A stretch of 59,578 bases of DNA, from positions 1 through 59,578 of the IMG/VR virus record IMGVR_UViG_3300006802_000106; one strand, written 5' to 3'. A program made the translations under genes and the position numbers. The stretch comes from a virus (Duplodnaviria; Caudoviricetes). Each line of letters opens with the position of its first letter. The first letter of the stretch is position 1. Below, piece by piece: positions 1-59,578 of the stretch. The notes under the pieces are model-generated. The model saw only the letters and a program-made list of their open reading frames with translations. It was not told the origin of the DNA and ran no database searches.

Positions 1-11
1 ACCCCGATGAG
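1..11. repeat. 11-bp terminal direct repeat (circular assembly overlap), copy 1
   Basis: ACCCCGATGAG is identical to 59568..59578. Confidence 0.9.
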
Positions 12-53
12 TTTCCACGGCAGCAGCTTGAATGCGGTCAAAGAACCGATCAC
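1..53 (-). CDS. Rz: 5' end of i-spanin (Rz-like); continues across the circular junction into 59072..59578
   Basis: GTG at 53 with AGGTG upstream; reads MIGSLTAFKLLPWKLIG and joins in frame to VVVAVAVLIGVVWWQVDAY at the window end via the 11-nt overlap. Confidence 0.8.
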   Translation of the reverse strand, partial: MIGSLTAFKLLPWKLIG

Positions 54-57
54 GGCA

Positions 58-219
58 TCACCTGTTCATCAGCCGGCCGACGGAGGCCAGATCGTAGTGC
101 CCGGCGACGCCGGGAAGGCATAGCCGCACCAGATCACGCGAGAACGGGTTCCGACGATCGATCATCGGCACGCTCGGGTCGACGTTTATCCCGTATCTGG
201 TGCGCGGGCCGATCAGCAT
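58..219 (-). CDS. 53-aa ORF, possibly a truncated tail-protein N-terminus
   Basis: ATG at 219 just after the upstream stop; MLIGPRTRYGINVDPSVPMIDRRNPFSRDLVRLCLPG...; stop abuts the spanin start. Confidence 0.4.
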   Translation of the reverse strand: MLIGPRTRYGINVDPSVPMIDRRNPFSRDLVRLCLPGVAGHYDLASVGRLMNR

Positions 220-221
220 GC

Positions 222-448
222 TTAGTGCTCCACAGCGACCGGACCGAGCCAGATTTTATTGCCGCTCGCTGGCAGCGTGGCGCCCGAGCTGTTGCGCAGG
301 ATCAGTTTGCACGCTCCCCACGGCATCATGACCGTCCCCTGCCCCCACGCAAGATCGCCGTGGCGGCACTGGTGCCGGAGAAGGCCAAGCTGATGCCTTC
401 CTGCCACCCGACGAGAGGGAGACGATACCCGTTCTTGTCTGCGTACAT
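222..448 (-). pseudogene. small virion-operon gene apparently split by a frameshift or deletion near 336-346
   Basis: GGAGG RBS and ATG at 448 (MYADKNGYRLPLVGW..., stop at 326); plausible C-terminus GTVMMPWGACKLILRNSSGATLPASGNKIWLGP lies in the -1 frame; G4/G5 runs at the junction. Confidence 0.4.
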
Positions 449-450
449 AC

Positions 451-762
451 TCAGAACCTCCGCACCTGCGGGGTGAACTCGAACTCCCAGTGACCGATCG
501 GCTCGGCACTGATGGTCGCGTCGACGACCGCCACAACCTTCTTTCCTGCGACGAACGAAATGTCGTTGTCGAAGATGACCCGATAAAGCCCGTTGTCTGC
601 GACGTGAGGGATTGTCAGCGGCCACGTCATTCCGGTGAGCGCCGTGCCGGTCTTTTTGTCGCGAAGGGTCACCGCAACGTCCGCGTCGTTGATCACCTCC
701 TCGGTGATCTCGTCGGTGAGCCACACTCGCAGCATGTTCGGGTTCGCGACAAACGCGGTCAT
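451..762 (-). CDS. hypothetical virion-operon protein (beta-rich, 103 aa)
   Basis: RBS GAGG, co-oriented and tightly packed in the late operon. Confidence 0.65.
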   Translation of the reverse strand: MTAFVANPNMLRVWLTDEITEEVINDADVAVTLRDKKTGTALTGMTWPLTIPHVADNGLYRVIFDNDISFVAGKKVVAVVDATISAEPIGHWEFEFTPQVRRF

Positions 763-777
763 CTCAGCCTCGCCTCA

Positions 778-3186
778 TCAGGTCGAACTATGCCCTGTAT
801 CGGGACTGCCGTCTACCTTTGGATCGATCAGGATGTCGGCTCCGGTCGTCGGATGAACAGCGAGAATTGCCGAGACACGCGGGCCTATCGCGATCTCAGC
901 GCGTGCCACACGTGTCGCGATCCCGGACGGGGTCCGGGTTCCTGCCCCAACCAGCGTAGGAACCGGAGCTAAGATCGCTTCCAAACCGACGATCACCCGA
1001 ACACCGGAGCCGTTGAGGATCGTCGTCGGTGTGATGACAGTTCCGGAGCCTGTGACGATCCGACGACCAGTACCAGCTAGAGCAGGGACGGGAGCCGCGA
1101 CACCGCCGGCGCCGATTACGGGGCCGATGACACTTCCGGCACCACTGATAGTCGGAGTAGATGCGGAAATCGCCCCGGAGCCTGTGACCGTGCGGACGCC
1201 GGAGCCGGAGAGCGTGGGGACCGTGGATGTGACCGCCCCGGAGCCTGTGACCGTGCGAACACCGGAGCCAGAGAGCGTGGGGACCGTAGATGCGACCGCC
1301 CCGGAGCCTGTGACCGTGCGGACGCCGGAGCCAGAGAGCGTGGGGACCGGGGCCGTGATCGCCCCGGAGCCTGTGACCGTGCGGACGCCGGAACCAGAGA
1401 GCGTGGGGACCGTAGATGTGACCGCCCCGGAGCCTGTGACCGTGCGGACGCCGGAACCAGAGAGCGTGGGTACGGAGGCTGTGATCGCCCCGGAGCCTGT
1501 GACCGTGCGGACGCCGGAACCAGAGAGCGTGGGTACGGAGGCTGTGATCGCCCCGGAGCCGGTTACGGTGCTGCTGGTGACTGTTCCAGAGCCGCCAAGG
1601 GTCGGGACCGGGGCCGCTATGGAGCCGACCCCTTGGGAGGCGCGACCGCCCAAGCCAGCAACGACGCCGACCGGAGCCTCTATAGCACCAGTGCCGGTGA
1701 CGATACGCTCGATAGCGCCCGTGGTCGTGGGCACCGGAGCGGAGACCGCTGCTCCACCCACCACGGCGCGCTCGCCTGCCGCTGAAACGGTCGGAGAGGT
1801 GCCGCTGATAGCGCCGCTGCCGACAACCGACCGCTCACCGGAGGCCGCAGCTTCCGGGGCAACAGCAACCGCACCAGCAAGGCCGCTAACGACGCGTTCT
1901 CCGGTGGCGTCCACGCTACCGGCAGGAGCTTGCACGGCACCCGTGCCGGATGCGCCGGTAGTGTAGACAACCGTGAGTTTTGGCGGAACGCCAGTGCTGC
2001 CGTCCTCAAAGACCACATAGGCGTTTGCGCCCGGATCGGTGTCTAGCCGCTCATCATCCGAATGGAGGTAGACCGTCGTGTTGCCGGTCTTGTTGATGGC
2101 TGCAATGAACGCCGTCTCGCTGGAGAAGTCATTGTAGCTCGACGTAACCCCACTTGTTGCCAAAGATGCAACGAGCGGATAGCTCCCCAGCGTGTCCGGG
2201 TCCACAAAGTCAGGCGTGCCAAACGCTGCGCCGAGATCAACGGCGCGGACCTCAATAGTGAAGTCAACGCTCGAATTATCAAGATACAGATACAGCGACA
2301 GTGTGACTGAGGTGATGATGGCGTCATCCGGCAAGGATGAAGTGTCGAACACAAGGCCGCCGTTGTCGATATACGACCCCGATACCTCATAGCCGACATA
2401 GACGCCGTCAGTGACCAAAAGCGAAGTGTTAGCCCGTGCGTCCGCCCAATCGGTGCCGCCCCGATAGATCGTGCCATCAGCCGCCGTGGAGTTGAAAACC
2501 ACGGAGGTCTCGCTGCTGCTTGAGACAGTGCCGGAAGCAGAGACAGTCGGGACCGTTCCGAAGATATCGGCGTCGCCCCATTCGTCCTCATAGTCAACGA
2601 TCAGGGCGGGCCGATAAGCCGCCGTGGCGTTCTCAGAGGAGCGGATAGTGTAGCGGTGGTCAGAGGTCCCCGGCGAGGTGCCGTTGATGAAGTCTGCCGA
2701 GGCCAGCGTAACGCCGAAATAGTCGGAAGCATCGGCGTCCGCCTGCGCCTGAGCGACAGCCGAGGCATTGAGCGAAATCTGGTAGGTGGTGGTGGTGCCG
2801 TTGTTGGTGGACGGGATGGTGCCAAACACGGTCCACCCGGCCACGGTATCGCCCGGATACCAGTCGTCCGAGCCGATAATGCCGTCCGTGTTGTAGTCCA
2901 GAATTTTGATGTCGCTGGCGTTAGATACTGAGCTGCTGTTGGTGGTGTATTCCACCGTAACGGCGGTGATCTTCTTCCCGTTCAGGGAAGAAAGATCGAA
3001 GCCCATATAGGCCAGCCAAAGCAGGAACGTCCCGGAGTTGTACCGCTGGCCAGTGATGAAGGTGGACGCAGTGGAATTAACAACATCCGGCGTCGTGTCT
3101 GAACGCGCGGTAGCGTAGACCGTATCGTCCGAGCGGGTATAGCCGTCGCGTTGGCTGGACGCTGGCCGGATAGTCGTGGTGGCCAT
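778..3186 (-). CDS. tail/head fibre-like protein: two N-terminal beta-sandwich (DNRLRE-like) modules plus a G/S/T/V-rich repeat stalk
   Basis: Two related modules (FDLSSL...ITAVT...RPALIVDY and FDTSSLPDDAIITSVTLSLY...PPKLTVVY) followed by 21-aa repeats. Confidence 0.7.
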   Translation of the reverse strand: MATTTIRPASSQRDGYTRSDDTVYATARSDTTPDVVNSTASTFITGQRYNSGTFLLWLAYMGFDLSSLNGKKITAVTVEYTTNSSSVSNASDIKILDYNTDGIIGSDDWYPGDTVAGWTVFGTIPSTNNGTTTTYQISLNASAVAQAQADADASDYFGVTLASADFINGTSPGTSDHRYTIRSSENATAAYRPALIVDYEDEWGDADIFGTVPTVSASGTVSSSSETSVVFNSTAADGTIYRGGTDWADARANTSLLVTDGVYVGYEVSGSYIDNGGLVFDTSSLPDDAIITSVTLSLYLYLDNSSVDFTIEVRAVDLGAAFGTPDFVDPDTLGSYPLVASLATSGVTSSYNDFSSETAFIAAINKTGNTTVYLHSDDERLDTDPGANAYVVFEDGSTGVPPKLTVVYTTGASGTGAVQAPAGSVDATGERVVSGLAGAVAVAPEAAASGERSVVGSGAISGTSPTVSAAGERAVVGGAAVSAPVPTTTGAIERIVTGTGAIEAPVGVVAGLGGRASQGVGSIAAPVPTLGGSGTVTSSTVTGSGAITASVPTLSGSGVRTVTGSGAITASVPTLSGSGVRTVTGSGAVTSTVPTLSGSGVRTVTGSGAITAPVPTLSGSGVRTVTGSGAVASTVPTLSGSGVRTVTGSGAVTSTVPTLSGSGVRTVTGSGAISASTPTISGAGSVIGPVIGAGGVAAPVPALAGTGRRIVTGSGTVITPTTILNGSGVRVIVGLEAILAPVPTLVGAGTRTPSGIATRVARAEIAIGPRVSAILAVHPTTGADILIDPKVDGSPDTGHSST
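1175..1552. repeat. 63-bp in-frame tandem repeat x6 (GSGAITASVPTLSGSGVRTVT-like)
   Basis: Units begin CCGGAGCCTGTGACCGTGCG at 1175, 1238, 1301, 1364, 1427, 1490. Confidence 0.95.
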
Positions 3187-3189
3187 GCG

Positions 3190-3537
3190 TCACCCCCGGA
3201 TGTATTCGAGGAACCTCACCAACTGGACCTGAGCCGCCGCTACCGGGTCATCCCGGCCAGCTGCTGCTACTTCGTAGGCGTTGTCGTCATCATCCACCAC
3301 GATCATCGTTCGGATGACGCTCCCAGTGGGGTCAGGAACCCAAGTGTCCGGGTCCGTGTAGGTCCACCGGACTGTTTTGCCACTCACCGCGTCCGCTATG
3401 ACGGCCACCGTGCTTCCGCCCTTGGCCTCCAAGGACAGGACAGAACACCCGAGGTCCGCAAGCTCTATCGAGGCTTGCGGGGACGCAACGCCGAAGGACA
3501 CCTCGAACGCCGCGACAACTGATTGAGCGGCGTTCAT
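3190..3537 (-). CDS. hypothetical protein
   Basis: GGAGAG RBS before ATG 3537 (MNAAQSVVAAF...); operon packing. Confidence 0.65.
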   Translation of the reverse strand: MNAAQSVVAAFEVSFGVASPQASIELADLGCSVLSLEAKGGSTVAVIADAVSGKTVRWTYTDPDTWVPDPTGSVIRTMIVVDDDDNAYEVAAAGRDDPVAAAQVQLVRFLEYIRG

Positions 3538-3550
3538 GCGGCGCTCTCCG

Positions 3551-3937
3551 TTACGAGGCGGGCTGGGTGTAGGTGAAGCTGGAGACGCCCACGGTGTCGC
3601 CAGCGCCGATGGAGGTAGATGAAAGCTCCAAGTCGCCGCCACCGCCAGTTGCAGTTACGGTGCCGCGAAAGACTTCCGTGTTGTCGCGGTCCTGCACTTT
3701 GAACTTGGCGGCGGTGCCGCCCGTCGCGTCCGTGTCAGACGTGATGGTGTCAGCCGTGGCGACGCCGGTAGCCGCAGCGCCAAAAGCCGGGTTGGAAAAG
3801 GCGAGGGTGGCTACTTCCACGTCACCGCTGGTCATGATGACGAGATCGCCGTTTGCGTCGCCGCTTCCGGCGTCCAGCAAGTCCACGACCGCGTTTGCAG
3901 CGGCATTCCGCGCTGCGGTGGTAAGAGTGATGCCCAT
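3551..3937 (-). CDS. small phage structural/fibre-associated protein
   Basis: Typical virion sequence (TAARNAAANAVVDLLDAG...VATLAFSNPAFGAA...GGGGDLELSSTSI); start overlaps the upstream stop. Confidence 0.75.
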   Translation of the reverse strand: MGITLTTAARNAAANAVVDLLDAGSGDANGDLVIMTSGDVEVATLAFSNPAFGAAATGVATADTITSDTDATGGTAAKFKVQDRDNTEVFRGTVTATGGGGDLELSSTSIGAGDTVGVSSFTYTQPAS

Positions 3938-4221
3938 CAGGTAGTCTCCTCAAGAGGTTCGATGACGATAAGACCGTCTTCCTGCCACTTCTCGGCTGCG
4001 GCGGCCAGTCGGTCATTGCCCGCACGCAGCCAATACTCCATCCCGCAAACGTACGACGTCTGGAACTCCGGACAGAAAAAATCCTTCAACGGAACAAACA
4101 TGGCCAGCTTCGTCTCGGTGGGGATCGTAAGGGTGTGGTCCACTGGCCTCGGTCCTCTCTGCAGTGCGGTATCTCGCCGGTTTTCCGCATCGTATCGTAC
4201 CTGTCTGGCAGGCGCAATCAC
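3937..4221 (-). CDS. hypothetical protein
   Basis: Translationally coupled to both neighbours. Confidence 0.65.
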   Translation of the reverse strand: MIAPARQVRYDAENRRDTALQRGPRPVDHTLTIPTETKLAMFVPLKDFFCPEFQTSYVCGMEYWLRAGNDRLAAAAEKWQEDGLIVIEPLEETT

Positions 4222-7200
4222 TGACCGGAGCCGTAGTTACCGAACCCGATCGCCGACCGGACGTCCGGGTCGTTCACGCGGACACCGAGCGGCGTGCCAT
4301 AGATATCGCTGACCGCCCGAGCCCGAGCCCGCTGCCTGATGGTGTTGCTCAGCGACCCCAAGATCGCATGCGTCGGGTGCGCCTGATCGAACCGGCGCGC
4401 CTCACGCAGAAGCTCGACGGCACTCTCCCGATCCCCGCTTTCGATCGCCACGGCCAGTCGGCGGCGAAGCGCACTGGCCTCTCGCGAAATGCCCTTGAGA
4501 CGGTTCTTCGCTGCCTGACTTTCTTCGGTGTACTCCGCCTTCTCGGCGGGGGTGATCCCGAGGAACTGCATCATGACATCGTTCGCGCCCGCGCTCATCG
4601 GCATCTTGTTACCCGCCCGATCGACATAGCCGTCCGTAGTCATCCGCATTGCCTCGATCGGACCCTTCAGCGCGACCGGCAGGGTCTGCTTCATCCCTGT
4701 GAGCACGTCCCCATCGAGCGCCGTGGAGGTTCCCTCGATCAGGTTACCGAGCATGCTGACCGGAGCGCCAGCGGCCGAGGCCAGATAGTTGTTGATGCTG
4801 TCTCTCCAGTTGGCCTTGTCGGTCAGCAACTTGCTGAACGGCAGGATATTCTGCTCTCCGACACGACCAGAGAAATCCGCCCCGATGGCGCGAGGGGCTC
4901 CACGCGCGATCACTTCACCGACACCCTTCCCGAGACTGTCGGACAGGAAGTTTCGCCACGCAGTCTGCACATCGTAAGGCTTGTCCTTGTCGTCCCCGAG
5001 CTGGTTCGCAAGGGCGTCGATCGCAGCGAAAATGACGGAAGCGATCGGCATGCCCGCCGTACCCGCCAAGAACCCGACCGCAGCGAGATGCCCGCCCATC
5101 CATCGGCGTGCAGCTGCCCGCTCCTCCTTGGTCGTCCCGGGACGGGTGAACGCCGTCGTCATCTCCCGGTACATCTTTTCGATGAGCTGGTAGGTGTAGT
5201 TGTGGAATGCAAACAGGATGCGAGACCAGTTGCCGAACGCACCCGCCTTGCCGATCTGCCGAGCGGTGTTCCATGTGCCCCAACTGAACATCGACTGGTC
5301 CACCACTGTGTCCGCGTACCTCTCCAGATCAGGTTTGCCGCCGTGCAGCTCGCGAGCCGACAATCCGGCAATCAACCGGGTCATCAGCTCCGGATAGACT
5401 GAAGTGGCACTGGCAAACCGCAAGGTCTTGTCCCACGCGGTTTCGCCGCCCGCCTTGCTCGCCAACCGCGATGTCTCACGGGCAAGACCGCCAATGTCGA
5501 TGTGGCCCCGGTTGACCATGCCCATGACGAACTTGGCCGTACTTGACGGGATGCCGGCAGCCTTGAGTGCCTTCATGGTCACGGACGCATCCGCGAACCG
5601 CAGATTGCCGTGCCGCCAACCCTCCGCCGCGACTGCCCGGAGAATGTTGAACGCCATCGGAGTGACTTTGGCGATGGCCTTTGCGGCATTCACGAAACCG
5701 TGAGTTTTTGCCAGCTCGGGCCACAGCAGAACCGGAACGGCTGTCAATTGGGTCAGCATGTACGCCGGAGACATGCTGAGGAAGTACGCGTGGTTCGCCG
5801 CCGTCAGCGTATCCACGAACCCGTGCTCAGCCCGCAGCGGCGCCCGAGCCTCCCGGAGGGTCAGCTCGCCATAGACGTCGAACATCCGCTGACGGTTCTG
5901 GAGCGTCATGCTCTCGTCCCGTCGAGCCGCACGAATTGCGCTCTGCATCTCCCGGAGCGCCCCGAGAGAACGAGGCGCGGCGGTCAAGCTCGCCAGCGCA
6001 TTCGCACTCACGTCTGAACGGAACGCGAAGTTGCGGATCATGTCTCCACTGTAGCCGGGGACAACCCGTCGGCGAGCCATGACGCGGTTGATCGAGTTGT
6101 CCGGGAGCAGATCGAGCCAAGCCTGTGTCAGCGAGACGCGAAGGTCCGCTTTGCTCCGCGCCAACGCATCCGTTTGATCCTCGGTCATGCCGGCCGTCGC
6201 CTCGAACGTATCGCTGTCCACCACGGCGTCGATGACGTTCTGCAACCACTCCGGGGAGATTGTCCGGCGAACGTCGTCGTCGGATCGCGGCCCTTGGACG
6301 ATCGGCTTGTCGGCTACCAGCAGGCCGGCAGCGCGCATCTTCTTGGCAACATCGAACAGCGCCTGCTGCTGCTCCGGGTTCTCGACCCGAAGATAGATAT
6401 CCGAGACACCGGTCCCGGAGTTGAGCGAGACATGCCCGAACCCGGCCGCGTCCAGATGCTTGGCGATCCGGCGGACGATGTTTCGGTCGATCCGACCACC
6501 CTCTCCGGTCTTCATGGTCATCGACACGAAGTAGTCGCCACCTCGACCAAGATGGAAGTACGGCGCCTGCTCGACATCCGCCACATACTTCCGGATCGAC
6601 GTCAGCATCCCTTTGAGCGCCTTGACCGCTCGCGGACGTCCATCCTCCTCGACTGCCTGCACGAACGCCTCGGCCCCGGCGATCCGCTGGTCAACCTGCT
6701 GCCGCCAATACCGCGCCGCACCCACCGGGTCGGTGTGCAGATCGCTCGCCGCCATGTACCCATCCATCGGGTGTGCGTCGAAGCCGGCGACCTGCTGGCC
6801 CGGGAACGTGGCCTGCATGAAGTTCTGCATCTGCACCGCGAACCGGGAGAACCAGTCCGCGTTGTTGCTCGCCAGCAGGTCGTCGTAGACCTTGTGCTGG
6901 CGCTTGCTCACCAGAGCCCGGTACTCGCCGTTGGCCTTGTCGACCCGCCCTCGGAGATAGGCGGCATCCTCGTCGTCGTGGAGCCACGTGTGGTCATCCC
7001 ACGAACGCCGGGGATCGATGTCCTCGGCCGTGTACTTCATGAGTGTCTGGACCGTGTCGGCGGCCTTCGGATCGACCCTGCGAAGGTCGTAGAACCCATC
7101 CATCGCCGCGCGCTGCATCTGGACGATCTGGTTCTTGATCGCGTCCCGAGACTGCCGCGCCTGCATGTACCGCTCGAACGGGTTCCCGTCCTTTGTGGTG

Positions 7201-10200
7201 AACAGTTTACCGTACTGCGCGAACAGGTCGGTCAGTGACCGCCAGCCCATCGACAACTTCCGGGCTCCGGCGCCCACTGTCTGAAGGTCCTTGACGTTCT
7301 CCCACCAGCTCTCGACCTGCTGGACCGCCTGCTGCGCCCGGGCGTTGTCGGCGATGGGGCCTGTGGACCGGGCCGGGGCCGTCTCGAACGATACGACCGG
7401 AGCAATACCCGGGTCCCGAACCAGTGTCTCCGTCGTTGAAGGTGGGATATTGCGCCTTCTGTCCGCGCTATACCCTTGACGGATTTGCACATTACGGGCC
7501 TCGATTTCGCCGGCGAGATTGCGGTAAATCGTATTCTGCACAATCGCGGCGCCGCCAGAGACCGCGCCGCGCAAACTACGCAGCCGCTCAGCGAACATAC
7601 GATCCGGCTTCGCGCTCAAATCCGCCTCCAGCTGGCGGATCGTGGGCGCAGCATCCGATAGCTCTTGCACCGATAGCGCATACCGTTGCCACTTGCGAAG
7701 CGAAGTGAACAGGTTGACAGCCTCGACTAGCCGATCCTCGGACCAGCGTTCTGCGTTCGCCGTCCTCCGGAGGTCCGTCTGATCGATTACTCGCACGTCT
7801 TTCCCGGTAAACGCCATAACTTCAGCGACGTCCGGATCGGACACATACCCTTCCAGTTCCGTGTTGATCCGGCTCATTGTCCGATTAATATTCCGATCGT
7901 CATATGCGTCCACGCTACCGGGATTTCCCCCTCGAGCGAAATCCTCGACTTCCTGCACCGCGTGCTGGATTTCGTGAAGCAGCGAGCTCAATGTTGCTGG
8001 GGAAGTGCTGCCGGACGGGGCGGTCAACTGAATGAAGTTCCCGGCCGGATCAAAAGACCCACCGAAATCCCCGACAGCGTCAAATTCCACCGGCATGCTA
8101 CGCAGATTGGGGTAAGCCTTGAACAGCCACGGATGGAACAAGACGTCTGACAGCACTACCCCGACAGGTGATGTCGGGTCCGGCTTGAACGGACGCAGTT
8201 TCGCGGCGGTGTCGTCAATCTCGAACTTCCAGCGATCGTCTTCGCCCTTATACCAGCCGGTATCCTTGAGCACCTCGTCCGGACGATCTCCGCGCTCGAT
8301 CCGAAGCTGGGCCTCGTCGAGAGCTGTCAAGTTAGCGCTCAGCGCCTTCCGACCGCCCAGCATTCCGCTGGTGTCAGCCATGAACGCCTTGATCTCCGCC
8401 ATCAGCTTCTTGACGATCGCCCGAATGCGGGCCGGGACAGATGTGATGCCCTCGCGGATGGCCTGCAGCACGCTGGCAAGCAGCGCCCGTTCGGTACGCT
8501 CGTCGAACTGCTCGTGCCCGAAATGCTTCTTCGCGACCTCGCGATCCGCATCGGTCAGCGTATCCGCGACTTTCTCCTGCGCGGTCTGCTGGGGAGGCTG
8601 GTCGGCTCGGTCTGTCGGCCGACGGTTCGTCTGACGAGACACGCGATCGCGCGCCGTCTGGCCGGCAGGGAGGCCCGGAAGCCGCTCGTCCGGAGCGGGA
8701 ACGCCAGACGGAACCTGCTCAGTCCGTGTGCCTGCCACCGTCTCCTGCCGGGTCTGAGCCGGGAACATGGCTGCCGTGGTCTCGACGGCGTCCGGCAGCA
8801 CGAACACCGTCCCACCATCAAACTCGGCAACATGCGGCAAAATCTTGCCAAGGAACATCTGAGACGATGTGTTGATGCAGCCGAAGCTGATCTTATTGTC
8901 GTCCGGAGTGGTCGACGCCAGCCGCTCCTCACGACGCTGTTCCGGCTTCTCCAACCAGACAGAATGCACGGCCACGTACCCGGAGCTGTTGGCCCCGACA
9001 TCCTGACCATCCTTCTGGAACGCCAGAACCTGACCGCCGGGGTAGCTGGGGACAGAACGCTGCTGGAGCCTGTAGGTCCCGGCCGGAGTGATCCGCTCCG
9101 AGACGGACATCGCCTCCATGTCCGTCTTGTCCGGAGCCTCGATGAACTGGTCCCCGGCAGACATTCCAAACAACGCCGGACCGCTGTCGATCAACGCCCC
9201 GGTCCGGTCGAACACGTGGATCGCCCCGCTCGGTTTGTCTGCGATCATGAAACCTTTGCCGCTTCCGATCGCGGCCGGAGCCATGGTCTCGTAAACCGCG
9301 ATTGCCCGGTCCGACATCATCGCCCGCGCGTTCTCTGGTACCATCTGCGTGATCGGGACGGTCCGCGTCGTCGAGAAATCCGTGGTGACGTCCGTGACCG
9401 GCGGCTGCGTCAGGCTAACATTAAACACCAGCGATGTCGCCAAGACCGCACCCATAATCCGCTTCACGATCCGCCGGATCGCAACGGCGACAGACGTCAG
9501 GCCGTTGTTGATCGCGGTCACCAGATCGTTGACGAACCGACGCTTGGCAACGTCGTTGTATTCTTTCTCGCCGTAGTGCTTCGCAAGAGTGCTTTGCTCG
9601 GTCGGCGTTAGCTGGTCATGGACGACTGTCTCCTCGACGTTCGTCCGGGTAGTCGGCTCCGACGGCGCAGCCAGCGTGCGCTGACGCTGAGGCTCTGGCG
9701 AGAAGCTACGACGCTTCGGCTGCTCCGGCCGGGGACGACGCTTGGACGGCTTTTCCTCAGCAGGGGTCATGACCTCCTGCAGCGTTGTCGGCGTAGAGGC
9801 TGCAAGCCCACGCTGCGGAAGCGGCCTCGGAGCGAAACTCTGCCTCTCGGGAAGGGCGCCAGTCGCCGGAGTTGGAGGGAGTTCCGATCCTGTGGAAGGA
9901 GGGGCCACAGGAGCTGGGGGTGGAACCTCCGGCGACTGGACAGTCTGCTGCTCTGCCGGAGCCAGAGCGAGGTTCGTAACTTCCGACGGGTTAGTTCGCT
10001 GAGCCTGCTGCGCGACAAGCTCCGAGAGAGGTACCTCCGGCGTATCCAACAGGAGGGGCGGCTCAGCCGGCGTCGTCTGGCGCGCTCGCAACGCCTCAAA
10101 CACGACGGCCGAACCGTCAATAGGCGCAGCGACGGCTGGCGCCGGCACGTTCCACCCAAGCCAAGGAGCCCGACCCTGCTGAGCGGTCTCGATCACCCGG

Positions 10201-12533
10201 GCCTGCTGCTGCAGCGCCTCGCGCCGGTCCTCAAGCTCTACGATCTGATCGGTTGCCTCCGGGTCGATCACCCGGAGCTGCTGGTTAATGGTCTCGATCT
10301 CGCCGGCCAGATCGCGCGGTCGGCCGGCGACGTCCACCAGACCAACAGCCTCGGCGACCCTCTGCCACGAAGGAGACATCTTTTTCCCTGTGCGATCAGA
10401 CACGTAGTCCATGACGCGACCGACCAGATCGGCCTGATCCCGAACACCCTCCAGATCGCGGACGACCGGGTTGGACCGGGACGTCGTGCCAAGAGCTTGG
10501 GTCACGACCTCCTGCGGGGTGGTCGGAGGACGCGGAGCCGGGGGAGGCGTCTCCTCTGCGGTCTGAGTGGTTGTCTCTGCAGGCTCCGCACGCCGGGCGA
10601 ACGCACCGTCCACCGCGCGCTGGATCGCACCCATCATGCTGATCGACTGCTGCAGCTGCTCGGCCTGAGCCGCCGCTTCCGGGTTGGTCTGACCCTCACG
10701 CTGCAGGAGCGCCAGCCGGGACTTCGCCTCTGCAAGGTCCTTCTGGTACCCACTCTCCTCCGGCGTTGCACGCAGGTTGAAGAAGTCGGCCAGCTTGGTG
10801 ATCGAAGGCGTGATCTTGTCGTCCTCGATGCGCTTCATCACCCACTCGACCAGCTGGTCGAGGTTCTCCGCGCCGGACTTACGGATCGCCGGGTTGCCCT
10901 TGCGGCCGATGATCCTCTCGGCGAACTGCCAGACCGTCTGACGCCGGTCGTTGATCCGCTCGTCGACCGCATCCAGTGCGTTCTTCTTCTGCACCAGCTC
11001 AGCACGCTGGGTCTGCAGGTCAGTAACGACCTGCTCGTCGGGCGTCGCACCCCGCCGCTCCAATTGGAGACGTGCGTCGATGTCGTTGATTTCGGACTGC
11101 AGGTCCCTCGGCGTTCCATCCGGGTTCTGGAGCCCGTAGAACTGGCCAAGCCGCCGCAGTGTCGCCGGAGCCTTCTCCCCGCGCGCCTCCAGCATATCCC
11201 GAACAGTCCTGATCTGGTCCGTCTCATCTGCAGCGGTTCGCAGCTGGTCGAGTACCGGATTGATCTTGGCGGCAGCAGCGCGCTCGCCCAGAGCCGTGTT
11301 CAGGGCGCCTTGGGCGGTCCATGCGGGGGGTGTTTCCGCTTGACGCCGTTGAAACTCCTGCTCGATTTCCTGCGCGTTATCCGCGGCAAACTGTTGGTAC
11401 GTCGGGTCCTCTCGGCCCTTGCCGGCGATGTAATCGTCAACGTAGGTCTTTACGTCCAAACCTCCGGAAGTCCCTGCACCGACCGCCGCCGACGGGTCAA
11501 TGGGTGACCCGTCGGTTGGCTTGTCAGGGAATGTCTGGTCACCCGTCCCGAGCACCGCGTCCGCCGTATTCTCCATGTCCTCGGTCGAAACGTCCGTCGG
11601 CTTCGCCCGACGCATGCCACGCAGATATCCGGCGCCACGGAAACCTGCGCCAAGCACGCCGCCAACGATGCCGGCCGTGACGCCTGCATCGACCATGTTG
11701 GCCAGCTTCTCACTGAGCGGAAGGTCAGGTCGGTACGCCATCTCCATGGCGGTCTGAGCTGCTTCTTGCGGGACCTGAGCGATCGCGGTCGCCGCGACAG
11801 CCCGGCCAATGCCCTTGGCGATGCCGTCCTTGACCGCAGGAGCAGCAAACCGCTTCAACTGCGCCGGCTCCAACGCCTCCAGTGCGGCGTACGGCAAGCC
11901 TGCCGCGAGAGCCGACAGCGCCGTGCCCTGACCCTCGATGCCTGCATCCTTGGCACTATCGTAGAGCGAACCGACACCGAGCGGATATCCAGCGATCGTC
12001 GCGCCGGTAACTGCACGCGCCCACTCCGCGCCGGTCGCCGCTCGCTCAGCCGCTGTGGCCGCTCTGGCGCCTCCACCCAGCGTCGCCGGAACACGCGCAC
12101 CCAGCGTCTTCAGCCCGGCAGGGACCGCCGCTTCAGGGACGACCGCCGACCCGGCAAGCATCGCCGCGATGCTGGGCAGCATCCGCGCCGTCTGATACCC
12201 CAACCACGGGGCAGCCGACGCCCCGCCCTCGCGCCACGGCGCGACATCCAGATCAGGCCGTCCGACCTCCTGAGCACGCTGGAACCGGCTGGCTGCCGCC
12301 TCGGCCGCCCAGTCTCTCAAGCTGTCGATCTTGAGCGCGGAACCGACAGCTTCGGCAGCGGTCGCCGTCAGTCCAAGGGCCTCCTGCGTACCAGCCTTCA
12401 GACCTGAGACAATAGGGTTGCGCGAGCGGTCAGCGACCGTCGGCAGCGAAGGCAGGCGGCTAAAGTCGAGTACGCCGGAACCCGACGTCGGAAGTCCGGT
12501 CGCCGGGTCCAACGGGCTCCAGTTGACAGGCAT
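4218..12533 (-). CDS. giant polyvalent internal-virion/DNA-ejection protein (YkuD L,D-transpeptidase-like, LPD23-like plus HExxH, PLxRFG-like regions)
   Basis: 2771 aa downstream of the head genes; motifs TPAGTY...VAVHSVW...SFGCIN; TGWYKGEDDRWKFEIDD...LLHEIQH...AGEIEARNVQ; YFHLGRGGDYFV. Confidence 0.8.
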   Translation of the reverse strand: MPVNWSPLDPATGLPTSGSGVLDFSRLPSLPTVADRSRNPIVSGLKAGTQEALGLTATAAEAVGSALKIDSLRDWAAEAAASRFQRAQEVGRPDLDVAPWREGGASAAPWLGYQTARMLPSIAAMLAGSAVVPEAAVPAGLKTLGARVPATLGGGARAATAAERAATGAEWARAVTGATIAGYPLGVGSLYDSAKDAGIEGQGTALSALAAGLPYAALEALEPAQLKRFAAPAVKDGIAKGIGRAVAATAIAQVPQEAAQTAMEMAYRPDLPLSEKLANMVDAGVTAGIVGGVLGAGFRGAGYLRGMRRAKPTDVSTEDMENTADAVLGTGDQTFPDKPTDGSPIDPSAAVGAGTSGGLDVKTYVDDYIAGKGREDPTYQQFAADNAQEIEQEFQRRQAETPPAWTAQGALNTALGERAAAAKINPVLDQLRTAADETDQIRTVRDMLEARGEKAPATLRRLGQFYGLQNPDGTPRDLQSEINDIDARLQLERRGATPDEQVVTDLQTQRAELVQKKNALDAVDERINDRRQTVWQFAERIIGRKGNPAIRKSGAENLDQLVEWVMKRIEDDKITPSITKLADFFNLRATPEESGYQKDLAEAKSRLALLQREGQTNPEAAAQAEQLQQSISMMGAIQRAVDGAFARRAEPAETTTQTAEETPPPAPRPPTTPQEVVTQALGTTSRSNPVVRDLEGVRDQADLVGRVMDYVSDRTGKKMSPSWQRVAEAVGLVDVAGRPRDLAGEIETINQQLRVIDPEATDQIVELEDRREALQQQARVIETAQQGRAPWLGWNVPAPAVAAPIDGSAVVFEALRARQTTPAEPPLLLDTPEVPLSELVAQQAQRTNPSEVTNLALAPAEQQTVQSPEVPPPAPVAPPSTGSELPPTPATGALPERQSFAPRPLPQRGLAASTPTTLQEVMTPAEEKPSKRRPRPEQPKRRSFSPEPQRQRTLAAPSEPTTRTNVEETVVHDQLTPTEQSTLAKHYGEKEYNDVAKRRFVNDLVTAINNGLTSVAVAIRRIVKRIMGAVLATSLVFNVSLTQPPVTDVTTDFSTTRTVPITQMVPENARAMMSDRAIAVYETMAPAAIGSGKGFMIADKPSGAIHVFDRTGALIDSGPALFGMSAGDQFIEAPDKTDMEAMSVSERITPAGTYRLQQRSVPSYPGGQVLAFQKDGQDVGANSSGYVAVHSVWLEKPEQRREERLASTTPDDNKISFGCINTSSQMFLGKILPHVAEFDGGTVFVLPDAVETTAAMFPAQTRQETVAGTRTEQVPSGVPAPDERLPGLPAGQTARDRVSRQTNRRPTDRADQPPQQTAQEKVADTLTDADREVAKKHFGHEQFDERTERALLASVLQAIREGITSVPARIRAIVKKLMAEIKAFMADTSGMLGGRKALSANLTALDEAQLRIERGDRPDEVLKDTGWYKGEDDRWKFEIDDTAAKLRPFKPDPTSPVGVVLSDVLFHPWLFKAYPNLRSMPVEFDAVGDFGGSFDPAGNFIQLTAPSGSTSPATLSSLLHEIQHAVQEVEDFARGGNPGSVDAYDDRNINRTMSRINTELEGYVSDPDVAEVMAFTGKDVRVIDQTDLRRTANAERWSEDRLVEAVNLFTSLRKWQRYALSVQELSDAAPTIRQLEADLSAKPDRMFAERLRSLRGAVSGGAAIVQNTIYRNLAGEIEARNVQIRQGYSADRRRNIPPSTTETLVRDPGIAPVVSFETAPARSTGPIADNARAQQAVQQVESWWENVKDLQTVGAGARKLSMGWRSLTDLFAQYGKLFTTKDGNPFERYMQARQSRDAIKNQIVQMQRAAMDGFYDLRRVDPKAADTVQTLMKYTAEDIDPRRSWDDHTWLHDDEDAAYLRGRVDKANGEYRALVSKRQHKVYDDLLASNNADWFSRFAVQMQNFMQATFPGQQVAGFDAHPMDGYMAASDLHTDPVGAARYWRQQVDQRIAGAEAFVQAVEEDGRPRAVKALKGMLTSIRKYVADVEQAPYFHLGRGGDYFVSMTMKTGEGGRIDRNIVRRIAKHLDAAGFGHVSLNSGTGVSDIYLRVENPEQQQALFDVAKKMRAAGLLVADKPIVQGPRSDDDVRRTISPEWLQNVIDAVVDSDTFEATAGMTEDQTDALARSKADLRVSLTQAWLDLLPDNSINRVMARRRVVPGYSGDMIRNFAFRSDVSANALASLTAAPRSLGALREMQSAIRAARRDESMTLQNRQRMFDVYGELTLREARAPLRAEHGFVDTLTAANHAYFLSMSPAYMLTQLTAVPVLLWPELAKTHGFVNAAKAIAKVTPMAFNILRAVAAEGWRHGNLRFADASVTMKALKAAGIPSSTAKFVMGMVNRGHIDIGGLARETSRLASKAGGETAWDKTLRFASATSVYPELMTRLIAGLSARELHGGKPDLERYADTVVDQSMFSWGTWNTARQIGKAGAFGNWSRILFAFHNYTYQLIEKMYREMTTAFTRPGTTKEERAAARRWMGGHLAAVGFLAGTAGMPIASVIFAAIDALANQLGDDKDKPYDVQTAWRNFLSDSLGKGVGEVIARGAPRAIGADFSGRVGEQNILPFSKLLTDKANWRDSINNYLASAAGAPVSMLGNLIEGTSTALDGDVLTGMKQTLPVALKGPIEAMRMTTDGYVDRAGNKMPMSAGANDVMMQFLGITPAEKAEYTEESQAAKNRLKGISREASALRRRLAVAIESGDRESAVELLREARRFDQAHPTHAILGSLSNTIRQRARARAVSDIYGTPLGVRVNDPDVRSAIGFGNYGSGQ

Positions 12534-13351
12534 CAGTCCCTCAGATCGTCGAGGTTACCCATCCGCGCCTCCAGCGGATTGTTGCCGAGGACCGCGCTGA
12601 GCGTGTCGATGAGCCGCTGGTTCGCGGCCAGCACGTCTTCCTGTGTTCCGCCATTTCGGGCGCGCTCTAGATCAGTATTGAACCGTCGCGTCCCGGCCTC
12701 CAGAAGTGCGCTGTACATCCGGTCCTTCGCACCAACAGGCTTCGGCGTGATCGCCATCACCGTCTGCAGATCACGCGGTGACAGAGACTGGGCCGCTCGT
12801 ATGAAATCCTGCGCCGTGTACCCTGACCCGGCAGCCGTCTCGGCTTTGGAGGGCTCGGAAGTGGCTGTCGCGGTGCTCGCCGGCGTCGCCCCGTTGGACG
12901 GAGCCTTCATGGTCGGAGCGATGAACCCGAGGCCGAGAGGGGCCAGCGCCGATCCGAGCGCCATGCGCGCGTTCCGAGCCAGACCAAGAGCAGCATCCGC
13001 GCCGACACCGAAAGCATTGCCGGCAGCCCCCTTCAAGTCACCAGCAGCATAGTCCGCCTTCGCAGCGGCGGCGTGCTCGGCCATGTCGTTGGCCATCTTG
13101 CTCCGGACCCACGCCGAGTATCGGTTCATGTCGGAGTTCGGGTTGAAGAAATCCAGACCGACATTCGCGGCACCTGCGAACAGGCCAAGTGCCGGTGCCC
13201 GCCGGGCGACGGTCCCGAGCGCGGTCCGCGCCACGCCGGGCGCTGCAGCCCGAAGCGCCGCAGCCTCTCGGGCGGCCATCACCGGATCAGCGGCAGCCGA
13301 AGACCTTGCCGAAACTTGTGCAATTCGATCCGCGAGTGATGCCGTCGCCAT
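12533..13351 (-). CDS. Ala/Gly-rich putative internal virion (ejection) protein
   Basis: GAGG RBS before ATG 13351; lies between adaptor and giant protein; helical Ala-rich composition. Confidence 0.6.
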   Translation of the reverse strand: MATASLADRIAQVSARSSAAADPVMAAREAAALRAAAPGVARTALGTVARRAPALGLFAGAANVGLDFFNPNSDMNRYSAWVRSKMANDMAEHAAAAKADYAAGDLKGAAGNAFGVGADAALGLARNARMALGSALAPLGLGFIAPTMKAPSNGATPASTATATSEPSKAETAAGSGYTAQDFIRAAQSLSPRDLQTVMAITPKPVGAKDRMYSALLEAGTRRFNTDLERARNGGTQEDVLAANQRLIDTLSAVLGNNPLEARMGNLDDLRD

Positions 13352-13355
13352 AATC

Positions 13356-14126
13356 CTACCTCTCGTAGCCGCCCCAGCCGTTCCGGCCAAAACCCCACTT
13401 CTTGGGTGCGAACATCTTACTCAATGCGATGCGCCGCGCCAAGTCCGCGTTCGTCTCGAACGTCGCCGCGAACTCCTTGGCCCGATCCGGGGCGCCTTCG
13501 TCCAGATCGACGGTCCGCAGGCAGAGATACGCCGCCCAATCCAGAACCTCGATGTGGTTGTCCTCCGGGATTTCCGGGATGGCTGTGAGGTCGTCAAGCG
13601 TCAGCGGATCGATCGGTCCGCGCACCACGCGCAAGTTGATGGTCTCTCCATCCATCGTGGCGTCCGGCTCCGGGTATACTCGCATCGTCACCAGCCCGGG
13701 AGACCCGCCCTCGTTCCGCACCTCCTCATCGGTGCTGTACGCCAGCACAGCGCCGGGAGGCCACTCGGTGAAGTAGGTCGGGTCCCAGAACCGGGTGTCG
13801 ACGGTTTGGTACTGGTCGAAAATGCTGTGCCCGGCGCGCATGAGGTCGCCGGGAGTTCCCGACCGTTTGGCCGAGATCACGGAGATGATGCTGGGGTGCA
13901 AGGTGTAGTCGGTCTGCCCCTCGACCAGCGTGACCTGACACACAGCGGCCGTCGAGGCGTCCCGGATTGCCAGCGTGCGCCGGCACCATCGCCGGATCGC
14001 CTCGTTGATGTTCGTGGCCAAGGTCTCGTCCGACCACAAGGCATCGCTGGCCGACCCGGCGATCTGCTGGCTATCGTCGTGAAGGATCGGCCCTCTAAGG
14101 TAGCTCAGCAGCTCGCCGAAGTTCAT
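13356..14126 (-). CDS. putative head-tail adaptor
   Basis: Pattern WSDETLATNINEA...LVEGQTDYTL...PEIPEDNH..LDWAAY typical of podovirus adaptors; position after capsid. Confidence 0.65.
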   Translation of the reverse strand: MNFGELLSYLRGPILHDDSQQIAGSASDALWSDETLATNINEAIRRWCRRTLAIRDASTAAVCQVTLVEGQTDYTLHPSIISVISAKRSGTPGDLMRAGHSIFDQYQTVDTRFWDPTYFTEWPPGAVLAYSTDEEVRNEGGSPGLVTMRVYPEPDATMDGETINLRVVRGPIDPLTLDDLTAIPEIPEDNHIEVLDWAAYLCLRTVDLDEGAPDRAKEFAATFETNADLARRIALSKMFAPKKWGFGRNGWGGYER

Positions 14127-14141
14127 GACGCCTCCAGATGG

Positions 14142-14465
14142 TTACTGCACCAGCTGATAAGGATAGCGCATCCGCTGACGACTGCCCACGATCTTGTCGG
14201 TGTCCGGGTCTTTCACCGGCACGGTCTCGACCGCGTGGTTGAGCACCTCCAACACGGCCGGCGGGACCGAGACTTCTTCGCCCGGGCGCATGTGATAGAA
14301 CGTGCCGTTGATGCCGATCGGGAGACCCGTCGGCGGGATGTTGTCGCTGTCCTGCAGGACGATCTTGTGCCATCCGGTCTTGGCGTTCACAGGCTTCGGA
14401 GCCCGGCGGGCGCGCGTCTTCTTCTCCGGGGCGTCAACTTCGATCGGGGTCGCTTCGGTATCCAT
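14142..14465 (-). CDS. conserved capsid-operon hypothetical protein
   Basis: GAGGAG RBS; IGINGTFYHMRPGEEVSVP...RYPY pattern. Confidence 0.7.
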   Translation of the reverse strand: MDTEATPIEVDAPEKKTRARRAPKPVNAKTGWHKIVLQDSDNIPPTGLPIGINGTFYHMRPGEEVSVPPAVLEVLNHAVETVPVKDPDTDKIVGSRQRMRYPYQLVQ

Positions 14466-14467
14466 GA

Positions 14468-14737
14468 TTACTCCTCGTCGCTCATTTCGGCAGATGCCGC
14501 TTGGAAGCTGGAAGAATAATCGTCCACCGGCTTCGTCTTGTCGAGGTTATTCTTCAGAAACTCCAGTACCTGATCTACAGTCTGGAATACGAAGCTCTGC
14601 TCGGGGTCCCGATACGGGGAGACCTCCTTGAGATCGGTCTTCCGCTTCCGGTTGGCCTCGACGATCTTGGGGTCGTTCATGGTGACGACCCAGCCGTTGT
14701 TCTTCTTATCGACCTTGCACACGCAGTCGCCGTACAT
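14468..14737 (-). CDS. hypothetical protein
   Basis: AGGAGG RBS; operon packing. Confidence 0.7.
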   Translation of the reverse strand: MYGDCVCKVDKKNNGWVVTMNDPKIVEANRKRKTDLKEVSPYRDPEQSFVFQTVDQVLEFLKNNLDKTKPVDDYSSSFQAASAEMSDEE

Positions 14738-14748
14738 GGGGACCTCCT

Positions 14749-14782
14749 AAGAAAATGGGCGGGTGCGCAATGACCCGCCCAT
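14749..14782 (-). terminator. putative rho-independent terminator after the capsid/decoration genes
   Basis: 10-bp stem ATGGGCGGGT/ACCCGCCCAT followed by TTTCTT on the minus strand. Confidence 0.7.
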
Positions 14783-14807
14783 CCAGATTACCGACCTGAG
14801 CCCCGGA

Positions 14808-15125
14808 TCAGCCGAAAGCGATCCAGCTGCACACCTTGCCGCTTGCGGCGAGCGTCGCCGACAGGGTGAACGTGCCGTCGTCGTTGTCCAAGATCGCGGT
14901 GCCGGTATCCGCCGTCAGCGTGCCAGCCGTGACGGTCTTGATCACCTTGGTCGCCGCCATGGTCTTGAACCACTCCCACGTGGTGGCGTCGGTCTCGTTG
15001 AAGACCTTGATGTATCGCGGCTTGAAGCCGAGAGTGACATCCACCGCCGCACCCGCTCCGGTGAAACCTCCGGCGGCGTACTGCATGACGCCGGCATCCT
15101 GATAGTCAACTGTGTCTGTAGCCAT
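14808..15125 (-). CDS. putative head decoration/cement protein
   Basis: 105-aa beta-rich protein directly after the capsid gene; AGGAGG RBS. Confidence 0.6.
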   Translation of the reverse strand: MATDTVDYQDAGVMQYAAGGFTGAGAAVDVTLGFKPRYIKVFNETDATTWEWFKTMAATKVIKTVTAGTLTADTGTAILDNDDGTFTLSATLAASGKVCSWIAFG

Positions 15126-15173
15126 AGTAGCCTCCTGATCACTGTGGGGCGGCCTCTCGACCGCCCCTGAATG

Positions 15174-16217
15174 TTACGCGGTGGCGCCGACTTCCAGACG
15201 AGCCATCCAGAGTTCCTGCAGGATCACCGTGGCGGTCCACAGTTTCCAGCCGACCGTGCCGCGCTGGGCCAGCGGATCGCCGGCGGCGGGCTTGGGGTTC
15301 ACGACCATCGGGCGCATGCTGTCCTCGCCCTTCAGCGGCACGATACCGTAGGCATCGCGGGCGAAGTACAGGACCGGGTAGACGTCGATGTTGGTACCGC
15401 CGGTGGACCGGAGACCGGTCGAACCGAGAGAACCGCCCTCGTTGATCCACGGTGCGATGACCGTGGAGGCAAGGTAGCGAACCTGCTCGACGGAGCCGAT
15501 CTCGCCCTCGAACGGCGACATGTGGGGACCGTAATCCGCGACGGCCTTGAAGCCGGTCATGTCGCGGATGTCGCTCTCCAGATCGGGGTGGACCACCGCC
15601 ATGTAGGCGGCTTCCACCGACTTGGTGCCGTAGTCGGTCGTGGAGCGGACCACCGAGGTGATCTTCTTGGCGTTCTGCCGGTTGAGGGCCGTGGTGACCC
15701 GGCGCTGGTCCGCGCGGCTGATGGCCGTCACGACACTGTTGCGTCCGCCGACGGCATTGCCGTAGAAGACGTTGGTGCCGGCCTTCAGGACGTTGAAGCG
15801 CAGCGTCTCGACCGTGACGGCAGCTTCCTCGCCGAGCGCGTCGGTGAGCTGCTGCAGGATCGGGTCGGTGTGGGTCTCGATGACAACGTCGGTGAACGTC
15901 GCATAGTCGCCGTACTGCTGGATTTGCACCGAGTAGTCGACGTTCGCCAGTTTGTTGCCGGACGGCGTCACGCCCTCGACCAGCGGGTTGAGCGCCAGCG
16001 GGATGTAGAAGCTGCCGGAACCGGAGCCAGCCGCACCGGTCGCACCGGTGAGGAAGTAGCGCCGGAACTTGGCGACTTGCGTGTTCCCCTTCGGGATTGG
16101 ATATGCCTGACCGAACTTTTCGAGCTGCAGAAGCGGCATGGCGCGCTTCAGCATGCGGACGACGGCATAGGCGGCAACGGCCGGCGTGATATCGCCGTAA
16201 GTGGTGACCTGCGTCAT
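15174..16217 (-). CDS. major capsid protein, N4-gp56 family
   Basis: TTYGDITP...KFRRY...EGVTP...QYGD...DPLAQRGTVGWK motifs. Confidence 0.92.
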   Translation of the reverse strand: MTQVTTYGDITPAVAAYAVVRMLKRAMPLLQLEKFGQAYPIPKGNTQVAKFRRYFLTGATGAAGSGSGSFYIPLALNPLVEGVTPSGNKLANVDYSVQIQQYGDYATFTDVVIETHTDPILQQLTDALGEEAAVTVETLRFNVLKAGTNVFYGNAVGGRNSVVTAISRADQRRVTTALNRQNAKKITSVVRSTTDYGTKSVEAAYMAVVHPDLESDIRDMTGFKAVADYGPHMSPFEGEIGSVEQVRYLASTVIAPWINEGGSLGSTGLRSTGGTNIDVYPVLYFARDAYGIVPLKGEDSMRPMVVNPKPAAGDPLAQRGTVGWKLWTATVILQELWMARLEVGATA

Positions 16218-16239
16218 GGGTTAGCTCCCTGTCAAAATT

Positions 16240-17220
16240 CTACTGAACCTCCTCGCTCGCCTTCCGGAACGCCCCGCTGAAGTCGTTCGGGTCGCTCGGC
16301 AAGACAGGCGCGGTCCGCTGGGAATTGACTGGTGCCAACTTCTCGGCCGCTTGTTTGGCCGGACTGGGCAGCTCAACCGCCTTCGGTTGGGGGTTCGCCG
16401 GGGCTGCCGGACTGGCCGGAGCTGGCGTAAGGCTGACCCCCGTCGCCTTCGCATACATGTCGACGAGAGACCTGATCTCGGCGGCAGTACCTTCATTGAT
16501 GACACGTTTCATTCCGTCCTGCAAGAACGAAGGCTGCGTGCCGACCCAGTTTTCGATATCGTCAATCAGCTGATCGTTGTAGTTCGGGATGCTCGTGGTC
16601 AGCTCGTTGTGGTGAACCGCCCCAGCTGTCGAAAGCGCGATGTCCCGGATCGTCGTGAGCTGCGGCACCAACTGGTCGAACAGCCAGCTGGTGTAATCCG
16701 CAAGCTGCTGCGTCATGATCAGCTGCTGGGCCGAGTGGATTTCCGGGTACTCCTTCTGGAAATCATCGATGATCCGCTGCTGCTCCGGCGTGAACTTGAA
16801 CTCTTCGTCGGCAGGCTGTGCGGAAGCCGCCTCCGGCTTCTTGCCCTCGGCCGCGATCCGCCCCAGCGCGTCAAGCAGCGCCTGATCCCGATCATCGAAC
16901 TTCGGCTCGGCAGGCTTGGCAGGAGCCGCACCCTCGGGCTTCGCGGAAGCCGGTTCGGCAGGAGCCTCACCCTCGGGCTTCGCGGCAGCCGGTTCGGTAG
17001 AGGCCGGTTCGGTAGAGGCCGGTTCGGCGGGAGCTTCACCGTCAGGCTTCGCGGCAGCCGGTTCGGTAGAGGCCGGTTCGGCGGGAGCCGGATCGGCCGG
17101 CGCGTCACCAGCAGGCGCCGCAGCAGCCGGAGCCGTGTCAGCCGCAAGCGGCGCCGGCGGCACAGGCGCCATGTCGTCCAGCTTGGAGAACTCGGCGAAA
17201 GCGTTCGAGAAATCGTTCAT
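16240..17220 (-). CDS. capsid scaffolding protein
   Basis: Acidic, Pro/Ala low-complexity N-terminus with PAEPAS/TEPA repeats; between portal and capsid. Confidence 0.7.
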   Translation of the reverse strand: MNDFSNAFAEFSKLDDMAPVPPAPLAADTAPAAAAPAGDAPADPAPAEPASTEPAAAKPDGEAPAEPASTEPASTEPAAAKPEGEAPAEPASAKPEGAAPAKPAEPKFDDRDQALLDALGRIAAEGKKPEAASAQPADEEFKFTPEQQRIIDDFQKEYPEIHSAQQLIMTQQLADYTSWLFDQLVPQLTTIRDIALSTAGAVHHNELTTSIPNYNDQLIDDIENWVGTQPSFLQDGMKRVINEGTAAEIRSLVDMYAKATGVSLTPAPASPAAPANPQPKAVELPSPAKQAAEKLAPVNSQRTAPVLPSDPNDFSGAFRKASEEVQ

Positions 17221-17495
17221 GGTTGCCCCTTGGTCGCGCCCACCATCGGCGCTTTTGTGATCAGGTCGAGCAGCTCCTGAAATACCTTGGCGCGCTCTCG
17301 CGCGACCTCGAACTGATCAGGAGATATGGTCAGGAAACTATTCTTCACTTCCTGCAGGCACGATGTCAAGTATTGAACCATAAGGTTCATTTCCATGCTT
17401 CCACGCGTCGCGTAGATTTGCCGGATGGTCGCCTCGTTGGCGGCCCGGGCAGCCTCGAAATCAAGAACCTCCTGCGGCTTCTGGCGTACGTTCAC
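17217..17495 (-). CDS. hypothetical protein between portal and scaffold
   Basis: Coupled overlaps with both neighbours. Confidence 0.65.
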   Translation of the reverse strand: MNVRQKPQEVLDFEAARAANEATIRQIYATRGSMEMNLMVQYLTSCLQEVKNSFLTISPDQFEVARERAKVFQELLDLITKAPMVGATKGQP

Positions 17496-19639
17496 AGACC
17501 TGCTCCCGCCATGCCGCCGACAATGGTCCGAAGCTGCGGCGGCGTCTCCGTCTCCGGCGCCGTACCGCCGCCATCACCCTCTCCGGTGTCACCGTTGAGC
17601 ATGATCTCGAACAGCTTCATCGCCGCCTCGACGGTCGCGTTGTCGGCGCTGGCCGAGTTCTTTTGCGACTGCGTGATGTTCTTGAGCGCCTCGGCCATGG
17701 TCTTGCGCACCTCGGCGGTAGCAGCCTTGACCATCAGGTCCTTCTGCTGCGCCGCCTCCTGCGACCGCGCCTGCTTGCGCATCTCCACGACTTCCGGCGG
17801 CAGCAACATGTCGTCCAGATTGCGCGCGGAGAACTGCGTCCGCAGGAACTTTTCCCGGTTGACCAGCTCCCAGTCTTCCGGCGTCATGCCGGCCTTCAGC
17901 TGGTCCATCTGGATGGCCTGCACTTCCTTGGCGACGAGGCTCGCCGCACCCTTGGCGATGACGTTGTAGTCGCCCGCCTTGATCCGGGGGTTGAACAGCT
18001 TGTTGAACTGGACCATCGACTGGATCACGCTCTCGACGAACACGTCGAAATTCCGGACGATGTCCTTGAACGGGAGACCGGCGTTGCTGTAGAGCATCGA
18101 CGCGCCCGGAACGGTCCGCATCCCCTCGCTCGGCAGCTTCGCCATGTCCCCGCCCGTCGCCGGGTTGACGAAGCTCTCCATGTCGGCGAACCGCATCCCG
18201 AGATCAACCACTTGGGTCAGCTCCGCGATATGGGCGTTGATCTCGACCGACCGGACGGCCGGCGCGGCCGCGTCCTGATCGCGTCCCTTGCGGTAGACCG
18301 TGTCGTACGCCGCGAGCGCGCTCACGTCCTGATCGCCCGCGAGCAGCTCGATGTTGACCTCGGTGATCGGTCCGCACACCACGGACGCGTTGTCGAGCAG
18401 CATGCGCATCGATGACGCTACAGTCATCTGGCTGTCCCGAATGATGTCCGGGAGACCCGTGCCGGCAAGGCTGGTGTCGTCCTCCTCGAACACGAAGGTG
18501 TGAAGCGTCCGGATCGACACACCCATCTGGGTGTAGACGTTCAGATCGGCCTTGATCACCCAGTCGTCGATCATCCAGACCTCGGCGTCCAGATAGTCCG
18601 CCAGCTGGTCGTCGGGGATTTCGACACCCGCCTGCCGCAGCTGATGTCCGTCGACCGGGCCGCACCACACGATGACCTCGAACTTCGACCGGTCACGGCG
18701 CGACACGCTGGTCATGTTGGCGACGCCCATGGAGCGAAGCTGCGTCTCGAAATTCTGCTCGACCCAATTACCGTCCTGATGCGTGCTCAGGTACTCGGTG
18801 ATAACCTCGTTGAAGAAGTCCTTGCGCTTGCGCAGGTCCGACACCTGAGCGCGGGACAGGACCTTGCGGTAGAAGTACCCGTCCTGCTTCTGGAAGCTCT
18901 TGGCCGACATGTCCGGGTAGATATCCCAGACCGACATGCTCTCGATCTGCGGCTTGTACACCGTGATCTTCCTCGGCGCCGGCTGCCCGGTCGTCGGGTC
19001 GATCTGCCACACCGTCCGCTCGACCGGCCGGGCGAACGGTCCGACCGCCGCGCCGTAGCAGTACATGATGCCGCTTAGCAGCACGTCCCGGCTGAGCTTG
19101 ACGTAGCTCTCCGCCTGAGACCCGCCGAGTTCCTGCAGCTGGTCGTCAATCTCGACCATCAGCTCCCAAGCCCGCTCGTCGGCCAGCATCTGCGTCGCAT
19201 GCTGAATGAACTTGTCGTCGATCGTCGGCTGCACACCCTCACGCTTGTACTGTTCCCCGAGACGGCGCATCGCCTCGACGACGTCGTTCGGGTCCATCTC
19301 CGCGTTCGGACTGGCCGACACCCCGTAGTTCCGGTCGGTGCCGTTGAACATCAGGTTCATCACCCGCGACAGGGTCGAGATGTTCTTGATCCGCGTCAGT
19401 CGCGGATAGGCGCGGGACCGGGTCGGTCCCAGCAGCTTCTCAAGCTCGGGGTCGAGGATGCCCAGCGTCTGCCGCAGGTTGCGGAGCAGCTTCAGCTCCA
19501 GCGGCCCGCGATCGGACCGGAACCCGTCGAACTTCTGCTTGAGCTGAGACCCAAGAGCCGAGACCATGGCGCGCGTAATCGCCGGTCCCTGACTGGGCTG
19601 CTGCTCGACCACCGCCAACTCCTGCGCCATCGACATCAC
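17492..19639 (-). CDS. portal protein
   Basis: 715 aa directly after TerL; SVWDIYPD, GTGLPDIIRDSQ...MLLDNASVVCGP patterns; helical C-terminus. Confidence 0.85.
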   Translation of the reverse strand: MMSMAQELAVVEQQPSQGPAITRAMVSALGSQLKQKFDGFRSDRGPLELKLLRNLRQTLGILDPELEKLLGPTRSRAYPRLTRIKNISTLSRVMNLMFNGTDRNYGVSASPNAEMDPNDVVEAMRRLGEQYKREGVQPTIDDKFIQHATQMLADERAWELMVEIDDQLQELGGSQAESYVKLSRDVLLSGIMYCYGAAVGPFARPVERTVWQIDPTTGQPAPRKITVYKPQIESMSVWDIYPDMSAKSFQKQDGYFYRKVLSRAQVSDLRKRKDFFNEVITEYLSTHQDGNWVEQNFETQLRSMGVANMTSVSRRDRSKFEVIVWCGPVDGHQLRQAGVEIPDDQLADYLDAEVWMIDDWVIKADLNVYTQMGVSIRTLHTFVFEEDDTSLAGTGLPDIIRDSQMTVASSMRMLLDNASVVCGPITEVNIELLAGDQDVSALAAYDTVYRKGRDQDAAAPAVRSVEINAHIAELTQVVDLGMRFADMESFVNPATGGDMAKLPSEGMRTVPGASMLYSNAGLPFKDIVRNFDVFVESVIQSMVQFNKLFNPRIKAGDYNVIAKGAASLVAKEVQAIQMDQLKAGMTPEDWELVNREKFLRTQFSARNLDDMLLPPEVVEMRKQARSQEAAQQKDLMVKAATAEVRKTMAEALKNITQSQKNSASADNATVEAAMKLFEIMLNGDTGEGDGGGTAPETETPPQLRTIVGGMAGAGL

Positions 19640-21129
19640 CTATAGTGGTAAGCACTGCCCCGGTTCACCGGCCGGGTCCGACGGGACTGCTTGATCCGTT
19701 CCATCTTCGCCAGAACATCACCTTCCCGTACGAAGAACCTTGCGCCGTACCCGAAGCCGTCTCCGGGATGCGAATACTGGTTTTTCTCCGGCTCCGACCC
19801 CTTCATTTCCTCGTTCTTGGGGTTCAGCGCGTACCGCCAGCCCCCCTTGAGCGCGCGAACGAGTATGGGGCATTCCGCCCCGTCGATCAACAGCGCCGGC
19901 TTGCCCTCGACCAGCCGTGTCGTGTAGTGGTCTATCGCGTCAAGCCTGAGAGGAAGACGATTGTTGCTCTCGATGGAGACGTCGTACTCCTCGCGGAACG
20001 TGTCCACGATAGTCTTCTCATCGTTGGCCGACCGGTTGGCCGCCGCCGGGTCGGGCGCGATGGTGATCCGCTCGCAGCCGGGAAACCGCCTCCGGATGTA
20101 GGGCTTGAGCTTCTCGCTGATGAACCGCTTGGCGCCGTAGCCCTTGGCGATCACCTCGCCGTAGACCAGCAGCCGCCCGATCAGGTCCTCCTGCATGAAG
20201 ATCGCCGCCAGACCTCCGATCCCGGGATCGAGCCCGACCACCATCATGAGGCCCGGGTTCCACACCAGCGGAACTTTCGACACGTGCAGCTCGGCCCGGA
20301 ACGTGGGGACCACCGGCGTGCCGGCGATGGAGAAGCCCCACTCGACCTCGATGAACTGCTTGATCCACGCGACCGACTTGCCGACCGCGAGGTTGGTGTA
20401 GTACGCGGCGCCGCCCGGCAGGTTCTCCAAGTTCTCCGCGTCCGGGCTGAAGCCCGACGGCTGGACGAACAGCTTGGTGTTGGCGTTGACCTGCCAGACC
20501 TGACCCTTCGTCCACTGGTCGTACTCGTGCAGCCGGACGCGGTCCTCGGCGTGGAGGTGGTCGAACCACCAGTTGTCTTCGGTGTCCGTGTTGGACGCAC
20601 CCCACATCCCCCAGTTCGTCGCCCCGCCGTCCTTGGCCGACGGGTAGCGCCCGCAGCGGCCGGACAGGCTCTCGATGATCGCCTTGGGGATGTTGACGAA
20701 CTCGTCGATGATGGCGAACGTCACCTCCAGCGACAGCACCCGGTTGACGTCGTCCGGCGTGTCGAGCGGCCGGAACAGCACCTCGCACTCGACGTCGTCG
20801 AAGCGGAGGATGAACGTGTTCTGCGTCGCCAACCACTCCCCGGCCTCGTCGTCCTTGAACCACTGCTGCCACGACTTCAGCGTCGTGTCCCGCAGCATCG
20901 GGTAGGTGTTACGGACGATCACGCACCGCGTCCTCCGGATACCGTCCGCCTGCGGCTCCTGCAGCGCGGCCAGCCGGCACAGCTTGAAGAAGTTCCCGGT
21001 GGTCTTCGCCGAACCGACCGGACCCTCGATCCAATCGAAGAACAGCTCTCCCGGCTTGTAGTGGGAGATGAACTCCCGGACCGTCGGCGGCGGCTTGTAG
21101 ACGAACACGTCGGCCTTGGGCTGGATCAC
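19636..21129 (-). CDS. terL: terminase large subunit
   Basis: Walker A-like GPVGSAKT, RNTYPML, Walker B AIIDE, nuclease GLDPG and SHPGDG; GTG start overlaps the TerS stop. Confidence 0.93.
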   Translation of the reverse strand: MIQPKADVFVYKPPPTVREFISHYKPGELFFDWIEGPVGSAKTTGNFFKLCRLAALQEPQADGIRRTRCVIVRNTYPMLRDTTLKSWQQWFKDDEAGEWLATQNTFILRFDDVECEVLFRPLDTPDDVNRVLSLEVTFAIIDEFVNIPKAIIESLSGRCGRYPSAKDGGATNWGMWGASNTDTEDNWWFDHLHAEDRVRLHEYDQWTKGQVWQVNANTKLFVQPSGFSPDAENLENLPGGAAYYTNLAVGKSVAWIKQFIEVEWGFSIAGTPVVPTFRAELHVSKVPLVWNPGLMMVVGLDPGIGGLAAIFMQEDLIGRLLVYGEVIAKGYGAKRFISEKLKPYIRRRFPGCERITIAPDPAAANRSANDEKTIVDTFREEYDVSIESNNRLPLRLDAIDHYTTRLVEGKPALLIDGAECPILVRALKGGWRYALNPKNEEMKGSEPEKNQYSHPGDGFGYGARFFVREGDVLAKMERIKQSRRTRPVNRGSAYHYR

Positions 21130-21578
21130 CGCGACAGGTCCATCTTGATGCTGAAACCCACGCCGACGTTGATGTTGGTCTTGCCCTGATCCTTGCCGGC
21201 GTTGAGACCGGCGGCGTTGATCGTGAACTTCATCAGGTCGGCCCGCACCACCGGGGAAACCGTCGGGTCGGTCGCCAGCGTGTACATGGTCTCCAGATAC
21301 GCGTCGGCCTGCATCGCGGCCTTCATCTTGAACGACATGCCCTCGCGCTTGAGCATCTCGTTCGCGGCCTCGACCTCGGCGACGAACACCGGGTGCGCGA
21401 TCAGCTGCAGCCACTCCTCGCGGGAAACCCCGTACTGCTCGCAGATCACCTTCGGTGTCGCGATCCGCAGCGCGATCTCAAGGGGGAGCGTCGCCGGCCA
21501 CGACAACTTGGCAGGGTTCCTCGGAGGTGGAAACGCCTCGTCCAGCTTGTCCATGTCGATCGTGGCCAGCGCGTTCAT
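21126..21578 (-). CDS. terminase small subunit (putative)
   Basis: 150 aa with an N-terminal HTH-like segment, immediately upstream of TerL. Confidence 0.7.
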   Translation of the reverse strand: MNALATIDMDKLDEAFPPPRNPAKLSWPATLPLEIALRIATPKVICEQYGVSREEWLQLIAHPVFVAEVEAANEMLKREGMSFKMKAAMQADAYLETMYTLATDPTVSPVVRADLMKFTINAAGLNAGKDQGKTNINVGVGFSIKMDLSR

Positions 21579-21588
21579 GGTTCAGGTC

Positions 21589-21861
21589 TCAGGGGATCGG
21601 CTCAGCGTAATCCCAGTCGTCGGCCAGCAGGTCAGTCTGGCTCGCCAGCCAAGGGACGATCTGACCATCCGCCGTCCGCATGTCGACGTGAGAGTGATAG
21701 CTGATCTCGGTTCCTTCCGGGTAGATGCCCAGAAGCGGCTGACGGTTCACCCTGAAGGTCGATCCGGGCACGAGGAAGACGAACATCCCCTTCCCGTTCC
21801 AACCCCTGCGCGCTATCCGATGGCCCGCCTTGATTTCCAGTAGCGCCTTGCTGAAGTCCAT
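21589..21861 (-). CDS. DUF2829 family protein
   Basis: MDFSKAL..K.G..IARRGWNGKGMF...PWLASQTDLLADDW signature. Confidence 0.9.
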   Translation of the reverse strand: MDFSKALLEIKAGHRIARRGWNGKGMFVFLVPGSTFRVNRQPLLGIYPEGTEISYHSHVDMRTADGQIVPWLASQTDLLADDWDYAEPIP

Positions 21862-21925
21862 TGTCTTTCCGGTCCTTGTGTTCTCGGTCGCGCGCTCGCC
21901 TGAAGATCACGGCGATACGCCCCGA

Positions 21926-21954
21926 AGCGTAACCTTCGGACCTGCATGTGTCAA
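21926..21954 (-). promoter_or_regulatory. sigma70-type promoter for the packaging/structural operon
   Basis: Minus strand TTGACA-N17-TACGCT. Confidence 0.65.
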
Positions 21955-22072
21955 TCGGGGAGGGAGGTCTGGAAAATCCCCGGCGCCTGTGATTTTGGGG
22001 AGACGCCGCGACGCCGGGGAAGTCTGACTGAACCGGGACGGAGTGTAGCGTGCTTCGCGCATGGCGCGCAAG

Positions 22073-22192
22073 TCAGAAAATCCACGCTCCGAGCGTGAAG
22101 GAGAAGGCGACCCAGAGGATGGTCCGCCCGTCGAGACCCACCTTGAGCGCGTACTCCGCGATCGTGGAAAGGACGTTGCGCAGCTTTTCCAT
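22073..22192 (-). CDS. 39-aa putative membrane peptide (not in ORF track)
   Basis: GGGAG RBS; MEKLRNVLSTIAEYALKVGLDGRTILWVAFSFTLGAWIF*. Confidence 0.6.
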   Translation of the reverse strand: MEKLRNVLSTIAEYALKVGLDGRTILWVAFSFTLGAWIF

Positions 22193-22302
22193 GTGTTACT
22201 CCCTGAACGAGACGGACCGTCGCTGATGCCCGGAAGCTGCACGCGACGGTCCGTGAAGGTCCCTCTACCTGATCCTTGGCGATCTGGTGGTCGAACACAG
22301 GA

Positions 22303-22331
22303 ATTGTGTGGCGGCGGTTGGGGGTTGTCAA
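22303..22331 (-). promoter_or_regulatory. sigma70-type leftward promoter
   Basis: Minus strand TTGACA-N17-CACAAT. Confidence 0.6.
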
Positions 22332-22494
22332 CGTCTAATGAGGTCAAATTTTAATCTAAAAAATTTTAGAAAAAATGTGTGGGCGACGGTGTAGCGCATG
22401 AGCGGTTCTAGTAATTCCCCCCAAGGGGTGCAGTCGAGGGAAAGAATTCTTTCTAGGGCGGCGGCACCTAGTCTCTCGCGAGCGGCGTCTCAAC

Positions 22495-22513
22495 TTTGTT
22501 ACGACGTAACAAA
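22495..22513. promoter_or_regulatory. early-region dyad, copy 1
   Basis: TTTGTTAC-GAC-GTAACAAA. Confidence 0.85.
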
Positions 22514-22541
22514 ATCCGCACGAATTAAGCGTTATCCATGC

Positions 22542-22570
22542 TTGCATCATGCTCTTATGTGTGAGATTAT
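22542..22570 (+). promoter_or_regulatory. putative promoter of the first early gene
   Basis: TTGCAT-N17-GATTAT. Confidence 0.45.
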
Positions 22571-22630
22571 GTGTGTGGGCGCTTTTGCCCGGGCGGGACC
22601 TATGGGGTCCCATATGAAAGGAACTAGACC

Positions 22631-23347
22631 ATGAACGCGCACACAAGGATCACTGTTGACGCCGCCGCCAAGATTCTGGATACCGTCGTGAACGGTGCGA
22701 AGGCTGACAAGACGGCGGAGCTGCTCGACAATATTCGCAGCATGGCTGGCACGCTGGCTAAAGCGGACCGCACCAATGGCAGGGCCGCTGTCGACGCTGG
22801 CAACGCCATCAAAGCGGCGGGCGGAGACACGGCGGAGAACAAGCGCGCTTTCCAGCTCGCCTACATCTCCTCCTATCTGAGCATCCGCGACAACGCCAAG
22901 GTGACGGCCGCCGACATTCTGGCCAGCGCTGGTCACGGCCGCAAACTCTCGAAAAAGCAGACGCGGGCTCGGACCGAGACGGAAGAACTCGCGTACGGCG
23001 CGTGCCGAACCGCCTACCATCGCGCGCTCAAGGCGGCGGGACTGATCGAACCGAAGGAACGCGGCGCACGCGCCGAAGGCAACGCCAAGGGCGAAGGCGA
23101 AGGCGAAGGCGAAGGCGAAGGCGACAAGGTGACTGTCACCAATCCCGGCGACGCTGGCCACGATGAACCATGGACGCGGGAACGGCTGGAAAGCTACATT
23201 CGCGGGCAGGCTGTCGCGCTCCGCCAGACACTCAACAAGCGTATGGCGGAAACAGGTGGTTGCCACGCGGAACTGGCGGCGGCGGTCATGGCGTTTGCGG
23301 ATCGCGTCGACCATGCCGACGAAGCGCTTGAGGCGCAGTACAAGTAA
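22631..23347 (+). CDS. first early gene, hypothetical helical protein with an (EG)n linker
   Basis: GAAAGGA RBS; own promoter and terminator. Confidence 0.8.
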   Translation: MNAHTRITVDAAAKILDTVVNGAKADKTAELLDNIRSMAGTLAKADRTNGRAAVDAGNAIKAAGGDTAENKRAFQLAYISSYLSIRDNAKVTAADILASAGHGRKLSKKQTRARTETEELAYGACRTAYHRALKAAGLIEPKERGARAEGNAKGEGEGEGEGEGDKVTVTNPGDAGHDEPWTRERLESYIRGQAVALRQTLNKRMAETGGCHAELAAAVMAFADRVDHADEALEAQYK

Positions 23348-23377
23348 TCCGCGCCAACATTCCGACCTAAGCCTACG

Positions 23378-23410
23378 ACGCCCGCCCTAACCCGGCGGGC
23401 GTTTTCTTTT
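23378..23410 (+). terminator. rho-independent terminator
   Basis: Stem ACGCCCGCC/GGCGGGCGT followed by TTTCTTTT. Confidence 0.85.
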
Positions 23411-23424
23411 GCCCGCCGCACAGC

Positions 23425-23443
23425 TTTGTTACCCGGTAACAAA
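23425..23443. promoter_or_regulatory. early-region dyad, copy 2
   Basis: (GC)TTTGTTAC-CCG-GTAACAAA(GC). Confidence 0.85.
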
Positions 23444-24205
23444 GCGTGGTAGTAGTTCGGTCAGTCAGTCGGCTCGCTCAGGTGTGAGGCGTGGTAGTAG
23501 TTCGGTCGGTCAGTCAGGGCGCGTCAGGCAGTCTGGCATGGTTCGTGCATATGCGCCGCGTGACAGTAGTCGGGTCGGTCAGTCGGGTAGCACGCGTCAA
23601 TCATCGTCTAACATGGGCGGAAATTTGAATGTGGTAATACGGTGCCACATCCTACCACTAGGCAGGCTAAGTCATTGATTTCTTAGGGCACTATCCAAAT
23701 CATTTCTGACGGTTTTCGGCGTTTGGCCTACCAAGTGGTGTGTAAGTCATTGAAACTAAAGGCACTAGTCCATTTAGTCCATTTAGTCCATTCCAAAATA
23801 TATATATATAAGGGCGATTTTTTCGGATTAACCTCTAATGTTCGCGAGATTTGATTGCCTTCCGACCGCCGCGCCCGCCATATGGGAGTGTATGTTGTTT
23901 TTTCGAGTGGCCTTTTTGGACTAGTGGCAATGATTTCAAGCACTTAGCGCCCGAAAAGTGGCCTATTCGAGTGGCCTTTTTGGCCTACTCACGACGCAAA
24001 AGTGGCCTATTCCACCCATCAAATTCTCGACCGCATTAGACGTTAACACCAAAACACCCGCATCAGCTGGTCAATCGCGCCCGAGCGCCGCGCCACCCGC
24101 GCCTGCAAAGTGGCCTTCCCGGCACAATCAACCTCTAACGTCGTGGAAGTTTGTTACCGGGTAACAAAGTCAGCTGGAATGACCTCTAACGACGTGGAAG
24201 TTTAG
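23444..24205. repeat. non-coding multi-repeat block (candidate origin or genome-end region)
   Basis: GCGTGGTAGTAGTTCGGTC x2 (23444, 23489); TAGTCCATT x3 (23766-23792); (TA)n at ~23798-23810; AGTGGCCT x5 (23906, 23957, 23970, 24001, 24109); ACCTCTAACG(T/A)CGTGGAAGTTT x2 (24131, 24182); TAAGTCATTGA x2. Confidence 0.85.
24150..24168. promoter_or_regulatory. early-region dyad, copy 3
   Basis: TTTGTTAC-CGG-GTAACAAA. Confidence 0.85.
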
Positions 24206-24252
24206 CCCGCTATCTGACAGGTGTGCGTGGCAGTAGTGCCGGCTGGGTCGCC

Positions 24253-24281
24253 TTGACTTAGTGACCTGTATATGCGACCAT
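24253..24281 (+). promoter_or_regulatory. early promoter, class A
   Basis: TTGACT-TAGTGACCTGTATATGC-GACCAT; spacer shared with 28270 and 31889. Confidence 0.7.
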
Positions 24282-24320
24282 AATAATTGGGGCCAGAGGA
24301 CCGTCTCCGGCCTCCCGGAC

Positions 24321-24339
24321 TTTGTTACCGGGTAACAAA
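24321..24339. promoter_or_regulatory. early-region dyad, copy 4
   Basis: TTTGTTAC-CGG-GTAACAAA in the leader before the RBS of 24372. Confidence 0.85.
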
Positions 24340-24371
24340 ATCGGGCAACAAAAACTGAAAGGATCGGTACC

Positions 24372-24668
24372 ATGGAAAGGATCACGGGAACTCTCGATCG
24401 CAGGCAGCTAAACGTGGCCGTCCTGACGATCGCCAACCGTCTCATGCCTTGCGGCTGGGACGTGGGTGTGGACGCGCCGTCCACCTACGAGGAACTGGTC
24501 GAGCACTACGAGACCACCGGGCGCATCAAGGTGTGGGACGGTGCGAGCGATCGGACCATCTACGACGACGACGGCGATCACGAGTGGGGCGACGACAGCC
24601 CGTGCCGGTGCCACAACTGTGGCTGGCAGGGCAAGGTCGCCCAGACCAAACTGAAGGGAGCTATGTGA
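24372..24668 (+). CDS. early hypothetical protein with a C-terminal CxCxxC motif
   Basis: GAAAGGA RBS; ORF track. Confidence 0.7.
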   Translation: MERITGTLDRRQLNVAVLTIANRLMPCGWDVGVDAPSTYEELVEHYETTGRIKVWDGASDRTIYDDDGDHEWGDDSPCRCHNCGWQGKVAQTKLKGAM

Positions 24669-24703
24669 TGCCCCTCAGCACAAAACACGAAAGGAACAGG
24701 GTC

Positions 24704-25087
24704 ATGACCACGGTAATCAACAGGATCGCGACGCTGGTCGTCGCACGACAGAACTGCCTCGCTTCCGGCAACGACGAGTGGCTGGAGCGGCACACCGTCG
24801 GGCTGGAGCGGATCGTGCGCGAGCATCTCCCGAGCGGCTCCGGGTTCGACGCGGGCACGAGCATCGACAAGGTTCGGTCGCGCCGGGACCGGATCGTGTT
24901 CCGCACGTCCTTTCACCACATGGACGAGAACGGCCACTATGATGGCTGGACCGAGCACGACGTGGTCGTGACGCCGGCGTTCGACGGGTTCGACCTGCGC
25001 GTCACCGGCCGCGATCGGAACGGGATCAAGGACTACATCGGCGACGTGTTCCACGAGGCGCTGAGCGCCGACATCCGGGAGAGCTGA
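24704..25087 (+). CDS. conserved phage early protein (LPSGSGFDAG motif)
   Basis: GAAAGGA RBS before ATG 24704. Confidence 0.75.
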   Translation: MTTVINRIATLVVARQNCLASGNDEWLERHTVGLERIVREHLPSGSGFDAGTSIDKVRSRRDRIVFRTSFHHMDENGHYDGWTEHDVVVTPAFDGFDLRVTGRDRNGIKDYIGDVFHEALSADIRES

Positions 25088-25088
25088 C

Positions 25089-25334
25089 ATGGCCCGCTAC
25101 ATTTACGAGTACGATGTGAAGCTGTTCCTGTCGATCCGGGTCGAGGCCGACCGTCGTGGCGACGCCGACGGCGCAGTGCAGGATATCATCGACGCCATGG
25201 AGGGCGACCAGAACTTCCTCGACGGCTTCAACGAGAAGGCCGCGCCGGTGCGCGTGGTCTACACGTCGCTGGAGCGGGACGAGACCGACGAGGACTTCAT
25301 CGAGCGCCGCCCGGTGGGCGAGAGGGACGAGTGA
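25089..25334 (+). CDS. acidic early hypothetical protein
   Basis: GGAG RBS; operon packing. Confidence 0.7.
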   Translation: MARYIYEYDVKLFLSIRVEADRRGDADGAVQDIIDAMEGDQNFLDGFNEKAAPVRVVYTSLERDETDEDFIERRPVGERDE

Positions 25335-25353
25335 TGCCCGCAACCGACCCGGC

Positions 25354-25372
25354 TTTGTGACCGGGTCACAAA
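25354..25372. promoter_or_regulatory. early-region dyad, copy 5 (G/C variant); extra half-site at 25411
   Basis: TTTGTGAC-CGG-GTCACAAA; TAC-CCG-GTCACAAA at 25405-25418. Confidence 0.85.
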
Positions 25373-25435
25373 ATGATCAGGGAACTCTGCCGCTGGGGCA
25401 GGAGTACCCGGTCACAAACACACAGGAGTGAGAGA

Positions 25436-25855
25436 ATGAACAAGAACCACATTTTGCGAGTGGCGGACGCCATCGAGCAGCGCACCATCGAGAACCTTGG
25501 GTTCAACATGGCGGTCACTTTCGCCCGGTACGACGGCCAGTACGCCGACCAGTCGGGGCACGACTGTGGCACGATCGCCTGCATCGCCGGGTGGTCGGTC
25601 GCCTTCCGCGAGCAGGACCGGTACGGAGAGGTGAGCGTCTCCCGGATGGCCGCCACGCTAGAGGAGTATGGTGGCAACGTGCTCGACGACGCGCGGGTCT
25701 GGCTCGGTCTGGACACGGATCGCGCCGACGCACTGTTCTACGGCCGGCATCACCCGTCCGGCAGCATCAACAGCATCTCCGTCTCCGAGGCCGTCCGGAC
25801 CCTGCGCCACCTCGCCGAGACCGGTAAGGTCGACTGGGAGGCGTGCCGTGATTGA
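25436..25855 (+). CDS. early hypothetical protein (CGTIACIAGW motif)
   Basis: AGGAG RBS; motif familiar from phage hypothetical proteins. Confidence 0.75.
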   Translation: MNKNHILRVADAIEQRTIENLGFNMAVTFARYDGQYADQSGHDCGTIACIAGWSVAFREQDRYGEVSVSRMAATLEEYGGNVLDDARVWLGLDTDRADALFYGRHHPSGSINSISVSEAVRTLRHLAETGKVDWEACRD

Positions 25856-26117
25856 GACGCTGTATGGTCCCGGAGGGATCGCGCTGGTGCTCGACAGCGG
25901 CCAGATATTCCCGGATGACCCCGGTCAGGGGACGCCGGCCATCGTCGAGTACGACCACGACGAGCGCACGTACACCAGCACGTTCTGGGCCGCCTTAGGT
26001 GAGGGGGAGCTGCTCGACAAGCGCGGCGAACCCTACGACCTGAGTGCGCGTCAGCACAACTGGCTGCTAGCACAGGAGAGCGCGGTCAGCGAGTTTCTCA
26101 ACAGGCACGGAGGCTGA
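25848..26117 (+). CDS. early hypothetical protein
   Basis: GGAGG RBS and GTG at 25848 overlapping the upstream gene. Confidence 0.65.
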   Translation: MIETLYGPGGIALVLDSGQIFPDDPGQGTPAIVEYDHDERTYTSTFWAALGEGELLDKRGEPYDLSARQHNWLLAQESAVSEFLNRHGG

Positions 26118-26118
26118 C

Positions 26119-26262
26119 ATGCGCCGCAACCGCTGGCACAGCAAAGACTACTACCTAACGCCCAAGGAGCCGTGGTGGTCGGCCGTCCTCGCATTCATTG
26201 GCATGGCCGTGTTCATCGGCGCTGTCATCATCCTGTCCGCCGCTGTGGTGGGCACCAACTAG
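26119..26262 (+). CDS. 47-aa single-TM membrane peptide (not in ORF track)
   Basis: GGAGG RBS; MRRNRWHSKDYYLTPKEPWWSAVLAFIGMAVFIGAVIILSAAVVGTN*. Confidence 0.65.
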   Translation: MRRNRWHSKDYYLTPKEPWWSAVLAFIGMAVFIGAVIILSAAVVGTN

Positions 26263-26272
26263 GACCCTCGAT

Positions 26273-26292
26273 CTTGTGACCACGGTCACAAA
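26273..26292. promoter_or_regulatory. early-region dyad, copy 6 (4-nt spacer)
   Basis: CTTGTGAC-CACG-GTCACAAA. Confidence 0.8.
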
Positions 26293-26333
26293 CCCCGCCG
26301 CCCAGCGCGGCACCAACTGAAAGGACCAAGAGA

Positions 26334-26444
26334 ATGAGCACGATCACGATGACGCAGTGCAAAAGCGGGAGCTGGAAGGTTCTCCGCAACGGCAAGCCGA
26401 TCAGCTACCACCTGTTACGCGAAGCACGGCGGGAGGTGGTGTGA
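26334..26444 (+). CDS. 36-aa early peptide
   Basis: GAAAGGA RBS; TGATG coupling to the next gene. Confidence 0.5.
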   Translation: MSTITMTQCKSGSWKVLRNGKPISYHLLREARREVV

Positions 26445-26722
26445 TGGGCACCGAAGTGATTTACGTCCCGGTCAAGGCCAAGTGTCCTGATGGTAGGGTG
26501 CGGACGGTGCGGGCTCGGGCTACCATCTACGGCGGCCTCTACCCCGACACGGCGTTCACGGTGCCGGCCTACGCCAAGGCGAAGGGCAAGACGGTCGGCG
26601 GGTTCATCACGCCTGCCGATGGGCTGGGCTGGGTGCAGGACCACGCACCGGGGCTGGAGTTCCGCGCGGTCAAGACCGGCCGGAACTACGGTGTGTTCGC
26701 GAAGGAGCAGGGCGATGCCTGA
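26444..26722 (+). CDS. early hypothetical protein
   Basis: GGAGG RBS; ATG 26444 (MGTEVIYVPV...). Confidence 0.7.
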   Translation: MGTEVIYVPVKAKCPDGRVRTVRARATIYGGLYPDTAFTVPAYAKAKGKTVGGFITPADGLGWVQDHAPGLEFRAVKTGRNYGVFAKEQGDA

Positions 26723-27374
26723 GATACGAGAGATTACCGTCTACCAGTTCGACGAGCTGTCGGACCGAGCGAAAGAGCGCGCCCGGGACTGGTACCGCGA
26801 AGCGTCGGTCAACGACGACTGGTGGGACAGCGTCTACGAGGACTTCACCACTATCGCGTGGCTGCTGGGCGTCGAGATCGACACTCGCGCCGTCAATCTG
26901 ATGAACGGCAAAACCCGTCAGGAGCCGGCGATCTATTTCGATCTCTATTGCCGGAGCGTCGAGTACAAGGGCACGTGGTCGTGGCCGGTCGACCCGGTGA
27001 CGGCGATCGCCGGGTACGCATCACAGGACGAGGAGCTGAAGCGGATCGCCGAGGAGATCGTCGTGGCCCGCGCCCGGTTCGTCATGCGCTACGGTCTCGA
27101 CGGTGCCAACCTGATCGCGGGCCGGATCGACGACGCCAAGTGCGAGATCGACACGGGGGACCTGCACGACCTTCTGAACGGTGACGACCCGGACGAGGAG
27201 GTCGAGGTCCCGGACAAGCTGGTCGACCCGCTCGCCGAGGCGATCACCGACCTCGGTCACTGGCTGCTCAAGCAGCTCGACGCCGAGTACGCGTACGTCT
27301 ACAGCGCTGAGTACATCGACGAGAACATTCGGATCAACGAGTACGAGTTCGACGAGGACGGCGAGCTGGCTTGA
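26715..27374 (+). CDS. acidic conserved phage/plasmid protein (TVYQFDELSDRAKERARDWY family)
   Basis: AAGGAG RBS; recognisable N-terminal motif and INEYEFDEDG C-terminus. Confidence 0.75.
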   Translation: MPEIREITVYQFDELSDRAKERARDWYREASVNDDWWDSVYEDFTTIAWLLGVEIDTRAVNLMNGKTRQEPAIYFDLYCRSVEYKGTWSWPVDPVTAIAGYASQDEELKRIAEEIVVARARFVMRYGLDGANLIAGRIDDAKCEIDTGDLHDLLNGDDPDEEVEVPDKLVDPLAEAITDLGHWLLKQLDAEYAYVYSAEYIDENIRINEYEFDEDGELA

Positions 27375-27382
27375 GGATCAAC

Positions 27383-27401
27383 CCTGTTACGGAGTGACGA
27401 A
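27383..27401. promoter_or_regulatory. degenerate early-region dyad
   Basis: CCTGTTAC-GGA-GTGACGAA immediately before ATG 27403. Confidence 0.45.
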
Positions 27402-27402
27402 A

Positions 27403-27795
27403 ATGGAACCGCATGACTTCAACGACGGCTCCGGGCTGGTCCCGGCGCATCGACACTCAAATGGCGGTGGGTGGGTGGCAGACACCGCTTTTGTCGAGGC
27501 AGGTGTCTTTGTTGGGCTAGACGCCCGGGTCTCCGGCAACGCTCAGGTCTTCGGCAACGCTCAGGTCTTCGGCGACGCTCGGGTCTTCGGTGTCATGCGA
27601 TCGGACGGCTACGCGTTTGTCGCCCTGCCGTGCTCTGACGGGCAGGCGCGCGTCATCGCCGGGTGCCGCTACTTCACGTTCCCGGAAGCACGAAAACACT
27701 GGAGGCATCGGGCCGGAACCGATCTGGGGGCCGAGACGGACCTGATCCTCGACTTCCTTGAGAAGTCGGTCGCGCTCAATGGGTACGGCGGATGA
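27403..27795 (+). CDS. hexapeptide-repeat (left-handed beta-helix) protein
   Basis: DARVSG NAQVFG NAQVFG DARVFG repeats; C-terminal IAGCRYFT..EA..HW. Confidence 0.75.
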   Translation: MEPHDFNDGSGLVPAHRHSNGGGWVADTAFVEAGVFVGLDARVSGNAQVFGNAQVFGDARVFGVMRSDGYAFVALPCSDGQARVIAGCRYFTFPEARKHWRHRAGTDLGAETDLILDFLEKSVALNGYGG

Positions 27796-28187
27796 TCGAC
27801 CCAATAATCAGAGCCCGGTTCGAGCACTTGCTGGAGGCGGGCGGCTTGGAGGGACTGTGTCTCGTCAACCTGCGCCGCCGTACGGACGGTCGGCTGGTGC
27901 CGGTCGTGTGCGCGCTGATGCCGGTCGCCGAGGATCAGGACGGCAACATCGAGCTGGTGCCGCTGGCCCAGATGATCGTCGGGGAGCCGAGGCTTCTCTA
28001 CGAGCCGCCGCCCGTGCGCTACATGCTGCAGCACTACGTCGGTCAGCGGTGGGAGCCGTTCGACACGTACGACACGTTCCAGCAGGCGAAAGAAGCCCTC
28101 AAGGCCGAGGGCGACGTCAACCGGGCGGTCGGCGCCGACGGCCTCATCTGGTGGCGGATCAGCCCCATGGTGGGGGACGAGGAGTGA
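27792..28187 (+). CDS. early hypothetical protein
   Basis: ATGA coupling; ORF track. Confidence 0.65.
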   Translation: MIDPIIRARFEHLLEAGGLEGLCLVNLRRRTDGRLVPVVCALMPVAEDQDGNIELVPLAQMIVGEPRLLYEPPPVRYMLQHYVGQRWEPFDTYDTFQQAKEALKAEGDVNRAVGADGLIWWRISPMVGDEE

Positions 28188-28199
28188 CTACTACCACGC

Positions 28200-28218
28200 T
28201 TTGTTACCCGGTAACAAA
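28200..28218. promoter_or_regulatory. early-region dyad, copy 7
   Basis: TTTGTTAC-CCG-GTAACAAA. Confidence 0.85.
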
Positions 28219-28269
28219 GTCTGAGGTATGATGCGTTGCTGGCGGACCGGCTGTAACTGGCTGGTACGC

Positions 28270-28298
28270 TTGACTTAGTCACCTGTATGAGGCAACAT
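28270..28298 (+). promoter_or_regulatory. early promoter, class A
   Basis: TTGACT-TAGTCACCTGTATGAGG-CAACAT. Confidence 0.7.
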
Positions 28299-28329
28299 AC
28301 ACTTACTGAAACCGAAGAAAGGAACTGAA

Positions 28330-28782
28330 ATGTCTGAGATTTTGAGTGTCGCAGTCAAGAACATCCTGTCCCTGTTCGACGAGCATGTATTCGAGTTCGG
28401 GCCGGACGATCAGGCCAAGGTCGAGCGCTGCCTGTCCGAGCTGCGCGCCGGCCTTGAGCCGGACAAGACCCTGAGCCACTACGTGGTGATCGGCTACAAC
28501 GGCTGGGTGAAGCGCGAGACGCTCTGGGAGGCGCTGACCGCCCACATCGTCGAGTACGGTCAGGGCAGCTTCTACGGCTATCGCGAAAAGGACGCCGTGA
28601 TCCACGTGCGCCGGACCAGCGCGGACGCCTTCATGGACGACTTCGGGACGCTTTACGCCCACGCCATGGAGAAGACGCCGGACATCACCGTCCCGGTGAA
28701 GGTCCACAAGGCGATCGTCGACGCCAAGGACGATCTGGACGAGGTGATCTGGGCGCACGAGGAGAGCACTGATGTCGAGTAA
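28330..28782 (+). CDS. early hypothetical protein
   Basis: GAAAGGA RBS. Confidence 0.75.
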   Translation: MSEILSVAVKNILSLFDEHVFEFGPDDQAKVERCLSELRAGLEPDKTLSHYVVIGYNGWVKRETLWEALTAHIVEYGQGSFYGYREKDAVIHVRRTSADAFMDDFGTLYAHAMEKTPDITVPVKVHKAIVDAKDDLDEVIWAHEESTDVE

Positions 28783-29092
28783 CCTGATAACTGACACCGT
28801 CGTGGCTTATGACGCGCAGTTTCGAGACGGTGGGTGGAACCACCACAAGACCTGCTCGTCCATGTTCGAGGCGGAACGCGAGATCAAGAAAGGTAAGGCC
28901 GACCTGAAACGGCACGGCATGGGCTCCACGTGGCGCATCGTGCCGGTCTACCACCCCGGCCGTCTGATCGACGCCCTGAAGGCGATCACCTTCGCGGCCG
29001 AGAGCGCTGCCAACCTGCGCGGGCTGACCGAGCTGTACCCTTACATCGAGCAGGCCAAGGCCGCGCTTGAAGCGTTCAAGGAGATCGAGTGA
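28772..29092 (+). CDS. early hypothetical protein
   Basis: GAGGAG RBS; overlaps upstream gene. Confidence 0.7.
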   Translation: MSSNLITDTVVAYDAQFRDGGWNHHKTCSSMFEAEREIKKGKADLKRHGMGSTWRIVPVYHPGRLIDALKAITFAAESAANLRGLTELYPYIEQAKAALEAFKEIE

Positions 29093-29367
29093 TGGCTGAC
29101 GATTTCCGCATGACCGTGACCCTCAGCACGCTGCGGGACGGCGACACCATCATCGGTCACCGGGTCGCGCTGAAGCTGCCCGGTCGGGCCATCTTGCCGA
29201 TGGACTTCGGCCCGAAGTCAGGCGCACTGGCGAACGCCTACGCCCACGGCATCGAGACGGGGTGGAACTACATGCGCGAACATTTGTCGATGAACCACCC
29301 GAAGACGGCGCTCCTTGAGGCGCGTGACTTCGACGCGGACGGCGCCGACCTGCGCGGTCAGGAATAG
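29089..29367 (+). CDS. early hypothetical protein
   Basis: AAGGAG RBS; coupled start. Confidence 0.7.
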   Translation: MMADDFRMTVTLSTLRDGDTIIGHRVALKLPGRAILPMDFGPKSGALANAYAHGIETGWNYMREHLSMNHPKTALLEARDFDADGADLRGQE

Positions 29368-29375
29368 CAACCAAC

Positions 29376-29394
29376 TTTGTGACCAAGTCACAAA
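29376..29394. promoter_or_regulatory. early-region dyad, copy 8
   Basis: TTTGTGAC-CAA-GTCACAAA followed by ACACGAAAGGA RBS. Confidence 0.85.
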
Positions 29395-29412
29395 ACACGA
29401 AAGGACTGAACC

Positions 29413-29661
29413 ATGACAAAAAAGGATTACGAGCTGATCGCCGCAGCGATCAAGGACAATCGGGAGTACGACCCGATGGAGTGCTACGCTGAGGCATTGG
29501 ACGACGTCGCGCGTAGCCTCGCGACCGCCTTGCAGCGCGACAACCCCCGGTTCGACCGGGACCGGTTCCTCAAGGCGTGCGGGGTGGACGCCGAGAACAT
29601 CCTCCACAATCTGGCGCAGGACCGGGAGAACATGCTCCGCTGGCAGGAGAAGTCGAAATGA
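29413..29661 (+). CDS. conserved small phage protein (MTKKDYELIA...DNPRFDRDRFLKAC)
   Basis: Recognisable motif; strong RBS. Confidence 0.8.
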   Translation: MTKKDYELIAAAIKDNREYDPMECYAEALDDVARSLATALQRDNPRFDRDRFLKACGVDAENILHNLAQDRENMLRWQEKSK

Positions 29662-29936
29662 CCCGCACGATCCTCAACCGCACCGAACGGTTCACCCTCC
29701 TGTCGTGGGGGCACGGCACCGCCTACGGTCTGTCACGTCTTGAGGCCGGCGTTCCGGTCGAGAGCGTATTCGTGCAGGGCGACGACGCCACCGTGTTCGA
29801 CATGGAGTTCCGGGCGATGGAGGCCCAGTTCCCCGAGCGGGACACCGACGACATTCTCGGCTGGCTCTGGTCGAGCTACAACGAACTGGCGACGCCTGTC
29901 ATCGTTACGGCGCGTCAGGTATGGGAGATCAACTGA
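29658..29936 (+). CDS. early hypothetical protein
   Basis: ATGA coupling at 29658. Confidence 0.7.
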   Translation: MTRTILNRTERFTLLSWGHGTAYGLSRLEAGVPVESVFVQGDDATVFDMEFRAMEAQFPERDTDDILGWLWSSYNELATPVIVTARQVWEIN

Positions 29937-30142
29937 TGTCTAGATATACGGTTCAAATCATCAAGCCGGTCAGTGACTATTTGCGCGGCTGGGTAAACGT
30001 CGAGGCTGCGAGCGAGGATGAGGCGTTGGACAAGGTACAGGACATGGACCTAGACGACGTTGAGTTCGAGTTCTGGTGCTGTGGTGACAGCGTCGAGGAG
30101 ATGTCCTTCGACGTCATACATAAGGACGAGACTGATGCCTGA
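29936..30142 (+). CDS. small acidic early protein
   Basis: TGATG coupling; VNVEAASEDEAL motif. Confidence 0.65.
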   Translation: MSRYTVQIIKPVSDYLRGWVNVEAASEDEALDKVQDMDLDDVEFEFWCCGDSVEEMSFDVIHKDETDA

Positions 30143-30623
30143 GTTCATTCTGGACCGGGGGACCCCGGAGAGCGCGGCGCTGTTTGCCGAACTCGACCCG
30201 TTCACCCAAGCCTACATCGAGGCGGCGTTCTGGACGGAGTGCGAGCCGGGGACATGTCACGGCGAGGACGGCAACGGCGAGCCGTGGAACCCGGACTACC
30301 ACTCATCGCTTCCCGGTGACGTGACGTTCGCCGACCTACACCCGGAGACGCTGGCGCAGATGGTCAAGGACTGCGACGAGTTCATGCACTCCGCCGCATG
30401 GCTGGATGCCTGCGCTTCGCTTGACAGTCTCGACCCGGACCTCGACGGCGGGACGGATAGCGCTCAGGGCGGTCACGACTTCTGGCTGACCCGCAACGGC
30501 CACGGAGCCGGGTTCTGGGATGGTGACTGGCCCGAGCCCTACGCAGCCCGACTTAACGAGACGGCCCACAGCTTCGGCGAGTTCGACCTATGGCTCGGCG
30601 ACGACGGGAAAATCTACAACTAA
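30135..30623 (+). CDS. conserved acidic phage protein (GHDFWLTRNGHGAGFWD motif)
   Basis: Recognisable motif; ATG 30135. Confidence 0.8.
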   Translation: MPEFILDRGTPESAALFAELDPFTQAYIEAAFWTECEPGTCHGEDGNGEPWNPDYHSSLPGDVTFADLHPETLAQMVKDCDEFMHSAAWLDACASLDSLDPDLDGGTDSAQGGHDFWLTRNGHGAGFWDGDWPEPYAARLNETAHSFGEFDLWLGDDGKIYN

Positions 30624-30706
30624 CTACTACCCAAAAGGACTGAACATGCAGAACGCAGCACTCGTCAAGACCCTCTCTCATGCCCAAGCGGTCAGGGGGC
30701 GCTGAC

Positions 30707-30934
30707 ATGCCCGCCAAGCGCAAGAGCTGGTACGTCGCCGTCAAGGTCGTGGCGGACGTGCCGATCACCGAGGCACAGGCCCGTCACATGCTCAAGTGGG
30801 ACACCAGCCTGACCTACGAGGAGCACTGGCCGGACCATCGCAACCCGGCCGGATGCACCCGGTTCAAGACCCCGGTCGTGGCGTCGCTGAAAGCTGGCGC
30901 CAAGGCCAACGCCAAACCACCCCTGATCCGATAA
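30707..30934 (+). CDS. small basic hypothetical protein
   Basis: AGGGGG RBS; ATG 30707. Confidence 0.55.
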   Translation: MPAKRKSWYVAVKVVADVPITEAQARHMLKWDTSLTYEEHWPDHRNPAGCTRFKTPVVASLKAGAKANAKPPLIR

Positions 30935-30944
30935 GGAGACAAAC

Positions 30945-31457
30945 ATGAGACTGACCAACGACATTCGCCGGACCATCCGCCGTGCGGTCGAGGCGGACCT
31001 GCAGCTGACCAGCTCGCTGCGGGACCAGATGCTGGCCCGGACCATGGAGCTTGCCATCGAGCGGCTCCCTCGCTTGGTGCGGCAAGTCTGGAACGACCCG
31101 AAGCTGCGTGGCTACATCAACACCGAGATCGTATGGGGCGAGGACATCGAGGGTGTCTACTACCTGCCGGCACCGGGCGGCGATCCGGACCTGAGAGATG
31201 TCCTTCGGGAGGACGAGACGTACCAGAAGCTGCACTCGCAGTTCGAAGTGATCGAGAAGGTCGCATCCGACGCACTGGACGTTCTTGCCGCGACGCTACG
31301 CAGCGTCACCACGGTCGAGCAGCTGGCCGAGCGGTATCCGGACCTCGTCAAGTACCTGCCCACGCAGGAGCAGGCGGCAGCAAACCTGCCGGCGACGACC
31401 GACCTGATGGACAAGCTCCGCGCGGCGGGGCTGCGGACCGAGGAGACCAAGCCATGA
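30945..31457 (+). CDS. Nmad5-like (nucleotide-modification-associated domain 5) protein
   Basis: MRLTNDIRRTI... and ...SVTTVEQLAERYPDLVKYLP...NLPA pattern. Confidence 0.7.
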   Translation: MRLTNDIRRTIRRAVEADLQLTSSLRDQMLARTMELAIERLPRLVRQVWNDPKLRGYINTEIVWGEDIEGVYYLPAPGGDPDLRDVLREDETYQKLHSQFEVIEKVASDALDVLAATLRSVTTVEQLAERYPDLVKYLPTQEQAAANLPATTDLMDKLRAAGLRTEETKP

Positions 31458-31849
31458 ACCGGCTCAGCAAGGCCGAGCTAAAGCGGATCGTTGACCTCGC
31501 CACGCAGGCGGACGCTTTCCGGACGGAGATCGAGCAGAAGCTGGCGGACTTCCGGGCCGACAATTATCGGCTGATCGAGAAGCTCGACGAGGTTCGCGCC
31601 GAGTTCTACGGCGTCATGGAGGACCTCGCGAACGAGGCCGAGGCGTACTATGACGAGCGATCCGACCGCTGGCAGGCCAGCGATACCGGCGACGCGTATA
31701 ACAGCTGGATGTCCCGGCTGGAGGAAGTGCGCGACAAGGCGGACATGGAAATCACCTTCGCCGACTTCTCGCTGGACCCGGATGCAGACGTCACCGAGTT
31801 CGACTTCATCGCCGAGGGGCTTGACCCCGACTTCGCCGAGCCGGAGTGA
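31454..31849 (+). CDS. acidic helical hypothetical protein
   Basis: GAGGAG RBS; ATGA coupling. Confidence 0.75.
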   Translation: MNRLSKAELKRIVDLATQADAFRTEIEQKLADFRADNYRLIEKLDEVRAEFYGVMEDLANEAEAYYDERSDRWQASDTGDAYNSWMSRLEEVRDKADMEITFADFSLDPDADVTEFDFIAEGLDPDFAEPE

Positions 31850-31857
31850 TCCGGGCT

Positions 31858-31873
31858 TGTTCCACGTGAAACA
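31858..31873. promoter_or_regulatory. parS: parS-consensus palindrome
   Basis: TGTTCCACGTGAAACA matches TGTTNCACGTGAAACA; intergenic. Confidence 0.75.
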
Positions 31874-31888
31874 TACAGGTCTGAGACC

Positions 31889-31917
31889 TTGACATAGTGA
31901 CCTGTATGCAGTAACCT
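31889..31917 (+). promoter_or_regulatory. early promoter, class A
   Basis: TTGACA-TAGTGACCTGTATGCAG-TAACCT; -35 bracketed by the inverted repeat CATACAGGTC (31872)/GACCTGTATG (31899). Confidence 0.75.
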
Positions 31918-31942
31918 ATACACACTGAAGATTGGCACCACC

Positions 31943-31962
31943 TTTGTGACCGAGGTCACAAA
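31943..31962. promoter_or_regulatory. early-region dyad, copy 9 (4-nt spacer)
   Basis: TTTGTGAC-CGAG-GTCACAAA followed by ACACGAAAGGA. Confidence 0.85.
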
Positions 31963-31981
31963 ACACGAAAGGACCAACGAC

Positions 31982-33049
31982 ATGAGTACCGTCACCAGCG
32001 CGAATTTCGGCATGGACACGATCACCATGCGGGAGCTTCCTACCTACCTTTACTACGTCACCTACACCCGGCGTCGTCCGGTCATGCTCTGGGGCGTGAT
32101 GGGTGTCGGCAAGTCGGCCGCCGTCATCCAGTTCGCCAGCTGGATCAAGGGCGTCCTCGTCGACATCCGTCTCGGCCAGTACGAGAGCATCGACCTGCGC
32201 GGCCTGCCGGACGTCAACAAGGAGAACGGCACCACCACGTGGTACGTGCCTGCGACCCTGCCGTTCAAGGGTAACCCCCTGTTCGACGAGAAGGGTCCGC
32301 CGATCATCCTGTTCCTCGACGAGATCAACGCGGCGACGCGCGGTGTCGCGGGCGTGGCCTACCAGCTGATCCGTGACCGCCGGGTCGGTGAGCACGAGCT
32401 GATGGACAATGTCATCGTCATCGCGGCCGGCAACCGCGAGAGCGACCGGGGCGTGACCGAGCGTCAGCCCGCGCCGCTGTCCAACCGCTTCAACCACGTC
32501 GAGGTCGTGCCGGACGTCGCGTCGTTCCGGGACTACGTGATCGACAAGAGCTACCCGGTCGAGGTGACCGGCTTCCTGAGCTGGATGTCGGACATGCTCT
32601 GCACCTTCGACCCGGCCAAGAACGACAAGGCGTTCGCGACCCCGAGGTCGATCGAGGAGGCGCTGCTGGACCAGATGGCTCAGGGCGTGCCCGAGGAACT
32701 CCGTTGGCGCTCCATCGCGGGCTGGGTCGGCACCGGCTGGGCGACGGCGTACCGTGGCTACCTCGACGTCTACCAGACCATGAAGGCGATGATGCCAGCG
32801 ATCATGGCGGACCCGGACCGGGCGCCGCTGCCTGAGAAGCCGGACCAGAGCTACGCCATCGTCTCGTCGATCGGCGGGCAGCTGGACAAGTCCAACGCCA
32901 ACGTCTTCTGGCGTTACGTGAAGCGGATGCCGGTCGAGTTCGCCATCCTCACGTGGCAGCTGGCGCTGAAGCGTGACGGCGATCTGGACCAGACGCCGGA
33001 GTTCATCGAGTACGGCCGGTTGCACCGCGAAGTGCTGCAGGGGAGGTAA
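31982..33049 (+). CDS. MoxR-like AAA+ ATPase
   Basis: Walker A GVMGVGKS, DLRGLP, Walker B LFLDEIN, sensor AAGNR, LSNRF, TPRS. Confidence 0.9.
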   Translation: MSTVTSANFGMDTITMRELPTYLYYVTYTRRRPVMLWGVMGVGKSAAVIQFASWIKGVLVDIRLGQYESIDLRGLPDVNKENGTTTWYVPATLPFKGNPLFDEKGPPIILFLDEINAATRGVAGVAYQLIRDRRVGEHELMDNVIVIAAGNRESDRGVTERQPAPLSNRFNHVEVVPDVASFRDYVIDKSYPVEVTGFLSWMSDMLCTFDPAKNDKAFATPRSIEEALLDQMAQGVPEELRWRSIAGWVGTGWATAYRGYLDVYQTMKAMMPAIMADPDRAPLPEKPDQSYAIVSSIGGQLDKSNANVFWRYVKRMPVEFAILTWQLALKRDGDLDQTPEFIEYGRLHREVLQGR

Positions 33050-33052
33050 GCC

Positions 33053-34117
33053 ATGAACATCATGGAAAAAGCACGCGGCCGGGTGATGCTCCGGTACCCG
33101 TTCTTCGGCTTCATGCTGATCTCGGCGACCTTCATCGCCGACGACAAGATCGGCACGGCGGCGACGGATGGGGTGGTCATCCTCTATAGTCCGAAGTTCA
33201 TCGACACCCTGACCATGGACGTCGCGGCGTTCGTCATCGCCCACGAGCTGTGCCATATCATCTTTGACCACGTGGGGCGTCGCAAGGGGCGGGACCCCGC
33301 GCGGTGGAACGATGCCTGCGACTACGCGATCAACATCATGCTCAAGGACTACGGCTTCACGCTCTGGTCCGAGTGCCTGCTGAACGAGAAGTATCGCGGG
33401 TGGTCGCCGGAGCGCATCTACGACGATCTGGAGCGTCAGGGCGACAAGGCTCCCAAGAACCCCATGTCGGGGGACATGAAGCCGCGTCCGATGACCCCCG
33501 AGGAGCAGGATGCCGTGAGCCGCAAGGTGCGGTCGATGGTGGCCAAGGCGAACGTCATCGCCCGGGCCGCCGGGAAGCTGCCGGGATCGCTGGAGAAGGC
33601 GATCACCGACATCATCGACCCCAAGGTGCCGTGGGAGGAAATCCTGCGGGACAAGGCGACCCGTGTCGTCCACGAGGAGGAGAACTGGAACCGGCCCAAC
33701 CGCCGGATCAGGAACTTCAAGCTACCGTCCCTCGGCGGTCTGCGTATCGGCGAGTACATCGCCATCGGCGACACGTCCGGATCGTTCACGGCCGAGGACT
33801 ACAAGAAGGCGGCCGGCGCCATCCAAGCGGCCCGGGACGCCGTCAACCCCTCACGTATCAGGGTGATCTGGGGGGACACCAAGGTGCAGCGAGAGGAGGT
33901 GTTCGAGCAGGGCGACCCGCTGATCTTCCACCCCAAGGGTGGCGGCGGGACGGACATGCGGGTGATGCTGAAGCATGCCGAGCAGTTCGAGCCCGCGTTC
34001 GTCGTCCTGTTCACCGACGGCGGCACGCCGTGGCCGGAGGTCGAGCCGCCTTACCCGCTGGTCGTATGCTGTTCGACGGACCTGCCGGTACCGGTCGGGG
34101 AGGTGATCAGGGTTTGA
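33053..34117 (+). CDS. DUF2201-type metallopeptidase plus vWA domain protein
   Basis: TAATDG, HELCH (HExxH), WNDACDYAIN, MIDAS DTSGS, GGGGTD, FTDG. Confidence 0.88.
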   Translation: MNIMEKARGRVMLRYPFFGFMLISATFIADDKIGTAATDGVVILYSPKFIDTLTMDVAAFVIAHELCHIIFDHVGRRKGRDPARWNDACDYAINIMLKDYGFTLWSECLLNEKYRGWSPERIYDDLERQGDKAPKNPMSGDMKPRPMTPEEQDAVSRKVRSMVAKANVIARAAGKLPGSLEKAITDIIDPKVPWEEILRDKATRVVHEEENWNRPNRRIRNFKLPSLGGLRIGEYIAIGDTSGSFTAEDYKKAAGAIQAARDAVNPSRIRVIWGDTKVQREEVFEQGDPLIFHPKGGGGTDMRVMLKHAEQFEPAFVVLFTDGGTPWPEVEPPYPLVVCCSTDLPVPVGEVIRV

Positions 34118-34395
34118 CGACCAGACAGACCTACAAACTCTACGGATGGATCGGCCCTAGCGGCTGGGTTGCGTTCACAAAGCCGCAGACCGCGTTCTCC
34201 GCCGAGCATATCTACCGTTTGCGCCCGAACAACCAGCGATGGGCGGTCGTGCTGGAGGAAGCCTCTCTGACCATCATGTTGGTCGACCTCTACGAGCCGT
34301 CGCTGTCGCAGGAACCGATACCGCTGGAGTTCCCGGCCTATCGGGAATTTCCGACCTTGGACGCGGCGATCGCCGCTGGAGTAATGAGGCTCTGA
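34114..34395 (+). CDS. hypothetical protein
   Basis: GGAGG RBS and TTG overlapping the upstream stop. Confidence 0.55.
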   Translation: MTTRQTYKLYGWIGPSGWVAFTKPQTAFSAEHIYRLRPNNQRWAVVLEEASLTIMLVDLYEPSLSQEPIPLEFPAYREFPTLDAAIAAGVMRL

Positions 34396-34439
34396 CGATG
34401 GCGTTTTCGACACCGCCGTTGCTGCGGCGATCCATCGAC

Positions 34440-34468
34440 TTGACACATGAAGTTACCAACCATAACAT
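34440..34468 (+). promoter_or_regulatory. promoter, class B
   Basis: TTGACA-CATGAAGTTACCAACCA-TAACAT. Confidence 0.7.
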
Positions 34469-34499
34469 CTGACTACTCACACATGAAAGGAACTGAACC

Positions 34500-35366
34500 A
34501 TGTCTATCGCCAACGAATGCATGATCGTGAACCTCCAGATCGGCGTCTGGGAGGGCAAGCGTCTCGACAAGGAAGCCAGCCGGGACGTCACCAACCGCGC
34601 CGGTGCCGAGGAGGACGCGGCCCGGGTCAACAAGCACCTGATCCCCAAGGACAAGCTGAAGGCCGTCACCAAGGCGCAGGGTGCCCTGCGGCTGCACTTC
34701 TACGACCGCACGGTGCCGTGGAAGGACAACGGCGACCGACTGCTGACCCGCAAGCTCTACCTCAAGTTCATCGAGGAGCACGAGAAGCTGATGAACGACT
34801 TTCGCGACGCGGTCGAGGAGTTCATCACCAAAATCTACCCGGCGTGCCGGGATCAGGCCGAGTTCCGGATGGGTTCCCTGTTCCGGCATGAGGACTACCC
34901 GCCGGCCGAGAGCCTGCGGTATCGGTTCTACGCCAACATGCAGGTCGATGTGGTTACCACCGGCAAGGACTTCCGTCTCGACATGGACGAGAAGCACGTG
35001 GCGTCCATCCGCAAGGACATGGAGCGCGAGCTGGGCGAGCGGTCGAAGGCGGCAACCATGCACGTCTACAAGCGCGTGCTGGACGAGCTGACCCACTACC
35101 ACGAGGTCACGTCCGATCCGGAGAAGGTGTTCCGCAACAGCACCGTCGAGAAGCTGGAGGACCTGATCGACATTCTGCCGGGTCTGAACATCGCCGACGA
35201 CCCGGACCTGAACGCCGTGATCGACCAGATGAAGGATACCCTGTCGGGCCGGTCGCCGGACGACCTGCGCAACAACTCGGCCGAACGCTCGGCTGCCGCC
35301 AAGGCGACCGAGGAAGTGCTGGACGTCATGAAGGGCTTCATGAACACCATGAAGGCGGCGGCGTGA
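34500..35366 (+). CDS. DUF3150-like protein
   Basis: IVNLQIGVWEGKRLDK...TVPWKDNGDRLL...DYPPAESL pattern; follows the AAA/vWA pair. Confidence 0.65.
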   Translation: MSIANECMIVNLQIGVWEGKRLDKEASRDVTNRAGAEEDAARVNKHLIPKDKLKAVTKAQGALRLHFYDRTVPWKDNGDRLLTRKLYLKFIEEHEKLMNDFRDAVEEFITKIYPACRDQAEFRMGSLFRHEDYPPAESLRYRFYANMQVDVVTTGKDFRLDMDEKHVASIRKDMERELGERSKAATMHVYKRVLDELTHYHEVTSDPEKVFRNSTVEKLEDLIDILPGLNIADDPDLNAVIDQMKDTLSGRSPDDLRNNSAERSAAAKATEEVLDVMKGFMNTMKAAA

Positions 35367-35566
35367 TGCCGCGCTTCACATTCACCATGCGCCAGATCGT
35401 CGAGATCGAGATCGAGGCCGCCGATCAGGAAGCTGCGGCGCGGGCCGTCGAGAAGTTCTCGGTCGACTACCGGGACAACCTCGACAGCCTGCCCGCCGTG
35501 TTGAAGGCGGACGTCAGGATGGGGCTGTCCGCTCCGAAGGAGATGACCAATGCGACCGACCATTGA
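35363..35566 (+). CDS. hypothetical protein
   Basis: Coupled start. Confidence 0.6.
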   Translation: MMPRFTFTMRQIVEIEIEAADQEAAARAVEKFSVDYRDNLDSLPAVLKADVRMGLSAPKEMTNATDH

Positions 35567-35831
35567 GCAGATGACGCAGGAAGTCCACGAGCGGACCCGG
35601 CGGATCGAGACCCAGCTCTACCGGGTGGCCGAGGCGATTGGCCTCAGTCCACCCGGGTCCAAGCCTGTCTGGACGCCCTACCGGGTGGACATCCCGACCC
35701 CAAGCGTGTCGCTCAAGGACATCCTCGCCGTCATACCGGAGAGCGTACTCGACGGCCCGGCTCGGACGATCGGCATCTGGATCGCCGACACCAGACTGAC
35801 CAGTATCAACGTGGGCCGAGCGGCCACATAA
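35550..35831 (+). CDS. hypothetical protein
   Basis: AAGGAG RBS. Confidence 0.65.
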   Translation: MRPTIEQMTQEVHERTRRIETQLYRVAEAIGLSPPGSKPVWTPYRVDIPTPSVSLKDILAVIPESVLDGPARTIGIWIADTRLTSINVGRAAT

Positions 35832-35845
35832 CCGAGGAGAAGAAC

Positions 35846-36070
35846 GTGCCTGACGCAGAACGAGTGGAGATGATCAACGGCATGCCGGCGGCCGAGTGGA
35901 ACTGCCGGTTCAACCCGGACGGTTCGCGGCGTGAGCCGAAAGCCGCCAAGCCGGCGACCACCAAGAAGACGACCACCAAGAAGACGACCCCGAAAAAGCC
36001 TGCCGCCAAGGTGGCGCCGAAGCCGGGGCCGGCAGTCCCGGACGACGGCGTCAAGTCCGACGCGACCTGA
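35846..36070 (+). CDS. small Lys/Thr/Ala/Pro-rich histone-H1-like protein
   Basis: KAAKPATTKKTTTKKTTPKKPAAK; GAGGAG RBS. Confidence 0.65.
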   Translation: MPDAERVEMINGMPAAEWNCRFNPDGSRREPKAAKPATTKKTTTKKTTPKKPAAKVAPKPGPAVPDDGVKSDAT

Positions 36071-36079
36071 CAAGTGGCA

Positions 36080-36103
36080 GGGACCCGGCCCAGTCCGGGT
36101 CCC
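36080..36103 (+). terminator. GC-rich hairpin, possible terminator
   Basis: GGGACCCGG-N6-CCGGGTCCC right after a stop; weak U-tract. Confidence 0.45.
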
Positions 36104-36250
36104 GCGCTCCTTGCGCTTTCTCTGGGCATGCGTCACAGTATCGCCACACAATCACCGAAATCCGGGTGTTTATATGCCTATGCGGTCGACGCCGAACCTC
36201 GCTTGTGCTACCTCTGACCACTGGGCACACTTCAGCGGCAGGGGCGTACC

Positions 36251-36544
36251 GTGGAGTTCGACTGGCAGAGCGCGTTCAACATCCTCGCCGGGATTGCCGG
36301 TGTCTTCGGTTCGTTCCTTCTCTACTCCAGTTGGGAGGCAGTCAAGGAGCTGCGGCAGGAATTGAAGGAGGTCCAGATGCTTGTCGCTGGACAGTACATC
36401 ACCCGAGCTGAGCATGCCGAAGCCCAGAAGGCGACGACGGAGGTTCTCCGCACCATCCGGGCCGAGCAGCGTGAGACCAACGACAAGTTGTTCGCGAAGC
36501 TCGACGAGATCGCCAAGGAAGTGCGCAGTCCGGGCCAGCATTAA
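36251..36544 (+). CDS. putative holin-like membrane protein
   Basis: N-terminal TM helix plus coiled coil; near the endolysin. Confidence 0.55.
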   Translation: MEFDWQSAFNILAGIAGVFGSFLLYSSWEAVKELRQELKEVQMLVAGQYITRAEHAEAQKATTEVLRTIRAEQRETNDKLFAKLDEIAKEVRSPGQH

Positions 36545-36547
36545 CGG

Positions 36548-36592
36548 TTTACACTGGAATGTTCTGGCGTTAAGGTACAGGTTCAGAACCTG
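36548..36592 (+). promoter_or_regulatory. promoter with downstream dyad
   Basis: TTTACA-N17-TAAGGT, then CAGGTTC-A-GAACCTG (36578-36592). Confidence 0.55.
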
Positions 36593-36612
36593 ACACCACG
36601 TCGGAGCAACCG

Positions 36613-36909
36613 GTGACACAAGTCCACAACGACATCCCTATCCCGCGCAAGACCATCCCGAACCGATCCCGATGGAAATTCCCCTACGCCACCATGAACG
36701 TGGGGGACAGCTTCTTCCAGCCGTGCCCTACCAAGTCGAGGCGAGGGTCTATCAGCACCCACACGTCCGAGACCGCCCGGAACCTTGGACGCAGGTTCGT
36801 CACCCGGTCCTGCTGGGTGAAGCCGGGCAAGGCCGACGGCGACTGGGTAGCGGCGGAGAAGGGTGAGAAGGGCGCAGTGGCGGGTGTCGGCGTCTGGAGA
36901 ACCGAATGA
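36613..36909 (+). CDS. small putative DNA-binding protein (DIPIP...MNVGDSF...VWR), paralog of 44307
   Basis: Motif shared with 44307..44549. Confidence 0.7.
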   Translation: MTQVHNDIPIPRKTIPNRSRWKFPYATMNVGDSFFQPCPTKSRRGSISTHTSETARNLGRRFVTRSCWVKPGKADGDWVAAEKGEKGAVAGVGVWRTE

Positions 36910-37295
36910 CGGGAAACTACGCCGAGGAGTACACTGCCGGCCGCAAGGACGACGCGGACAAGCCGCGTACCGATTTGATCGACAGCTACGCCATGACGGA
37001 GCTGGCCAAGGTGCTGACCTTCGGCGCGCAGAAGTATGCGCCGCACAACTGGCGCAGCGGGATCAACGTCTCACGTCTGATCGCAGCGGCCAGCCGACAT
37101 CTTCTAGCACTGAACGCCGGTGAGGATGTCGACGAAGAAACCGGCCTGTCGCACGCGGCGCACGCCATGTGTTGCTGCATGTTCCTCGTCTGGACGCTGA
37201 AGTACAAGCCGGAGTACGATGACCGCTGGAGACCGGAACCGGATTACGATCAGTCGATGCGCGAGTTCTTTGAGTTGGAGTTTCCACAGACATGA
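36906..37295 (+). CDS. dATP/dGTP diphosphohydrolase-like (DUF5664) protein
   Basis: GRKDDADKPR.DLI...VLTFGAQKYAPHNWRSG...RHL...D.ETGLSH.AHA.CC. Confidence 0.85.
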   Translation: MTGNYAEEYTAGRKDDADKPRTDLIDSYAMTELAKVLTFGAQKYAPHNWRSGINVSRLIAAASRHLLALNAGEDVDEETGLSHAAHAMCCCMFLVWTLKYKPEYDDRWRPEPDYDQSMREFFELEFPQT

Positions 37296-38209
37296 TCAAC
37301 CGTACGGTCTTTTACGATGCGATCCGCCACGACCCGTTCCCGGGCACGCTGGCGCCAAGCCGGGTCGAGGGCATCGAGGCGATCCTGAACGCGTGGGAAA
37401 GCCGATACGATTACGATACCGGAGACATCCGGCATCTGGCCAATGTACTGGCTCAGACCTTCCACGAGACCGGCGCCCGGATGGCCCCGGTACGTGAGGG
37501 GTTCGCGACAACGGACGGCGTCGCGCGCAAGATTGTCAAGGACCGCCCATACGGTAAACCGGTGAACGGTCACGTCTACTATGGACGCGGGCTAATCCAG
37601 ATCACGTGGGACTACAACTACGCCAAGCTCGGCACGGCTCTCGGGATCGATCTGGTGGACAACCCTGACCTAGCGCTCAAGATGAGCGTTGCAGTCGACA
37701 TCCTGTTTCTCGGGATGATCGACGGCTTGTTCACCGGCGTCGGGCTGAGCCGCTATTTCAACGAGACGACGGACGATCCGCTCGGCGCCCGCAAGATCGT
37801 GAACGGCACCGACAAGGCGTCACTGATCGCCGGGTACCACGCGCAGTTTCTGGCGGCCCTGCAGGCGGCGACCGCACCAACTACACCGGTCGAGGTGACG
37901 AACTACCGGGAACCAGCAACGTCTGCTGCGGCACCCATGGGGCGCAGCGCGGCAGCGTACTATCCGGAGGACCGGAAGCCTGCCTATGCCAGCAAGACGC
38001 AGTGGGCGGGCACCGTGGCCACCGTGAGCGGCGGTGCGACGGCGGTCGGCTCGGCGGCACGCGCCATCGACCCGCGCGGTGGGTTCTCGGCGTTCGTTAT
38101 GGACAACCCGTGGGTCTTCGTAGCCCTCGGGACGCTGATCGTCGTGGCCGGTAGCTTCCTGCTGTGGAAGTGGCTCGACGAGCGCAAGAAGCAACTGAAC
38201 CAGACCTGA
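37292..38209 (+). CDS. GH19 (lysozyme-like) endolysin with a hydrophobic C-terminal tail
   Basis: LAQTFHET, YYGRGLIQITWDYNY, NPDLAL, ARKIVNG; C-terminal WVFVALGTLIVVAGSFLLW. Confidence 0.85.
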   Translation: MINRTVFYDAIRHDPFPGTLAPSRVEGIEAILNAWESRYDYDTGDIRHLANVLAQTFHETGARMAPVREGFATTDGVARKIVKDRPYGKPVNGHVYYGRGLIQITWDYNYAKLGTALGIDLVDNPDLALKMSVAVDILFLGMIDGLFTGVGLSRYFNETTDDPLGARKIVNGTDKASLIAGYHAQFLAALQAATAPTTPVEVTNYREPATSAAAPMGRSAAAYYPEDRKPAYASKTQWAGTVATVSGGATAVGSAARAIDPRGGFSAFVMDNPWVFVALGTLIVVAGSFLLWKWLDERKKQLNQT

Positions 38210-38243
38210 CGGTCACACCATAGTCTGACTGGGAGACGACTGC

Positions 38244-40213
38244 ATGATGCTGCAGTGGGACGATACCCGCGTGCGCGCCATGGACTGCGAGACTTCAGGG
38301 GTCAAACCTGAGTACGCTCTGCAGCCGTGGCGACACACCAAGGGCGAGATGTGGATCACCAGCTTCGTCCACCTGATCAAGGAGGGCGGCAAGTTCCGCG
38401 ACATCGGAGGGCTCGGTCTTCCGCTGGAGCGGCCGTCCGACGACCACGTCAAGAAGATGATCGCCGAGTTCTTTCGGGAGGTCGAGGAGAACGACCAGTA
38501 CGTGGTGGGGTGGAACCTCGCCTACGACGCGGCGGTGATGATCGCCTACGGGTTCGAGGAGGAGGTGTTCCGCACCAAGTGGCTTGACGGCATGCTGCTC
38601 TGGCGCCATTGGTTCATCGAGCCGGAGTACGACAAGGACCGGGGCAAGAAGAAACCCTACGGTCTGAAGGATTGTTTCGCCGAACTACTACCAGAGCTGC
38701 CGGCCTACAACGACGACATCGACTTCCACGACCCGGACCCGGCGGTCCGGCAAAGGCTCCACCGCTACAACGTGCGGGACAGCAAGGCGGCCTTCGGCTT
38801 CGCCCGCCACTGGTTCAAGTTGTTGCAGGAGTACCCTCAAAGGCTCAAGGCAGCGCTGATCGAGGCCGAGTGCATTCCGTTTATCGCGCAGGCCAACCTG
38901 CGTGGCATCCCCGTGGATACGCTCTATGCCAAGGAGCTGTCGGGGTGCAGAAGCTGCTCGCTGCCCAGAAGCTGGCGGTACTGGCTCCGGATGGGATCAC
39001 CGAGAAGATCGTCCGCTCACCGATCCAGCTGGCCAAGGTGCTGTACGACGACTGGAAGCTGCCGGTCTACGCCTACAATCCGCTGACCGAGACCCAGAAG
39101 AAGAAGGGGATGATTGAGGGCAACCGGTCGACAGACAAGGAGGCGCTCCATGAGCTGTCGTTCGTCGACCCCCGAGCCAAGCTGATCCACGAGTATCGAG
39201 GAGCACTGAACCAAGACACCAAGTTCGCCAAGGCGCCGCTGATCTCGGCCGAGTACAACGAGGATGGCCGGGTCCACCCGACGGCGATGATCTTCTCGAC
39301 CTACAGTGGTCGGATGACCTACGCGTCCGCTCAAACTGTCAGGTCTGACAAGGAGCGCGGGATCAAGGCGGCGTCCTACCCGATCGGGTTTGCGCTGCAT
39401 CAGGAGAAGCGCGAGAAGCACTTCCGCAACATCCTGATCGCGCCGCCCGGGTATGATCTGGTCGAGTTCGACGCCGCCGGTCAGGAGTTCCGGTGGATGG
39501 CCGAGGCGTCCGGTGACAAGACCATGAAGGAGCTGTGCGAGCCGGGTGAGGACCCGCACTCGTTCATGGGCGCCAGCATCGTCGAGCGTGACTATCGGGA
39601 GCTGATCCGGCTGTTCCACGAAGACGAGGAGCGAGCCGTTCAGGACCGCTATCTCGGGAAGTTCGCGAACCTCAGCTGCCAGTACCGGACGGGGAAGAAG
39701 AAGCTGCGGGCCAAGGCGCGTGTCGACTACGACATTCCGCTCGACGAAATGTCGGCGGCGCGGGTCCATACGAAGTACCAGCAGACCTATCCGGGCGTTC
39801 CGCGCTACTGGAAGACCGAGATCGCCAAGGTGCGCCGCCAAGGCTATCAGGAGACCTTCGCCGGCCGGCGTGTGCAGGTCGTCGGGAACTGGGACGGCGA
39901 GTGGGGCTGGTCGATGGGCTCCACTGCGATCAACTACAAAATTCAGGGCACCGGCGGCGACCAGAAGTATCTGGCGTTCAAGTGCATCAAGAACGTGGCC
40001 CGGAAGTACGGCGCGATCTTCGCGTGGGACCTGCATGACGGCCTGTACTGGTTCGTCCCGAGCGACAAGTCTCTGGCGTTCGCCGCCGAGGTGAAGGGCA
40101 TTCTGGACAACCTCCCATACCGTGAGGCTTGGGACTACGTGCCATCCGTGCCGATGCCGTGGGACTGCAAGATGGGCCGCATCTGGGGCGCAATGAAAGA
40201 GCCGACCTTCTAA
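38244..40213 (+). CDS. polA: family A DNA polymerase with 3'-5' exonuclease, interrupted by a -1 frameshift near 38942-38945
   Basis: Exo I DCETSG, Exo II GWNLAYD, Exo III YNVRDS in ORF 38244; motif A FDAAGQEFRWMA, motif B RYLGKFANLSCQY, motif C LHDGL in ORF 38609. Confidence 0.9.
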
Positions 40214-40242
40214 TTGACCTGAAGGTTCTGAACCACTATACT
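40214..40242 (+). promoter_or_regulatory. promoter, class B-related
   Basis: TTGACC-TGAAGGTTCTGAACCAC-TATACT. Confidence 0.75.
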
Positions 40243-40268
40243 CTTGGCTGAAGAATGAGAGGATCACC

Positions 40269-40439
40269 ATGCCAAAACTGTTCCTACGAAACACCATTAC
40301 CAACAAGCGTTACGAAATCCTGAGCAAGGACGCCAAGACCAACAAGCTGATGCTTAAGGGTCCGTCCGGACAGCCGTTCGAGCAGCCCTACGACAAAGAC
40401 TGGCTCAAGTCGAACAACTACGAGCTGGTGCAGGAATGA
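40269..40439 (+). CDS. 56-aa hypothetical protein (not in ORF track)
   Basis: GAGGA RBS; MPKLFLRNTITNKRYEIL...YELVQE*. Confidence 0.7.
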   Translation: MPKLFLRNTITNKRYEILSKDAKTNKLMLKGPSGQPFEQPYDKDWLKSNNYELVQE

Positions 40440-40528
40440 GCAACGACGCAACCGGACCGCTCGCCATCTTGTTGGTCTTCGTGGTTGGCTGGTTCCTTGG
40501 TATCCTGAGCGCCGATTTCATCCGGTGA
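40436..40528 (+). CDS. 30-aa membrane peptide
   Basis: ATGA coupling; MSNDATGPLAILLVFVVGWFLGILSADFIR*. Confidence 0.5.
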   Translation: MSNDATGPLAILLVFVVGWFLGILSADFIR

Positions 40529-40540
40529 CAGGAGCCACCA

Positions 40541-40822
40541 ATGCCCAGCAGCCCGAACTACAAGCGTGACTACCAGCAGGAAATGAAGACCGCCGAGACT
40601 CGTGGAGAACGAGGCGGACCCAACAGCGGTAAAGCGAAGCGTGCCCGTGCCCGCCGGAAGGCACTGAAGCTGGGCATGGTCCGCAAGGGGCAGGACCTCG
40701 ACCACAAGAAGCCGATTTCCAAGGGCGGCTCCAATGCCGTCTCGAACCTCCGGGCGACAACGCCATCCGCGAACCGGTCGTTCCCCCGCAACAAGGATGG
40801 CAGCATGAAGTCGAACACATGA
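40541..40822 (+). CDS. small HNH endonuclease-like protein
   Basis: DLDHKKPISKGGSNAVSNLR....ANR. Confidence 0.8.
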   Translation: MPSSPNYKRDYQQEMKTAETRGERGGPNSGKAKRARARRKALKLGMVRKGQDLDHKKPISKGGSNAVSNLRATTPSANRSFPRNKDGSMKSNT

Positions 40823-41205
40823 TCGTCATCGTCACAGGTGGTAGAGATTACCTCGACAAGCAGGCCGTGTTTCGGAAGCTGTCGCGGCTGAAGGAGGAGA
40901 ACCGGGGTCTGATCACGGTCGCGCAAGGTGAGTGCCCGACCGGCGCCGACGCGTTCGCCCGCGAGTGGTGCGACCTGAACGGTCTGGTCTGCGTCGGCTT
41001 CCGACCTCCGTGGAAACGCGCCAAGCTGGCCGCTGGACCGATCCGGAACGGGGTAATGGCAGCGTACATGGCTGCCCTGTCGAGAGCATTCTCGCGCCCC
41101 GCTGTGTGCGTCTGGTTCCCCGGCCGTCCCGGCGGCGGCACCGAGAACATGAAGACCGAGGCCGGCAAGGCCGGCATCCAGTTGATCGAAGGAGAGGCAC
41201 TGTGA
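40819..41205 (+). CDS. SLOG/YspA-like (DUF2493) protein
   Basis: IVTGGRDY, GAD.FA.EW, AAGPIRN..M, FPG...GT.NM. Confidence 0.85.
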   Translation: MIVIVTGGRDYLDKQAVFRKLSRLKEENRGLITVAQGECPTGADAFAREWCDLNGLVCVGFRPPWKRAKLAAGPIRNGVMAAYMAALSRAFSRPAVCVWFPGRPGGGTENMKTEAGKAGIQLIEGEAL

Positions 41206-41450
41206 CCCAAACGCTACGAGATGAGTATTCGGCGAACCGCATGCACGATGAGACCTACGAGGAATACCTCGAACGGCTCGTGGGCCTGCTCCGGAACAAC
41301 GTGCGGCAGGCGGCCGGATGGTTCCGGGAGTACGAGGACAGCCACCAGCTGAAGGCCGACGCCGAGCCGCTGTACGCGAGGAAGGTCGCATTGCAGGACA
41401 AGGCCAACCGCAACCGGGACCGCGCCGCCCAGCTTGAGGCGCTGCTGTAG
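41202..41450 (+). CDS. hypothetical protein
   Basis: GGAGAGG RBS; GTGA coupling. Confidence 0.6.
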   Translation: MTQTLRDEYSANRMHDETYEEYLERLVGLLRNNVRQAAGWFREYEDSHQLKADAEPLYARKVALQDKANRNRDRAAQLEALL

Positions 41451-41501
41451 CGTCTCACACCTTAACGAACCAACGAACTGATGAACCAAGGAGACTGACT
41501 G

Positions 41502-42038
41502 ATGCCACGCGTACACGTTGTCGAGAAAGCCCGCAAGGCCCGCCCGGAAGCCGGGATCGAGGTGGGTGACCGTTACTTCTACTGGACCAAACGCAGCGGA
41601 CCCTACACCAAGGGCCGCACGTACTACAGCAAGACCTACCCCAAGCCGTCGCAGCTGACCGGCTCCGCGTTCCTTCAGTCGGTGTACGCCCTGCAGGAGG
41701 AGATGAGCGCCTACTCCCCTGACAGCGATCTGGAGAGCGTGCGCGACGACTGGGCGCAGCGCATCCGGGAGATCGGGGAGGAGTGTCAGGAGAAGCTGGA
41801 CAACATGCCGGAGGGGCTCCAGCAGGGGTCGACCGGAGAGCTTCTCCAAGAGCGCATCGACGCGATGGAGAACTGGGCCAGCGAGATCGAAGGTGTGAAC
41901 ATCCCGGACCGCAAGGACTACATCGAGGCCGAGGATGACGGCGAAGATGAGGACGACACCGAGGACGCGGAGAACCGCTACCAGTCGGCGCTGGACGAAG
42001 CGTACAGCGAGATCACCGGCGCCGACCCGGGGGTCTGA
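41502..42038 (+). CDS. hypothetical protein with basic N-terminus and highly acidic C-terminus
   Basis: AAGGAG RBS. Confidence 0.75.
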   Translation: MPRVHVVEKARKARPEAGIEVGDRYFYWTKRSGPYTKGRTYYSKTYPKPSQLTGSAFLQSVYALQEEMSAYSPDSDLESVRDDWAQRIREIGEECQEKLDNMPEGLQQGSTGELLQERIDAMENWASEIEGVNIPDRKDYIEAEDDGEDEDDTEDAENRYQSALDEAYSEITGADPGV

Positions 42039-42064
42039 CGTGCGCGAACGCAACGGAGCCAGCC

Positions 42065-42298
42065 ATGAATGAAGCCATCAAGAACGCCGAGGCAGTGCCA
42101 GAGCGCATCCGCCGCATCAATCAGACCCACTCGCGGGATTTAACCGTCGAGGACCTGATTTGGTGTCTCGAAGAACGCGGGGCTTTATTCCCGCATGTCC
42201 GCGCAGAGATCGCCAAGCGCCTGACTCACATTGGGACTGTGCCCGAGGATGTGGAGCAGGTGGTTGCGGCGTTGGAAGCCGAGGTGCCAATCGGCTAG
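42065..42298 (+). CDS. hypothetical protein
   Basis: GGAG RBS. Confidence 0.55.
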   Translation: MNEAIKNAEAVPERIRRINQTHSRDLTVEDLIWCLEERGALFPHVRAEIAKRLTHIGTVPEDVEQVVAALEAEVPIG

Positions 42299-42545
42299 CC
42301 ATGCAGGCGGCGCTAGCTGACGCACTCGCCGAACTAACCGCCCTCCGCGCCGAACTGGCCAGCGCGCGGGAGCGAGCCGAGAGGGCGGAGGCGGCGTTGG
42401 CCGTGTACCACGCGCAGGATGAGTTATTCGCCGCGATAACCGACATCGCCAACAGCGGCGTTGACCTTGAGGAACTGGAGACCGCGCAATCCACCTGAAA
42501 AAGATGCGCGCTGCGCTCGCCGCAAAAAGACGTGAAGATTGGCAC

Positions 42546-42577
42546 TTGACAGGCACGTCATAATGTCGTATTATGAC
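42546..42577 (+). promoter_or_regulatory. near-consensus sigma70 promoter with overlapping operator
   Basis: TTGACA-N17-TATTAT; dyad GTCATAAT-N5-ATTATGAC (42557-42577). Confidence 0.8.
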
Positions 42578-42620
42578 AGAATTGACAATCAGGCCAATGG
42601 CCATATCTGAGGAGGATAAG

Positions 42621-42884
42621 ATGACCGTTTTGAAACTGCCGCCACGTTTCTGGGGTGACCACTACGAGCGTTGCGCCGGAAACCCGGGCAAGCGCCGCGA
42701 AGTGAAAGTCGCCAAGGGGTATGTGGTTGTCGAATTGGACGCGGATGCGCTGGAGGACTTGGTGTCGGATGCCGAGTACTACGGCGGCGATTTCGCGCCG
42801 GACTGGAGCGGTGGCGGCGGGATCAGGGCGTCTGCCCGCGCCACGATCCGCGCACTTGAGAGGCAGGGCGTTGTCGCCAACTGA
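42621..42884 (+). CDS. hypothetical protein, partner of the HTH gene
   Basis: GAGGAGG RBS before ATG 42621. Confidence 0.75.
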   Translation: MTVLKLPPRFWGDHYERCAGNPGKRREVKVAKGYVVVELDADALEDLVSDAEYYGGDFAPDWSGGGGIRASARATIRALERQGVVAN

Positions 42885-43065
42885 AATCAGAGGCATTAGG
42901 CGCAGGCTGGGGTTATCGCAGACCCAGCTTTCCGCTTACCTAGGGATCGCCAGTGCGCGCACGGTGCAGCGGTGGGAGTCCGGCGATGTTCCAATCACCG
43001 GGCCTGCCGCTCGCTGCCTGCAATACATGGCCCTGCATGGGCTGATGGACGATGACCATGTTTGA
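42871..43065 (+). CDS. XRE/Cro-type helix-turn-helix protein
   Basis: EIRGIRRRLGLSQTQLSAYLG..SARTVQRWESG..PI.GP; TTG start. Confidence 0.85.
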   Translation: MSPTEIRGIRRRLGLSQTQLSAYLGIASARTVQRWESGDVPITGPAARCLQYMALHGLMDDDHV

Positions 43066-43255
43066 TGTTGAAGCAGCGGCCAAGCTGTCCAGCCCGGAGA
43101 TGCGCGCGAGGGTGGCGAGGGCGATATGCCACCAGCCGGGAAGTCTTTGTCGGGGGTTCTGTCATATGCGGCGATGCCCCACAGCCATTGACCGGCACGG
43201 TGCCGACGCCGACGCCGCCCTTGCCGAGATCACCGCCGCGCTGACAGAGGAGTAG
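43052..43255 (+). CDS. small Cys-containing hypothetical protein
   Basis: ORF track; operon packing. Confidence 0.5.
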   Translation: MTMFDVEAAAKLSSPEMRARVARAICHQPGSLCRGFCHMRRCPTAIDRHGADADAALAEITAALTEE

Positions 43256-43258
43256 ACG

Positions 43259-43690
43259 ATGGACTGGGACCACCGAATGCTGGGACTGGCGCGGCATGTC
43301 GCCGACTGGTCCAAGGACCCATCCACAAAGGTCGGAGCGGTCATTTCCCGGCCGGACCGGACGATCGTGTCGATCGGGTTCAACGGGTTTCCCCGCCGCG
43401 TCGAGGACAAGCCTCACCGGCTGCTGGACCGGGATATGAAGCTGGCACTGACTGTCCACGCCGAACTGAACGCGATCCTGACCGCGCGCCAGATCGTCGA
43501 AGGGTTCACGATCTACACTTGGCCGCTGATGCCGTGCTCGCACTGTGCCGGCGCTATCATCCAGTCAGGTCTGAAGCGTGTCGTGTCGCCCGCCGACATC
43601 CCTGATCGCTGGCTGGAGAGTATGTCGTTCTCTGCCGAGATATTCCGCGAAGCCGGGGTCGTGCTGGAACGGTTGACAGGAATACCGTAA
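43259..43690 (+). CDS. dCMP deaminase
   Basis: SKDPSTKVGAVI, GFNG, HAE.NAI, PC..C. Confidence 0.92.
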   Translation: MDWDHRMLGLARHVADWSKDPSTKVGAVISRPDRTIVSIGFNGFPRRVEDKPHRLLDRDMKLALTVHAELNAILTARQIVEGFTIYTWPLMPCSHCAGAIIQSGLKRVVSPADIPDRWLESMSFSAEIFREAGVVLERLTGIP

Positions 43691-43691
43691 G

Positions 43692-43721
43692 CTGACAACC
43701 TGAAGCTACAAACCATAACTT
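43692..43721 (+). promoter_or_regulatory. promoter, class B
   Basis: CTGACA-ACCTGAAGCTACAAACCA-TAACTT; 17/19 identical to 34448-34466. Confidence 0.6.
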
Positions 43722-43734
43722 GTCGGAGACTGAC

Positions 43735-44310
43735 ATGACCAAACATGTGATGGTCGACCTCGAAACATGGTCGACCGAGCAGAACGCCGTCCTCGTCGCC
43801 ATCGGCGCCGTCGAGTTCGACCCGAACGATTTCGGAGACCCGGCGGACGAACGCGTCGCCCGGATGAAGACCTTCTACCAGACCATCGACCCCGAGACGT
43901 TTGACAGCGCCTTCCACATCAGCGCCAGCACCATGAAGTGGTGGATGTCCCCCGAGCGGGACGATGCGCGTCGGCGGCTCTGGCGCGACTGGGACGAGGG
44001 CGCGTGCGAGGCCGGCATCGCGATCACGGAGTTCGCCAGCTGGTGCAAGGCAGACAGCGACGACGGGCTGCGGGTCTACGGCAACGGCGCCATGTTTGAC
44101 AACACCAAGGTCCAGTGGGCGCACAAGCACTACACCGGGTGGGACGCGTGGGCCTTCTACGAGGACGGCTGCTATCGCACCATCAAGGGGCTCGCGCCCG
44201 ACCTGAAGCTGGAACGCTGGGGCACGTTCCACCATGCGCTCGACGATGCGATCTCGCAGGCCCTGCACATGCAGGCCGTACTGGCGCGACTGGGGATCAA
44301 GCTGTCATGA
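43735..44310 (+). CDS. DEDDh 3'-5' exonuclease (DUF5051/Rv2179c-like)
   Basis: VMVDLET, GNGAMFDN, HHALDDAISQA. Confidence 0.88.
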   Translation: MTKHVMVDLETWSTEQNAVLVAIGAVEFDPNDFGDPADERVARMKTFYQTIDPETFDSAFHISASTMKWWMSPERDDARRRLWRDWDEGACEAGIAITEFASWCKADSDDGLRVYGNGAMFDNTKVQWAHKHYTGWDAWAFYEDGCYRTIKGLAPDLKLERWGTFHHALDDAISQALHMQAVLARLGIKLS

Positions 44311-44549
44311 CGTCGGACGACTACGAGATCGAGAGCGACATCCCGATCCCGCCGGCACGGTGGGGTGGAGGGCGGCCGAAAACACCGGTCTACCCCTTCT
44401 CCCGGATGGAGGTCGGCGACAGTTTCCTTGTGCCGGTCGAGAAGACCTTGCTGGTGATGCACGCAGCGCGCGGTCGGCGGAAACGGACGCATGAGGAGTA
44501 TGCCACCCGGCAGGTCGACGGCGGTCTGCGCATCTGGAGGATCAAGTGA
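44307..44549 (+). CDS. small putative DNA-binding protein, paralog of 36613
   Basis: IESDIPIP...YPFSRMEVGDSFLVP...RIWR. Confidence 0.75.
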   Translation: MTSDDYEIESDIPIPPARWGGGRPKTPVYPFSRMEVGDSFLVPVEKTLLVMHAARGRRKRTHEEYATRQVDGGLRIWRIK

Positions 44550-45286
44550 CGCAGCCACTACCTTGGAGCCACACTCGGCTGACGACGTTCAAGAACTGTC
44601 CCTACAGGTATTACGAGGAGACGGTTCTCAAGAAGCACCCCTATGTGGAAGGTCCTGAGCAGAAGTGGGGCAACTTCGTCCACAAGGCGTTCGAGGATCG
44701 CGTCGCCAAGAACAAGCCGCTCCCGCAGGAACTGCGGGAGCACGACGCTCATCTGGATCGACTGATCAACCTGCCGGGCGAGCTGATGTTCGCGGAACAG
44801 AAGATCGCGCTGCGGCGGGTCCGGACCGAGCGGGGCGTTGAGATCGTGCCTTGCGGATACTGGGAGAAGGAGGGCGGCAAGGATGTCGTCTGGTATCGCG
44901 GCCAGATCGACTTCATGAAAATCTGGACGCCGCCTGACGACTGCGCGGTCGCCCTGATCGAGGACTACAAGACCGGCAAGATCAAGAACGACTTCGGCCA
45001 GTTGAAGCTGTTCGCCCTGTGGGTGTTTGCGAAGTACCCGCAGGTCATGTCCGTCACGGCCCAGTTCTACTGGACGACCGACAAGACCACACCGAAGGAA
45101 CTGTACACACGTGAGCAGATACCCCAGCTCTGGGGAGAGTTCGCGCCGGACCTGAAGCAGTACGTCGAGGCGTTCAAGACCGACACGTGGCAGAAGCGCC
45201 AGTCCGGACTTTGCGGCTGGTGCCCGGTCAAGGACTGCGAGCACTGGTTCGACGGACCCGCGAGGAAAGCAGCAAGAGGAGGTTAG
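44546..45286 (+). CDS. PD-(D/E)xK Cas4/RecB-like exonuclease
   Basis: WSHTRL..FKNCP, GQIDF, DYKTGK, C-terminal CGWCP...C. Confidence 0.88.
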   Translation: MTQPLPWSHTRLTTFKNCPYRYYEETVLKKHPYVEGPEQKWGNFVHKAFEDRVAKNKPLPQELREHDAHLDRLINLPGELMFAEQKIALRRVRTERGVEIVPCGYWEKEGGKDVVWYRGQIDFMKIWTPPDDCAVALIEDYKTGKIKNDFGQLKLFALWVFAKYPQVMSVTAQFYWTTDKTTPKELYTREQIPQLWGEFAPDLKQYVEAFKTDTWQKRQSGLCGWCPVKDCEHWFDGPARKAARGG

Positions 45287-45287
45287 G

Positions 45288-45509
45288 ATGACCAAACCAA
45301 AATTACCCGGGTGCTACATCGCGGTCGAGGATGACGCTGGGTACACCCAGTACTTCGCCGCCGCCAAGTACATGATGCGACCGAGCGGACATCTTGAGTT
45401 GCTGGACGCAGAAGACGTGCCAGTTGCGATATTCGCCCCGGAAAAGTGGGCGCACGCTCATCGATCAGTGTTTTACTTGGATTGTCAGCCTGACGAGGAG
45501 CCTGACTGA
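45288..45509 (+). CDS. hypothetical protein
   Basis: GAGGAGG RBS. Confidence 0.6.
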   Translation: MTKPKLPGCYIAVEDDAGYTQYFAAAKYMMRPSGHLELLDAEDVPVAIFAPEKWAHAHRSVFYLDCQPDEEPD

Positions 45510-45928
45510 TGCCACGACAGTACAAGAAAGAAGGTGACGTCAAGACCCGGATCAAGGAGCTTCTGAAGAAGCACCGCTGGTATTACTGGATGCCGCCGGC
45601 CAACGGCTACGGCACTCTCGGCATCTCGGACTTCCACGCCATCCGGGACGGCATATTCCTCGCGATCGAGGCCAAGTTCGGCTCCAACAAGCCGACGCCG
45701 CAACAATTGGCTCACCTCCACATCGTGGACAATAACGCGGGTTTCGCTTTTGTCGTGACCGACAAGAACGTAGAATACCTGCAGGCATGGCTGGAGGCGT
45801 TTGATCGCGCCCAGAAGGCCCAAATGGACAAGCAGGACGTGGCGCAGGAAGACGGCGCCATGATGCTCAACGCCTTGGCCGAACTGAAGCGCCTCGTCTA
45901 TCCGAAAATGGCTCCGGCCAACAACTGA
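45509..45928 (+). CDS. VRR-NUC nuclease (Holliday junction resolvase-like)
   Basis: EGDVK..I, GISDF, AIEAK, KPTPQQ. Confidence 0.85.
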   Translation: MPRQYKKEGDVKTRIKELLKKHRWYYWMPPANGYGTLGISDFHAIRDGIFLAIEAKFGSNKPTPQQLAHLHIVDNNAGFAFVVTDKNVEYLQAWLEAFDRAQKAQMDKQDVAQEDGAMMLNALAELKRLVYPKMAPANN

Positions 45929-45938
45929 GAAGACCTTA

Positions 45939-47507
45939 ATGTTTGTACACGGCCCGACCGAGAGCGTCTTGCTCAAGGTCCCGGACCCCCTGTCGGTCCG
46001 GGACGTGCTGCGCCAGAGTAAACCCGTCACCCATCCTGACTACAACGTCGCGGTGCGCCACACGCTGGAGAGCACCAAGGTCCTGCGGAACCTCGGCCAC
46101 GACGTACCGGCACCGATCAGCATCCAGCATCGCTGGACCGGGAAGTACCAGCCGTTCGCCCATCAACGGGTTTCGGCCGAGTTCCTGACACTCCACCGCA
46201 AGTGTCTGAACCTATCGGAGCCCGGTGTCGGCAAGACTGCGTCGGCGCTGTGGGCGGCGGACTGGCTGATGAACAAGGGGTTCATCCGCAAGGCCCTGAT
46301 CATCACGCCGCTGTCGACCATGAAGCGCGTGTGGATGAACGACATCTTCGACGTGCTGATGCACCGGCATGCGACCGTGGTCCACGGCAGCCGGGACAAG
46401 CGGTTGGAGGCACTAGCGCACGATGTTGACTTTTATGTCATCAACCATGACGGCATCACGATCGAGCCGATTTTCGAGGAAATCCGCAAGCGCCCGGACA
46501 TCGACCTGATCATCGTCGACGAGGCGTCCAAGTTCCGGAACTCCAAGACCGGGAAGTTCAAGGCGCTGAAGAAGCTCACGGCAGGTCCAGAGCGGTGGCT
46601 CTGGTTACTTACCGGCACACCGTGTCCGAACGAGCCGACCGACGCGTGGGCGCTGGCCCAGCTGGTCAACCCGGGCAACGTGCCGAAGAATTTCGGGACC
46701 TTCAAGCGGGACGTAATGCTGCAGGTCTCGCCATTCAAATGGGTGCCCAAGGCGGACGCGTACAACAGGGCATATGCGGCTATGCAACCAGCGATACGGT
46801 TCAAGAAACAGGACTGCATCGACCTGCCTCCAGTGACGGTGCAGGATCGCCAGTGCGACCTGTCCAAGGAGCAGAAGGACGCCTTCAACGCCATGAAGCT
46901 GGTCATGCAGGCGGAGGCCAAGGGGCGCCGGATCAACGCCGTCAACGCAGCCGATCAGCTGGGCAAGCTCCGGCAGATATGCTGCGGCGCGATCAAGGAC
47001 CCTCAGACCGGAGAGTATATCACGTACCCGCACGGACCCCGGCTCAACGTACTGCTCGACACGATCGAGGAGGCAGGAGCCAAAGTGCTGGTCATCGCGC
47101 CGTTCAAGGGGATCATCCGGGCGCTGGAGAAGGAGATCACGCAGGCCGGTTACTCAGTCGGCGTCCTGAACGGTGATGTCTCGGAGAAACAGCGTGATCA
47201 CATAATCGTGAACTTCAAGACGCAGGCCGATCCGCATATCCTGCTCTGCCACCCGGCGGTCATGGCTCACGGCCTGAACCTGACCGAGGCGGACATGCTG
47301 ATCTTCTACGGACCGATCCACTCGAACGACGAGTATCAGCAGGTGCTGGAGCGGTTCAACCGTGCCGGCCAGACGCGCAAGATGACGGTCATCCGCATGG
47401 CGGCGCACCCGATCGAGTGGGAAATCTACAAGCTGGTTGACAACCGGGGCGTCAATCAGGATAATATTCTGAACCTGTATAAATCTGCACTGGACCTGAA
47501 CCCATGA
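45939..47507 (+). CDS. SNF2/SF2 helicase
   Basis: EPGVGKT, IIVDEAS, LLTGTP, HGLNLT, ERFNRAGQ. Confidence 0.92.
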   Translation: MFVHGPTESVLLKVPDPLSVRDVLRQSKPVTHPDYNVAVRHTLESTKVLRNLGHDVPAPISIQHRWTGKYQPFAHQRVSAEFLTLHRKCLNLSEPGVGKTASALWAADWLMNKGFIRKALIITPLSTMKRVWMNDIFDVLMHRHATVVHGSRDKRLEALAHDVDFYVINHDGITIEPIFEEIRKRPDIDLIIVDEASKFRNSKTGKFKALKKLTAGPERWLWLLTGTPCPNEPTDAWALAQLVNPGNVPKNFGTFKRDVMLQVSPFKWVPKADAYNRAYAAMQPAIRFKKQDCIDLPPVTVQDRQCDLSKEQKDAFNAMKLVMQAEAKGRRINAVNAADQLGKLRQICCGAIKDPQTGEYITYPHGPRLNVLLDTIEEAGAKVLVIAPFKGIIRALEKEITQAGYSVGVLNGDVSEKQRDHIIVNFKTQADPHILLCHPAVMAHGLNLTEADMLIFYGPIHSNDEYQQVLERFNRAGQTRKMTVIRMAAHPIEWEIYKLVDNRGVNQDNILNLYKSALDLNP

Positions 47508-47920
47508 ACCCGAAGAACCCGACCATGGAAGACCTGACAAAGGTCTACCTGAAAATCCGTGAGGCTCGGAAGGCCAAGACCGCCGAGTACGAGAAAGAAG
47601 ACGCCCGCCTGAAGGAGCAGCTGGCCACGCTGGAAGCGGCGATGATGGCCAAGCTCGACGCGGACAAGGTGACGTCCACCAAGACCGAGTTCGGCACCGT
47701 CTACAAGCAGGTCGACATCAAGCCGTCGGCCTCCGACTGGGCGGCGTTCTACCGGTGGATCGCCGAAGACCCGGACCGCTTTGAGTTCCTCCAGAAGCGG
47801 ATCACGATCGAGCCGGTCAAGACCTACATGGAGGATCACAAGGACGAGGACGACAACCCGATGCTGCCGCCGGGTGTGTCGGTAATGCGCACCTATGTGG
47901 TGCGTGTCCGGCAGAACTGA
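47504..47920 (+). CDS. conserved replication-module protein
   Basis: Coiled coil plus KTEFGTVY...DW..FY..I...FLQKRI...PPGV pattern. Confidence 0.75.
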   Translation: MNPKNPTMEDLTKVYLKIREARKAKTAEYEKEDARLKEQLATLEAAMMAKLDADKVTSTKTEFGTVYKQVDIKPSASDWAAFYRWIAEDPDRFEFLQKRITIEPVKTYMEDHKDEDDNPMLPPGVSVMRTYVVRVRQN

Positions 47921-47945
47921 CCAAACCAACAGGAGCAAGACGACT

Positions 47946-49076
47946 ATGGCAAACGAACTGGCGATGTTCGCCCAGACCAACGTCCCCGCGCACGTGCAGG
48001 CGTTCCTCGACACCGAGGAAGGCAACATCGTCGATCGGGTCTCGGTCCCGTCCGTGTCTATCAAGGGCAAGGTGTGGGGCATCAAGATCGGCGGGGAACT
48101 GACGAACCTGACCAAGAAGGACAACGACGGCGAGATCGTGCCGGTACCGGTCCTCAATGTGGTGATCCTCGACTACGCCAAGCGGCGCGGTCGGACCTAC
48201 TTCGCGGGAGATTACGACCCCGACGCGGTGTCCCAGCCCGACTGCTGGTCCGACGACGGCATCGTGCCCGACCCGTCCATCGCGGCGCCGCAGGCGTCGA
48301 AGTGCGACAACTGCCCGATGGCCGTGAAGGGCTCCAAGCCCTCGTCCCGCAACCCGCAGGGCATCGCCTGCTCGCAGCACCGGATGCTGGCCGTCGTGCC
48401 GGCCGCCGACCTCAACTACACGCCGCTGCGGCTGAAGATCGCGGTCACCTCCGACTACGACAAGGAAGGCGCCGAGAAGTGGAAGGCGCAGGGGCTGTTC
48501 GGCTTCCAGCAGTACACCGACTTCCTCCGCTCGCAGGGCGTGAAGGACACGCGCGTTGTCGTGACCAAGATGAAGTTCGACCCGGATACCGAGTTTCCGA
48601 AAATCCTGTTCGGACCCAAGGACTGGTTGCCGCCGGAGCAGATTGCCCAGCTGAAGGAGATCGTTGCCGCCAAGTCCGACGAGATCGCGGCGCTGATCAA
48701 CAACCAGTACACCGTGAACGGTACCGACGGCGTCGAGCGCGGTCAGGTCGAACCGGGCGAGGACACGGCGACGAAGGCCAAGGCCGCTGCCGAGGAGAAG
48801 GCCCGGAAGGAAGCTGAGAAGGCGGCGAAGGCCAAGGCCGCTGCCGAGGAGAAGGCCCGGAAGGAAGCCGAAGCCAAGGCCGCCGCTGCGGCCGACGACG
48901 GTGACGACGACGTCATCATCCTGCCGGGACAGCCGAGCCCCGAGGCGGACGCGGCCAAGCCCGCGAAGCCCGCCAAGGAAGCGAAGCCCGCCAAGGAGCC
49001 GAAGGCCGAGAACCCGGCGCCGGCCGGCGGCGACAACGGTCTGCAGGACGTGCTGACCGACTGGGGCGACGACTAG
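47946..49076 (+). CDS. putative ssDNA-binding/annealing protein with Ala/Lys/Glu repeat tail
   Basis: AGGAG RBS; PDCWSDDG..PD, CDNCP, ACSQ; acidic end DWGDD; between helicase and primase. Confidence 0.6.
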   Translation: MANELAMFAQTNVPAHVQAFLDTEEGNIVDRVSVPSVSIKGKVWGIKIGGELTNLTKKDNDGEIVPVPVLNVVILDYAKRRGRTYFAGDYDPDAVSQPDCWSDDGIVPDPSIAAPQASKCDNCPMAVKGSKPSSRNPQGIACSQHRMLAVVPAADLNYTPLRLKIAVTSDYDKEGAEKWKAQGLFGFQQYTDFLRSQGVKDTRVVVTKMKFDPDTEFPKILFGPKDWLPPEQIAQLKEIVAAKSDEIAALINNQYTVNGTDGVERGQVEPGEDTATKAKAAAEEKARKEAEKAAKAKAAAEEKARKEAEAKAAAAADDGDDDVIILPGQPSPEADAAKPAKPAKEAKPAKEPKAENPAPAGGDNGLQDVLTDWGDD

Positions 49077-49176
49077 ACTTGCCCCGAGGCGACTGAGAGA
49101 GGCATACTGGGTGCCCCGGGAGACGGGGTACCCAACCCCTCCGGGGATTTCGAGGGCAGTCTGACTGGGCGGGGCC

Positions 49177-52116
49177 ATGGAACTGGACCAATTTCTGCGC
49201 GCCGTCTGGCCGGATGACGGGATATTCGCACTAGCGGTACCCTTCACCCCGGCCGGCGCGACCAAGGCGGTGTACCGCCACAAGACTTTCGACAACATCG
49301 ACGAAGCCATCGCTGCGGCTCGCAAGGACCGCGACAGGCTCGACATGTATTTCTGCGTCCACACCTTGCGAGAGCACAAGGTGTGGGACCCGACCAAGAA
49401 GAGCTACAAGACCGGAGAGCTTGGCGCGTGGGCGGTCCGTCTCCACGAGAACATGGCGTCGGCACGAGTGTTCTTCTTCGATCTGGACGTCGGCAACAAG
49501 TCTGGAAAGTATTTATCCCAGTCTGAGGCGATCGTCGCGCTGCGGAAGTTCTGCGAGGCGACCAAGCTGCCCAAGCCGCTGATCACGTCGTCCGGCGGCG
49601 GCTGTCACGTGTACTGGCGGTTCACTGACGCCATGTCGTCGACCGACTGGCGGGTCTACGCATCCAAGCTGCGTGCGCTCGCGCGCCACCACGGGCTGCT
49701 CGCCGATCCGGCGCGCACGACCGACGTCTCCAGCATGCTGCGCGTGGCCGGGACCTTCAACTGGAAGGACAAGGCCAACCCGCGCCCGGTTGTCGTGCTG
49801 ACCGAGGGCTCCCAGACGGGCACTGGTGAGCTTCTCCGGAAGATCGACGACGCGGTCGTCCGATCCGGGATCGACGTCCGTACGCCCGTCACAGCCCCGC
49901 CGCATGCCGATCTGGGGCTGCCGGGTAACCTTGAGGAGGACCTGTTCGAGGGTCCGCCCGTGTCGATGCGGGCGCTGATCACCAGCTGCGCGCAGGTACA
50001 ACGGGCAATTCGGCTGAAGGCGGAAGTATCCGAGCCCGAGTGGTACCACCTCTCCAACCTGATCCGGTTCACCGAGAACGGGGACGCGAACGTCCACAAG
50101 CTGGCATCCATGAGCCGTTACTACGACCCCACCAGCTCGTGGGTCGACGACAAGCTCCGGCAACTGGAAGACAAGGGGATCAAGCCAACCAGCTGCTACA
50201 AGCTGGCTGAGGTCTGTGGGGACGAGCCGTGCGAGGGCTGCACGTTCAACGGCAAGGTGAAAAGCCCGATCGTCGCGGCCCGCTTCAAGGACCCGGCACC
50301 CACTCCGGCCGTCAAGACCATCCTTGGCGACGTCACGGTCACCGTGGACATCCCGGACCCGCCCAAGCCCTACACGCGGCTCAAGGGCGGCGGAGTGTCG
50401 TTCTACGCCAAGGACAAGGACGACAACGAGGTCCACACGACGATCTACGAGCATGACCTGTTCCCGATCCGGCGACTGGTGAACGCGGCGTCCGAGACCG
50501 AGCAACAGGTCTGGAGAGTGGTGCTGCCGCACAGCGGGGAGAAGGATTTCGTCCTCGACGCGGACGCCCTCTACGACCGCCGGAAGTTCGTAACGGCGGT
50601 TGCCAACCAAGGCATCTACCCGCACTCCAACCACGTCGCATACCTGCAGGATTACATGACCGCCTACATTAAGCTGCTACAGGCCAAGGCGAACGCGGAC
50701 CCGCAGAGCAACCATCTGGGGTGGACCGACGACAAGGCCGCCTTTATCCTTCCGGACAAAGTGATCTCCGCTGACGGGGTCCGTGTCGCCCAGCTGAGCC
50801 TCGGGGCCAGCCGATCCACGGAACAGGTCCACAAGGCCGGCACGCTGCAGCGGCAGGTAGAGCTACTGAGGTTCTACAACCACCCGGCCTATCTCGGGCA
50901 CCAGCTGTTCGTCCTCGGCCATCTGGCGGCGCCCCTGTTCTACATGACGGGGCATCACGGCGTCATCATCAACGCACATGGCGAAGCGGGCTCGTCGAAG
51001 TCGACGGCCCTCTACACCGGGGCGTCCTTCTGGGGGCAGCCGGAACTGTACCCGATCAACGGCACCAACAACGGTGCGACCGTGCGCGCCCGCAACGAGC
51101 GTGTCGCCGTGCTGGCCAACCTTCCGGTCGGCGTGGACGAAATCACCCACATGCTGCCGCGAGAGGCAATCGATCTGGCGATGAGCATCACCCAGCCGGG
51201 ACATCGTCTCAGGCTTGACCAGAACGGCGTCGAGCGGCGCTCCACCGGGTCCTACAAGGCGACCATGATGCTGTCGACGGCCAACCGTAGCCTGCACAAC
51301 CTGCTGAGCACGGACAACGCCGCCGGCACGGCAGGGTCGATGCGCGTCGTCGAGATGAAGTTCAAGCCGGAGATCGTCCACACCAAGCGGGAGGCCGACG
51401 AGTACCTGCACGAGTTGAAGCAGAACTACGGGCACATCGGCGAACAGTTCATCGCCTACGTCCTGAGACATCAGTCCGCGATCGAGGAGCGGGTCCGCGC
51501 CAAGGTGCAGGAGATCGACGCGGAGGCGTCTATCCAGTCCAGTGAGCGGTTCTGGTCGGCAGCGTTCGGTTGCATCATCGTGGCCGGGGAGATCGCGCGG
51601 GAGCTGGGGGTGCTGGTGTTCGACCCGAAGGCGATCCAGCAATGGGCGATCACGGTTCTGGTCCCCGAGATGCGCGGCGTCGTGGTGGACGAGTATTCGT
51701 CACCCATCGGCACCCTGACCGACTATCTGGAGGAAATCCACGGCGACATCCTCATCGTCCGCACCATGGGCGCGCAGAAGTTCCTCGACATCGTCAACCG
51801 GCCGCGCCACCAGCTGCTCGCCCACTACGATCTGGACGAGAAGGTCATGTGGGTGTTGAAGAAGGGCTTCAAGGATTACTGCACCCGGATCGGTGCCAAC
51901 TTCCTTGAGATTATCGACGAACTTGGCCGGTCGCAGCTGGACCGGGCCGAGCATCAGACCCGGGTGGTCTCGAACCGCCGGATCAAGAAGGTGCTGGGTG
52001 CCGGGACCGAATACGCCAAGGCGCAAAGCTGGTGCTTTGCGCTCAACATGGCGCATCCGGAACTGGCCGGTAAGGCCGATCTCAAGGTGCTGGACGGCGG
52101 GAAGAAGACGGCTTAG
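49177..52116 (+). CDS. primase-helicase (AEP-type primase, Cys cluster, DUF927, P-loop)
   Basis: FFDLDVG, SSGGGCHVYW, LRVAGTFN, C..L...C....C..C, HLGW, GEAGSSKST, VGVDE. Confidence 0.9.
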   Translation: MELDQFLRAVWPDDGIFALAVPFTPAGATKAVYRHKTFDNIDEAIAAARKDRDRLDMYFCVHTLREHKVWDPTKKSYKTGELGAWAVRLHENMASARVFFFDLDVGNKSGKYLSQSEAIVALRKFCEATKLPKPLITSSGGGCHVYWRFTDAMSSTDWRVYASKLRALARHHGLLADPARTTDVSSMLRVAGTFNWKDKANPRPVVVLTEGSQTGTGELLRKIDDAVVRSGIDVRTPVTAPPHADLGLPGNLEEDLFEGPPVSMRALITSCAQVQRAIRLKAEVSEPEWYHLSNLIRFTENGDANVHKLASMSRYYDPTSSWVDDKLRQLEDKGIKPTSCYKLAEVCGDEPCEGCTFNGKVKSPIVAARFKDPAPTPAVKTILGDVTVTVDIPDPPKPYTRLKGGGVSFYAKDKDDNEVHTTIYEHDLFPIRRLVNAASETEQQVWRVVLPHSGEKDFVLDADALYDRRKFVTAVANQGIYPHSNHVAYLQDYMTAYIKLLQAKANADPQSNHLGWTDDKAAFILPDKVISADGVRVAQLSLGASRSTEQVHKAGTLQRQVELLRFYNHPAYLGHQLFVLGHLAAPLFYMTGHHGVIINAHGEAGSSKSTALYTGASFWGQPELYPINGTNNGATVRARNERVAVLANLPVGVDEITHMLPREAIDLAMSITQPGHRLRLDQNGVERRSTGSYKATMMLSTANRSLHNLLSTDNAAGTAGSMRVVEMKFKPEIVHTKREADEYLHELKQNYGHIGEQFIAYVLRHQSAIEERVRAKVQEIDAEASIQSSERFWSAAFGCIIVAGEIARELGVLVFDPKAIQQWAITVLVPEMRGVVVDEYSSPIGTLTDYLEEIHGDILIVRTMGAQKFLDIVNRPRHQLLAHYDLDEKVMWVLKKGFKDYCTRIGANFLEIIDELGRSQLDRAEHQTRVVSNRRIKKVLGAGTEYAKAQSWCFALNMAHPELAGKADLKVLDGGKKTA

Positions 52117-52562
52117 GGGAGGTAGTCGTCGAGCATTCCACCGACCGCAAGACCCGCACCTGTGCCCGCCCCAAGGCCGCCCACAGACCCGGAGAAGTCG
52201 CGCCACGCTCTCGCGCCTGTTGCCGCAAGGAACGGCTTCAGCTTGTCCGGAGGACCTCGCCGGATATAGTCGAGCGTCTCGCTTTGAGTGAAGATGTCCG
52301 ACAGGTTCCGCTCGATCTGGGAGCGGCGGAAGGCGTTCTGGCTGGCGACCTCCTGCGGAGCGATGGACGCCTGCGTCTGGGCGAGACCGACCTGAGCGCC
52401 TTTCAGAGCGTTATCGGAGGCCACCTGAGACGGAAGCAACCCGGCGCGGACACTCGCGAGGTTGGCGTCAGCTCGCGCGCCCACGGCCCGCGTATTGGCC
52501 TCCTGCTGCAGGATATCGTATTTCCGGGTCAGGAAGTTGAGCATGTCCGAAGGGATCGCCAC
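52113..52562 (-). CDS. putative virion protein at the end of the late operon
   Basis: AGGAG RBS and GTG; stop overlaps the convergent primase stop. Confidence 0.65.
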   Translation of the reverse strand: MAIPSDMLNFLTRKYDILQQEANTRAVGARADANLASVRAGLLPSQVASDNALKGAQVGLAQTQASIAPQEVASQNAFRRSQIERNLSDIFTQSETLDYIRRGPPDKLKPFLAATGARAWRDFSGSVGGLGAGTGAGLAVGGMLDDYLP

Positions 52563-52571
52563 GATCGTCTC

Positions 52572-54437
52572 CTACGCACTGTAGTTGTAGTTGGTGTTCG
52601 TGCTCTCGCTCTGAGCGTTCGAGTTGGACCAGCTGTTGGCAGTACTCCACGAGCTGTTGTAGCTGGTCGACCAGTGGATCGCGTTGAGCGCCGACGCACC
52701 AAGCTGGGCATTAACTTGCGCCCCGACCTTGGCCGCGTCAATAGCGATGGATCGGGTGGACAAGTACAGCTGGGCGTTCGCCTCGGCCGCCTTGATGCCA
52801 ATCTCCGACACCCGCTGCGCCTGATCCAGCGCGGCCTGCCATTGGCGCGTGAGCACTTCGTTGTAGGCCGAGGTGCCGCGAACCGTCGCCTCATAACTGA
52901 GGGTTAGGGACTGATTGAACGCTGTCGTCGCCTGTGCCCGGGCTGCCTCGCCCTGATAGGCGGCGGTGAACGCGGCCCACTCCTCGGTCTTGGCGGCGAG
53001 CAGTCCCTTGAACTCCTCGATCCGGGCCATGATCTGCTTGCTGCCGGCATCGACGGTCGCCGTGTAGGCGCTGACCTTGGACTGGTACGCCTCCTGCTTG
53101 GCGCCCTCGGCCTGCACGCTCGCACGGAACCCCTCGACACCGGCCGTGTAGGCGTTGATCTTGGCGACGTATCCACGGACCTGCTCGCCAAAGATTTCGA
53201 CCTTCAGCTTCTCGATCTCGGCCTTGGTGCGGATGCCGTTGAGCCGCGCCTCGTAGACGGTAATCGCCGAGAGGGCTGCATCGACCTGCACCTTGTACTG
53301 GGCGATCAGTGCCGAGTTGACCTGCGCCTTGGCTTCCTCGGCGGCGATCTCGGCCCGGTACGCCTCGACCTTCGCGACCTCTCCGCGCCACTGGGCCTCG
53401 TAGATCGCAACCTTGGTCTTGTATGCGTCGACGTAGGCCGAGTACGCCTGCACCTTGGCGTTGTAGATCGCGATGCCGGCCTCGGTGGCGTATTTGGTCG
53501 CATCGAACAGGCGCTGCTCGACTTGGTTGTTGTACGAGATCAGGGCCTGCTCAAGGGTCGTGGCCGTCTGCATCGACAGCTCGATGTTCTTCAGATGCAG
53601 GTCTGCCTGTTTGATCATGATCTCCCGGCTGATGCCGGCGATCGTGTAGTCGCTCTCCAGCTCGACCTTGAGCCGGGCGTCGAGATACGCACCCGGGGGG
53701 AAGCTGTAGCCCAGCTCGGACATACGATCCAGCTGGTCCAGATTGTCTTGCTTCTGGCGATACTCCCGCTCGCGCCCACGATCCCACAGCGCCGTCTCGA
53801 CGTCGGCAGGAAGGCCGGTGTCGAAGCCGCTCTCGATCGCGCTCTGCAATCGCGTACGCAGCGCATCGAGCAGGTTGGACTGGTACCCTGACCCGGGGGC
53901 GTACGGAACCACGTCGGGCGCTACGGCGGTCAGCGCCGGGATGGTGGTGTCGATGGCGTCCGGTGCCGTCACGCCGCTGAACGGCGTGACGCTGAGCGAC
54001 AGTAGAGAGGGTGGTGCTGGGAGGTCGACTGTGAGGCCCGGGTCGGCGTACGTGACATTCACGCCCGGCGCCGACGGGGCAGCCTCGCTGAACGGCACCG
54101 GGGCGCTCGGGAAGTTCAGCGCCGGGGGGTCCTCGTCGAACGGCTCCGGCATCAGACCTGAGACGTCGAGGGAGCCGACAAAGGCGTCCGGAGCGTCCGG
54201 AGACACCCACGCGACATCCGTCAGCGTCGGCGGCGAGACCGTGATCGGGAGGGGCGCGCTACTGGGGTTCGGGAATACCGGGGTGATGACCGTCGGCGTC
54301 ATGCTCGCAGCGAGCGTACCCAGCTGGAGGATGAAGTTCTCGGTGGCGTCCGTCCGACTGTTGACGTACGCAGCGATACCGTCAGGATCACCAATGTAAT
54401 CCCCGGGGTCGTTCGGTGGGTTCAACAAGAAGGGCAT
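52572..54437 (-). CDS. virion/tail protein (Pro-rich N-terminus, long coiled coil)
   Basis: Composition and late-operon context. Confidence 0.7.
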   Translation of the reverse strand: MPFLLNPPNDPGDYIGDPDGIAAYVNSRTDATENFILQLGTLAASMTPTVITPVFPNPSSAPLPITVSPPTLTDVAWVSPDAPDAFVGSLDVSGLMPEPFDEDPPALNFPSAPVPFSEAAPSAPGVNVTYADPGLTVDLPAPPSLLSLSVTPFSGVTAPDAIDTTIPALTAVAPDVVPYAPGSGYQSNLLDALRTRLQSAIESGFDTGLPADVETALWDRGREREYRQKQDNLDQLDRMSELGYSFPPGAYLDARLKVELESDYTIAGISREIMIKQADLHLKNIELSMQTATTLEQALISYNNQVEQRLFDATKYATEAGIAIYNAKVQAYSAYVDAYKTKVAIYEAQWRGEVAKVEAYRAEIAAEEAKAQVNSALIAQYKVQVDAALSAITVYEARLNGIRTKAEIEKLKVEIFGEQVRGYVAKINAYTAGVEGFRASVQAEGAKQEAYQSKVSAYTATVDAGSKQIMARIEEFKGLLAAKTEEWAAFTAAYQGEAARAQATTAFNQSLTLSYEATVRGTSAYNEVLTRQWQAALDQAQRVSEIGIKAAEANAQLYLSTRSIAIDAAKVGAQVNAQLGASALNAIHWSTSYNSSWSTANSWSNSNAQSESTNTNYNYSA

Positions 54438-54456
54438 GATCGGTCCTCGCTCGTGG

Positions 54457-55629
54457 TCACCTTACAACATCCTGAATGCCTCGTCCAACGTCAGGGATTG
54501 GGTCGAACTGCTCGTCCCGCAACCACGGTACCGTCTCCACGTCGGACAGGTGCGGCAGTTCCCACTCCAGAACGTCCTCAGCGTGGTAGACCGCCATCCA
54601 TTTGACGAAGTTGTAGTCGCCGACGACCGGCAGGGCCATGCCGAACCAGTGGGTATGGCTGACCGTGGTGGCGTACTCGTACAGTTGGGAGAGATGAACC
54701 GGAGCGTCGGACCGTCTCACATCCAGCCCTTTGGCCGCAACAGCGACACGTTGGTCCGGAACGTACCGCATGGCAATCTGGACCTTGTCGATGAACGCTG
54801 CCGCGCCGTTGACGCTGAGCGGTAGATCGACAGCGTAACGCTGCAGTATGTCGTACGTGATAGCGCCTTGGGGGAGATCAGGTATCTGGACGCCTCGTGC
54901 GACCCGCACATTCTCCTCGCCCGGGTTACTCACCGCTTCAAGGATCAGTTCCTTGCTCTGGATCGGCGCGATGGCAGCCTGATCAGACCCGCCCCCAGAC
55001 GGCTCTCCCTGCCCGGTCGCGCCAACGACGACCACGATGCCCCCTTTGTACGCGTCATCCGTAAACAGCGAGGACCACACATCGTAAAGTCGCCCGACAG
55101 CGATCGGGTGTTCGCCCTCGATCCACGGATACGAGCCGGTAAAATTACTTGGAACCCCGTGCCCGACCAACCCTTTGGTCTCTCTGGTCGCGGTCTGAGC
55201 GATGTACGAAATGTCCACGGCCCCAAGTCCGGAGAATATGTTGGGGAACTGCTGTGTCTCACCCAATATCGTGTAGACATCGTCGATGAAATTCAGGTAG
55301 ATAATCGCTTCCCGGACCTTCTTCCGGCGACGGAGCTTCTCGATGATCTCCGGGGCGACCTTCATGTTGATGATCTCTTGGCCGTTGATGTTGGTGTACA
55401 TCATGTCGAGACCTTCGACAGACGCGTACCCGCGCTGAACACCGACAACGCTCAGCTCGTATTGCTGCTGCTGAGCAGCCCGGAACCGGTTCAGCTCCCC
55501 AAGAAACGTGTTCACGATCGCGTAGGCGAGGGGTGATCCCCGATCCACGCCGTCAATCCGGACGACCGTGGGCTGCTTGATAGTCTGGGGGTAAAGGGCG
55601 GTGCCCTTCTGGGTCGGAAGACTAGACAT
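54457..55629 (-). CDS. putative tail protein
   Basis: 390 aa, coupled to the upstream gene. Confidence 0.6.
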   Translation of the reverse strand: MSSLPTQKGTALYPQTIKQPTVVRIDGVDRGSPLAYAIVNTFLGELNRFRAAQQQQYELSVVGVQRGYASVEGLDMMYTNINGQEIINMKVAPEIIEKLRRRKKVREAIIYLNFIDDVYTILGETQQFPNIFSGLGAVDISYIAQTATRETKGLVGHGVPSNFTGSYPWIEGEHPIAVGRLYDVWSSLFTDDAYKGGIVVVVGATGQGEPSGGGSDQAAIAPIQSKELILEAVSNPGEENVRVARGVQIPDLPQGAITYDILQRYAVDLPLSVNGAAAFIDKVQIAMRYVPDQRVAVAAKGLDVRRSDAPVHLSQLYEYATTVSHTHWFGMALPVVGDYNFVKWMAVYHAEDVLEWELPHLSDVETVPWLRDEQFDPIPDVGRGIQDVVR

Positions 55630-57451
55630 GCCGTGTCGGCCAGAGAGGCACGAACTCCAACGTGTCGAGATCGAAGTCTTCCCCGCGACCGATCAGTTCG
55701 AACGCGAAGTACCTCGCCCGTAGTCCCTTCCCTGTCTTGACCTTGGTGGTGCGTCCACTGACCGTATTGACCCCGTAGTCGTAGGTCCGCCCGTCGCCGG
55801 CGATCAGTCGGAGGATGTACTCGCCCTCCCCGCGCATGGCGATGTAGGCGCCGGCGATGCCAGCCAGCTTGGTACTGTTGAACTGCAGCATCCCGGACCG
55901 GATCACGGAGACGATATCATCGCCATCGTCGTCGTCCCCATTTAACTCGTAGAGCCCGTCAGACGACGCAGCGAGGTACTTCGACCCGATCTTGGCAAAG
56001 CTGTTGAAGTTGAAGTTGGTGTACTCGGTCGTCGCGTTGGTCTGGGTATTCGTCGCCCATGCCGTGACGCCGCCATCCGGCGCGACGAACGCCGCTGAAA
56101 TCTCGAATGCCTCCGAAAGTTCCGGCCGCAGTATCGCGCCGATCGCCTGCGTCATAGTGACGTCGATGTCCTCGTCGAGATCGACCCGAAGCACCAGTTG
56201 AGGCGTCAACGTACCGGTGATGCCGACACCTTCCGAAACAGCTCTCCCGGTGAGGTAGAGTTGCCCCAGCGTGGAACCCATTCCGATGGTCTCGGTCAAC
56301 TCGCCACCGAAGAAGTTGCTCAGGCCGTCCGACAGCAGCAGACTTTCCAGCAGAGCGAACCCGTACTTCGCGGCCGGACCGACGGTCTCGACGATCCCCA
56401 GACGCTCCAGCACGAGCAGAGCACTTACGGCGGTGACGGCTGGCGCGAAGCCGATCCCTTGCGTGATGGTCGCCGGGAACGCTGTCGACAGAAGGTCCGT
56501 CAGCCGCGCCGCCTCCACCGTCGAGACGCCATAAGTGCCGTTAGGCAAGGCCGCATCCTGCTGACGAATAACCTCCCTGACGACGGCGCCCGGAAGCCAC
56601 GTCCGAGCAGCGACCGGCGCGAGACCAACTCCCGCCGCAAGCGTAAGCCCGAACGCAGGATGCATCGCCTCTCCATGGGCGATCATGTCGGCAAGTGTTG
56701 CGCCGGCGACCCAGCCGGGCGGGACAGTTTCGGAAATACCGAGATCGTCGAAAATCCCGGGACGAAGAACCCCCAGATCATCCGACTTGTACGTGTAGAC
56801 CCCGGTAGTGAGGCCGGTCACGATCGCCGCTGAGGACACGTTGGTGTCCAGCGTCTCGTTACCTACAGCATAGGCCAGCTTGATAGTGTTCCCCCCGGAG
56901 AACGACCCGGCTACCGGCGCGAACACTATCTCGATGTACCCGGAGCGAAGGCGGTAGGCGACCCGGACGGCGTTGACCGTGCCGGCCGTATCCTTGCGAT
57001 GTGTCCAGATGATGATCGCTTCTTCGGCAGTCTGCCGCATCTTGAAGTCGGCGGTGATGTGGTAGTCGACCTCGGTGTTCACCGCCCCAAGCGCAAGGAA
57101 CGGTTTCTCTGTCGGCGCCATAGTATACCGGAATATATTGCTGAGGCCGAAACTGGCCGCAAATGAGGCTGTAAGCACAGGTGGTGGAGCGTCGAAAAGC
57201 ATTAGAGGCCCGCCCTGTGCGAACAGCACGTAACGCGCGGTGCCACCATCGACCGGAGAGAAGTCCAGCTCGAAGAAATCGGTCTGGTTGTACGTGGTGC
57301 TCATCACGTAGTCGGTGCCAGAGCCTCCAACACCGATCGCCGCCGCCCACGTCTCGTAGGCATCGTCGGCGTCCGCGTATGTCGCCGCACCGTCCTCCAC
57401 GAAATTGGTGTAGGCGACCCGCGACGACTGCGGCTCGGTGAAGTCAGTCAT
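55622..57451 (-). CDS. tail protein
   Basis: C-terminal TEYTNFNFNSFA...GLYEL.GD...GKGLRARYFAF pattern. Confidence 0.7.
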   Translation of the reverse strand: MTDFTEPQSSRVAYTNFVEDGAATYADADDAYETWAAAIGVGGSGTDYVMSTTYNQTDFFELDFSPVDGGTARYVLFAQGGPLMLFDAPPPVLTASFAASFGLSNIFRYTMAPTEKPFLALGAVNTEVDYHITADFKMRQTAEEAIIIWTHRKDTAGTVNAVRVAYRLRSGYIEIVFAPVAGSFSGGNTIKLAYAVGNETLDTNVSSAAIVTGLTTGVYTYKSDDLGVLRPGIFDDLGISETVPPGWVAGATLADMIAHGEAMHPAFGLTLAAGVGLAPVAARTWLPGAVVREVIRQQDAALPNGTYGVSTVEAARLTDLLSTAFPATITQGIGFAPAVTAVSALLVLERLGIVETVGPAAKYGFALLESLLLSDGLSNFFGGELTETIGMGSTLGQLYLTGRAVSEGVGITGTLTPQLVLRVDLDEDIDVTMTQAIGAILRPELSEAFEISAAFVAPDGGVTAWATNTQTNATTEYTNFNFNSFAKIGSKYLAASSDGLYELNGDDDDGDDIVSVIRSGMLQFNSTKLAGIAGAYIAMRGEGEYILRLIAGDGRTYDYGVNTVSGRTTKVKTGKGLRARYFAFELIGRGEDFDLDTLEFVPLWPTRHV

Positions 57452-57465
57452 TCATCGCTCCAGAC

Positions 57466-58017
57466 TTAGACGGAGCTGGCACCGAAAGTGTAGGTGATGA
57501 GCAGCTGATCGTCGTCCTCGACGGCCTTGGCGCTGGAGAACCGGGCCGCAGAAATCAGCGTGCCGGTAGTCGCGCTTTTGGCCGAAGCCGACACGAGAAA
57601 GGCGCCGTAGACCGTCTTGGTGGCGTTTATGGTGAACGTCGCCCGGCTGGCCGCATTGGTGATCGACTGGCTTGAGGCCGCAGCTTCGACGTACGCCTGC
57701 CGAGTGCTCTCGTCATAGGCCGTACATTCGGTCGCCGCCGAGGTGATGGTCGCCGCCGTCACGGTCGCGACCGGCGTGTAATTGCCCTCGAACAGCCCAA
57801 TATACCACGTGGTGATCTGAGCCGTAGCGTGGAACATGATGTCGAGGATCGCGTTGAGACCCTCGTTCACGACGAGGTTTTTGTCCTCCCACTCGTCGAT
57901 CAGCTTCCCGTCACGGAAATGCTGGCCGCCCCAGACGCCGCGAACGCCGATGATCCCCTGCTGCTCGGGCATAAGGACACCGCCAGCGCTTTCATGGTAG
58001 TTGGTCTGCATCTTCAC
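57466..58017 (-). CDS. structural/tail-fibre-associated protein
   Basis: NLVVNEGLN..LD...WYIGL...TVYGAFL...GTL.SAARF pattern. Confidence 0.75.
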   Translation of the reverse strand: MKMQTNYHESAGGVLMPEQQGIIGVRGVWGGQHFRDGKLIDEWEDKNLVVNEGLNAILDIMFHATAQITTWYIGLFEGNYTPVATVTAATITSAATECTAYDESTRQAYVEAAASSQSITNAASRATFTINATKTVYGAFLVSASAKSATTGTLISAARFSSAKAVEDDDQLLITYTFGASSV

Positions 58018-59072
58018 GCTCCTCTGAAACGGACGATCTCAGCGTCCAAGTAGTCGCCAATCCGAGCATTGGAAACCGGAGAGCCTCCGCTGTCCAGCAC
58101 ACTCACGTACTGGTTGACGCCGTCTTGTCGACGAAACATCGCCGCCGCTCGAACCGCATCCGGGAAAATCACCCGCGTCTGCGTCAAATTGTAGCATACG
58201 CCCCCATTCATGCCAACGCAAAGCCCTGCTTCGGTCATGAACATCACGGCGGCCTTAGCCTCCTGAACCGCACCGGCAGGCGTGCCAAGATTGATCAGTT
58301 CGCCCGGAACCGCCACGGCCGATCCAGCGATGGCGCCGACGTCCAGTATTGGCATCCGCTTGGGCGGGAACTGCCCGGCCTGCAAGAAATAGACGGCCGT
58401 CTCGGTGCCAATGAAAATTCCGTCGTCGACCGCCGCCATGAAGGTATTGTCGGCCTCGAACTGGAGGAAATTCTTCGTCCGATCAACGACCCCGTAAAGG
58501 TATGGCTCGGTCGCCCACACCAGCCGGCGCGACGCCGCCCAGATACGGCCGTTCAGATAGGCCAGAGAGGTCGCTTTAGGCGGGTCTCCGAGGAGCTTTC
58601 CCTTGACCGGCGCCAAGGTAGCTGTCGGGCTCACAACCGGCGAATACCACAGCCCGTCCGGCCCGATCGCTCCCCACGGAGAAACACTCATCCCGGAGAG
58701 GATGCCATTGATGTCCTCTGACGAAAAGTACGTCTGCTCCCCCACAGTGACGTACGCGATCGGTTTAGGCCCGGCTCCAGACACGATCGGCGTGAACGTG
58801 TAATCCGTCGAGACGTGTCCGAGCACACCGTCCTTGACTGCGTACATCCCCCCCGGGATGGTGCAGGCACTGTGGAAATCCCCGTCCAGAACCTTGGTGC
58901 GTCCACGACGCCGACGCGGCTGCCCGACGTCATCCAGATCAATGTTCTGAGCCCGGACCAGATCAGCCGGCCCAAGACGCTCCTCTCCGACGGTGTTCTT
59001 GACCCCATCGAACTTGGAGAACGAGAGCGTCTCCGGGCGTTGGTCCCGAGGGTCTCGGCGGAACATCGGCAT
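58014..59072 (-). CDS. tail (nozzle/stabilisation-like) beta-propeller protein
   Basis: FDGVKN...AQNIDLDD.G..RRR.G start typical of podovirus tail proteins. Confidence 0.65.
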   Translation of the reverse strand: MPMFRRDPRDQRPETLSFSKFDGVKNTVGEERLGPADLVRAQNIDLDDVGQPRRRRGRTKVLDGDFHSACTIPGGMYAVKDGVLGHVSTDYTFTPIVSGAGPKPIAYVTVGEQTYFSSEDINGILSGMSVSPWGAIGPDGLWYSPVVSPTATLAPVKGKLLGDPPKATSLAYLNGRIWAASRRLVWATEPYLYGVVDRTKNFLQFEADNTFMAAVDDGIFIGTETAVYFLQAGQFPPKRMPILDVGAIAGSAVAVPGELINLGTPAGAVQEAKAAVMFMTEAGLCVGMNGGVCYNLTQTRVIFPDAVRAAAMFRRQDGVNQYVSVLDSGGSPVSNARIGDYLDAEIVRFRGA

Positions 59073-59578
59073 CAGGGGGAACCCCTCGACATCAGGGCCT
59101 TTCGGGCGGCGTTATACTGCTCGACGCATCGCCGCAGATGTCCCCGGTCCCGCTCCATTTGGGCAGCGACGACTGCAAGAATTGCCGCATCATCAGCGTA
59201 CAGCTCCCCTCCGGAGCAAGTTCCGGGACGTCCATCGGCGGCAACTGCGGAGGCGGCGGGATGTCCGCCTGCCCCGCCGGGCCGTGCGTTACGGTCCCGC
59301 CGCAACTGGTCAAGAGCAAGATTGAGATCAGCAGTGAGACGTGCTTCACGAGCTTTACCTTTCGCTTCAATCGCCTCGGCGTCGGCGCGGAGCTGGTCCT
59401 CCGTGGCACGGTATTCCGCGCCCTTCTTCGCGAGCTTGTCTGCCCACGCGCGCTTGTCGTCGTTCCAATCGGACTGGACCTTGGCTTCTCCGGCCGCGAA
59501 CCGTCGATCACCGTACGCATCGACCTGCCACCAGACGACGCCGATCAGCACCGCCACGGCAACTACTACCCCGATGAG
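59072..59578 (-). CDS. Rz: i-spanin (Rz-like); true start at position 53 across the junction
   Basis: N-terminal TM, coiled coil, C-terminal L..C..QY; contains an embedded lipoprotein gene. Confidence 0.8.
   Translation of the reverse strand, partial: LIGVVVAVAVLIGVVWWQVDAYGDRRFAAGEAKVQSDWNDDKRAWADKLAKKGAEYRATEDQLRADAEAIEAKGKAREARLTADLNLALDQLRRDRNARPGGAGGHPAASAVAADGRPGTCSGGELYADDAAILAVVAAQMERDRGHLRRCVEQYNAARKALMSRGSP
59092..59349 (-). CDS. Rz1: embedded o-spanin lipoprotein (Rz1-like)
   Basis: AAAGG RBS and GTG; MKHVSLLISILLLTS-C lipobox; Pro-rich mature part; alternate frame inside Rz. Confidence 0.8.
   Translation of the reverse strand: MKHVSLLISILLLTSCGGTVTHGPAGQADIPPPPQLPPMDVPELAPEGSCTLMMRQFLQSSLPKWSGTGDICGDASSSITPPERP
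59568..59578. repeat. 11-bp terminal direct repeat, copy 2
   Basis: Identical to 1..11. Confidence 0.9.

Follow-up and report, generated by a model that had tools for sequence, protein, structure and literature searches.

Lineage-specific palindromes in the early region of a phage genome and its relatives as candidate operator or roadblock sites

The closest described analogues of the palindromes analyzed here are the 17-bp palindromes of Cluster O, the ESAS repeats of Cluster K, and the stoperators of Cluster A. All three were published for mycobacteriophages, and the term “undescribed,” used in a preliminary description of the locus, was therefore too strong. The Cluster O repeat is 5′-TGTTCGGNNNCCGAACA, and its authors take the symmetry of the site as a sign of binding by dimeric regulators (PMC4351075). 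Stoperators with bound repressor have been shown to stop elongating RNA polymerase (PMC9283540).

The window is the whole 59,578-bp record of an uncultured phage that looks lytic. It contains nine near-identical palindromes, or “dyads,” of 19 to 20 bp. The strict pattern TTTGTKAC-N3/4-GTMACAAA had eight exact copies, at positions 22495, 23425, 24150, 24321, 25354, 28200, 29376, and 31943, and no match in 100 dinucleotide shuffles. When the outermost base was dropped, giving the relaxed form TTGT[T/G]AC-N3/4-GT[A/C]ACAA, the copy at 26273 was gained (CTTGTGAC-CACG-GTCACAAA), so that all nine clear copies of the preliminary description were recovered exactly at their coordinates. There was no further copy on either strand of the whole record (nine forward and nine reverse matches), which agrees with the earlier observation that the motif is confined to the early region, and a backwards control pattern did not match anywhere in the record. 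All nine dyads were located between 22.5 and 32 kb and outside the gene calls, which were our own and built on open reading frames, ribosome-binding sites, and GC3. With 20% of the early region from 22348 to 31981 being non-coding, this intergenic location, as claimed before, should occur by chance with a probability of about 5e-7. The arms were of the TTAC/GTAA type in five copies and of the TGAC/GTCA type in four, with no mixed copy, so that a T-to-G change on the left was indeed always matched by A to C on the right. With independently varying arms, the calculated chance of this result would be about 0.002; the statistics are soft because copies inside one genome are not independent. The spacer, of 3 nt in seven dyads and 4 nt in two, had been regarded as free, but its first and last bases were complementary in eight of the nine copies (C..G in seven, G..C in the copy at 22495). 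This indicates a palindrome of really 9 + 9 bp in these eight copies, with 1 to 2 free nucleotides in the center.

The placement of the dyads upstream of promoters, within leaders, or directly before ribosome-binding sites was as previously noted. Dyad 1 (22495 to 22513, TTAC type, TTTGTTACG-A-CGTAACAAA), found like the others by pattern search, is positioned in the divergent region between the late (−) and early (+) genes. It ends 29 nt upstream of the −35 site of the first early promoter, a candidate on the + strand at 22542 to 22570 (TTGCAT, 17 nt, GATTAT; assigned by eye). The first early gene, 22631 to 23347, is followed by an intrinsic terminator (23377 to 23412, + strand), and 13 nt further downstream by dyad 2 (23425 to 23443, TTAC type), which borders a 1-kb non-coding region. 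Dyad 3 (24150 to 24168, TTAC type) has the direct repeat ACCTCTAACG(T/A)CGTGGAAGTTT on its flanks and is followed after 85 nt by the −35 site at 24253. This site belongs to a sigma-70-type early promoter with the first copy of a conserved block, TTGACTTAGTGACCTGTAT, on the + strand at 24253 to 24281 (TTGACT, 17 nt, GACCAT, the −10 site assigned by eye). Further + strand copies of this block were at 28270 to 28298 (TTGACT, 17 nt, CAACAT) and at 31889 to 31917 (TTGACA, 17 nt, TAACCT). Promoter 24253 and the ATG at 24372 enclose a leader that contains dyad 4 (24321 to 24339, TTAC type). The intercistronic dyad 5 (25354 to 25372, TGAC type) comes 20 nt after the stop at 25334; downstream of it are a GC-rich hairpin and a right arm on its own, GGTCACAAA at 25410 to 25418, which is all that was present of a degenerate copy reported near 25405. 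Dyad 6 (26273 to 26291, TGAC type, 4-nt spacer, outer base C) is located 11 nt after the stop at 26262. The other degenerate copy, reported near 27383, was read from the sequence as TGTTAC-GGA-GTGACG, with its coordinates corrected to 27385 to 27399; it contains a Shine-Dalgarno sequence in the center and precedes the ATG at 27403. The stop at 28187 precedes dyad 7 (28200 to 28218, TTAC type) by 13 nt, and the −35 site at 28270 follows this dyad 52 nt downstream. Dyad 8 (29376 to 29394, TGAC type) is separated by 9 nt from the preceding stop at 29367 and by 19 nt from the ATG at 29413. Dyad 9 (31943 to 31962, TGAC type, 4-nt spacer) follows promoter 31889 and is part of the leader of the conserved AAA ATPase gene, whose ATG is at 31982. 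The sequence GTCACAAAACACGAAAGGAC is shared by two copies, at 29387 and 31955, as described before, and the leader sequence ACACGAAAGGA, with three copies in all, is also present at 24685, there without a dyad.

A scan of related genomes, as proposed in the preliminary description, revealed 6 to 12 copies of an own palindrome in each of six related phage contigs with ATPases 38 to 46% identical, placed alike in the order stop codon, palindrome, and next ribosome-binding site. The arms were identical inside one genome and unrelated across genomes: TGCTAC-N5/6-GTAGCA in G002 (12 copies, all in 5.7 to 21.9 kb of a 61-kb contig), GTCAGGG-N-CCCTGAC in L095 (7 copies), GATTAGAT-N-ATCTAATC in L096 (10 copies), TGTGAG-N5/6-CTCACA in L098 (6 copies plus degenerate ones), and TTGGTAAGAC-N2-GTCTTACCAA in L100 (8 copies). 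Arms such as TGCTAC, GTCAGGG, GATTAGAT, and TGGTAAGAC are unrelated to those of the window, and the flanks outside about 22 bp were dissimilar among copies. Palindromy reached down to a center of 0 to 2 nt in eight of nine copies in the window, in 7/7 of L095 and 10/10 of L096, and also in L101 and L102. Position 6 of the G001 element was non-complementary in most copies (TTTGTCAG...CTCACAAA, a C.C mismatch), and three flipped copies of the same element had the G.G form (TTTGTGAG...CTGACAAA), so that symmetry is not in general the conserved property it had been proposed to be. A perfect dyad of at least 7 bp preceded the ribosome-binding site of the conserved ATPase gene at 16 of 22 loci, compared to 15% of random segments. 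Since the distant relatives hold their own versions at the same places, the palindromes are a real, clade-wide control element.

These sites may be recognized in duplex DNA by a lineage-specific, phage-encoded factor for the control of early operons, a reading to which we assign a probability of roughly 0.4. The early operons would be transcribed by the host RNA polymerase and controlled via the dyads by the phage factor, probably a dimeric or two-headed protein that reads them as double-stranded palindromic DNA. Copies adjacent to promoters would act as ordinary operators and those in the gap from a stop codon to the following ribosome-binding site as stoperator-like roadblocks, so that each early translation unit could be shut off or tuned after the early phase; by analogy, stopping of the polymerase in the manner of stoperators is the favored mechanism. 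A protein as the reader, recognition of duplex DNA, and repression as the outcome are in each case what we infer to be most likely. The exact palindromes, with nine copies compared to none in shuffles, in non-coding DNA and from 22.5 to 32 kb only, argue for the duplex reading. Genome-specific arms with unlike flanks fit sequence-specific recognition co-evolving with the phage better than duplication of larger blocks.

A close rival, somewhat less probable and to be considered as tentative, is that the dyads form stem-loops of 6 to 9 bp with small loops in the early mRNA, surrounding the Shine-Dalgarno sequence or immediately ahead of it, as targets of a phage RNA-binding protein, as processing marks, or for protection of the 5′ and 3′ ends of translation units. 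Translational operators of this kind are those of T4 RegA and the coat proteins. The geometry suits a translational role and counts against duplex reading: 37 of 64 copies ended 14 to 35 nt before a start codon preceded by a Shine-Dalgarno sequence, while the distance from the ATPase-leader dyad to the −10 site of the promoter varied among the relatives between about 5 and about 65 nt, and at least five copies contained the Shine-Dalgarno sequence within the center. Tight spacing was nevertheless also present on the stop-codon side, so that genome compaction could explain this geometry. The perfect T-A/G-C co-variation in the window (9/9) is what base pairing predicts, the degenerate copy at 27385 to 27399 retained its pairing via two G.U pairs, and the dyads before the ATPase ribosome-binding site would also agree with a stem-loop. 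Within families, the spacer differed by 1 bp (10 and 2 copies in G002, 3 and 6 in L098, about 9 and 4 in G001), which a rigid dimer would tolerate poorly but to which a stem-loop is indifferent. The orientation bias in G002, where 10 of 12 copies have an A directly after the left arm, was also counted against duplex reading. On the other hand, the complementarity extends down to central positions that a hairpin cannot use, and the ninth pair was switched from C..G to G..C in the copy at 22495. G001 keeps its C.C mismatch, and its flipped copies favor duplex binding because flipping is neutral for a duplex but alters an RNA. No + strand transcript is expected across the copies at 22495 and 23425, upstream of the first promoter and downstream of the terminator, respectively, nor across the L100 copy at 4176, which abuts a −35 hexamer, or the G002 copy at 5747, 24 nt before a −35 site. 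The folding results were divided: a hairpin was predicted in five of seven folded leaders, but the z-scores were mostly unremarkable (−0.5 to −1.9 in six of seven), and the − strand folded better in 40 of the 64 copies compared to 16 for the + strand. A hand tally of mismatches, made without a script, gave about 22 A.C against about 9 G.T, hence no G.U signature of the + strand across the copies. Neither reader was found: no RNA-binding protein was identified, and, in agreement with the statement that the region contains no cognate regulator, none of the 22 early-region open reading frames tested matched a DNA-binding domain in Pfam. The helix-turn-helix proteins compared across the clade were not conserved, and the promoter of the only one in the window is overlapped by a separate, different palindrome.

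The remaining explanations are much less probable than recognition of duplex sites or stem-loops. It is unlikely that the dyads are short-homology linkers at which recombination shuffles, deletes, or imports small early-gene cassettes, although the region is hyperplastic. The 22 early genes (22631 to 31849) had no homologues in seven relatives except for one 47-residue match in G001, conservation begins downstream of this region with the ATPase gene, some copies share leader and ribosome-binding sequences, and the dyad at 1714 in L095 is missing from its close relative L094. Indels bounded by such repeats are also reported in the papers on PeSLs (PMC4122927) and Cluster O (PMC4351075). In L094/L095, the only close pair, none of three gene indels ended at a dyad, contrary to the breakpoints proposed earlier, but at short repeats in coupled stop/start sites. 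At about 20 bp, the dyads are short substrates for homologous exchange, and shuffling would explain neither one exact sequence per lineage nor the presence at the conserved ATPase, DUF2201/VWA, and polymerase genes. Even more doubtful is a system as in N4, in which the dyads would extrude from supercoiled DNA as hairpin promoters for an RNA polymerase ejected from the virion, with the giant protein of 2,771 residues as the enzyme; a virion polymerase was guessed for a distant relative in the paper on StenR_269 (PMC10747016). The restriction to the early region, short stems with 3- to 4-nt loops, the lineage-specific sequence, and the slightly better folding of the template strand would agree, as would the short leader and ribosome-binding site after each site, at a distance compatible with initiation about 10 nt beyond the hairpin center under the N4 rules (PMC4496689). 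However, canonical sigma-70-type promoters drive the early region in the window and the relatives, the loop center is not a conserved purine, and the giant protein gave no polymerase signal: LPD23 only in Pfam, families of unknown function only in PHROGs, no match to PDB sequences as a single sequence and none below E = 1 as a profile, and no T7-type motif B or C. The AlphaFold2 model of residues 1750 to 2771, the part that was folded, was all-helical (pLDDT 73.7), not polymerase-like, and matched C-terminal parts of polyvalent proteins and “internal virion protein D.” Least probable is landing of a host protein of the CRP/FNR family, MatP, or another nucleoid protein on the first-entering DNA. 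The arms are AT-rich in a genome of 63% GC, and two of nine copies fit TGTGA-N6-TCACA, but in the other seven the spacing or the arms do not suit CRP, and the proposed likeness to matS gave no match to GTGACRNYGTCAC, so that neither identity fits. A conserved host protein cannot explain unrelated arms at the same positions in the relatives, which would need a different host factor of like habit in each host.

Compared to the known systems, the N4 virion polymerase promoters share short stems, 3-nt loops, restriction to the early region, and phage specificity with the dyads, but there are three of them, with a conserved purine in the loop center and a detectable T7-like polymerase in the giant protein (PMC4496689); the present phage had neither such a purine nor, in its giant protein, such a detectable polymerase. 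The PeSLs of T4-type phages are likewise repeated stem-loop/early-promoter modules beside small ORFans in hyperplastic early regions, but they combine terminator and promoter motifs and owe their definition to a role in indels (PMC4122927), whereas the dyads mostly have no adjoining promoter and none of the three L094/L095 indels ended at one. Cluster A stoperators also occur as many copies of one site in short intergenic gaps of transcribed operons; they are asymmetric and bound by the monomeric immunity repressor of a temperate phage (PMC9283540), while the dyads are palindromic in a phage that looks lytic and in which neither a repressor nor an integrase was found. The ESAS repeats of Cluster K resemble the dyads in their inverted arms and variable spacer, in a position directly ahead of translation starts and only in the non-structural half, and in having a consensus that varies by sub-lineage and no assigned function; their arms are imperfect and of 17 bp, with spacers of 4 to 13 bp, and tied to a 13-bp asymmetric SAS motif (PMC3203893; PMC12699233). 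The arms of the dyads are exact and 8 to 9 bp long, and the three-copy ACACGAAAGGA is the sole SAS-like element. The Cluster O repeats likewise consist of short, invariant inverted arms with a variable center of 3 bp, number in the tens per genome, are enriched in the short gaps between non-structural genes, are absent from the host and other phages, and have no assigned function. They differ in sequence and are spread genome-wide in more than 30 copies, 11 of them clearly inside genes, while 9/9 dyads are intergenic within 9.5 kb. One Cluster O sequence is common to five genomes (PMC4351075), but each relative of the phage analyzed here carries a sequence of its own.

The nine dyads TTGT[T/G]AC-N3/4-GT[A/C]ACAA are located at positions 22495, 23425, 24150, 24321, 25354, 26273, 28200, 29376, and 31943, as the preliminary description had claimed. 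The strict pattern yielded 8 copies compared to 0 in 100 shuffles, and relaxation of the outermost base added the copy at 26273. No further copy was found on either strand of the whole record, and 9/9 copies were outside the gene calls in an early region that is 20% non-coding (p about 5e-7); copies within one genome are not independent, which has to be considered for all dyad statistics. The claimed co-variation of the arms was upheld, with five copies of the TTAC/GTAA type, four of the TGAC/GTCA type, and no mixed one. The spacer, in contrast, is less free than had been assumed: its outer bases pair in 8/9 copies, resulting in 9+9 bp palindromes with a centre of 1 to 2 nt. Concerning two additional copies described as “degenerate,” the one near 25405 is a right arm alone, and the one near 27383 is TGTTAC-GGA-GTGACG, with a Shine-Dalgarno sequence in its centre. 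The dyads 22495, 23425, 24150, and 28200 are situated upstream of promoters or in non-coding DNA, 24321 and 31943 in 5' leaders, and 25354, 26273, and 29376 between cistrons, 9 to 20 nt past a stop codon and 19 to 64 nt ahead of the next start. A search of IMG/VR for the exact motif returned 72 loci, one per contig, with more than one copy only in one unrelated tandem array; the exact dyad family is thus shared by no other contig. Rfam and tRNA scans of the dyad region gave nothing above threshold. Dyad 25354 and the lone right arm at 25410 are separated by a GC-rich stem-loop (25388-25413), and the folding z-score of −3.16 of the 106-nt segment containing it was the sole notable value.

The phage is represented by a complete, linear IMG/VR virus record of 59,578 bp with a CheckV completeness of 94% and a GC content of ~63%. 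Its structural genes occupy positions 1-22347 and 52572-59578 on the − strand and include those for a terminase, a portal-like protein, a major head protein, and a giant protein of 2771 aa. Early and replication genes at 22631-52116 on the + strand include those for an AAA ATPase, a DUF2201 metallopeptidase/VWA protein, a DNA polymerase, nucleases, a helicase, and a primase-helicase. Gene calls were our own, based on ORFs, GAAAGGA-type ribosome-binding sites, and GC3, and so were the promoter assignments. No integrase or repressor family was found among the 53 window ORFs scanned with PHROGs or the 32 scanned with Pfam, so that the phage looks lytic. In its major head protein, the phage shares 44% identity with Pseudomonas phage Rollin and 35% with Xanthomonas phage DES1 and Stenotrophomonas phage StenR_269; these named phages are distant relatives only, and no nucleotide-level match of the window to named phages was found. 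DNA of the window is present in freshwater metagenomes, with no RNA data set among those listed for it, and four freshwater DNA runs contained identical contigs at low depth plus one variant contig. In the variant, the AT-rich stretch 22384-22416 of the divergent control region carries 12 differences and 2 indels, and dyad 22495 is unchanged.

Several other genes deserve mention. A 90-aa protein encoded at 21589-21861 on the − strand is Tad2-like (Thoeris anti-defence 2; strong Pfam match, E = 6e-25), and the related phage G002 has a gene for an Acb2/Tad1 hairpin-domain protein (L081:10265-10489). A dATP/dGTP diphosphohydrolase N-terminal domain (36906-37295, E = 4e-35), a dCMP deaminase (43259-43690), and a weak Nmad5 match (30945-31457) hint at manipulation of the nucleotide pool or DNA modification. 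The DNA polymerase (38244-40213) appears as a pair of overlapping ORFs, with the exonuclease part at 38244-39086 and the polymerase part at 38609-40213; relatives match both, and the cause could be a frameshift, a split gene, or an error in the assembly. Among the small proteins of the clade, a very basic one of 93 aa (40541-40822, pI 11.3) is the most conserved (58-73% identity); it has a DHKKP...N...N stretch that is HNH-like by eye and no Pfam match.

Relatives of the phage were searched with the ATPase downstream of dyad 31943 as probe, which recovered 3 viral contigs and 20 metagenome loci at 38-46% identity, and also one partial locus at 66% identity; the relatives are thus distant ones. 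Every long relative carries identical dyads of a private family, located in the corresponding genome region. G002 contains 12 copies of TGCTAC-N5/6-GTAGCA, which are confined to the interval 5.7-21.9 kb of its 61 kb; L095 contains 7 copies of GTCAGGG-N-CCCTGAC, L096 10 copies of GATTAGAT-N-ATCTAATC, L098 6 copies of TGTGAG-N5/6-CTCACA plus degenerate ones, L100 8 copies of TTGGTAAGAC-N2-GTCTTACCAA, and G001 ~13 copies of TTTGTCAG-N5/6-CTCACAAA, variants included. In seven genomes, a start preceded by a Shine-Dalgarno sequence was located no more than 150 nt from 55/64 copies; 37/64 end 14-35 nt ahead of such a start, 5/64 are 107-130 nt upstream of the start with a promoter between, and many begin 1-10 nt past the upstream stop codon. 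A perfect dyad of at least 7 bp precedes the ATPase gene in 16/22 loci compared to 15% of random 135-nt segments; some of the 22 loci are duplicates of the same phage, which by our own count reduces this to ~12/18 independent lineages. The genes from the ATPase onward have homologues in the relatives, and homologues of the window's 22 early genes are absent in seven relatives except for one 47-residue match to G001. A profile search of IMG/VR with gene 22631 found no closer relatives. In the named distant relatives, Rollin and DES1, no comparable dyad family was found. Within positions 1-500 of Rollin (L110), near the start of a record that also contains a run of N, a long palindrome distinct from the dyads, AAAAGGTAG-N9-CTACCTTTT, is present four times. 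The dyads are real and strongly non-random, and their design is conserved across a clade of uncultured phages.

The surroundings of the dyads contain promoters and repeats. Sigma-70-like promoters are situated at 22542 (assigned by eye) and at 34440, and an intrinsic terminator is situated 3' of the first early gene. In the relatives, canonical TTGACA-17-TATAAT-like promoters are located upstream of the dyad-bearing leaders. A 19-nt block, TTGAC(T/A)TAGT(G/C)ACCTGTAT (that is, TTGACWTAGTSACCTGTAT), occurs three times, at 24253-24271, 28270-28288, and 31889-31907, with 0 expected by chance. Its pattern, TTGAC(T/A)-17-nAnnnT, reads as a putative −35 site plus a weak −10 site at a spacing of 17 nt, the −10 site being placed by eye. 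The block is conserved far beyond the need of a sigma-70 promoter, and its spacer includes TTAGTGACC, a dyad half-site with one mismatch. Half-sites occur within promoters of the window (TTAGTGACC) and of G002 (TGCTAC in an extended −10 site); they were considered as a general feature and dropped because they are not in L095, L096, or L100. The 1-kb stretch at 23440-24250 contains no convincing ORF, at least three direct-repeat families (GCGTGGTAGTAGTTCGGTCRGTCAGTC three times, the AAAGTGGCCT type three to four times, and ACCTCTAACGNCGTGGAAGTTT twice), and an (AT)n tract, and two dyads border it or fall inside; it looks like a candidate iteron-type origin or a regulatory or non-coding RNA region.

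Which molecule recognizes the dyads, and in which form, can be approached from their sequence and position. Binding by host proteins had been proposed before. The MatP site matS, which we take to have the 13-bp consensus GTGACRNYGTCAC, has 0 matches in the window, and the spacers of the two TGAC-type N3 copies, CGG and CAA, are not RNY. Sites of the CRP/FNR family have a TGTGA-N6-TCACA core with a fixed 6-bp spacing, which fits 2/9 copies (26275 and 31945), the rest having N5 spacing or TGTTA/TAACA arms; moreover, the arms in the relatives are unrelated, which speaks against both host proteins. Intrinsic terminators were rejected since 0/9 dyads were among the terminator stems of the scan and the stems are AT-rich with no U tract, being followed by A, G, or C on the + strand. 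Recombination at the dyads was not supported by a breakpoint check: in L094 versus L095, which are 96-98% identical and the only close pair available, 0/3 gene indels end at a dyad. The arms of their orthologous dyads are unchanged, and the centre base alone differs, in 2/5 sites. Dyads serving as hairpin promoters of a virion RNA polymerase, as in phage N4, would require such an enzyme, and the giant protein of StenR_269 was guessed to be one in PMC10747016. For the giant protein of the window (4218-12533, − strand, 2771 aa), neither Pfam and PHROGs, nor sequence and profile searches of the PDB, nor motifs gave a polymerase signal. An LPD23 polyvalent-protein domain was its only Pfam domain match, its homologues are polyvalent proteins, the PDB contained no match for the single sequence and none below E = 1 for the profile, and no T7-type motifs were found. 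Its conserved C-terminal 1022 residues were predicted as an all-helical fold (pLDDT 73.7) that matches the C-termini of polyvalent proteins and “internal virion protein D”; at E ≤ 0.001, it has no PDB match. No usable match was obtained from the ESM Atlas for residues 330-1749. The giant protein has a single cysteine, an HExxH motif conserved near residue 1520, and a C-terminal domain of ~1000 aa that is likewise conserved; judging from the model of this domain, the protein probably is an ejected polyvalent or ejectosome protein. A virion RNA polymerase was set aside as unsupported by these searches and by the fold of residues 1750-2771. In N4 hairpin promoters, a purine is conserved in the middle of the 3-nt loop, as are bases of the stem (PMC4496689). 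The loop centre of the dyads is not a conserved purine; it is G, C, or A on the + strand in the 7 single-centre copies of the window, A, T, or C in L095, and A or T in L096, and host-type promoters are present in the window and the relatives. N4-like hairpin promoters are thus very improbable, and a small residual probability is retained because the fold of the giant protein covers residues 1750-2771.

The choice between a duplex operator and an RNA stem-loop is closer. We assign a probability of roughly 40% to recognition of the dyads as duplex DNA. The palindromy covers positions unable to pair in a hairpin (8/9 copies in the window, 7/7 in L095, 10/10 in L096, plus L101 and L102), copy 22495 shows a switch from C..G to G..C at position 9, and position 6 in G001 is kept non-complementary, with three flipped copies of the same element. 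Several copies abut a −35 hexamer or are located where + strand RNA is not expected, identity is limited to the arms with none in the flanks, and a + strand G.U signature is missing, with A.C at ~22 and G.T at ~9 in a hand tally. All of this argues for the duplex, and so does the fold, which is more stable on the − strand in 40/64 copies and on the + strand in 16/64; this asymmetry is mostly due to the outermost, apparently unpaired position. Stem-loops in the mRNA are a close, somewhat less probable alternative. They would agree with the one-base variation in spacer length within 4/7 families, the perfect T-A/G-C co-variation in the window, a Shine-Dalgarno sequence within the centre of at least 5 copies, and the orientation bias in G002. 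The dyad-RBS distance is also constant and the dyad-promoter distance varies from ~5 to ~65 nt, a geometric argument for RNA that is weakened because spacing is compact on both sides of the dyads. We lean modestly towards duplex operators that may act as promoter-proximal and intra-operon roadblocks. A more far-reaching proposal, which we regard as unlikely, is that each member of the clade tags every early translation unit with a private palindrome read by a fast-evolving phage factor, as a lytic-phage counterpart of stoperators and a lineage-specific “self” code. Such a factor would switch off the early genes of its own phage and could also silence, or ignore, those of co-infecting relatives. 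It may recognize the extruded cruciform instead of a plain duplex or RNA, which would reconcile complete palindromy, variable spacers, and co-variation.

The protein reading the dyads was searched among the phage proteins, and no DNA-binding Pfam domain was present in the 22 early-region ORFs tested. The first early gene (22631-23347) is flanked by one dyad on either side and is equipped with a promoter and a terminator of its own. Its product belongs to a family of 12 proteins, and its AF2 model (pLDDT 80.6) is all-helical with two domains and had no Foldseek match at E ≤ 0.001, the best VIA match (Z 7.3) being a designed helical repeat. This candidate was rejected because nothing in these results pointed to nucleic-acid binding. 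The sole HTH protein of the window, an XRE-HTH protein (42721-43065), was also rejected: it has a different palindrome of its own and no detectable similarity to the HTH protein of G001 (E = 0.4). The palindrome TCATAAT-GTCGT-ATTATGA (TCATAAT-N5-ATTATGA) overlaps a TTGACA-17-TATTAT promoter at ~42546-42580 ahead of the XRE-HTH gene and is probably the operator of this gene itself. The region 42546-43065, composed of the promoter with the palindrome, a small ORF, and the gene for the short XRE/antitoxin-like protein, forms a regulatory or TA-like module that is complete in itself and has no relation to the dyads. The relatives show no conservation of HTH proteins. Further candidates are the conserved small proteins encoded at 34500-35366, 35550-35831, 36613-36909 (DUF7303), and 47504-47920.

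So far, reports of repeated, phage-private palindromes by early genes, with unknown function, come from a few mycobacteriophage clusters. The present podophage-like clade of uncultured freshwater phages, which is unrelated to those, shows the same design. This provides a natural experiment over at least seven genomes, with the same positions and different sequences. The reader protein should therefore be discoverable by matching arm sequence to protein variation, and duplex versus hairpin should be directly testable with synthetic oligonucleotides. If the dyads are roadblock operators, they would show operon-by-operon early shut-off in a lytic phage dependent on host RNA polymerase and would be a source of orthogonal operator/regulator pairs.

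The “conserved inverted repeats” of phage phiC31 may be comparable elements. No description of the dyads of this clade was found in the main texts of the literature, and the words promoter, palindrome, and hairpin are absent from the main text of the StenR_269 paper (PMC10747016). The repeat TGTTCGGNNNCCGAACA of Cluster O mycobacteriophages is the nearest analogue in print. According to PMC4351075, it is present in 34 invariant copies in Corndog and enriched between the genes of the non-structural operon; it has no known function, dimeric regulators were suggested, and some indels are bounded by copies. The repeat is an invariant 7-bp inverted repeat with a 3-bp variable centre, and the dyads similarly have invariant arms of 8-9 bp around a centre of 1-4 nt in 9 copies. 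In contrast to TGTTCGGNNNCCGAACA, which occurs genome-wide including coding regions, the dyads have different arms, are all intergenic, and are within 22.5-32 kb. The ESAS of Cluster K are described in PMC3203893 and PMC12699233 as inverted repeats that closely precede starts and whose spacers vary, with a subcluster-specific consensus and unknown function. The stoperators of Cluster A form arrays that can stop elongation, as stated in PMC9283540, and share with the dyads many copies of one specific site in intergenic gaps within transcribed operons. Stoperators are described there as asymmetric sites of a monomeric immunity repressor in temperate phages, whereas the dyads are palindromic and the scanned ORFs contain no repressor or integrase family. 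PeSLs, the T4-type counterpart for gene shuffling, have indel or replacement junctions at the repeats according to PMC4122927, unlike the dyads with 0/3 L094-L095 gene indels at these sites. The dyads are a variant of a known, functionally unsolved kind of element, and the version in this clade is new.
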